The notes beneath the pieces are model-generated. The model made no database searches. It saw only the letters and a program-made list of their open reading frames with translations, and was not told the origin of the DNA. DNA of 32,000 nucleotides. It comes from Candidatus Poseidoniaceae archaeon. Its GTDB lineage: Archaea; Thermoplasmatota; Poseidoniia; Poseidoniales; Poseidoniaceae. The stretch spans positions 120,001 to 152,000 of the forward strand of contig CALSTM010000001.1 of the NCBI GenBank assembly GCA_943789275.1, read 5' to 3'. Of this stretch, positions 1 through 32,000 are shown piece after piece (positions within the stretch are counted from its first letter, which is position 1; every line of letters starts with the position of its first letter). A program made the position numbers and the translations under genes.

Positions 1-39
1 AGATTTGTAAAGGTAGGGCTAGGGAGCAAACTGATTGAC

Positions 40-1347
40 ATGTCTACAGTGGACGAGTACCTCGAACAAATTGAAGCATTGGACACCCTCCCTAAGGTTG
101 GTCTGTGTGTCGGTTTGATGGTTTTAGCGCTTGCTTTTTGCAAGTATTTTGTCCTACGGCCTTTCCGTAATTTAGTGACTCGGTCAAAGGCTCAATGGGA
201 CGATGCTCTCATTGTACCACTCTCGAACCGACTTTACTTCTTCGTCGTTGTGGCTGGCCTTCAATTATCCGGAGTTTGGGTTACCGACTCAGATTCGGAG
301 TTGCTTGAATCTCTGTTTCCGTACTTTAGCGTCATCTACATAATGACGACAACCTCCATCTTGAGCACCGGTATCAAGCACCTTGTCCCTGTCATTCTTG
401 GACGTTTCACTGCAAAGTCAAGCGTAACGGTTTCAGGTGGTAATCCTTTGATTGTGTTCATGTTGCGTGCAGTCACCTACTTTGTCGGTCTCAACCTTGC
501 GCTCAATGAACTGAACATCGAATTACTTGGTCTGTTCGCTTCATTGGCGGTCTTCTCCCTCATCATTGGATTGGCCGTTCAACAAACGCTCGGTAACATC
601 GTCAATTCATTCATGCTTGCAGTTGACCGGCCGTTTGAAGTCGGAGACCGTATTGAAGTCGAGGGCATGATTGGTACAGTTATCTCAATGGGTATTCTAT
701 CGACGAAGGTATTAGATCGAGATGAGAAACTGGTTGTTATCCCGAACAATTCACTTATTTCATCCACACTGGTGAACCACGCTCGTGGTGGTGGCGATGG
801 AATCGCAAGAAGAATTTCTGTAGTTGTCGACATTGGTGTCGACTACCGTGAGAGCATTGACCACGTCAAGGTCACAATGCTCAAATTAGCACGAGATTGT
901 CCATACACCATCGATTCACCTGAACCTCGAGTTCTTCTGGTCGAACTTGGTGATTTCGCTAAGGTGCTCCGATTGTACACTTGGGTTGCTGATTACAGCG
1001 ATGAATGGGTGACTCGTGACTGGCTGCTTAAGTCGTTAGATGAACGGTTTGAGCAAGAACATATTCGTATACCGTTCCCAACTGCAGTCGAGCTTTCCGG
1101 TGAAGAAGAGGAGATGCAATCCGGCGATGCTCGCTCGAAGGAGAGCCGTCAACTTGCTGCAAAGCGTCAGATGACCCGTGAAGACAGAAATCTTCGTAAG
1201 CAACGAGATGAAGCTCGTGAGGAACTCGAAAACATCCAAGAGATGCTACGAGATACCGGTATCAGTAAGGAAGAACGTGCTGACCTGGATAACAGAGCAA
1301 TTGAGTTGTCCAAGACGCTTACCATGTTCGATACCGATGATGATTGA
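40..1347 (+). CDS. mscS: Small-conductance mechanosensitive channel (MscS family) with a long charged C-terminal tail
   Basis: N-terminal TM helices, then the MscS core pattern GNIVNSFMLAVDRPFEVGDRIEVEGMIGTVISMGILSTKVLDRDEKLVVIPNNSLISSTLVNH. The last ~85 aa are K/E/R/D-rich and look like coiled coil. Confidence 0.9.
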   Translation: MSTVDEYLEQIEALDTLPKVGLCVGLMVLALAFCKYFVLRPFRNLVTRSKAQWDDALIVPLSNRLYFFVVVAGLQLSGVWVTDSDSELLESLFPYFSVIYIMTTTSILSTGIKHLVPVILGRFTAKSSVTVSGGNPLIVFMLRAVTYFVGLNLALNELNIELLGLFASLAVFSLIIGLAVQQTLGNIVNSFMLAVDRPFEVGDRIEVEGMIGTVISMGILSTKVLDRDEKLVVIPNNSLISSTLVNHARGGGDGIARRISVVVDIGVDYRESIDHVKVTMLKLARDCPYTIDSPEPRVLLVELGDFAKVLRLYTWVADYSDEWVTRDWLLKSLDERFEQEHIRIPFPTAVELSGEEEEMQSGDARSKESRQLAAKRQMTREDRNLRKQRDEAREELENIQEMLRDTGISKEERADLDNRAIELSKTLTMFDTDDD

Positions 1348-1359
1348 GTGAATCATCGG
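1334..1359 (+). terminator. Hairpin spanning the mscS stop codon (CCGATGAT-N10-ATCATCGG)
   Basis: Perfect 8-bp inverted repeat 1334-1341 / 1352-1359 around the TGA at 1345-1347. No strong T-run follows, so a terminator role is uncertain. Confidence 0.3.
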
Positions 1360-1456
1360 CTCAATTTCAACCAAGGTTGTTTCAGAGTTTTGATCTGAAT
1401 GTTGGATGGTAGTTTGTTGGATTTAACGTGCGCTCCTCATTAAAGGAATCATCAGC

Positions 1457-1533
1457 AATGTGGTGATGATTTCATACGACTGCTTAGAGTTAAGTGCCTT
1501 CTTTCGCTCAAAAGTCGATGATGCTCGTGCGGG
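1457..1533. repeat. Degenerate direct copy of the DedA 3' end (1457-1500 vs 1793-1834) plus a copy of the tRNA-Glu 3' end and flank (1513-1533 vs 1664-1684)
   Basis: AATGTGGTGA is exact in both copies, followed by ~70-75% identity with small indels over ~45 nt (aligned by eye). GATGCTCGTGC is exact at 1520-1530 and 1670-1680, with similar AGTC/GGG flanks. Confidence 0.5.
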
Positions 1534-1671
1534 TCTCAAGCATTATGCTAAAAATGTCGTTGGCAAGAAATGCAATACCCCGTTTCGACACCGAAAAGGG
1601 GGTGGATGGGTAAGATTTCAACCGTTTTTTGAGTAAAATAAACGCGTTACTGCGTGCTATTTGAGTCAAGA

Positions 1672-1746
1672 TGCTCGTGCCGGGATTCGAACCCGGGTCG
1701 GCGGGATGAAAACCCACTATGATGGACCTGGCTACACCACACGAGC
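1672..1746 (-). tRNA. tRNA-Glu (anticodon UUC)
   Basis: The reverse complement GCTCGTGTGGTGTAGCCAGGTCCATCATAGTGGGTTTTCATCCCGCCGACCCGGGTTCGAATCCCGGCACGAGCA folds as a cloverleaf. It has a 7-bp acceptor stem, anticodon stem GTGGG/CCCGC with loop TTTTCAT (anticodon TTC), and T-arm CCGGG-TTCGAAT-CCCGG. No CCA is encoded. Confidence 0.9.
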
Positions 1747-1806
1747 GACAGCCTGTCCACCAACCTCCCCTTGATAATGATTCGCACCATCGAATGTGGT
1801 GAGGAT

Positions 1807-2430
1807 TCAATCGACTGTGTCTGAGTCAGTGCTTATTGATTCAAGTTCAATGCCAGACCACCATTTCCAAACAAACCATGCCAGTATCGAGGCGAGTATC
1901 ATGCCTAAGCCGAGAATGATTTCATTATCGAGAAACCAGTTTATGGAATCAATGGCAGCATTTCCATAAATACCGATCAAGGCTGCCTCCAAGCCAAAAC
2001 GTAATCCTCTACCGAGCAATCCAGCGGTGATGAAGGGTTTCTTTTCCATCTCGCCCATACCAGCCACCCATCCAAAGACCTTGTACGGAATCGGTGAGAA
2101 TGCAGCAATGAATATTCCAAAGGTGCCGTATCGAAGGGCCAGTGCCTCAATTTTATCAAGGTGGGATTGCTTTGAGAACCTCCCAATGAAAGACCTGCCC
2201 CATCGCCTTCCAATCCAGTAACCGACAAGCGAACCTGCTACCGATGAGAGAGTGACAGTGAGCCACAGCCAAACAACAAGGGGTGTATCTCCCATGGCGT
2301 CTGCCAACATCGGTATGTACAGCAAGTCTGGCGGGATTGGCTGGAGAATTGATTCCGTAAAAGAGAGTACAGCCAAACTCGCAGGGCCAAAGATGTCGAA
2401 AAAGTCGAGTATGGATTGCTTCCACGACAT
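1807..2430 (-). CDS. DedA/YqaA-like (SNARE-associated, VTT-domain) membrane protein
   Basis: From the internal ATG at 2430 (MSWKQSILDFF...), the protein is 207 aa and multi-TM. It shows a YqaA-like pattern (FTESILQPIPPDLL..., GSLVGYWIGRRWG, LRYGTFGIFIAAFSPIPYKVFGWVAGM). The ORF-track 5' extension to 2778 overlaps the Nob1-like gene and does not look like protein. Confidence 0.75.
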   Translation of the reverse strand: MSWKQSILDFFDIFGPASLAVLSFTESILQPIPPDLLYIPMLADAMGDTPLVVWLWLTVTLSSVAGSLVGYWIGRRWGRSFIGRFSKQSHLDKIEALALRYGTFGIFIAAFSPIPYKVFGWVAGMGEMEKKPFITAGLLGRGLRFGLEAALIGIYGNAAIDSINWFLDNEIILGLGMILASILAWFVWKWWSGIELESISTDSDTVD

Positions 2431-2495
2431 GACATTCGCTCCATACTCATAGCCATGAAGGTGTGGGTGTGCGGTGACTTCAAGGAGTGCATTCG

Positions 2496-3002
2496 ATGGT
2501 AGTCGTTTTGATGCGAGTCCTCGATACAGCGGCTTTACTTCACTGGCCAGTTCACGAACTGAACGGTAACATCTGTTCTGTTGGCCAACAAGCGGAATTG
2601 GAACGTGTAAGTCCACAACGTTGGATGCTTGTTCAAGCCCTCGACATTGATTGGCGCGATGCGGATGCAGCATGGCTGAATCAAGCACGTGAATGCGCAG
2701 CACAAAGCGGTGACTTGCCTCGTCTTTCGGACGTCGATATCGAGGTTTTAGCGCTTGCACTGGGGCTCCAACTTCCACTTGTTACAGATGATTATCGTCT
2801 TCAAAACACAATGAAATTTTCGGGGCGCGAGTCGACCTCGGTCGATACCAAAGGAGCGAAGCAAGTTTGGACTTGGATTCGGCGTTGCACTGGCTGCCGA
2901 CATACGACGGAAGTGCCCGAGGACGTAGCACGCTCAAAGAAAGGAAATGTTGGTGACTGTGACCGATGCGGCGCAGCACTCGTTCTGAAAAGAAAACGCT
3001 GA
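2496..3002 (+). CDS. Nob1-like endonuclease (PIN domain plus C-terminal zinc ribbon)
   Basis: PIN-type N-terminus MRVLDTAALL and acidic motif LVTDDYRLQN. The C-terminal ribbon is CTGC...CDRC. AAGGAG at 2482-2487 precedes ATG 2496; alternative starts are GTG 2487 and ATG 2511. Confidence 0.7.
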   Translation: MVVVLMRVLDTAALLHWPVHELNGNICSVGQQAELERVSPQRWMLVQALDIDWRDADAAWLNQARECAAQSGDLPRLSDVDIEVLALALGLQLPLVTDDYRLQNTMKFSGRESTSVDTKGAKQVWTWIRRCTGCRHTTEVPEDVARSKKGNVGDCDRCGAALVLKRKR

Positions 3003-3305
3003 TTATTCTTCAGAACTGTTCGTGAGCGTTTCGAGGGCTGAAGTTTTTCGCTCAAGTTCCTCAATATCCATTCCCGCAGGATCGATACCCACTGCACGAG
3101 CTCGTTCGTTGAGCAGTTGGTTTGGAGTTTTACCGCCTGCTTCAAGGTCAGTGATTGTACGTGAAGTGTCCGTGAGTCCTTTTTGGAACTCACCCTTTGA
3201 GCGGCCAAGTGCGTTTGCCATCTTCGGCAATCGCTCTGCACCGAACAGAACAAAGAATAGTCCGACAAGTATCGTTAGTTCAAGTGGTCCTAAACCGCCA
3301 ATCAT
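3003..3305 (-). CDS. tatA: Twin-arginine translocase subunit TatA/E
   Basis: A single N-terminal TM (LELTILVGLFFVLFG) is followed by the amphipathic TatA signature GAERLPKMANALGRSKGEFQKG and an acidic tail. Confidence 0.9.
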   Translation of the reverse strand: MIGGLGPLELTILVGLFFVLFGAERLPKMANALGRSKGEFQKGLTDTSRTITDLEAGGKTPNQLLNERARAVGIDPAGMDIEELERKTSALETLTNSSEE

Positions 3306-3376
3306 GCTTCTTCCTCAGTGTGTGCACGGCGTGGGTAGTGTTGAACTCTTCGGCCGAACATTCCCTTTTTCTTCTA

Positions 3377-3628
3377 TTAGCCGCCAGAAACTGGAGGCAA
3401 CAGTGCTAATTCATCTCCTGTTTGAAGCGTGGTTTCACTGGAGCACTGCACTCCATTTACTGCAAAAAGCAGTCCTTTCCACTGCATTGAATGCAGGCCG
3501 AGGATAGCTACTGCCTCGCCAATACGGGTGTTCTGAGTGAATTCCAACTCTTTCCTTTTCCAGCCGAGGGTCTCAGCGAGGGGGCCGAATGTGAGAACGG
3601 TGACGCAGAGTACCTTTTCACCGTTCAT
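3377..3628 (-). CDS. MoaD/ThiS-family ubiquitin-like sulfur carrier (SAMP-like), C-terminal GG
   Basis: The 83-aa product from ATG 3628 ends in ...GDELALLPPVSGG, matching the MoaD C-terminal pattern (..FPPVTGG). The longer ORF-track start at 3676 would leave only 3 nt to the divergent ABC gene. Confidence 0.8.
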   Translation of the reverse strand: MNGEKVLCVTVLTFGPLAETLGWKRKELEFTQNTRIGEAVAILGLHSMQWKGLLFAVNGVQCSSETTLQTGDELALLPPVSGG

Positions 3629-3679
3629 GTTGCTGCTTTGAAGCGGTAGTTTATCAACGCATTCGGTTGTCCTCAATGC

Positions 3680-4378
3680 ATGGGCCCCGTGATGAAAGCG
3701 ACACGAGTGTGGAAAATCTATCCATCAGGGGAATCTACAGTTCAAGCGGTGAAAGGTGTCGACGTGAGCGTTGATGCTGGTGAAATGGTGGCCATCATGG
3801 GCCCTTCTGGATGTGGGAAAACAACGCTGTTGAACATTCTTTCAGGCATTGATGAGCCAAATTCTGGCGATGTGCATGTGAACGGTGAACCCCTGTTTGG
3901 AATATCTGACAATCAACGTACACGTATGCGGGCTGAGTACCTGGGTTTCATTTTCCAAGATTTTAATCTCCTACCTGTCCTTTCTGCGGTCGAAAATGTC
4001 GAACTACCACTCCTTTTGCTCGGTAACTCCGCCTCAGAAGCACGGGCAGGTGCACTGGAGGCGCTTCAGTCTGTTGGACTCTCTGACAGAGCGGAACATC
4101 TCCCCTCGGAACTGTCTGGTGGTCAGCAGCAACGGGTTGCAGTCGCACGAGCACTTGTTCACAATCCTGCGGTCATTCTTTGCGATGAGCCGACGGGTAA
4201 TCTTGACTCAGTGACATCTTCAGAAGTTCTTGAATTGCTCCACACACTGAACCGTGAACGCAACACGACTTTCCTCATCGTTACCCACGACCCTATGATT
4301 GCTGAACGGTGCACAAGGACATTACAGATGTCTGACGGAACAATTGTTGAAGACCGGCGTAATGATGAGGAGGAATGA
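3680..4378 (+). CDS. ABC transporter ATP-binding protein, MacB/LolD type
   Basis: Walker A GPSGCGKTT, Q-loop, signature LSGGQQQRVAVARAL, Walker B ILCDEPTGNLD, H-loop VTHD. The stop overlaps the next start (ATGA at 4375-4378). An alternative start is ATG 3692. Confidence 0.95.
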   Translation: MGPVMKATRVWKIYPSGESTVQAVKGVDVSVDAGEMVAIMGPSGCGKTTLLNILSGIDEPNSGDVHVNGEPLFGISDNQRTRMRAEYLGFIFQDFNLLPVLSAVENVELPLLLLGNSASEARAGALEALQSVGLSDRAEHLPSELSGGQQQRVAVARALVHNPAVILCDEPTGNLDSVTSSEVLELLHTLNRERNTTFLIVTHDPMIAERCTRTLQMSDGTIVEDRRNDEEE

Positions 4379-7300
4379 ACCTGTTTCTCCAGTTGTTATC
4401 ACTTTTCATCATGGTCACACTGCTTAGTGCAGTATCGACTCTCGGTATAGGAAGGTGGAAACAACTTGGCGCTTGGCGAGTTCTATTGCTGATTTTTGCA
4501 CCTGTCGCTGATGCCTACATTGCCTTCTTTTTTCTTGAATGGATTTCGGTTTCGGGGGCTACCTTGTGGGCGGGTTCGTTCGCGCTCGGTTTGATGAGTC
4601 ATGTCTTACTTCAACCCCTGTTGGTACCTCAGCGCTTGGTGGTTTGGAGATTAGCTACAAAGAACATCCTTCGTCGTAAACGACAGGCTGCATTGCTCAT
4701 GGTTGGCTTGGTCGTCGCTTCCGCAATCATCACCTCCTCGATGGTTGTTGGCGATTCATTGGATGCTACCGTTCGAAACGAAGTGGAAGGCTCATGGGGC
4801 CAGACTGACATCACCGTTTCAGGCTTTGACCTCTCAATTGGAGAGCGAGTTACACTTTCAGAAACGGTGGCACATGACGTTTGGAATGGGATACAAACCA
4901 ACACCCTGTTGAACGCCTCCATTGAAGGTCAACAGCAAGGCATTGTAGCCGCAGTCAGCGCTTCATCGCCTGCTTCATCGCTAACGGGAGTGACTTGGAT
5001 GGCGATGAACAGTTCCATCGATTCCATCGGTCATTGGCCGAATATAGGCTCCAAGACATCAGGGATTCGGTATTCTGCTCTCAATGAAGCCAATTTCTTT
5101 TCTCAACAACATCAAGTTGCGGTCAATCAAGTGTTGGCAGATGAGTTAGGTCTTGCCAAGGGTGACGTTTTTGATTTAGGTTGGTACGTTACCGAAAACA
5201 GTCAACGTAAGCGTATTGATTCACAAGTAAGCGTCTTTGCAGTGGTATCAAACCAAGGCCAGGGCGCTTCTGCAGGAACACAAGCGCCTGCAATCTTTAC
5301 AGATTTGCAAACTGCACAATCCATGCAACTGATGAATGGACGAATCAACATGCTGTACTACGCTGTTGATGCAAAACATGAGCAGGCCGAACAAATCCAA
5401 CCGGTCGTTGAGGAATTAGAGCGAATTCTTGACCAATTCATACGAGCGGAGGATATTGGAATTTCTTTGGATCTCGACCTACCGAGTAATTCGATGACGC
5501 TTTCTTCATCACAAGGCTTAGGTCGACTCTCTGGTGAATTGGTCCGAGGGCTAAGAGAAAACCTCTCCATTCTTTCACCGGATACCAGCATGATGGAAGT
5601 TTTGCAAGTTCCAATGGTCGAGATGGAGTATGAGAATCAGCAAGTTTTGACGCTTGCTGATTCAGAAATTACTGAGTTATGGCCAGGACAACGTGGACTT
5701 TGGCATTTCTCTCCAAGCGGAGCAGGTTTTCAAATCGAAGGCGATGGTGATGCTTGGGTTTGGAGGGTTGATGAGAATGGAATTGCGAACGATTTCACTC
5801 TCGATGGCTCTGGGCAGTACGGTCTTATTGCAACGGGAGGTGAACTCATCGTAGGGTATGAAGGAGAACTTGATGACGATCAATGGGCATCGTTTTCCTC
5901 ATCAGGGACTTTCCTTTCCGTTGCACAGGCCACCGACGGTTGGTGGGCATTGGAACAGGTGAATGCAAGCCTGAACCTTCATTTATTCAATCTGGATTTG
6001 AGTGAACATGAGACGACAACGCTTGACATTGAGGTGCCAACAACCATCTTGTCGACTCACCTACTCAGCAGTGATTTCCTGTATTTAGAAGTCGAAGGGT
6101 TGCTTTCCTCTTCTCGGTACTCCTCGCCGCTTTCCAGTGTACAATTCACTGAGTTGGAGGTTGGAGCTGAGTGGCCAAATCAAACTGTTGCAGCGGCTGA
6201 TGCCGAATTGCATCCAATGTGTGACGGTGCAGCATCACTCACCTTGTTTTCAACACCTGAACATTGGTGTACCGTTGACGAAGGCCTCATACGTTGGGAT
6301 TCCTCGACAAACGACATTCTTTCATTACGCATTCCTATCGTTTCAACAGCCGGTGGATTCGGCGTTCTCCCACAATTGTATCTGGCCTTTGGTGGAGGTG
6401 AATCGCCGATGTTGGTCGAGTCTGGTGAAGTTTTACTCAGTCAGCGGTTAGGGGCTTTGCCATTGGTAGAGAATGAGAGTCATTTCTGGGTGAAGGGATT
6501 AATCCCTTACGCCTTTGGCGACAATACGGCGCACAGACTCGCCTATGGTGGCTCATATGCGGATATTGAGGGGTTCGAAACTTTGACTGATCTTGATTCA
6601 GTAGTTTTGGGTCTTGTTTCGCTCTCCGACGGGGAAATGCTTGCATCCGGTGGCGAAGATGAACGTTCACTGGTCGTTCTTTCTCTCGATGGAGAACTGA
6701 ACGGTTCTTCCGAGAATATCATTCAATGGCTTGATGGCTATGCAAACTCGACGGGAGCAAATCTCGAAATACGGGCAGTGAAAGTAGAGGCAGCAGCAAT
6801 GGCTGAAGAATCATCAGGTGTATTGGCAGCCATGTTTTTGGTGTTTGGAACATTCACTATCGTTGCAGGAATTCTTCTTGTCTTGACCATCGTGATGATG
6901 CTCGCAGAATCACGACGCTCCGAGTTGGGCACCATGAGGGCACTTGGTGTGTCTCAGTCCGACGCAAGGGCGCTTGCGGTTCAAGAAGGAATCCTTCTTT
7001 CTGCACTTGCCAGTGCTGTTGGAAGTATAGTTGGAATTGTTTTGGCTTGGTTCATCAGCATCGGTTTCAAGAACATGTTTGCATCTGTTGGGTCGAACCA
7101 GTTTCGTTTCGCATGGGAATGGAACTCCCTGTTTTCAGGCGCAGTTTGGGGTTTTCTGTTGGCATTAACAACCATATGGGTTTCTGCACTTTGGACATCT
7201 CGGCTGAACATTTTACTCGCTCTTAAGGGAGGTCGAACTCCTCGCTCAGAAGGCATTCCAATGCTCCTTGTGTTGATTCAGATTATCGCACTTGGTGGCG

Positions 7301-8985
7301 GCCTACTTAGCCTAGGCCTGTTGTTCATTTTTGGTTTCGACTCCTCGATGTCGTATTTCCTCTGGATGCTGTCGGGAGTGTTCGGTATCGTGCTGTTGAT
7401 GCCTCTTTTCACCTGGATAGTTCCAGTCTTGTTGCGTGGTAAAAATCGCACATGGCAGCGTTTTTGGAGGCATGCGAATCGCAATACATTGGCATGGCTC
7501 GGCGTTACCTTGTTGGTTTGGACGGTTGGGCTTGCAAGTGTTGACCCGGTACGCAAGGGAATGGAGCCAGACGAAATTTCGTTCATTGCATTGGGACTGG
7601 TCGAAGTCTTTGCTGGCGTTCTTTTACTCACCAGTGCAGCACCCATGATCGTTGGACGATTAGGGAAATCCAAATTACTAACAAAGCGTTGGGGACCTGT
7701 TCTTCCAGTTTCCTTGGCCTACCCTCTGGCAACTCCAGTACGAACTGCTGTAGTCATGGGCATGTTTTCGATTACCGTGTTTTCGGTTATTGTTCTTGGA
7801 GGATATGCAGAGCAATTCGATAATTACACAAGTTCATTTGTCGAAGAAGCAGAAGGTGAGTATGAATTGTTGCTCACCGGTTCACGTTCCAGCCCAATTG
7901 TTTTATCCGAGAATGTATCGGAATGGAATCTCTCTTCAGGACTTGAATCACACATCGATTCAGTTGCTCGAGTGCACCGCGGTGAAGTGTTCCTTGAGGA
8001 CAGTTCGGGTGAGCGAATGCCGTACGTCGTTCGTGGGTTCGACGAGGCCTTTTCTGCGCATGGTGGTTTGCCTCTCTATCTCTGGGATACCTCTCTGGGT
8101 TCGAATGAATACGAAGTATGGTCGACGGTCTCAAATCGCGATGATTTGGTGATTCTCGATGCCTCATTTGGACTTGAATCTCTTGCCGATGGGAATGGAA
8201 TATCCATGCTAAGTTTTTCAATTGGAGATTCGATTTCCCTAATTGATATATCCAACCCTGGGAATACGCGAAATGTGCAAGTTGCAGGGTTCCTTGAACA
8301 GTCTTCATATCTGTTTTCTGCAGGCGTATGGATGAACGATGATGTTGTCGTGGAACAGTTCGATGGTCGTCTCACTCGCATGTATGTCAGCGTCGCTGAC
8401 GACGCTACCCCTTCGCCTCAGTTTGATGATGAAAGTACAGCGGATTTTTCACCTACTGGAAAGAGCCGTGATGTGCGCTTGACAGCGGCTGAAATGGAGT
8501 CTGAGTTGACACCTCTTCTCAACGGTAAGGGTGTTCAAGTTTCGGTTATTTCCGATGAGGTGTTGATTCTACAGTCCTTGGTGTTAGCATTACTGGGGAT
8601 TTTCGAAGGTTACCTCGCCTTGGGGCTCATCGTTGGAATCGCTGGTATCGGCGTAGTTACCGTTCGCTCTGTGTCAGAACGAAGCACTTCCATCGGCATA
8701 TTGAGGGCACTCGGCTATCGAAAAAGCATGGTCTTCATGTCGTTTTTCATTGAAGTGTCCTGGGTAAGTGTTCTTGGAATGGTGAACGGTATCTTGGTGG
8801 CTGTTGGCTTCCATCGTGCGCTCTACACTGCTTTTTGGGAGGATCAAGGTGCGAGTTTTACCCTTCCACTTGAATCCATCTTCATGGTCTTTTTCGGAGG
8901 TTGGTTGCTGGTTTTACTTGCCACATACCTTCCCATTCGAAGAGCGTCAAATGTCCCTGCGTCCGCATCGTTACGGGCGGTGTAA
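4375..8985 (+). CDS. Giant fused ABC permease with two FtsX-like domains (YbbP/MacB-like topology) and very large extracytoplasmic domains
   Basis: GAGGAGGA lies upstream of the ATG. There are two copies of the FtsX cytoplasmic-loop signature (ESRRSELGTMRALGVSQSDA... and SERSTSIGILRALGYRKSMV...). Each is preceded by a TM1-type segment (ATKNILRRKRQAALLMVGLVVASAII; PVRTAVVMGMFSITVFSVIVLG) and a soluble insert (~690 aa at about 4750-6815; ~245 aa at about 7825-8560). Extra TM helices sit at the N-terminus and between the two units. Confidence 0.85.
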   Translation: MNLFLQLLSLFIMVTLLSAVSTLGIGRWKQLGAWRVLLLIFAPVADAYIAFFFLEWISVSGATLWAGSFALGLMSHVLLQPLLVPQRLVVWRLATKNILRRKRQAALLMVGLVVASAIITSSMVVGDSLDATVRNEVEGSWGQTDITVSGFDLSIGERVTLSETVAHDVWNGIQTNTLLNASIEGQQQGIVAAVSASSPASSLTGVTWMAMNSSIDSIGHWPNIGSKTSGIRYSALNEANFFSQQHQVAVNQVLADELGLAKGDVFDLGWYVTENSQRKRIDSQVSVFAVVSNQGQGASAGTQAPAIFTDLQTAQSMQLMNGRINMLYYAVDAKHEQAEQIQPVVEELERILDQFIRAEDIGISLDLDLPSNSMTLSSSQGLGRLSGELVRGLRENLSILSPDTSMMEVLQVPMVEMEYENQQVLTLADSEITELWPGQRGLWHFSPSGAGFQIEGDGDAWVWRVDENGIANDFTLDGSGQYGLIATGGELIVGYEGELDDDQWASFSSSGTFLSVAQATDGWWALEQVNASLNLHLFNLDLSEHETTTLDIEVPTTILSTHLLSSDFLYLEVEGLLSSSRYSSPLSSVQFTELEVGAEWPNQTVAAADAELHPMCDGAASLTLFSTPEHWCTVDEGLIRWDSSTNDILSLRIPIVSTAGGFGVLPQLYLAFGGGESPMLVESGEVLLSQRLGALPLVENESHFWVKGLIPYAFGDNTAHRLAYGGSYADIEGFETLTDLDSVVLGLVSLSDGEMLASGGEDERSLVVLSLDGELNGSSENIIQWLDGYANSTGANLEIRAVKVEAAAMAEESSGVLAAMFLVFGTFTIVAGILLVLTIVMMLAESRRSELGTMRALGVSQSDARALAVQEGILLSALASAVGSIVGIVLAWFISIGFKNMFASVGSNQFRFAWEWNSLFSGAVWGFLLALTTIWVSALWTSRLNILLALKGGRTPRSEGIPMLLVLIQIIALGGGLLSLGLLFIFGFDSSMSYFLWMLSGVFGIVLLMPLFTWIVPVLLRGKNRTWQRFWRHANRNTLAWLGVTLLVWTVGLASVDPVRKGMEPDEISFIALGLVEVFAGVLLLTSAAPMIVGRLGKSKLLTKRWGPVLPVSLAYPLATPVRTAVVMGMFSITVFSVIVLGGYAEQFDNYTSSFVEEAEGEYELLLTGSRSSPIVLSENVSEWNLSSGLESHIDSVARVHRGEVFLEDSSGERMPYVVRGFDEAFSAHGGLPLYLWDTSLGSNEYEVWSTVSNRDDLVILDASFGLESLADGNGISMLSFSIGDSISLIDISNPGNTRNVQVAGFLEQSSYLFSAGVWMNDDVVVEQFDGRLTRMYVSVADDATPSPQFDDESTADFSPTGKSRDVRLTAAEMESELTPLLNGKGVQVSVISDEVLILQSLVLALLGIFEGYLALGLIVGIAGIGVVTVRSVSERSTSIGILRALGYRKSMVFMSFFIEVSWVSVLGMVNGILVAVGFHRALYTAFWEDQGASFTLPLESIFMVFFGGWLLVLLATYLPIRRASNVPASASLRAV

Positions 8986-9019
8986 TTGTTACATCCTTGC
9001 GAACTGAATGATTCATGTG

Positions 9020-9039
9020 CGTTTTTAGTTAAAAAAACG
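9020..9039 (+). terminator. A/T hairpin with T-run after the ABC permease gene
   Basis: CGTTTTT (9020-9026) - loop - AAAAACG (9033-9039), 35 nt after the stop. It contains a T5 run, the usual archaeal termination signal. Confidence 0.4.
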
Positions 9040-9147
9040 AGGTTTTACAAACTTCACACTCCACTCTTGCCTTTATCGTGGCACTGCGCATCTATATCAT
9101 CTCAATCTACCGTTTTTATTTATATGTAAAGCCAACTTTGGTTCTCC

Positions 9148-9160
9148 TATAGTATAAATA
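9148..9160 (+). promoter_or_regulatory. Candidate archaeal TATA box (TATAGTATAAATA) for the surface-protein gene
   Basis: AT-rich TATAAATA at 9153-9160, ~47 nt upstream of ATG 9207. GGAGGT (9195-9200) is placed as a Shine-Dalgarno sequence 6 nt before the ATG. Confidence 0.4.
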
Positions 9161-9206
9161 CGACGCTTTTCGTGGGGAGTATTACCGAACCATCGGAGGT
9201 ATAGAT

Positions 9207-11588
9207 ATGCGAAAAATAACCCCTATGATTCTCGTCATGTTGATGCTTGTGAGTGCACTCTCAAGTTTTGACTTCGCCGAGCTAGAAGAAAATGAAGTAA
9301 TTGAAGACACAGGTGCCCGTGCGGGTGCTGATGCAGACTTGGTTGCTATCACCACCCCGAAAGAAACAGTCTGCCCATTTGGAGCAGAATGCCGTAATGT
9401 ATTGAAAGTAGGCGATGAAACAACATTCTCAGCCTACATCAAGAACAGCGGCGATGCTGACATCACCGAGATGGCCTACACTGTAAATGTCTGGCTCTCG
9501 GACGCCAACGGCAACCCGAGCATGATTGCTAAGGATGCAAACGGCAATGACCTTTCATGGACCAACAACGATGTCATGTGTGCATCAGTTTCTGTATGTG
9601 ATTTCCAATCACTCGCTGCTGGAGCCGTCCTTGGTGGCGGCAAGCACACCATGTCCGTTGCTGGATCCCCGATTACGTGGACTCCTACCAAGGGATTGTA
9701 CGTCATTGAAATGGTTGTCAACGCTAACCCTGACGACGATGTAGGCAACGACGCAAAGCAAGTGTTCGTTACGGTCGAAGACTGGTACGACATCGATGTG
9801 GACCTCGTATGGGACAGCGGTATGGAAATGGAAAGTGGGTCCGGTGCAAAGCAGTGGACGCTCACCGTTAATGCATCTGGCTCCGATACCTTCGAGCCAC
9901 GCAATGTGCAAGTCCGTCTCCAAACCACTGGAGAAGTCGACAGTGCTCAAACCCTCGATGGAACAGTCATTGACGCAAGCACCACAAACATCTTCACAGC
10001 AGGTACCTCAACAACCGTTGATGTCTACGAAAACCTCTCGACAGAACCTTCAACGGTTACAACCGACTCCCGAAGTGTTCTTACAACTTGGACACTCACT
10101 GGTAGTCTGACTCCCGATGTTGCAAACGTGGAATCTGCTTCTTACGGTCTAAGAGCCTCATTGGTTGAATATGTTCAATACGACCAGTGGTCAAGCTGTG
10201 TTTACACCGATGCAGACAACAATTCATTCGATAATTTCTGTGAGGAAACATTCACTCGGGACGCATACCCTGCGACTGATTCCAGCACAATCGATGGATT
10301 TGCGAGCGTCTTCAATGATATCCGAATCTCACAACTTACCGTCGTTCAAGGTTACAACGATGACGGAACTGGACAAGGAACGTCCTTCTTCAACGATGCT
10401 AACATTGGAGAACTCAATGTTGGTACTTCGTACCTTCACGTTGAAGTAGAACACCGAGGCAGTGAAGCAGAATCAACATACAATTGGTCTGTCGATTTCC
10501 AAATCACTGATCCGGACGGAGGAGTTGTCGATGTCCCTGACTCGACCACTTGCGAAGCAGTTGAACCTGCATACCTCCAGTATTCGCCTCTCGGTATCGG
10601 CCCTGGAATGTCGATGACCGGTTACGCATGCACCATGATTAGTTTGACAATCGATGGAGAATACACTTTCTCTGCAAGCCTTTTGAATGAATCGAAGATG
10701 GTCGATGCCAAGCCATCCAACAACGAGAAGAGCATGACCGCCTCCGTACGCAACAATGCTCCACTGATTATTTCTCTGGACTTGCTGAATGACGAAGACC
10801 TCTACCTTGGTCAAGACGACCTCATCTCGATGGCTGTACAAGTTTTCGATGTTGACGACCCAAGTTCTTCAAACATGGAAATCGAATGGATGTTCAACGG
10901 AGTCGCTCTACCAGGATGCGACCGAGCAACAATGCGAACGACGTGTTCTGTTCTCATTGAACCGCAATTCGTCACCAACTTCCCAGTTTCCGTGAACGTC
11001 TATGACGCCAACGGAGGAGAAGTCTCGGCCGAACTCATGCTTCAAGTTTGGAACGATGGAAGTTATTCCACAAGTACCGCTAGCGGTTTGGTTCTCGCCT
11101 ATGACATGTTCTTCTGGGGCACCACTCCATTCAGTGTGAACGCCACAGACGGTGAAGCACAGACGAACACGGAACTTCCCGGATTCACTGGACGATACGA
11201 CTCAGTTGGTGTGATTGACTATGCTCCTTCAACAACCTACTCTGCAAACGATGTTCTCGAGCAATCCATGAGCGTTCAATACGCAAAGAGCCTCGGTGCA
11301 ACATCTCTATGGTACGTCAACGGCGCATCCTGGACTCTCCTTAGTGATGTTTCAACTGATGTTGATGCAACAACGGGTCAGTTCGCCTACATCTTCCCTG
11401 CAAATTCACCGATTCTCTCGAACGGTCAATTGGTGCTCATGGGTGGTTCTTTGGCACAAGCGGACAGTTCCTTCGGCAAGCATCACCGGATTCAATGCTG
11501 CGGCAGCAAAGGGTGGAGCAATCCAAATCAACTGGGATGTAGACGGTACTATGCTTGCTGGAGACAGCATCGACGTCACCGTTTGTGA
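9207..11588 (+). CDS. Secreted CARDB-repeat surface protein, 5' portion (frame broken near 11463-11470)
   Basis: Signal/anchor MRKITPMILVMLMLVSALSS. CARDB-like modules are present (DADLVAITTP...VGDETTFSAYIKNSGDADITEMAYTVNVWL...). The composition is acidic, T/S/N/D-rich, with many N-x-S/T sequons. The last ~40 codons (FGKHHRIQCCGSKGW...RRHRL) look out of frame. Confidence 0.8.
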   Translation: MRKITPMILVMLMLVSALSSFDFAELEENEVIEDTGARAGADADLVAITTPKETVCPFGAECRNVLKVGDETTFSAYIKNSGDADITEMAYTVNVWLSDANGNPSMIAKDANGNDLSWTNNDVMCASVSVCDFQSLAAGAVLGGGKHTMSVAGSPITWTPTKGLYVIEMVVNANPDDDVGNDAKQVFVTVEDWYDIDVDLVWDSGMEMESGSGAKQWTLTVNASGSDTFEPRNVQVRLQTTGEVDSAQTLDGTVIDASTTNIFTAGTSTTVDVYENLSTEPSTVTTDSRSVLTTWTLTGSLTPDVANVESASYGLRASLVEYVQYDQWSSCVYTDADNNSFDNFCEETFTRDAYPATDSSTIDGFASVFNDIRISQLTVVQGYNDDGTGQGTSFFNDANIGELNVGTSYLHVEVEHRGSEAESTYNWSVDFQITDPDGGVVDVPDSTTCEAVEPAYLQYSPLGIGPGMSMTGYACTMISLTIDGEYTFSASLLNESKMVDAKPSNNEKSMTASVRNNAPLIISLDLLNDEDLYLGQDDLISMAVQVFDVDDPSSSNMEIEWMFNGVALPGCDRATMRTTCSVLIEPQFVTNFPVSVNVYDANGGEVSAELMLQVWNDGSYSTSTASGLVLAYDMFFWGTTPFSVNATDGEAQTNTELPGFTGRYDSVGVIDYAPSTTYSANDVLEQSMSVQYAKSLGATSLWYVNGASWTLLSDVSTDVDATTGQFAYIFPANSPILSNGQLVLMGGSLAQADSSFGKHHRIQCCGSKGWSNPNQLGCRRYYACWRQHRRHRL

Positions 11589-12246
11589 AACAGTCGACTG
11601 TGTTACTGCATTCGAGATCTCTCTTGGTGCTGGAAACACATCGTATCCTTACTCTGGACAATCCACGACCCATGGTGTTGAATACACTGTGACTGTTGCA
11701 GTTTGTAACGAAGTCGGATGCAGCAGCCCAGTCGGAACAGGCACAGTCGTTGCAGACAGTGCTGTTGATGGCGATGCTAGCGCAACCAACCTCACCATCG
11801 CTGCAGCTGAAAACACATGGACTGTTTCATGGACTCCTGCTGGCGCACAAGATGATGTTGCTTCATGGAAGGTTTGCTACCAACGTGGTACCTTCGATGC
11901 TGCAAACATGCCTGAAACTTGCCTTGATGCGACGGGTACTACACTCGATGTTGACATTTCAACCTGGTCTGCTGGAACCTACACCTACCACTTCACTGCA
12001 GTGCCAGTGGATGCTCTGGGTAACTCCATGGCAGCAGCATCAATGAACAGCATTGACTACCAACGTGATGGTGATACGAGCAACACTGGTGATGGAACCA
12101 CTGTCATCGGCGAAGATGTCGAAGGTGGCGTTCCTACATGGACATGGGGCGTCATTGGTGGCGTCGTCGTCGTCGCATTCATTGTTGGCGCATTCATCCT
12201 CTCCCGTGGTGGAGAAGGCGACGAAGGCAAAGATTGGGATTACTGA
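11296..12246 (+). CDS. 3' portion of the same surface protein: two Fn3/Ig-like modules, TM anchor, short acidic tail
   Basis: The first ~57 codons of this ORF (MQHLYG...WHKRT) do not look like protein. From ~11467 it reads VPSASITGFNAAAAKGGAIQINWDVDG..., then a second module (NLTIAAAENTWTVSWTP...). The TM anchor is WGVIGGVVVVAFIVGAFIL (about 12139-12213) and the tail is GEGDEGKDWDY. Confidence 0.75.
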   Translation: MQHLYGTSTAHPGLSLVMFQLMLMQQRVSSPTSSLQIHRFSRTVNWCSWVVLWHKRTVPSASITGFNAAAAKGGAIQINWDVDGTMLAGDSIDVTVCETVDCVTAFEISLGAGNTSYPYSGQSTTHGVEYTVTVAVCNEVGCSSPVGTGTVVADSAVDGDASATNLTIAAAENTWTVSWTPAGAQDDVASWKVCYQRGTFDAANMPETCLDATGTTLDVDISTWSAGTYTYHFTAVPVDALGNSMAAASMNSIDYQRDGDTSNTGDGTTVIGEDVEGGVPTWTWGVIGGVVVVAFIVGAFILSRGGEGDEGKDWDY

Positions 12247-12271
12247 TCTTTCCTCCGGCAAGAATGAATCA

Positions 12272-12335
12272 TCCCTCTTACGAGAGGGAAGAGCCGCTGA
12301 GGGGGCCGTTTCGACGGCCCTCTCGGCCTCCTTTT
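12272..12335 (+). terminator. Two GC-rich hairpins plus T-run after the surface-protein gene
   Basis: Hairpin 1 is TCCCTCT-TACG-AGAGGGA (12272-12289). Hairpin 2 is GAGGGGGCCGT-TTCG-ACGGCCCTCTC (12299-12324, 11-bp stem with 1 mismatch). TTTT follows at 12332-12335. Confidence 0.5.
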
Positions 12336-12467
12336 ACTCCTCTTACACACCCTGACTTTGGAACTGGGTGTTTCGAATTTTTCAACGGAATTCATCATTT
12401 GATCACTGGGATTATTCTGAGACTTTTCTCAAGTGTTACTTTTACAAATTGTATGCTCCACTCATGG

Positions 12468-12508
12468 GCAAAGATGAACTCCAGTAAAGCGTATTGCAGT
12501 TCATTTGC
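12468..12508 (+). promoter_or_regulatory. Inverted repeat in the upstream/leader region of the giant adhesin gene
   Basis: GCAAAGATGAACT (12468-12480) - N17 - AGTTCATTTGC (12498-12508). The core ATGAACT/AGTTCAT is perfect. It lies ~90 nt upstream of ATG 12599. Confidence 0.35.
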
Positions 12509-12598
12509 AACCGAGAAAATCAAACATATTGCACCCCAACTCCTATAAGGGGAGCAAGGCGTGGGATGCTTTGCATACAATCCGTATAGGTGAATGAC

Positions 12599-15500
12599 AT
12601 GTTGGGAATAAAGAATACCAAAAAAGCATCTGTCTTTAACGGAATTGGCATAGCACTGTTGTTGTGCGCATTGATGGCCCTCATGCCTATGGCTGGGTTC
12701 GTCGATAACAACGCAGGCGACGTGGAGTTTGTAGCTATAAACGACACCGCAGAGGATGACCTCCTCGCTTTGCCAACTTCGAAAGATACAGGTATAGAAT
12801 ACGAATACGAACCATCCGATGAACTCATCGGCATGAGAGACCAAACGACCAAGACCTTCGTCCTTGAAGACGGCAAATTTGCGCAATTAACGCACAATTC
12901 GCCAGTACACTTCTTGGGTGATGAAGGAGAATGGACAGACATCGACCTCAACGTCGTTGCAACTGCCGAAGGGTGGGAAGTGAATGATAATACATTCAAA
13001 ACCCACTTCGCTCCTGAAACATCGAACGGTGTTGCTGTTCAAGTCGATTCTTCGGTCGATCCATTGATCATGGGTAAGAACCCCATGTTGATCACCATGG
13101 ATGAAACAACAACGACTCCAGAACCCTACGCTGCGGCTCCATCAAACGATGAAGTCGAAATTGGTGGAAACATGGTTCGTTACCCTCTTGCAGAAGGCTT
13201 CTCTCTTGACTACACAGTCATGAGCACTCAACTCAAGCAGAACTTGATTGTTGAAGAACGCCCAATTCTAAAGGAAACTGATGCATGGTTCGGTTTCTCC
13301 GAAATGATGCAACTTCCAACTGGATTTGCACTCTTCCTCGGTGAAGAAATGCTTGGTGAAGAAATGACCCAAACCCAAGAACCACTCGACATCCGCAGCA
13401 TTGAAACTGGTGAACTGCTCGCACAGATTCCAGTTCCAGTGGTTGTCGAACAAGGCTCAGGAAACGAGCCGTACATGGCAACATACTTCATTCAAGTCTT
13501 GGACTCACAAGTTGTCATCTCGACCCTTGTTGAATCGGAATGGATTTTGGCCGATGACCGCGTTTTCCCGCTGGCTATCGACCCAACAATCAAGGTTACG
13601 AATGTGAACAGTGGATACTGTCTCAAGAACTACAACCGATGTTACATGGCTCGAACGACCACGTACCTGCAAAAGGGACAATATTCCTGGTCAAGCTCGA
13701 ACGTTAACGTCAACTACTACTTGCCATTCAATTCGTTTTCGTTTACATCAGCAAGCCAACTACCAAATCAGGCAACTGTTGAATCGATTTCGCACTACCA
13801 AACTTGGACGTACAGATCGGTATCCAGTTCAACAACCATCACGAACGCAGCAGCAGCAACGGTCCTTGAGGACTGTGGCTCTCCAAATTCCAGCAGTATG
13901 CCATACGGCTGGACAATGCCTGCGGCACCGACCAACGGTTGTTCAAGCACGCTTGCATCGAGTGCATACGCATCGACCAGCACACAATACAACAGTGCAA
14001 ACGCTCGAAAGCTTATCGCGTCCATGTGGAACAGTGATTCTTTCGACACAGTAACGCCACCTTCTTCGAACTGGGGCGGTACTGGAGTTTCTGCTGATGT
14101 TTGTACAACTGCTGCAACCTGTGCTACCAGCACACAAGCAAGTTACATCACAGACGCCCAGAACGGCACCTCGTCAGTGGCTATTGGATACAAAATCCCT
14201 ACCAACACCGGCTACCTTCGTTCATACCACTCCAACGGTGGAACAACGAACTCTTACATCAGCATCACCTATTCCGGTGGAATTGATGCAGACGCACCAA
14301 CATCTGGATTCATTCCATACCACGATGTAACTTCGTATGTCGAAGGTTCTCGAACCTTCTTCACCACGCTTACTGACTTGTCGAACATTGACACAACAGC
14401 ATCCAACAAGCCTACACTGAACTACGCATTCAACAACGGAACCTTTTCCAGTGTTGCTGCAACAAGCATTGGAACATGCTCAACAACAGCTTCCTCTTGC
14501 CAGTTCAGAGCAACCATGCCAACAGTTTCCGCTGGAGACTATGTGGAATACTACTGGAAGTTCCAAGATCTAAACTCCAATCCAAACATTGGATTTGATC
14601 CGGCATTGAGCGGTGCACAAACGGTCCCAACACCGTACCACTTCACCGTAGAAGATGTCGATGATGCAGGAGATGACAAGAAACTCACGGTTCTCATGAC
14701 TGATGTTCACGCAAGCAGTTACTCGAGCCCGAGAGCCAGTCAACTCATTGACCGGCAATTCACGCACTTTGACGGCAGCGATGAATTCTACTTTGAATTC
14801 GATGTCTCAACATGTGGAACTGGTTCAAACCAATGTTTCTTTACTGGATCAACCTGGGACGCTCCTAACTACTACTTCTACAACAACTGGATGGGGCAAC
14901 ACGCAACTGTTGCTGGATCCGGATTTAACGGAATGGGCTCCTCATCAACACGTTCAGACACCTTTGAACACATGACCAACGATGGTGGATACCTCACCAT
15001 CTCTGCAGACAAAGGGCCAGGCATGAATTTGCTGTACCTCTATGACTCTGTAGAAAATGCATTTGCAATGGTTGGTATTGGAAGCACACCAACAATTGAC
15101 AGCAAGTTGTCTGGTGGAGATGCAATGGACGCAAGTTACACTTACGCCAACTCACCTGCATACAAGATTACGCTGGGTTCAGATTCGGCTATGAATGCTG
15201 CTGGAAAAGAAACCTATGGTGGACAGATGGGTCTGTTCTCATTCGGAAACGAAACAGGTGGAGCTGGAACAAACGCTAACCGCTTGTGCGTAACAACGAA
15301 CGGTTTCGTTCACTTCTTCCGAAGTCCATACGCATCTCGAGACCAATGCTCTGGAGCTTACTACTACGGTGGTTCATACTTCAGCGGCGGAACGTCCGAC
15401 GAAAGAAGTCTACCTTCGTACGTTTGGTCGGGATGGGTTCACGCAATGGGCTACTACGGATCACAGGCTGCAAGCGGAACTGCAACATACAAAATAGGCG

Positions 15501-18500
15501 GTGTTGCACCAGTCCCTGACACCTTTGCTCCAATCGCAGATCACGCTGCGCTTTCGGACTCGCACAGCAAAGACCGAACCATTTCGGTGGTTTTGTCTGA
15601 TGGTGGAGACCCACCAAGCGGCCTGAACGTCAGCACAACTGCTGGAGTCGGACCTACTCTGTACTACCGAATCACATCTGCAGATGGCACAACTGGATCT
15701 TGGACTACTGAAGTCCTCACTCCTCAAAGTTCCTCGACTCGAGCAGAGTGTGCGACCAGTGCATGCACATGGTCTGCAGACATCGAAGACCTCGAACGTG
15801 GTTCAGAAGTTGAGTACTACCTCTATGCAGAAGATACGTCGAACGCATCAACTGCAGTCAACACATTGACAACCAGCACCGAATCCTTCGGTGTTGGCGA
15901 CCCGAACAAGATGTTCATTGTCGAATGGAGAGACATGCAATACACAAACAACAACTTCCGATGTACATACCAAGCAGTCTTCTACGACGTCACGAATGAA
16001 ATTGAATTCCATTACGATGATGCTTGTAAGAATGCATACGATGCGACAACAGTCGGATTTATGGATCAAACCCGCTCAAAGGGACAGACTATTCGTCACA
16101 GCACGAGTACCTCGTACCTTAACGGCGCAAATCCCCACACCAACAACTACCGAATCTCCACAGACAGTGGAGACGGTTCTTGGGAATCCTTCGATCGAGG
16201 TATGACCGCAATGTCGAACGGTATTGCTAGCGATATCCAAGGTACATCTGGTGGAAGCCCATCAGGATACTACTGTTCTTCGAGTTACTACTTCCGAACC
16301 TATGGCGCACAATGTGCAGATAACATTGCAATGCCGAATGGATTCAACTTTACTTACTTCGGAACAGATTACAACTACACAGACAGTAACGATCGAATTA
16401 ACATCGAACGTCACGGTAACATGCACTTCGTAGGCAGCGGTTCAACCGCGAACGTCCGTGCAATGACGACCTGGTACGGCAACATGCCGAAACTACCTTA
16501 TTCGTCGAACAGTGCTGCACCAGCAGGATTGATTGCACCTTACTGGTCCTACTACGGAACTTACTACTGCTACCAAAACACTGGTGCTGACTGTGGTGTA
16601 TTCTACCGAACCATGCCTTTCGAAGGCAAGGGTACTGATATCACTTCAGATATTACCTCCGATACCACTTGGGATGCTACAGACAGTCCAATCCGAATTA
16701 ATCCGGCTGGCGACTATCTAACCATTTCAGCAGATCTAACCATTGAAGCTGGAACCGTTATCCAAGTTGGTGCTGGCAAGGGAATCTCCTTTGACGGTGC
16801 ATGTGACCAGATGACAATCAACGGTAACTCCACCGACCACGTCCTTTTCGAAGGATACGCTGGAGCAGATTGGAAGGGTATGGCATTCACTGGGGCTTGT
16901 TCAACAAGCACAGATAACCGCCACGTCTTCTCTTATGTTGACTTCAAGAACACATCTGACGCAGCCATTGCTGCCGGTTCACGCCACGGCTCGAGCCCAA
17001 TTAGCAATGCCAACGTTGGGAACTTCACAATGGACCACGTGACATTCACGAACGTCGGTGCAGCTTTCGAACACGGAAGCGGCCAAGGAACTGTCCTATC
17101 GATGACTGAATTCAGTGTCGATGGAACCGACGGTTCATGTTTCGACTTCGCTGAAGATACTGACGCAAGCCTAACTGAAGGAACAATTGCTAACTGCAAC
17201 TTAGACGGTGGCGCCAACGACGGTGCTATTGTCAACGTAGCAGGTTCGACTGGTGGTGCACTCTTCTTAGAGAACCTCACAATTACCAACGCATACGTGA
17301 ACTTGATTAGTGTCGATTTGGATATGGTTACCATCTCAAACGTCACTGCAACAGCAGCGACCACACAATCTGGTGCAGCACTGAACTCTGATGCAGGCGC
17401 AGGTGCTGAAGTTGATATCTTCAACTTCGATGCTACTGATTACACATCAGTTTCGATTGACGCCATGGGCTCGATCATGATGACTGACGTGGATGTAGGA
17501 GCCGCTCAAATGAACTTCATGCCTGGTGGAAGCACGACTTCCTCCACGACTGGCGCATTTGGAGACAATGCAGAATTCGACAACATTACAGCAGGTTTCA
17601 TGAACATGCGAAACTTGCAACCTGGGGTCTTCAAGGGTATTACTGTTGATGATTTGAAAATTGCAGGCGACACGACGAACTCAGACACCGTAGTTATCGA
17701 CGATCTCGACGTCGGTCATTTCGAAGTAACTGGATGCAGTGGATGGAACTTGCTGGTCACTTCAATGACTGCAGAGCGGTTCACTTCCAACGGATGTTCA
17801 GCAGCCAAGAACACAGTGACAATTGCTGATTCAACCATTGCACACACATCTGCACTTGATTCAGCAGTTTATGCACGATACTCTGATGTGACGATTGGTG
17901 AAACCACCATGACCTCAACAACAGCAGGAGCAAACAGCATCTACCTCGCACAAGCAGATACGAACTCGAACGTTCGTCTCATTGCAGTCACTCAAAACGG
18001 GGACGATTGTGCTGATGCAACCGGTGGAACTGGAGACTGTGACGTTGATGTCGCCTCTTCATCCTCTGAGATTTGGTTTGGTGGATTGGCAACAGTTCGA
18101 ACATACCGAATGGCGCTTGTCAACAACGTTGCAACACAAATCTTCAAGTCTGGACACACCGTTACTGCTGCAGTAACAGACAGTTCCAGTTCAGAACTCT
18201 TTGAAGTTGGAAGTCACATCACTGATTCGGCAACATCGAACCTCGGAGCTGCGAGTGTTTGGGTCATCACCGGCGATGAGTCGGGTGGAAACACTTACTC
18301 AAACCACAATATCCGTGCATTCGGGCCAGCAGGTCAGAACGAAACAATGACCAGTGCCTCGTGGTATCCTACTGCAGGATTTACCATTGGCAGTACAATT
18401 GACCTTTTGCTTGAACCAGCACCTGTTGACTTCGATCAAGCCGGCATGGATTGTGCTTGGATGGACGCCTATGTCGACCCATCCAACGGCGCGCAATTGC

Positions 18501-19621
18501 CTACAAACGGAACCACAGCCACTGGAGCAACAATCTTTGAGTTTGACGGAACGCCGATGACCCTATCTGCTGACCTTACCCTCGATGGTTGTGTCATGAT
18601 TCTCAAGGGATCATCGCTCAAGGTGAAGAGCACTGCAACAAGCAGTCCAGTTCTCACCCTTACAAACGGTGGAAAAGTAGTCGTTAGTGTCTCAGCAGAT
18701 ACTGGCGCAGTTGGTGCAATCAGCGCGGTTTCGGCTTCGTATGGACTCAACATCGACATCGTACAAGGAACACTTGAACTCGATGGCGGAACTCTACGTG
18801 ACGTCGCACAAGATTCAACCACCGACGCCGCCCTACTTATCGGCGATGGAGCTACTTTGAAGATGATGGATGGTGCAACAATTTACGGTGCATCAGCAAA
18901 CTCCGACGAAATGGCAACTGTGAAGGTGAACGGAGGAACTGTGAACATCGCAGATTCGTCGATTGTGAACACCGGTCAAACGGGAACAGCCCTTTGGGTT
19001 GAAGCATCTGGTGGCTCCATTGACAATGTTATTGTCAAGAACGCTGCAGTAGGTATTCAATCCTTTAACGGTGCTCCACAAGTGGATGGCTTCACCTCGA
19101 CAGACAACACCGTTGGTGTTGATGTCTACGGTGGAATGTCGCTACCAACAATTTACCGAAGTACATTACTAAGCGGTCAAAGCACCGGTTGGACAACCTA
19201 CAAGATTGACTTGTCGACCTTCCTCGGAGATGACTTCTTGCAAGTTGGTACGAACAGTATCTACGGCGGTGGAAATGCTCACCCAAGATACAATTACGCT
19301 ACGACCAAGTATTACATGATCACCGACCGATACAACATTGAATTGGAAGATGATAATGGAAACGTTTGGAACATTACTGATTCAGAACACCTTGGATACT
19401 ATCCAATCAGCGCTGCAGACCCTAAGTCTGGTGCAACTGGATACTCGACCTACGCTGCTGGAGCAGTTGGCGGTGTGCCAAGTTGGGATTGTAATACCTA
19501 TGGCTACGCATACGGTCCAAATTACCCATCGAGCTTTATTGGATATTACTACCAAATCTATCAGCGAATGTCTGGTTCTAGCCCGTCATACCCTGGTTAC
19601 TACGACAGACAAGCCACTTGA
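12599..19621 (+). CDS. Giant surface adhesin, 5' portion (about 2,340 codons; frame broken at 19604-19611)
   Basis: ATG 12599 is preceded by TAGGTGA; the ORF track begins at GTG 12590. The signal/anchor is KKASVFNGIGIALLLCALMALMPMAG. The body is T/S/N/G/D-rich extracellular sequence with repeated modules (...GDYVEYYWKF.. / ..GSEVEYYLYAED..). Two modules carry F-x-F-x-Y-F-G...IAPYW-type patterns, followed by a long beta-helix-like repeat region. Confidence 0.85.
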   Translation: MLGIKNTKKASVFNGIGIALLLCALMALMPMAGFVDNNAGDVEFVAINDTAEDDLLALPTSKDTGIEYEYEPSDELIGMRDQTTKTFVLEDGKFAQLTHNSPVHFLGDEGEWTDIDLNVVATAEGWEVNDNTFKTHFAPETSNGVAVQVDSSVDPLIMGKNPMLITMDETTTTPEPYAAAPSNDEVEIGGNMVRYPLAEGFSLDYTVMSTQLKQNLIVEERPILKETDAWFGFSEMMQLPTGFALFLGEEMLGEEMTQTQEPLDIRSIETGELLAQIPVPVVVEQGSGNEPYMATYFIQVLDSQVVISTLVESEWILADDRVFPLAIDPTIKVTNVNSGYCLKNYNRCYMARTTTYLQKGQYSWSSSNVNVNYYLPFNSFSFTSASQLPNQATVESISHYQTWTYRSVSSSTTITNAAAATVLEDCGSPNSSSMPYGWTMPAAPTNGCSSTLASSAYASTSTQYNSANARKLIASMWNSDSFDTVTPPSSNWGGTGVSADVCTTAATCATSTQASYITDAQNGTSSVAIGYKIPTNTGYLRSYHSNGGTTNSYISITYSGGIDADAPTSGFIPYHDVTSYVEGSRTFFTTLTDLSNIDTTASNKPTLNYAFNNGTFSSVAATSIGTCSTTASSCQFRATMPTVSAGDYVEYYWKFQDLNSNPNIGFDPALSGAQTVPTPYHFTVEDVDDAGDDKKLTVLMTDVHASSYSSPRASQLIDRQFTHFDGSDEFYFEFDVSTCGTGSNQCFFTGSTWDAPNYYFYNNWMGQHATVAGSGFNGMGSSSTRSDTFEHMTNDGGYLTISADKGPGMNLLYLYDSVENAFAMVGIGSTPTIDSKLSGGDAMDASYTYANSPAYKITLGSDSAMNAAGKETYGGQMGLFSFGNETGGAGTNANRLCVTTNGFVHFFRSPYASRDQCSGAYYYGGSYFSGGTSDERSLPSYVWSGWVHAMGYYGSQAASGTATYKIGGVAPVPDTFAPIADHAALSDSHSKDRTISVVLSDGGDPPSGLNVSTTAGVGPTLYYRITSADGTTGSWTTEVLTPQSSSTRAECATSACTWSADIEDLERGSEVEYYLYAEDTSNASTAVNTLTTSTESFGVGDPNKMFIVEWRDMQYTNNNFRCTYQAVFYDVTNEIEFHYDDACKNAYDATTVGFMDQTRSKGQTIRHSTSTSYLNGANPHTNNYRISTDSGDGSWESFDRGMTAMSNGIASDIQGTSGGSPSGYYCSSSYYFRTYGAQCADNIAMPNGFNFTYFGTDYNYTDSNDRINIERHGNMHFVGSGSTANVRAMTTWYGNMPKLPYSSNSAAPAGLIAPYWSYYGTYYCYQNTGADCGVFYRTMPFEGKGTDITSDITSDTTWDATDSPIRINPAGDYLTISADLTIEAGTVIQVGAGKGISFDGACDQMTINGNSTDHVLFEGYAGADWKGMAFTGACSTSTDNRHVFSYVDFKNTSDAAIAAGSRHGSSPISNANVGNFTMDHVTFTNVGAAFEHGSGQGTVLSMTEFSVDGTDGSCFDFAEDTDASLTEGTIANCNLDGGANDGAIVNVAGSTGGALFLENLTITNAYVNLISVDLDMVTISNVTATAATTQSGAALNSDAGAGAEVDIFNFDATDYTSVSIDAMGSIMMTDVDVGAAQMNFMPGGSTTSSTTGAFGDNAEFDNITAGFMNMRNLQPGVFKGITVDDLKIAGDTTNSDTVVIDDLDVGHFEVTGCSGWNLLVTSMTAERFTSNGCSAAKNTVTIADSTIAHTSALDSAVYARYSDVTIGETTMTSTTAGANSIYLAQADTNSNVRLIAVTQNGDDCADATGGTGDCDVDVASSSSEIWFGGLATVRTYRMALVNNVATQIFKSGHTVTAAVTDSSSSELFEVGSHITDSATSNLGAASVWVITGDESGGNTYSNHNIRAFGPAGQNETMTSASWYPTAGFTIGSTIDLLLEPAPVDFDQAGMDCAWMDAYVDPSNGAQLPTNGTTATGATIFEFDGTPMTLSADLTLDGCVMILKGSSLKVKSTATSSPVLTLTNGGKVVVSVSADTGAVGAISAVSASYGLNIDIVQGTLELDGGTLRDVAQDSTTDAALLIGDGATLKMMDGATIYGASANSDEMATVKVNGGTVNIADSSIVNTGQTGTALWVEASGGSIDNVIVKNAAVGIQSFNGAPQVDGFTSTDNTVGVDVYGGMSLPTIYRSTLLSGQSTGWTTYKIDLSTFLGDDFLQVGTNSIYGGGNAHPRYNYATTKYYMITDRYNIELEDDNGNVWNITDSEHLGYYPISAADPKSGATGYSTYAAGAVGGVPSWDCNTYGYAYGPNYPSSFIGYYYQIYQRMSGSSPSYPGYYDRQAT
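13337..13366 (+). repeat. 15-bp in-frame tandem duplication (LGEEM x2)
   Basis: CTCGGTGAAGAAATG (13337-13351) is immediately followed by CTTGGTGAAGAAATG (13352-13366), 14/15 identical. Confidence 0.9.
16680..19140 (+). other. Right-handed parallel beta-helix-like repeat region within the adhesin
   Basis: Recurrent short repeats of the type TISADLTIEAGTVIQVGAGKGISFDG, LENLTITNAYVNLISV, TLELDGGTLRDV, VNIADSSIVNTGQTGTALWVEASGGSIDNVIVKNAAVGIQ. These match the PbH1/pectate-lyase-fold style. Assigned by eye only. Confidence 0.5.
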
Positions 19622-22600
19622 ATTTGGATTCGACTGGGAGCATATCGAAGGCGTCTCACCAACAGGTTCGTACGCTTACTATCCTTACCATTACTGGGGT
19701 GCATCCTACAGCACATACCAGGCTATGTACAACCCAGTGTTCTATCCTCCAGAAGGGTTCAAGGGAAGCTACAACATTTGTTACGACCGGGCCTACAGTT
19801 ACTACATGAGTGCTGGACAAGGTGCTCGAATGACCATGCCGACAATCGACATTTCTGCTGCAAACATCAGCAAGGTCTCGTTGTACATGGACGTTCTACA
19901 CAACCGTGCAGATAACTACCAAGATCGCCTTGAAGTTGTCGCCCGTTCGGGTGATAACGCAGCACTACTTGGTGCCTACGCTCGTGAATCCGGAACTCCT
20001 CTCTTCAAGGATGGAACAATCACTGGCGCTGACACAGGTGTAATGATCGGCGGCGAATTCGCTGCTGGACACATCCAAGATGTAACAGTGACCAGCCCAA
20101 CCGATTCAGGTTTGGAAGTCACAGGTCAAACTGCAGCAACCAGCGACGGATTAACCGTCACGGGTGGAGATTACGGTGTCCTCATTGGCAACTCAGCATC
20201 CGGTTCCATGGATTTCATGAACATTGATTTCGATGGTAACACAAACGCTGGAATGTACTATTCGAAGGATCTAGCAGGTGCTATGTCCGGAACTGTCGTG
20301 AACAGTGCTGCAGCATTCAAGTACGGACCAAACACGGACAACGATGTAACTTACTCTGACTTATCAATCGCCACCAATACAGTTGGTGTAGAAGCTGGCG
20401 GAAGCGGTGATTTCACGTTCACAGATGTGGCGATGAGTAACACGAAGGATTTCTCTATCACCGGACAATCGAACATTGAATTCATCGAAGGAACTGTGGA
20501 CTCGACTACAGTTGATGTCACAGGTACAGGCGAGTTTACTCGCATGCGATCTCTGGAAGTTGAGTTACTCGCTGATACATTTGCCGTTCCTGATGCAACA
20601 GTCACATTGATTGATGGGGATGGAGCAGCAGCAGGCTCTGGTACAACAGATTCGAGCGGTATTGCAGAAGGATTGAATTTCGTAACAGCAACAGTCGACA
20701 GCAGTGGATTATACATTCCGTCACTGACTGGATATGAAGTGATGAGTGTCGCCAAGATCGACTACTACTACACCACTTCAACGAATAACCTTGCAGATTT
20801 CCGATATGCATCTCAAGCAGTAACGCTTAGCGATTTAACAGGTAACAGTGCTACTGTACCACTTACCAACCAGATTACTGAGCGTGTATGTTGGTATTCG
20901 ACCAGTACACAATACACGACCGTCTCTCCATGTGCAGGTTCATTCTTCACGAGCGGTGTTCGTACCTATGACGATGGAAACGGTGGAACTGTCAACGAGT
21001 ATGCATACTCGAATTCCTTGACAATTGGACAAGAAGACAACACGATCATGATGGATACACCTTACATCTACTTCAAGTCGAACACTCCGTACAATTTGAA
21101 CGGAACTACAATTCTGTCAACTGGAGCCTACGACTTCTACGGTACACAGCGTTGGTACACAAGTTACCCTTACGGTGGCCAAGTCTACATGAACGATGCA
21201 GCCATGTACGGTGTTGCTGTTGATGATGAAGGCGATATGTTTGGTGTTGAAGTTGGTTACTATGGATCACCAATTACCACGTTTGTCGCGAACAACACAA
21301 TCTTCTCCAATGTTGCGAAGATTTCATCTCAGAACGGTTACACTTGGGGTACCTCGTCACAATACCTTTGGGAAATTGAAGAGTTCTCGGTCACGAACTC
21401 AACGATTACGCACTACCAAGGATACACAGAACTCAACAACGCAATCCAAAACACCGATATCTGTATGATTCTTGGTGGCGGTGAAAACTCAGTCGTGAGT
21501 GACAACATCTTCAACGACTGTGGTGTAGGTGTTCACCTGCAACGTTCACCTTACTGGAACCGGCATGCCGGTGTCGTTGGTGCAGACAACGCAACAATCT
21601 CCAACAACATCTTCAACGATGGTGGAGAAATTGCAGATATCTGGCTTTACCGTGACGGTTCATCCGACAACGCAATGATTTCTGGTAACATCCTGAACAA
21701 CGGTGGCGCTGCAGCAGCAGCTATTGCACTGTACGACGGAAGTCACACTGGAGTGATGATTAGTGGAAACACGATCAACGCAGCTACGGACGGAATATAC
21801 ATTGACAACGCCTTGGATTACCGAATCACCGGTAACACAATCACGGGTGCTGGAGATGCTTCATATGCAGCAATCAGCGCTTTGGAAGGCTACGGTGATA
21901 TCGATAACAACACAATCATTGATGCCGACGGTGGTATCATTGTCGACAGTGCAACATCACCACCGGCGCCAACAACTTCGTTGTGTTCAATTGCCAGCAA
22001 CTCGTACCGATACACTGCCACATGCAGTGCAACGCTCGCTGCAGGTAAGACATTGGATATCAACATCGCAACAGACAGTTGGGGATACGAAGCATCAATT
22101 GATGTAACGAAGCCTGATGGAACGGTTGACAGTTTCGGCCGTGGAACAAGCACAACATTCGCGAGCAACACACAGTATACGCCTCTTGTATCCTACTCTG
22201 CTCCTGGACTGTACGCTGTTTCCTTGCAAGATTCGTACGGTGACGGTGGAACAGATGTCTTCATGGTTGAAGGTGGAGTTGCTGCTGGTTACACCGGCCC
22301 AACTATCGCTGACAATTCGATTGGCATCTCTGCCGGTCGTACAGCACCAAGTGCTGTCGGACTTGTTTTCGAAGACTGTGATGGAGTGAGCATTAATTCC
22401 GCTCGAAACACCATTACATTGTCGGACATTGCAATGGACATTGACAACTGTGACGTTACCGACGTTTCCTCAGTGATTACCGGTTCGAACGATGCTTCAA
22501 CCGTTGGTATTGATTCTGATGATGCGAGCGGAGATACGCTTACCCTCAGTGGAACTACAATCTCTGGTTATGCAACCGGTGTCGAAAAGACAAGTGGAGA

Positions 22601-25600
22601 ACTCATCCTAACAGGTGATGCATCCATCACTGGAAGCGACTACGGTGTCAGTGTTGATGATGCAACTGTTGTAGCCATCAATGCTGCAGTGAACGGTGGA
22701 GCAACCGGAACCGGTCTCCACGTTGTTGACAGCGATGATGTGTGGGTCTACCCAATGAACGCTTCCGGATTGGTCGGAATGTACGTCGAGAACTCACCAT
22801 TCCGCTGGGATGGAGGAACCTCGACTGCTACGACCACGCTCGAAGTGGTTGAATCACAAGGTAGTATTGAAAACATGACTTGGACAACCTCGTCGACTCA
22901 AATTGATGCGGGAAGCAATGCCTACGTTACATCGATTGGTAACACCATCGATGAAAACCGCCTGGTCGTTGATTCATCTGCAACTATTGATGAGGCAAAC
23001 TTGTTCTCCATGGAATCAACTCACTTGAACGCAGCTCCTACAAAGGAAGTTGCAATGATGATTAAGTCCACAGACGGAACACGAGCATCCTATGTTTCTA
23101 CAACCTTCCAACCTGAAGTCATGACCGTTGACGGTTCAAATGACGACTGGATTGGTGGAAACGCCCTCAACCCATCTGGCTATGCAATGCCAGGTCTCAT
23201 GAGCGGTGATGGAACAAACGACATGCTTGTTACTTACATCGAAGGGGACGACCTTTACATTGGTCTTACCGGTGAAGATCTCGCAGCCAGCGACGTTCTG
23301 ATTTACCTCAGCGTTGACGGCAGCGGAAGCAGCACTGGTTACAACCTCGGTGGTTCACACAACCTGCCATTCCAAGCCAACTACGTGCTTTGGGCAGACA
23401 GTGAGAGTTCTTACGACTTGTACAGCTACGGTTTCCTTGGATGGGGCGCTACCTCACTCAGCTCGGCTACCGTCGATGTTGCATCTGCATCTGGATTGAC
23501 TGAAATTTCCATACCGTTCTCACGAATTGGTGGAACTCCAAGTCAAATCGACATAGTTGCCATTGTTCAAGGTGAATCGACTGCTGATGTCAGCACCGTT
23601 CACCCAACACAAACCATTGATTCGGCGAACACACTTCAGAACTTCACTCAGTACATCACCGTCGAACTTACTCACGATGATTTGTTGACTGGAGAAATTA
23701 ACGACGAAGTGCTGGTTTACCGCTCTTACAAGGGTTCGAACACACCAAGTGTCGCTAAGAACTATGACGTCATTATCAAGACGGAAGCAGATTGTGAATA
23801 CGACTGGGAAACAACAACGGATTTGTCGCTAGCGACAAACGTTGAAATCACCATGAACATGGCTCGTGCTTGCCCTGAGATTCAATCGACTCTCGATGAT
23901 ATCTCCGTGGCAGAAGACTCTGGTGCCTACACCTTTAGCCTAACCAACTTGGCTGATGACGTGCAAGACCTTGAGGCTGATCTCACTTGGACATCCGCTG
24001 CAGGAACCCTCGTCGCTTACGACAATGTGCTTGTAGACTGGAACCAAAATGGACAAACTGTAACCATTACTCCTCTTGACGACCAATTTGGAACTCTTGA
24101 ATACGAGTTTGAAGTTACTGACAGCAATGGATTGACTGACAAGAAGAACATTACCTTCGAAGTTACCAACGTGAACGATGCTCCGGTTATCTGCAACGTT
24201 GAGGACGCAGGATGTATGCCAATCTTCTCCTCTGACGACAGCTTTGACAACATCCTTGCAGAAGGATTTGGAACACACACCAAGGACCTTGGTACTGTTT
24301 CGAACGCTTCCAAGTCTTACATCCGAGACATGGCTAACGAGCAATCGCCTGTTCGCCAAATCTATGATTGGGATGCATCTGTTGACTCAACCTGTGTTGC
24401 GTTCACTGTAGAAGTGAACACGCTCAACTCGTTGATTATCACTGAGAACACATCCAACGAAAAGGGCGGTTCATGCACAGTTACGCTTGAACTCTCTGAT
24501 GATGGCGCTGAGAACACTGCAGCTACACCGTACACAGTCGACTTCTCAGTCGCACCAGTGAACGATGCTCCAGTGATTACCTTGCAAGACACCGACGGTC
24601 AGAACCTGTTGATCAGTGACGCTGGAAGCCGTGCAAACGGTGAAGGTGAATTCATCACCATGACTGAAGACGATACCAATGCTGACAACCTCACTTGGGA
24701 TCTGCTTCCATTGATGAACGATATTGACCACGATGTTCCTGCGGACCTTACTTGGACTGTTGAACCAACTGCACAGTGTGCATACACCAACTACTTCACA
24801 ACGGCAATCGTTGGAACAGACTTGGTCTTCACACTCATCCCAGACGCAACCACAAACGGATACGATTGGGAAGTTGACTACATGAACGATAACGGTATCC
24901 ACCAATTGCGACCAGGTGGCCAGACTTTCTGTGCCATCAACTTGGTTCTCGAGGATACTGCTACCGCACCATCACACACGCCTAACTACGATACGACTGT
25001 GCTCAACTCAGCATTCACTGAACAATTGGCACCGTACACTCAAGGACAAGACGATGTTGTGATGTATGTCACCATTGATCGTGTTGCAGAGAACGTCGCT
25101 GACTATTCTCTTGATGCAACCAATGGAGTGAACTTCAACGGAATTAGCAACATCATGACCGGTACCTATGTTCCTGTTTCAGTGAACATTGACGCTGGTG
25201 GCGATGAAGGACCATACAATTACGACCACATGTTGGCAGTGACCTTCCATACCGATGGACACTTTGAAGACGAAACTACTCGCTACTACAACGTTCCTGA
25301 CTACGGAACTACGTTGGTCGTTGAGGAGAACATCTTCATCACAAAGGACACAACCAAGGTCGAAGTTTCAATGGACGTTCTCACCTGTTTGAACAACCCA
25401 TGTGACCTCACCGTCTCGTCCAGTGAGAGATTCCAATCTGATGACCCTGAGTCGCACCGTGCAAACAACGGTGGTTCTCAAGGTGCTCTTTGGTCCTCTC
25501 CAGGACAATACGGTCAGAATGCATCGCAGACTTCGGAACGCCGACCAATGCTACAAGACAGCTTCTGGTGTAACAACCGAATGACAACCTTGGACCTTGC

Positions 25601-26384
25601 AACTGCTGAGGCGAACTCAGATTGGGGCAAGTGCAACGAGTACGCTTCTGGATCCGGTTCTTTCGGTGCAACTGCACAGAACCTACCAACCGTTGTTCGT
25701 ACAATCGGTGCAAGTTCTGTTGCCTCGTTCGCACCAAGCATTGTTGTGGTCAGTCTAACTGGTCTGTTCGTGAGCGCTCTTGCCTTCTCCAGCCGCCGTG
25801 CTGATGATGAGGAAGAAGTCGTTGAGAACACTCTGGAAAACGACGATATGGCTGTGAGCCCAGTTATCGCTACCATCCTTATGGTGGCGATCACTGTGGT
25901 TCTCTCCGGTGTCATCTATGTGTGGGCAAGTAGCCTAGCAGAGACCGATGTCAAAGGTGTACCTCGAGTGACCTTTGCTATCGATGATGTCAACAGCTTT
26001 GATGTCGATGAAGGCCACTGGCGAATCACTGTACAAGCTTCAGAAACTGACTTGGCAACTCAAGCAGTTGAGGTTCGAGTGTTCTACGTTGATGGCAATG
26101 GTGAACCACAAGTCAAGACGACCAATCTAGCAGATACTGCAGGCGTTTACGGATTCAATCCTCAGAACAGTGACTCTATGGTCACGTTCGTGGATCAAGT
26201 GAATACAGAAGGTGACGATAAGGTCTCGACCTTTAACACCGGTGACACAATCTTTGTGCGCACGCATGACACTGACGGAACACCTCTCGAAGATGTAACC
26301 ATCTCCCTGAACTATGCACCAGGTGCAGGTCAAGGAGCACAACTTCGTACATGGTCTGGCTTGTCTTACGACGTCAGCGCTTGA
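19338..26384 (+). CDS. Giant surface adhesin, 3' portion (real coding from ~19610): PbH1 beta-helix repeats, cadherin-like repeats, TM anchor, pilin-like C-terminal module
   Basis: The first ~90 codons of the ORF (MNWKMIMETFG...) do not look like protein. From DKPLEFGFDWEH onward the composition matches the upstream gene. There is no start codon or signal peptide near 19610; the first in-frame ATG is at 19725. Confidence 0.85.
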   Translation: MNWKMIMETFGTLLIQNTLDTIQSALQTLSLVQLDTRPTLLEQLAVCQVGIVIPMATHTVQITHRALLDITTKSISECLVLARHTLVTTTDKPLEFGFDWEHIEGVSPTGSYAYYPYHYWGASYSTYQAMYNPVFYPPEGFKGSYNICYDRAYSYYMSAGQGARMTMPTIDISAANISKVSLYMDVLHNRADNYQDRLEVVARSGDNAALLGAYARESGTPLFKDGTITGADTGVMIGGEFAAGHIQDVTVTSPTDSGLEVTGQTAATSDGLTVTGGDYGVLIGNSASGSMDFMNIDFDGNTNAGMYYSKDLAGAMSGTVVNSAAAFKYGPNTDNDVTYSDLSIATNTVGVEAGGSGDFTFTDVAMSNTKDFSITGQSNIEFIEGTVDSTTVDVTGTGEFTRMRSLEVELLADTFAVPDATVTLIDGDGAAAGSGTTDSSGIAEGLNFVTATVDSSGLYIPSLTGYEVMSVAKIDYYYTTSTNNLADFRYASQAVTLSDLTGNSATVPLTNQITERVCWYSTSTQYTTVSPCAGSFFTSGVRTYDDGNGGTVNEYAYSNSLTIGQEDNTIMMDTPYIYFKSNTPYNLNGTTILSTGAYDFYGTQRWYTSYPYGGQVYMNDAAMYGVAVDDEGDMFGVEVGYYGSPITTFVANNTIFSNVAKISSQNGYTWGTSSQYLWEIEEFSVTNSTITHYQGYTELNNAIQNTDICMILGGGENSVVSDNIFNDCGVGVHLQRSPYWNRHAGVVGADNATISNNIFNDGGEIADIWLYRDGSSDNAMISGNILNNGGAAAAAIALYDGSHTGVMISGNTINAATDGIYIDNALDYRITGNTITGAGDASYAAISALEGYGDIDNNTIIDADGGIIVDSATSPPAPTTSLCSIASNSYRYTATCSATLAAGKTLDINIATDSWGYEASIDVTKPDGTVDSFGRGTSTTFASNTQYTPLVSYSAPGLYAVSLQDSYGDGGTDVFMVEGGVAAGYTGPTIADNSIGISAGRTAPSAVGLVFEDCDGVSINSARNTITLSDIAMDIDNCDVTDVSSVITGSNDASTVGIDSDDASGDTLTLSGTTISGYATGVEKTSGELILTGDASITGSDYGVSVDDATVVAINAAVNGGATGTGLHVVDSDDVWVYPMNASGLVGMYVENSPFRWDGGTSTATTTLEVVESQGSIENMTWTTSSTQIDAGSNAYVTSIGNTIDENRLVVDSSATIDEANLFSMESTHLNAAPTKEVAMMIKSTDGTRASYVSTTFQPEVMTVDGSNDDWIGGNALNPSGYAMPGLMSGDGTNDMLVTYIEGDDLYIGLTGEDLAASDVLIYLSVDGSGSSTGYNLGGSHNLPFQANYVLWADSESSYDLYSYGFLGWGATSLSSATVDVASASGLTEISIPFSRIGGTPSQIDIVAIVQGESTADVSTVHPTQTIDSANTLQNFTQYITVELTHDDLLTGEINDEVLVYRSYKGSNTPSVAKNYDVIIKTEADCEYDWETTTDLSLATNVEITMNMARACPEIQSTLDDISVAEDSGAYTFSLTNLADDVQDLEADLTWTSAAGTLVAYDNVLVDWNQNGQTVTITPLDDQFGTLEYEFEVTDSNGLTDKKNITFEVTNVNDAPVICNVEDAGCMPIFSSDDSFDNILAEGFGTHTKDLGTVSNASKSYIRDMANEQSPVRQIYDWDASVDSTCVAFTVEVNTLNSLIITENTSNEKGGSCTVTLELSDDGAENTAATPYTVDFSVAPVNDAPVITLQDTDGQNLLISDAGSRANGEGEFITMTEDDTNADNLTWDLLPLMNDIDHDVPADLTWTVEPTAQCAYTNYFTTAIVGTDLVFTLIPDATTNGYDWEVDYMNDNGIHQLRPGGQTFCAINLVLEDTATAPSHTPNYDTTVLNSAFTEQLAPYTQGQDDVVMYVTIDRVAENVADYSLDATNGVNFNGISNIMTGTYVPVSVNIDAGGDEGPYNYDHMLAVTFHTDGHFEDETTRYYNVPDYGTTLVVEENIFITKDTTKVEVSMDVLTCLNNPCDLTVSSSERFQSDDPESHRANNGGSQGALWSSPGQYGQNASQTSERRPMLQDSFWCNNRMTTLDLATAEANSDWGKCNEYASGSGSFGATAQNLPTVVRTIGASSVASFAPSIVVVSLTGLFVSALAFSSRRADDEEEVVENTLENDDMAVSPVIATILMVAITVVLSGVIYVWASSLAETDVKGVPRVTFAIDDVNSFDVDEGHWRITVQASETDLATQAVEVRVFYVDGNGEPQVKTTNLADTAGVYGFNPQNSDSMVTFVDQVNTEGDDKVSTFNTGDTIFVRTHDTDGTPLEDVTISLNYAPGAGQGAQLRTWSGLSYDVSA
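19604..19611 (+). repeat. Tandem tetranucleotide GACA-GACA at the frame-change point of the giant gene
   Basis: The sequence is tac tac GACAGACA ag cca ctt. Deleting one GACA joins ...SYPGYYD to KPLEFGFDWEH... in one frame. Confidence 0.85.
21459..21950 (+). other. PbH1 / NosD-like parallel beta-helix repeats
   Basis: SDNIFNDCGVGVHLQ, ISNNIFNDGGEIADIWLY, ISGNILNNGGAAAAAIALY, ISGNTINAATDGIYIDNA, ITGNTITGAGDASYAAISA, IDNNTIIDADGGIIVD: the classic ~22-aa I-x-x-N-x-I-x-x-x-x-x-G-I periodicity. Confidence 0.7.
23901..24975 (+). other. Three cadherin-like/Ig-like adhesion repeats with VNDAPV linkers
   Basis: ISVAEDSGAYTFSLTNL...EFEVTDSNGLTDKKNITFEVTNVNDAPVI (VNDAP at 24171-24188). A second VNDAPVI is at 24558-24575, 129 codons later. 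The third repeat is ITMTEDDTNADNLTWDL...DLTWTVEP.... The x-N-D-A-P-x linker is typical of bacterial and archaeal cadherin-like tandem domains. Confidence 0.65.
25728..25790 (+). other. C-terminal transmembrane anchor of the giant adhesin
   Basis: FAPSIVVVSLTGLFVSALAFS is followed by SRR and an acidic stretch (positive-inside, then DDEEE). This parallels the TM plus acidic tail that ends the neighbouring surface protein. Confidence 0.75.
25848..26384 (+). other. Archaeal type IV pilin-like module (class III signal-peptide-like N-terminus, DUF1628/Pilin_N type), in frame with the giant ORF; possibly an independent 178-codon CDS
   Basis: M-A-VSPVIATILMVAITVVLSGVIYVWASS matches the hallmark (G/A)-(V/S)SPVI..IL.VAITV.L. 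The following ~150 aa (VTFAIDDVNSF..GHWRITVQASETDL..FNTGDTIFVRTHDTDG..AQLRTWSG) resemble the usual small beta-rich domain of such proteins. The stop is at 26382-26384. Confidence 0.7.
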
Positions 26385-26418
26385 GTTTAACCACTGAAGT
26401 GACGATAACGGACGCATT

Positions 26419-26552
26419 GGGGAGGGGTTTTCCCCTCCCCTTTGTCTCCCGCATCCCTTGATCGGGATGACTACCTTTCGGGGTAGAGAGCTACACGATC
26501 GCAGGGGGTTTCCAAACGGGGCCCCCTGCCTTCGTCCCCTTTTTTTCTTTTT
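26419..26552 (+). terminator. Cluster of four GC-rich hairpins followed by T7 and T5 runs after the giant gene
   Basis: GGGGAGGGG-TTTT-CCCCTCCCC (26419-26440, perfect 9 bp). CATCCC-N6-GGGATG (26452-26469). CTACC-N6-GGTAG (26471-26486). GCAGGGGG-N13-CCCCCTGC (26501-26529). Then TTTTTTT (26540-26546) and TTTTT (26548-26552). Confidence 0.5.
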
Positions 26553-26612
26553 ACACTCTATGGCTGCGAGCGAAGCCTTTCAAGTGATTAGCCTTTCAGC
26601 CAATTGAAGGAC

Positions 26613-27293
26613 ATGTCGAATTCACCAGAAATACCGTTAACCAAGTGCGTAGTTTTTGATTGCGATGGCGTCTTGGTCGATGCAGTGAGTTCGTGGAGAA
26701 CACTGCACGATCACTTCGGAACTGACAATTCACTTCACCTCCAACGCTTTATACGCGGCGAAATCACTGATGTGGAGTTTATGCGCTCAGATATCCAAAT
26801 GTGGAAAGCAGTACAGGACCCGATTTCCCGAGATGAACTCTTTCGTGCATATTCGGGCGTCAAATTGATGGACGGTGCTCGTGAGGTCGTTGAAGAGTTG
26901 CAGCAGAACGGTGTGTTCGTTGCCATTGTCAGTGCTGGAGTCGATTTGTTTGTTTCTTCGATTGCTGCAATGCTCAAAGTTGATGATTGGATTGCCAATG
27001 GCTTTGTCTTTAACGATGATGATTCATTATCTGATGAAGGTGTATGTCGACTTCATGCCACCGGTAAAGGAGAGGTGATCCACCGACTTTTGAAAATGAA
27101 CCATTTGGATGTAGGTGGCTGTGTTTCAGTTGGTGATTCCGAAATGGATTTGTCGATGCACGTGGATGGCAGTCGATTCATTGGATTCAACCCAACTCGT
27201 GACACCTCTATTGAAGCATTTAATTCTGCAGATATCGATGTCGTCCACAGCAAAGATTTGCGTGACATTCTGCCGCATCTTCGATTGAAGTAA
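26613..27293 (+). CDS. HAD-IB family hydrolase, phosphoserine-phosphatase-like
   Basis: Motif I VVFDCDGVLVD, motif II VAIVSAG, and K...GDSEMD motifs III/IV. The overall pattern parallels archaeal PSP (..ELKNRGY.VAVVSGG.D......GKG......VGDGANDISM). The ORF track starts at TTG 26604; ATG 26613 is preferred. Confidence 0.8.
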   Translation: MSNSPEIPLTKCVVFDCDGVLVDAVSSWRTLHDHFGTDNSLHLQRFIRGEITDVEFMRSDIQMWKAVQDPISRDELFRAYSGVKLMDGAREVVEELQQNGVFVAIVSAGVDLFVSSIAAMLKVDDWIANGFVFNDDDSLSDEGVCRLHATGKGEVIHRLLKMNHLDVGGCVSVGDSEMDLSMHVDGSRFIGFNPTRDTSIEAFNSADIDVVHSKDLRDILPHLRLK

Positions 27294-28910
27294 TCATGCA
27301 AACGGAATCGCTGTTGTTGCATGACTTTTCAGATTCACGATGGTGAGCATACAGGGTTTAGGCTGAAATCCGAGCATTCGTTGATACGAAGTTTGGTCTT
27401 GCCAAGTGCTTGAGCAAATCAGCGTTGTTCCCTTGTAATCCACGCAAGCGTGACCGTGTACGTGCCCTGTGACAAAAATATCTGGAACTTCTCGAATGAC
27501 CAGCCCGTCCTCCGGCTCTGGAGAAAGTGGCGTTTTCCCACCCCATTGGGGGGCTAAGTGTCGACGCCTGAGCATTTGGCGCATGGCTTCGACTGGATCT
27601 GCATAGGTCACAGTTCGCAGCCCGGCCACGAAGTCGTCAATGGATTTCCCGTGATAGGACAGTAGGCGGACTCCATGAAGCGAAAAATCACATGGATTCC
27701 CTACGAATGTAGTGGTGTTGTAATCCTGTTGAATATCCTTTTCGAACGTCGGCTGTGGTTCGGCCGGTCGAACCGCATCATGATTTCCCGGAAGCATGAC
27801 ACACTCGACCCATTCGGGTAGCAACTCTAAGAGACGAGCGAATTCGGAATATTGTCCAAACAAATCAGGTATTGATAACTCACTGTCTTGGCCTGGGTAT
27901 ATTCCAACTCCATCGACACAATCTCCAGACAAAATGAGGTATTTGATCGTCTTTGCCAATGGGTCAGTATGGAACCACCGGACCATTTTATGCCATTGAG
28001 CCTCAAGGAATGTTTTCGAGCCCACGTGGATATCTGAAAGGAATGCAACGCTCACACCGTGTTCTGCTGAGGCTTTTTGATGACTTGCTTCCATCGGGAA
28101 GTGCAAGTCGTCAACGTAGAACATATCTCCAGTTTGACTGAAAGTACCTGAAACTCCTAACACATCGTCAGGCATGAGTCCTGCTTCCAAAATCTGTTCT
28201 TGTGCTCTGTCCCTGTCGTTCCCCTTCCTTTTGGTCAAAAGACATGTGAGTTCACCGGTTTCATCTTCGAGATTCCACATGAGATGCCCGTTTTTCGTAT
28301 AGCGAGGTTCATTCACCAATCCAATCGCCACAGCTTTGTTTTCATAGCCCTGATAACGGCTGCTTTCAGCATGCAGCCTCGAGATCTCGGTTGGTGTTCG
28401 AGGCAATCTCGAGTTTTGAATAATCATCTTACGTATGCTGCGCAATCTGTCTCCAAAGCACGATGTAATGTCTGCCATTTTGCCTTCTGTGATGCTGTTG
28501 CCTGTAATGTCGTAATGCACGAGGATGTCCGCTGGTGCATCGGACGCGTTTTCACTAAAGTCAGCAGTGTTCCAGTCTGGTAAGTTGTTTCGAAACTTGA
28601 TGTCAAGTGGCTCTGGTGCCTTTATTGGGGCTATTGTCCTTCCAAGTTCAGCGACCGGTTGTTTCCTTTGTGTCTCCATGCGTTGGGTTTTCTGTTTGGT
28701 TTGAGAATTGCTGTTCTTTTCATTCCAAACTTCAAGCATCGATTCCAATATTTCATGGGTTAGGTAACCTTTGGTGAAACCGACAAGTGGTGCACAATCC
28801 AGCACGCCCTGAAGGTCATCGTGTTCGAGGAGTTTTGAGCGAACTGAGGCAGCAGGGAGTATACCCCTGTTGCGTAGTAGACTCGTCATCTCCTGCTCGG
28901 TGGCACCCAT
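27294..28910 (-). CDS. dp1: DNA polymerase II (PolD) small subunit DP1
   Basis: Calcineurin-like phosphoesterase motifs (AFLSDIHVGS, LILSGDCVDG, LPGNHDAVRPAEPQP, FVTGHVHGH) sit behind an OB-fold-like region and an N-terminal helical domain. The size of 538 aa is typical of DP1. Confidence 0.9.
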   Translation of the reverse strand: MGATEQEMTSLLRNRGILPAASVRSKLLEHDDLQGVLDCAPLVGFTKGYLTHEILESMLEVWNEKNSNSQTKQKTQRMETQRKQPVAELGRTIAPIKAPEPLDIKFRNNLPDWNTADFSENASDAPADILVHYDITGNSITEGKMADITSCFGDRLRSIRKMIIQNSRLPRTPTEISRLHAESSRYQGYENKAVAIGLVNEPRYTKNGHLMWNLEDETGELTCLLTKRKGNDRDRAQEQILEAGLMPDDVLGVSGTFSQTGDMFYVDDLHFPMEASHQKASAEHGVSVAFLSDIHVGSKTFLEAQWHKMVRWFHTDPLAKTIKYLILSGDCVDGVGIYPGQDSELSIPDLFGQYSEFARLLELLPEWVECVMLPGNHDAVRPAEPQPTFEKDIQQDYNTTTFVGNPCDFSLHGVRLLSYHGKSIDDFVAGLRTVTYADPVEAMRQMLRRRHLAPQWGGKTPLSPEPEDGLVIREVPDIFVTGHVHGHACVDYKGTTLICSSTWQDQTSYQRMLGFQPKPCMLTIVNLKSHATTAIPFA

Positions 28911-28973
28911 AGTGTGTGGTGACGCATTCAGTGCAAAAGCACATCGGCTCGTATGTTTGAGAAATGAAGACGA

Positions 28974-29669
28974 CTAATCCCATTCGACCTGTTTGTCAAG
29001 GGCTGTTTCTTCGGCTGGAGCCGCTTCTCCATCCCATGCTTCATCTTGCCACGGTGCAGATTCACGAGCAGCTTCCTCTCGCTTTTGCCGTTCCAATTCA
29101 AATTGAATCTTTTCAGCAACTTCGTCAGCCATTTGTCGTTCCTCTTCAATGCGTTGCTCTTCGGCTTGTGTCATCGCAACGTCCCATCTTTTGATGGTCG
29201 AGTTGAGTGCGAAATGAACGAAACCAATTTTGTTTTCGGCACGGTTTCCACCAATCTGAGTGGATTCAGCATTCGCCCAATTTTTGGATGCGATTCCAAC
29301 ATAGACGAGACCCACTTTCTTGTTGGAACCATCGTTTTTAGGTCCAGCAATACCGGTGATTGAAATCGCAATATCAGCATTCGCGTTTTTGAGAGCACCT
29401 TGAGCCATTTGTATGGCAACTTCAGCAGATACAGCACCTTTCTTTTCGAGGGATGAAGGTTTAACGCCGAGTTCCCGGATTTTAGCATCGTTCGAATAGG
29501 TGACCCATGCCTGGTTGAACCACGAGGAAGCACCAGCAATATCGGTAAATGCACTTGAGAGCAAGCCTCCAGTACATGATTCAGCGACCGTAATGGTGTG
29601 ACCGCCTTCTTTGATGCGCCGAACTAGACGAGCTGCAGCGGCTTGAACATCTTCATCCATGCAATTCAA
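28974..29669 (-). CDS. CinA C-terminal-domain protein (PncC-like NMN amidohydrolase) with a 66-aa charged C-terminal extension
   Basis: TITVAESCTGGLLSSAFTDIAGASSWF..GWVTYSNDAKIRELGV...GAVSAEVAIQMAQGAL....ADIAISITGIAGP....GLVYVGIA is the CinA_C/PncC signature. The tail is MTQAEEQRIEEERQ...KQVEWD. Confidence 0.85.
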   Translation of the reverse strand: MNCMDEDVQAAAARLVRRIKEGGHTITVAESCTGGLLSSAFTDIAGASSWFNQAWVTYSNDAKIRELGVKPSSLEKKGAVSAEVAIQMAQGALKNANADIAISITGIAGPKNDGSNKKVGLVYVGIASKNWANAESTQIGGNRAENKIGFVHFALNSTIKRWDVAMTQAEEQRIEEERQMADEVAEKIQFELERQKREEAARESAPWQDEAWDGEAAPAEETALDKQVEWD

Positions 29670-29742
29670 TCGCAGTGTTCACCTGTTTTGAGGTTAACGC
29701 CTGCATCAATGCCTTCAATAACACCTTCTTACAGGAACGGTT

Positions 29743-29815
29743 GGGTCTGTGGTCTAGTGGTTATGACACCGCCCTTACACGGCGTTGATCGAGGGTTCAA
29801 ATCCCTCCAGACCCA
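29743..29815 (+). tRNA. tRNA-Val (anticodon UAC)
   Basis: GGGTCTGTGGTCTAGTGGTTATGACACCGCCCTTACACGGCGTTGATCGAGGGTTCAAATCCCTCCAGACCCA. The acceptor stem is GGGTCTG/CAGACCC, the anticodon loop is CTTACAC (anticodon TAC), and the T-arm is GAGGG-TTCAAAT-CCCTC. No CCA is encoded. Confidence 0.9.
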
Positions 29816-30130
29816 CTACCAAAGGTATGTCCGAATATTCTGGTCCGCATTGGCAATCACTTTGGTAATCCCTGATTTACGTTGGAACTCGGTGGCTTGT
29901 TCTTCGGTTCCATCAACGAGTATGAGGTGAACCGCTCTTTGCCACAATCCGGGTATTGGGGTTGAGCCTCTATGGTCGACAGCCACCAAGATGTCATCCA
30001 GTTCAGTAAACATCAGTAAAGGTGTTGAATCTTCGATGTCTTGAGCTTGTAAAAGCAACCACCTTGCTCCATGCATCGAAGCACGAACATCGTCGCCTAA
30101 ATCCTTCAGTGTGACGACTCGGATTCTCAT
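29816..30130 (-). CDS. Hypothetical 104-aa protein, translationally coupled to pelota
   Basis: Its ATG overlaps the pelota stop (ATGA at 30127-30130 on the minus strand). The sequence looks like protein (MRIRVVTLKDLGDD...HLILVDGTEEQATEF...). I do not recognise a family. Confidence 0.55.
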   Translation of the reverse strand: MRIRVVTLKDLGDDVRASMHGARWLLLQAQDIEDSTPLLMFTELDDILVAVDHRGSTPIPGLWQRAVHLILVDGTEEQATEFQRKSGITKVIANADQNIRTYLW

Positions 30131-31197
30131 CCCTCCATTGAATAGCGCAGCATGGCCATTACTCCACCAAGTCCCATGAGTTGTTGCCCACCGTCATGGT
30201 CTATGGAGCATTGCACCATCACAGCACCAATATCTGCAAGACCGTTTGTCCATTCAAGCCAAGTTTTACCGTCAATTCTTTCGGTTTCAGAACGCAGTAG
30301 GTCTGCGGAAATCAACAGTGTTTCAATAGCACCCTCATTCATAGCACGAACGAGGAATTCTTCACCGTAGGCGACAGCTCCACCGGTTGACAAGCGCTTC
30401 CATGCTTCTTCAATGAGAGCAATTTCATTCGATATGGCGTACTCGCTCAATAAATTCCCTGCAAGGCCCTCGCGTAGAACTTCATTCGCCCCCGCTCGAC
30501 CACCCATGGATGTCGCAATCGATTTCATAATCCGAGTTTCACCTGACGCTCGCAGATCCGCAAGCAGTGCATCCCTCGCATGCCCAGGCCCACAGACAAT
30601 CAACGGTGTTGAACGACCGAGTGTATCGACCAATGCGTTGATGACATTTGAACGAAAAGTACTGGCGATACTGGCTGAATGGCGAATCTCACCTCTCTTT
30701 CCACCACCTCGCATCGTCCACGTTGCACCTTCACGTAATCCACGGCCAGTGACATGGAATATGACCACTTCATCCGTTTCGACAACCGCTAAAACGACTT
30801 GCGATTGGCCTGATGCCTTTTCAGATTGAAGTAATAATTCGACATCGGCAGGTGTGAAGAAAGCGTGCGTCGATAGTTCGACTTCATCACGAATTTCTAC
30901 AAGGTGTGTATGGTGCATCCCGATATCAAAGTGGGCTTCCTCAATTGTACCGTGAATCCGTAAGTGCTCGCTAAACGTTTGGTATTCAGTGTCCTGGACA
31001 CGAAGGCGAATCCACATTTTTTTCCTTTCAGCAGATTTAGCCCGCCCCCCTTCTTCTCCACCTGTTGTCTGGTCACGTCGTTCACCAAGCATTGCAAAAT
31101 GCATGCCTTGACGAGTCATACGGGCGAGTGCCCACAAGTCATCGTCGGTCTCCAATCGGAGTCGCCAAACTTGGGGTTCTCGCTTGAGGATTTTCAT
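30127..31197 (-). CDS. pelA: Pelota (archaeal Dom34 homologue, ribosome rescue / no-go decay)
   Basis: The N-terminus MKILKREPQVWRLRLETDDDLWALARMTRQG is typical of Pelota. The protein is 356 aa with an eRF1-like three-domain layout. Confidence 0.9.
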   Translation of the reverse strand: MKILKREPQVWRLRLETDDDLWALARMTRQGMHFAMLGERRDQTTGGEEGGRAKSAERKKMWIRLRVQDTEYQTFSEHLRIHGTIEEAHFDIGMHHTHLVEIRDEVELSTHAFFTPADVELLLQSEKASGQSQVVLAVVETDEVVIFHVTGRGLREGATWTMRGGGKRGEIRHSASIASTFRSNVINALVDTLGRSTPLIVCGPGHARDALLADLRASGETRIMKSIATSMGGRAGANEVLREGLAGNLLSEYAISNEIALIEEAWKRLSTGGAVAYGEEFLVRAMNEGAIETLLISADLLRSETERIDGKTWLEWTNGLADIGAVMVQCSIDHDGGQQLMGLGGVMAMLRYSMEG

Positions 31198-31202
31198 TTA
31201 CT

Positions 31203-32000
31203 TCACCCAAATACGCCGGTGAGTTTTCCATTTTCATCCATGTCCATATCGAGTGCCGCTGGTCGCTTTGCAAGTCCCGGCATGGTCATCATGTTCCCAA
31301 GTACAGCCACAATGAATCCTGCACCAGCATTCAATCGGAATTCACGAACTGGAAGAGTGAATCCAACAGGTGCTCCCAGTTGGCCAGGGTCGTGTGAGAA
31401 TGAATACTGTGTCTTTGCCATACAGACCGGTAAATGTCCGTATCCCCAAGACTGAAGTTTATTCAGCTGCTTCATTGCTGCACTGCTCACTTCCACACCG
31501 TCTGCTTTGTAGATGCGTTGTGCGATTGCTTCCATTTTTTCAAGAACAGGAGTATCTGATGTAAACAGGGGCGTGAAGGGTCTTCCGTTGGCAACATGGT
31601 CATGAACTGCTGCAACAACAGCTTTTGCCAGTTGTTCTCCACCTTTGCCACCGTTTGAATGGACTTCAGTGAGCGTCACATCAGCCGCACCACTCTTTTG
31701 CGCTGCAGTTCGAAGGGCGTCGAGTTCGGCGTCCGTGTCGGATGCGAATCGGTTGATGGATACGATGACAGGCATTCCAAATCCAGCCATGTTCTTGATG
31801 TGACGGTCAAGGTTTCCTTGTGCACCTCGTGTGACTGCATCAACATCTTCCTTTTCGAGTTCTTCTTTCGTAGGTCGATAACCTCCGCGGCTACCAAAAG
31901 CTCCTCCATGAAGTTTCATTGAACGAATGGTGACGTTCATCACGACACAATCTGGAGACTTCCCAGAGTTTGCCGCCTTGATGTGCATGAATTTTTCAGC
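31203..32000 (-). CDS. fhs: Formate--tetrahydrofolate ligase, C-terminal part (5' end lies beyond the window)
   Basis: AEKFMHIKAANSGKSPDCVVMNVTIRSMKLHGG...NLDRHIKNMAGFGMPVIVSINRFASDTDAELD...LPVCMAKTQYSFSHDP matches conserved FTHFS blocks. The frame stays open to position 32000, and the stop lies 5 nt before the pelota start. Confidence 0.9.
   Translation of the reverse strand, partial: AEKFMHIKAANSGKSPDCVVMNVTIRSMKLHGGAFGSRGGYRPTKEELEKEDVDAVTRGAQGNLDRHIKNMAGFGMPVIVSINRFASDTDAELDALRTAAQKSGAADVTLTEVHSNGGKGGEQLAKAVVAAVHDHVANGRPFTPLFTSDTPVLEKMEAIAQRIYKADGVEVSSAAMKQLNKLQSWGYGHLPVCMAKTQYSFSHDPGQLGAPVGFTLPVREFRLNAGAGFIVAVLGNMMTMPGLAKRPAALDMDMDENGKLTGVFG

Follow-up and report, generated by a model that had tools for sequence, protein, structure and literature searches.

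Near the end of a giant surface protein gene of a Candidatus Poseidoniaceae archaeon, in frame behind the membrane anchor of that protein, we find a module that profile searches and a structural model identify as a complete archaeal type IV pilin of the Pilin_N class. Comparison of related genomes shows a genuine fusion of long standing and excludes both a chance event and a concealed gene; the giant gene appears to be part of the core gene set of Ca. Poseidoniaceae (MGIIa), in conserved synteny. The reading we favour, with a probability somewhat above even, is that one gene yields a polyprotein-like precursor in which an internal class III signal peptide would be cut by a FlaK/PibD-type peptidase, releasing a low-copy pilin.

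The giant gene and its pilin module

The window, by which we mean the whole stretch of 32,000 nucleotides analysed, carries the pilin module and its anchor as a real feature of its sequence at 25728-26384 (+), and the coordinates given in the preliminary description for the anchor, the linker (25791-25847), the ATG at 25848 and the stop at 26382-26384 were all reproduced. The gene is laid out as follows.

12599..19606, + strand: giant surface protein, N-terminal 2,336 codons (ORF 12590..19621; residues 1-2293 of P0121 align, at 49% identity)
12599-12700, + strand: Sec-type signal or anchor MLGIKNTKKASVFNGIGIALLLCALMALMPMAGF, an N-terminal hydrophobic segment
19606..19608, + strand: +1 frameshift from one base absent in relatives, which splits the giant gene (comparison with L001, L002 and L003; tblastn junction at P0121 residue 2293)
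19608..25718, + strand: giant surface protein, remaining ectodomain (P0121 alignment, profile matches)
25719..25739, + strand: V-A-S-F-A-P-S motif where TM1 meets the outside (78-80 of 80 genomes keep each of S, F, A, P and S)
25728..25790, + strand: TM1, FAPSIVVVSLTGLFVSALAFS, stop-transfer anchor of the ectodomain (hydropathy; G121 and L127 conserved)
25791..25853, + strand: cytoplasmic loop SRRADDEEEVVENTLENDDMA (leader-like composition, 80-genome alignment)
25853..25854, + strand: predicted prepilin-peptidase site, Ala/Val (by homology to the leaders of the stand-alone pilins P0119/P0120 and P0317, and to 8FJ5)
25854..25940, + strand: pilin N-terminal hydrophobic helix VSPVIATILMVAITVVLSGVIYVWASSLA (Pilin_N and TIGR02537 matches; AF2 helix at model residues 55-81)
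25968..26381, + strand: pilin globular domain, an Ig-like beta-sandwich of 10 strands (AF2 pLDDT >90; Foldseek)
26382..26384, + strand: stop codon TGA (window sequence)
26419..26535, + strand: two hairpins with T-rich tails 3' of the gene, at 26419-26440 and 26516-26535 (the first kept in L001)

The second part of the ectodomain (19608..25718) contains beta-helix-like repeats and one Big_9/cadherin-like match, and its membrane-proximal region is Cys/Trp-rich and conserved. The 19-residue hydropathy mean (Kyte-Doolittle) rises to 2.03 in TM1 (FAPSIVVVSLTGLFVSALAFS) and, beyond the linker SRRADDEEEVVENTLENDD (25791-25847), to 2.54 in the segment MAVSPVIATILMVAITVVLSGVIYVWASS that directly follows the ATG at 25848. 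The number of hairpins downstream of the gene does not exceed the shuffled expectation, so that they are weak as evidence.

The preliminary description had the anchor preceded by some 4,400 codons in one frame; the frame is in fact interrupted at 19606/7 by an insertion that was missed. In the window the frame of the module is open back only to 19338, and a different frame holds the first 2,336 codons (12599-19606). A tblastn search with the uninterrupted 4,595 aa orthologue P0121 places its residues 1-2293 at 12599-19606 and residues 2293-4595 at 19608-26381. The window has TACGACAGACAAGCC where L001, L002 and L003 have TACGA-ATCCAAGCC, one base fewer in all three, and all three read on through the site as ...YYESKPLEFGFDW. 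Because P0121 and the relatives read through, this comparison identifies the protein of ~4,594 aa as the ancestral gene and the window copy as one with a 1-nt insertion, which is either a sequencing error or real decay. Other indel-type frameshifts are present elsewhere in the window.

The Pilin_N-type hallmark claimed for the start of the module is borne out by profile searches above curated cut-offs: PF07790 (Pilin_N, DUF1628) matches at 37 bits (E 6e-9; cut-off 25.2) and TIGR02537 (arch_flag_Nterm) at 36-38 bits (cut-off 20), and of the PDB sequences the one that matches best is 8FJ5, a type IV pilus subunit from Haloferax volcanii (E 9e-12). The beta-rich tail of ~150 aa, likewise described beforehand, is modelled by AF2 as 10 strands forming a beta-sandwich behind a helix (pLDDT >90), and the top Foldseek matches are archaellins, archaeal filament subunits and FlaF (5z1l, 9eq7, 7ofq, 8rey, 4p94). 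An Ala at -1 followed by a hydrophobic helix of ~25-30 residues corresponds to the small residue and helix of archaeal type IV pilins; the signal of a pilin is N-terminal, whereas this helix begins ~4,416 residues into the precursor, behind a TM helix. Among orthologues only ~40% identical overall the helix differs by only 1-4 substitutions, and since 26 of its 29 third codon positions vary while the residues stay nearly invariant, it is evidently under strong selection at the protein level. Gene conversion was considered as the source of this invariance and is ruled out by the freely varying third codon positions.

Conservation of the fusion and of the leader-like loop

Relatives were found at no fewer than 518 genomic loci, and the best 80 of these, from species-level genomes at 55-99% identity, were aligned; all but one are labelled Poseidoniales or marine euryarchaeote/Thermoplasmatota MAGs, the remaining locus (L030) lying in a Verrucomicrobiales MAG. 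The alignment of orthologues proposed earlier as a search for a stop or a separate gene at 25791-25847 contains no stop between TM1 and the pilin helix in these best 80 of at least 518 loci. In 78 of the 80 no stop interrupts the frame before the examined DNA ends, over up to 3,384 aa, and gene calls include uninterrupted proteins of 4,372-5,559 aa with the module at their end. An in-frame fusion with the ectodomain outside, followed by the TM helix, loop, pilin helix and again an outside domain, was one of three alternatives originally offered, and as an architecture it receives strong support from the 80 or more species-level genomes, the full-length gene calls and the invariant RR and Ala(-1).

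The same cassette ends a second, unrelated protein of ~2,360 aa (family 2), with PSFAP-TM, a basic loop and VSPVIAIIL..., the loop closing in ...RRDREA or ...KKDEDG before VSPVI, so that -1 is A or G. The pilin module of family 2, searched with a C-terminal query, has homologues that are true stand-alone pilins with leaders of 5-23 aa, three tandem pilin genes among them. The beta domain of this family is also found behind lipoprotein-type signals, so it may have a role at the surface in its own right, independent of a filament.

These comparisons leave next to no probability that the locus is two genes in disguise, with the pilin produced from an internal start at ATG 25848, or joined to the adhesin by a recent stop-codon loss or an assembly artefact. 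An ATG does occupy position -2 in the window and its closest relatives, gene callers sometimes output 'pilins' of ~180 aa, and the window has its indel-type frameshifts; yet Met is found at -2 in only 16 of 81 loci, the loop is devoid of any ATG in 19 and of ATG, GTG and TTG alike in 13, and a Shine-Dalgarno-like motif lies near a potential start in the loop in only 3 of the 81. The earlier remarks on such motifs in the window are correct, with GGAGGT before 9207, GAGGAGGA before 4375 and none in ctggaaaacgacgat before 25848. Internal initiation at ATG 25848, the second of the original alternatives, is thus refuted as a general mechanism by the rarity of Met(-2) and the startless loops, and the third, recent loss of a stop codon, fails because the fusion is conserved down to ~40% identity and in the second protein family. 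It is in frame at every locus examined, and the short calls that were checked proved to be artefacts. Two candidate stand-alone modules of family 1 (P0058 and P0060) result from an N base and a scaffold gap, and a third (P0009, from L085 at 1.4x coverage) joins a stand-alone pilin locus to a fused-type domain with its 3' flank, and probably reflects chimeric assembly over the helix that both have in common.

The loop itself looks, in its sequence, like the leader of a class III signal peptide. It is 19-21 residues long and acidic (net charge +2/-9 in the window), and begins with an RR directly after TM1 (25794-25799) that is present in 80 of 80 genomes, followed by an acidic run, a variable middle and D-D-(D/E)-x-A. 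Ala(-1) is found in all 80 family-1 genomes, and positions -3 to -5 are D/E with -2 variable, a pattern also seen in the H. volcanii pilin 8FJ5 (NDDSA before the cut). The junction ...DD-x-A/VSPVI resembles the leader ends ...NDDSA/VSPVIG of 8FJ5 and ...DEERA/VSPVIG of Natrinema PilA2, as well as those of the stand-alone pilins P0119/P0120 (...NDEA/VSPVI) and P0317 (MNDKA/VSPVI). One of these, P0120 (...NRNDEA/VSPVIATIL; L082), comes from an assembly that also has a fused copy (L057), and the first 30 mature residues are almost the same in fused and stand-alone pilins of the same genomes.

Proposed processing of the precursor and its alternatives

The precursor consists, in order, of a Sec signal, an extracellular protein of ~4,370 aa that is probably adhesive, TM1, a cytoplasmic loop of 19-21 aa (RR...DD-x-Ala) and the pilin, whose helix re-crosses the membrane and leaves the globular domain outside. 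The analysis establishes this architecture, its conservation in frame, the reasoning on topology, the pilin nature of the module and the resemblance of the loop to a leader; the processing described next is our proposal. The loop would act as an internal class III signal peptide, cut between Ala and Val by a FlaK/PibD-type aspartic peptidase at the cytoplasmic face, to give the giant protein held by TM1 and one mature pilin per precursor. Since a carrier of 4,600 aa cannot supply bulk subunits, the released pilin would most likely be a low-copy subunit (minor, priming or terminal), and it would co-assemble with the stand-alone pilin encoded elsewhere in the same genomes, coupling pilus production and adhesin in amount and place.

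FlaK-type cleavage is, we infer, the best-supported mechanism, and is made more plausible because the junction matches real pilin leaders. Counting against it, position -2 is variable (entropy 2.6 bits; M, A, T, S, Q, L, G, V, R and H are seen) and is Met in the window rather than Lys or Arg, which FlaK-type enzymes reportedly favour at -2 according to work on M. voltae and Sulfolobus, and we know of no prepilin peptidase that cuts a site behind a TM helix and thousands of residues. A published table (Tully 2019, Suppl. Data 10) lists the flaK preflagellin peptidase gene for 83 of 92 genomes (~90%) in a group that we take to be MGIIa, and for 26 of 158 in its counterpart; all MGIIa MAGs have flaB, flaH, flaI and flaJ loci together with extra flaI, flaJ and tadC (Orellana 2019). 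Pfam annotation of all window neighbours gave no pilus machinery, and a crude motif scan of 1.35 Mb of flanks, which would miss divergent genes, revealed neither a peptidase nor an ATPase or a platform gene; in L092 a T2SSF gene is found 10 kb upstream.

The lack of adjoining pilus machinery would also fit an uncleaved hairpin anchor, in which the pilin-like helix is only a second TM helix and the beta-sandwich an attached, membrane-proximal foot that, like ArlF/FlaF, stabilises the giant protein in the envelope or positions it there, and no filament takes part. The presence of FlaF-type uncleaved archaellin-like proteins among the structural matches, including the FlaF soluble domain 4p94 (TM-score 0.53 on target), counts against cleavage in the same way; several members bear the JGI name 'FlaG/FlaF family flagellin', and the homologous beta domain of family 2 with lipoprotein-like anchors is a plain surface domain. 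We nevertheless consider this unlikely, if well short of far-fetched: a plain second helix needs neither an invariant small residue at -1 nor acidic residues at -3 to -5, nor the residue-for-residue conservation with stand-alone pilins, the loop mimics real leaders in both families, and the profile match is to Pilin_N and filament-forming pilins and not to FlaF models.

Cleavage at Ala/Val could also be one of two processing steps, if the motif at the outer end of TM1 were an archaeosortase-type signal of the PSF/PGF kind; the ectodomain would then be released from TM1 and either lipid-anchored or passed to the pilin made with it, and the fragment of TM1 and loop would be lost. Exosortase/archaeosortase signals have three parts (motif, helix, Arg cluster), and a likeness to them is seen here in VPSFAPS, TM and RR, with the motif invariant in family 1 (consensus VPSFAPS), (T/S)PSFAP(S/G/A) in family 2 and a PGF-like APGFLPS in the distant orthologue P0135. 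Such signals stand at the extreme C-terminus by definition, whereas here ~200 residues follow. Searches with three variants of TM1 plus motif against PGF-CTERM, PEF-CTERM and other sorting-signal models (NCBIfam and Pfam, E up to 10) gave nothing significant, the highest score, 10.3 bits (E 0.64; cut-off 23), coming from PEF-CTERM with family 2, while family 1 and the PGF variant gave no match, and we found no report in the literature of an archaeosortase in MGII. Dual processing is accordingly improbable in our view. We give similarly little credence to its boldest form, a portable cassette of ~230 C-terminal residues in at least two unrelated giant proteins, where a sortase-like cut at PSF/PGF and a prepilin-peptidase cut at Ala/Val would free the adhesin from its anchor while it stays bound to its pilin and is lifted to the type IV pilus tip, giving from a single polypeptide an archaeal counterpart of the PilY1-minor-pilin tip complex.

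Significance and relation to known systems

Class III (type IV pilin) signal peptides are N-terminal by definition, all prediction tools assume as much, and so do all PilD/PibD/FlaK substrates known to us. By its architecture the gene implies that a pilin signal can be placed, and is probably cut, deep within a protein. If the favoured cleavage of the loop is true, prepilin peptidases would have a wider range of substrates, extending to a conserved and selected internal signal that follows a membrane anchor. Literature searches, in agreement with the earlier statement that this adhesin-pilin polarity was undescribed, found no description of an adhesin-anchor-loop-pilin arrangement; we know of no earlier adhesin-pilin polyprotein, and this would be the first. 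Marine Group II are the commonest archaea of the surface ocean, with MGIIa dominant there, and attachment of MGIIa to particles or algae has so far been argued only from an archaellum-like operon without chemotaxis genes. The cassette offers a concrete hypothesis on how a giant adhesin could be coupled to a filament in these uncultured cells. At present gene callers and annotators split the gene or call the whole protein of 4,600 aa a 'flagellin'.

The closest likeness is to the PilA pilins of H. volcanii (8FJ5) and to Natrinema PilA2 (8GI2), which belong to the same HMM family and share the mature N-terminus VSPVI(A/G)xILMVAITV(V/I)L, the DD-x-A context and the helix with beta-sandwich; the signal here differs in being internal, with ~4,416 residues before it, among them a Sec-exported ectodomain and a TM helix. 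The stator proteins ArlF/ArlG (FlaF/FlaG) also combine an N-terminal hydrophobic helix with a beta-sandwich, and FlaF is a structural match. ArlF/FlaF binds the S-layer, and ArlF and ArlG are thought to be envelope-binding and outside the main filament, whereas the present family is Pilin_N, and processing is suggested by the small residue that it conserves and by the likeness of its loop to a leader. The archaeosortase signals PGF-CTERM and PEF-CTERM likewise close a large surface protein with a P-S/G-F motif, a hydrophobic helix and an Arg cluster; here, in contrast, no HMM matches and ~200 residues follow. In bacteria the tip adhesin PilY1/PilC is a large non-pilin protein tied to low-abundance pilins, as a 1:1 precursor would achieve; the bacterial adhesin and pilins are encoded apart and made as proteins of their own, and PilY1 lacks a membrane anchor, so that the likeness is functional and implies no homology. 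Modular pilins, such as Streptococcus sanguinis PilB, a type IV pilin with an adhesive module (PMC8179133), and the long archaeal Pilin_N proteins P0188, P0199, P0223 and others with the helix at residues ~8-100, likewise join a pilin and a large surface or adhesive part in one polypeptide. In those the pilin helix stands on the N-terminal side and the filament displays the adhesive module; here the polarity is reversed, the large part being N-terminal with an anchor of its own, from which the pilin would be cleaved.

The end of the giant gene

Re-reading and translation of the sequence matched, base for base, the preliminary description of 25728-26384 as a type IV pilin-like module in frame behind the membrane anchor (TM1) of a giant adhesin-like protein. 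The encoded order at the end of the gene is ...VASFAPSIVVVSLTGLFVSALAFS-SRRADDEEEVVENTLENDD-MA-VSPVIATILMVAITVVLSGVIYVWASSLA..., then about 150 residues, and the loop between TM1 and the pilin helix has two arginines directly after TM1 and nine acidic residues.

Features of the giant gene and its surroundings (window coordinates)
19606-19608 (19606/7): +1 frameshift splitting the giant gene; extra base relative to the related loci L001, L002 and L003
25728-25790: TM1, hydrophobic segment, 19-mer hydropathy up to 2.03
25854-25940: pilin helix, hydrophobic segment, 19-mer hydropathy up to 2.54
26382-26384: stop codon TGA, closing the giant-gene frame
Neighbours, by annotation: MscS, VTT, ABC ATPase, 1,536 aa FtsX/MacB-type permease, ~1,010 aa anchored protein, giant gene, HAD, PolD-DP1, CinA, Pelota, FTHFS

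The pilin-type N-terminus recognised in that description is borne out by Pilin_N (PF07790; 37 bits against a curated threshold of 25.2), and TIGR02537 is matched at 36-38 bits against a threshold of 20. An AF2 model places a helix at its residues 55-81 and predicts a 10-strand sandwich with confidence (pLDDT >90); TM1 and the loop are at low confidence. Foldseek matches the module best to archaellins, the Cuniculiplasma filament subunit and FlaF, all at modest scores (E 1e-4 to 3e-3). By profile, the best solved relative is 8FJ5, the Haloferax volcanii type IV pilus subunit (E 9e-12), followed by Natrinema PilA2. With a slash at the junction, the 8FJ5 precursor reads ...TTLFNDDSA/VSPVIGVILMVAITVIL, PilA2 ...GSDEERA/VSPVIG... 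and the window ...ENDDMA/VSPVIATILMVAITVVL, an acidic, small-residue context in all three. The module is a pilin, with a loop before it that resembles a leader.

In the window the giant protein is not encoded as the single open frame originally reported, the ORFs 12590..19621 and 19338..26384 occupying different frames. An uninterrupted orthologue of 4,595 aa, P0121, is colinear with the window (residues 1-2293 with 12599-19606, and 2293-4595 with 19608-26381), and L001, L002 and L003 are a base shorter at the site, which contains no homopolymer, and read through as ...YYESKPLEFGFDW.... From its start at ATG 12599, where a Sec-type signal is encoded, the gene would specify ~4,594 aa. The adjoining gene for a large surface protein (9207-12246) is also frameshifted, near 11470: its 793 aa ORF (9207-11588) has an unusual Cys/Arg/His tail, and the gene resumes in another frame (11296-12246) up to a normal C-terminal anchor, ...GVIGGVVVVAFIVGAFILSRGGEGDEGKDWDY, at the stop. 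Since this neighbour is frameshifted too, sequence error is as likely as decay for the giant gene. Two GC-rich hairpins with T-rich tails lie 3' of the giant-gene stop, at 26419-26440 (GGGGAGGGGTTTTCCCCTCCCC, kept in L001) and 26516-26535.

Distribution and age of the fusion

A search found 479 homologues of the final 228 residues; where named, their sources are marine 'Euryarchaeota'/Thermoplasmatota MAGs. Those with sequence 5' of the helix share one order: LPxVV..IG..(V)PSFAPS, TM1, (S/G)RR, an acidic loop, DD-x-A and VSPVIATILMVAITVVLSG.... A locus scan taking one genome per species yielded at least 518 loci. Among its best 80 the labels are, with a single exception, Poseidoniales or marine euryarchaeote/Thermoplasmatota MAGs, in many cases Ca. 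Poseidoniaceae. A reading-frame check of these best 80 found no stop between TM1 and the helix, and in 78 of them the frame runs back uninterrupted as far as the available DNA reaches, up to 3,384 codons. Searching all 1.84 billion representatives with HMMER gave proteins that are complete, 4,372-5,559 aa long and end in the module; among them is MEC8576648.1 (NCBI record, 4,578 aa), annotated by the pipeline as 'archaellin/type IV pilin N-terminal domain-containing protein'. The HAD hydrolase, PolD small subunit, CinA, Pelota and FTHFS genes found 3' of the giant gene recur in relatives, so that the fused genes are orthologues at one chromosomal position.

Three short calls of separate pilin genes were rejected as artefacts: P0058 has an ambiguous base in a frame open for 1,232 aa, P0060 a 10-N scaffold gap within VPSFAPS, and P0081 a 100-N gap in a frame open for >3,000 aa. 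One Poseidoniales cassette, that of L030 (NZEQ01000026.1), is filed under a 'Verrucomicrobiales bacterium' MAG, likely through binning contamination.

Across the 80 genomes, Ala(-1) and the RR pair are conserved in 80/80 and S-F-A-P-S in 78-80/80, with D/E at positions -3 to -5. In these loci the helix does not vary, partly an effect of ascertainment as they were found by helix peptides; its third codon positions are variable in 26 of 29 cases, and in orthologues found without the word index it differs by only 1-4 residues at an overall identity of ~40%. With L002 the module of the window shares 99% protein identity, against only 88% DNA identity 6 kb upstream; with P0121 the figures are ~72% for the module and 49-55% for the ectodomain. 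The cassette is far better conserved than the ectodomain before it.

The preliminary description had also offered an internal start at ATG 25848 and a recent stop loss. Its remark that a Shine-Dalgarno motif is lacking there and present before other genes of the window was correct on re-inspection, and an SD-like motif occurs near any candidate start in only 3 of 81 loci. The -2 position is ATG in just 16 of the 81, the residue before Ala(-1) being the most variable of the loop (2.6 bits); 19 loops have no ATG and 13 no ATG, GTG or TTG. Internal initiation, or an artefact, is thus highly improbable. Recent stop loss is ruled out as the explanation because the arrangement is kept down to ~40% identity and is present in a second protein family. 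The fusion is genuine, ancient and under selection.

A second family, stand-alone pilins and pilus machinery

Family 2 (P0249, P0253, P0276 and fragments; L091 10001-17083) comprises proteins of ~2,340-2,380 aa with an ectodomain unrelated to that of family 1, ending in ...(T/S)PSFAP(S/G/A), a TM helix, a basic loop (...KRRKKGYRRDREA/ or ...GQKRKKDEDG/), VSPVIAIILMVAITIVLAGVLWLWVSGL and ~160 aa. Its cassette has the family 1 layout of motif, TM, loop and pilin, with a loop that is basic where that of family 1 is acidic. This family generalises the cassette beyond the giant gene. The family 2 module has true stand-alone homologues, including three tandem pilin genes, with leaders of 5-23 residues (MNDKA/, ...WRNDDA/, ...SGNRKA/, ...KDRGG/); its beta-sandwich also occurs without the pilin helix behind lipoprotein-like signals (...VMGC..., ...TMGC...) in P0316, P0318, P0319, P0323 and P0330.

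A distant family 1 orthologue, P0135 (L092 1-1028 and 10001-23119; ENA ctg495766, 3.0 Mb, 67% GC), has the same PolD/CinA synteny and a PGF-like TM1 motif, A-P-G-F-L-P-S; 10 kb upstream of it are a gene for a T2SSF platform protein and two small ones whose products have hydrophobic N-termini. The near-identical cluster members P0303 (4,377 aa) and P0304 (4,371 aa) are catalogued with a longest contig of the same length. MAG JAUREO01 contains both a fused gene (L057) and a stand-alone pilin beside glycosyltransferases (L082; P0120, MGKEDKNMKNENRNDEA/VSPVIATILMVAITVVLAGVLYVWASSLA). A contig of 1,370 bp at 1.4x coverage (L085, ENA NODE_46715) is a hybrid, its 5' part a stand-alone pilin locus (Peptidase_M24 end, intergenic region, MQNENRNEEA leader) and its 3' part a fused-type domain with flank as in L005; P0070 and P0072 have the same composition. 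The probable origin is chimeric assembly across the shared helix, but real recombination is a possible one.

No pilus or peptidase machinery lies in the window. The preflagellin peptidase gene flaK is reported in 83/92 genomes of one group and 26/158 of the other (Tully et al. 2019); from the main text of that paper we infer that the flaK-rich group is MGIIa. All MGIIa MAGs have flaB, flaH, flaI and flaJ loci, plus extra flaI, flaJ and tadC (Orellana et al. 2019), and adhesion has been argued as the role of the system, chemotaxis genes being absent (Rinke et al. 2019). An ABC ATPase and the 1,536 aa FtsX/MacB-type permease, which has a huge extracytoplasmic part, lie directly 5' of the two large surface-protein genes (3680-8985), and a smaller ABC_tran and MacB_PCD/FtsX pair (L091 137-2065) lies ~8 kb from a family 2 gene; a link of such genes to the handling of anchored giant proteins is possible.

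Proposed processing of the loop and known systems

In this architecture the giant ectodomain is exported by Sec and followed by a stop-transfer helix; the loop is positive-inside, and the pilin helix runs N-in/C-out. This geometry is exactly that required by a class III signal. A FlaK/PibD-type enzyme would cut Ala/Val in the loop, so that the giant protein stays anchored through TM1 and a single pilin is released. As a carrier of 4,600 aa is unable to provide major subunits, the released pilin is best regarded as a low-copy one, which would join filaments of the stand-alone pilin with its nearly identical helix. We favour this reading, by a modest degree, as the probable one. Its main rival, considerably less probable, is a hairpin left uncleaved with the sandwich serving as a FlaF-like foot. 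A bolder variant, in which Ala/Val cleavage is accompanied by sortase-like processing at the PSF/PGF motif, is improbable, that motif having no supporting HMM.

An internal or C-terminal pilin module is mentioned neither in the 2016 census of archaeal type IV pili (PMC4858521), nor in the 2026 TFF survey, nor in the MGII genomics papers searched. In the adhesin-pilin fusions already known, the pilin comes first (PMC8179133), and archaeal examples of this normal polarity are also among the HMMER matches. The components are familiar; the arrangement, and the internal processing that it implies, are unfamiliar.
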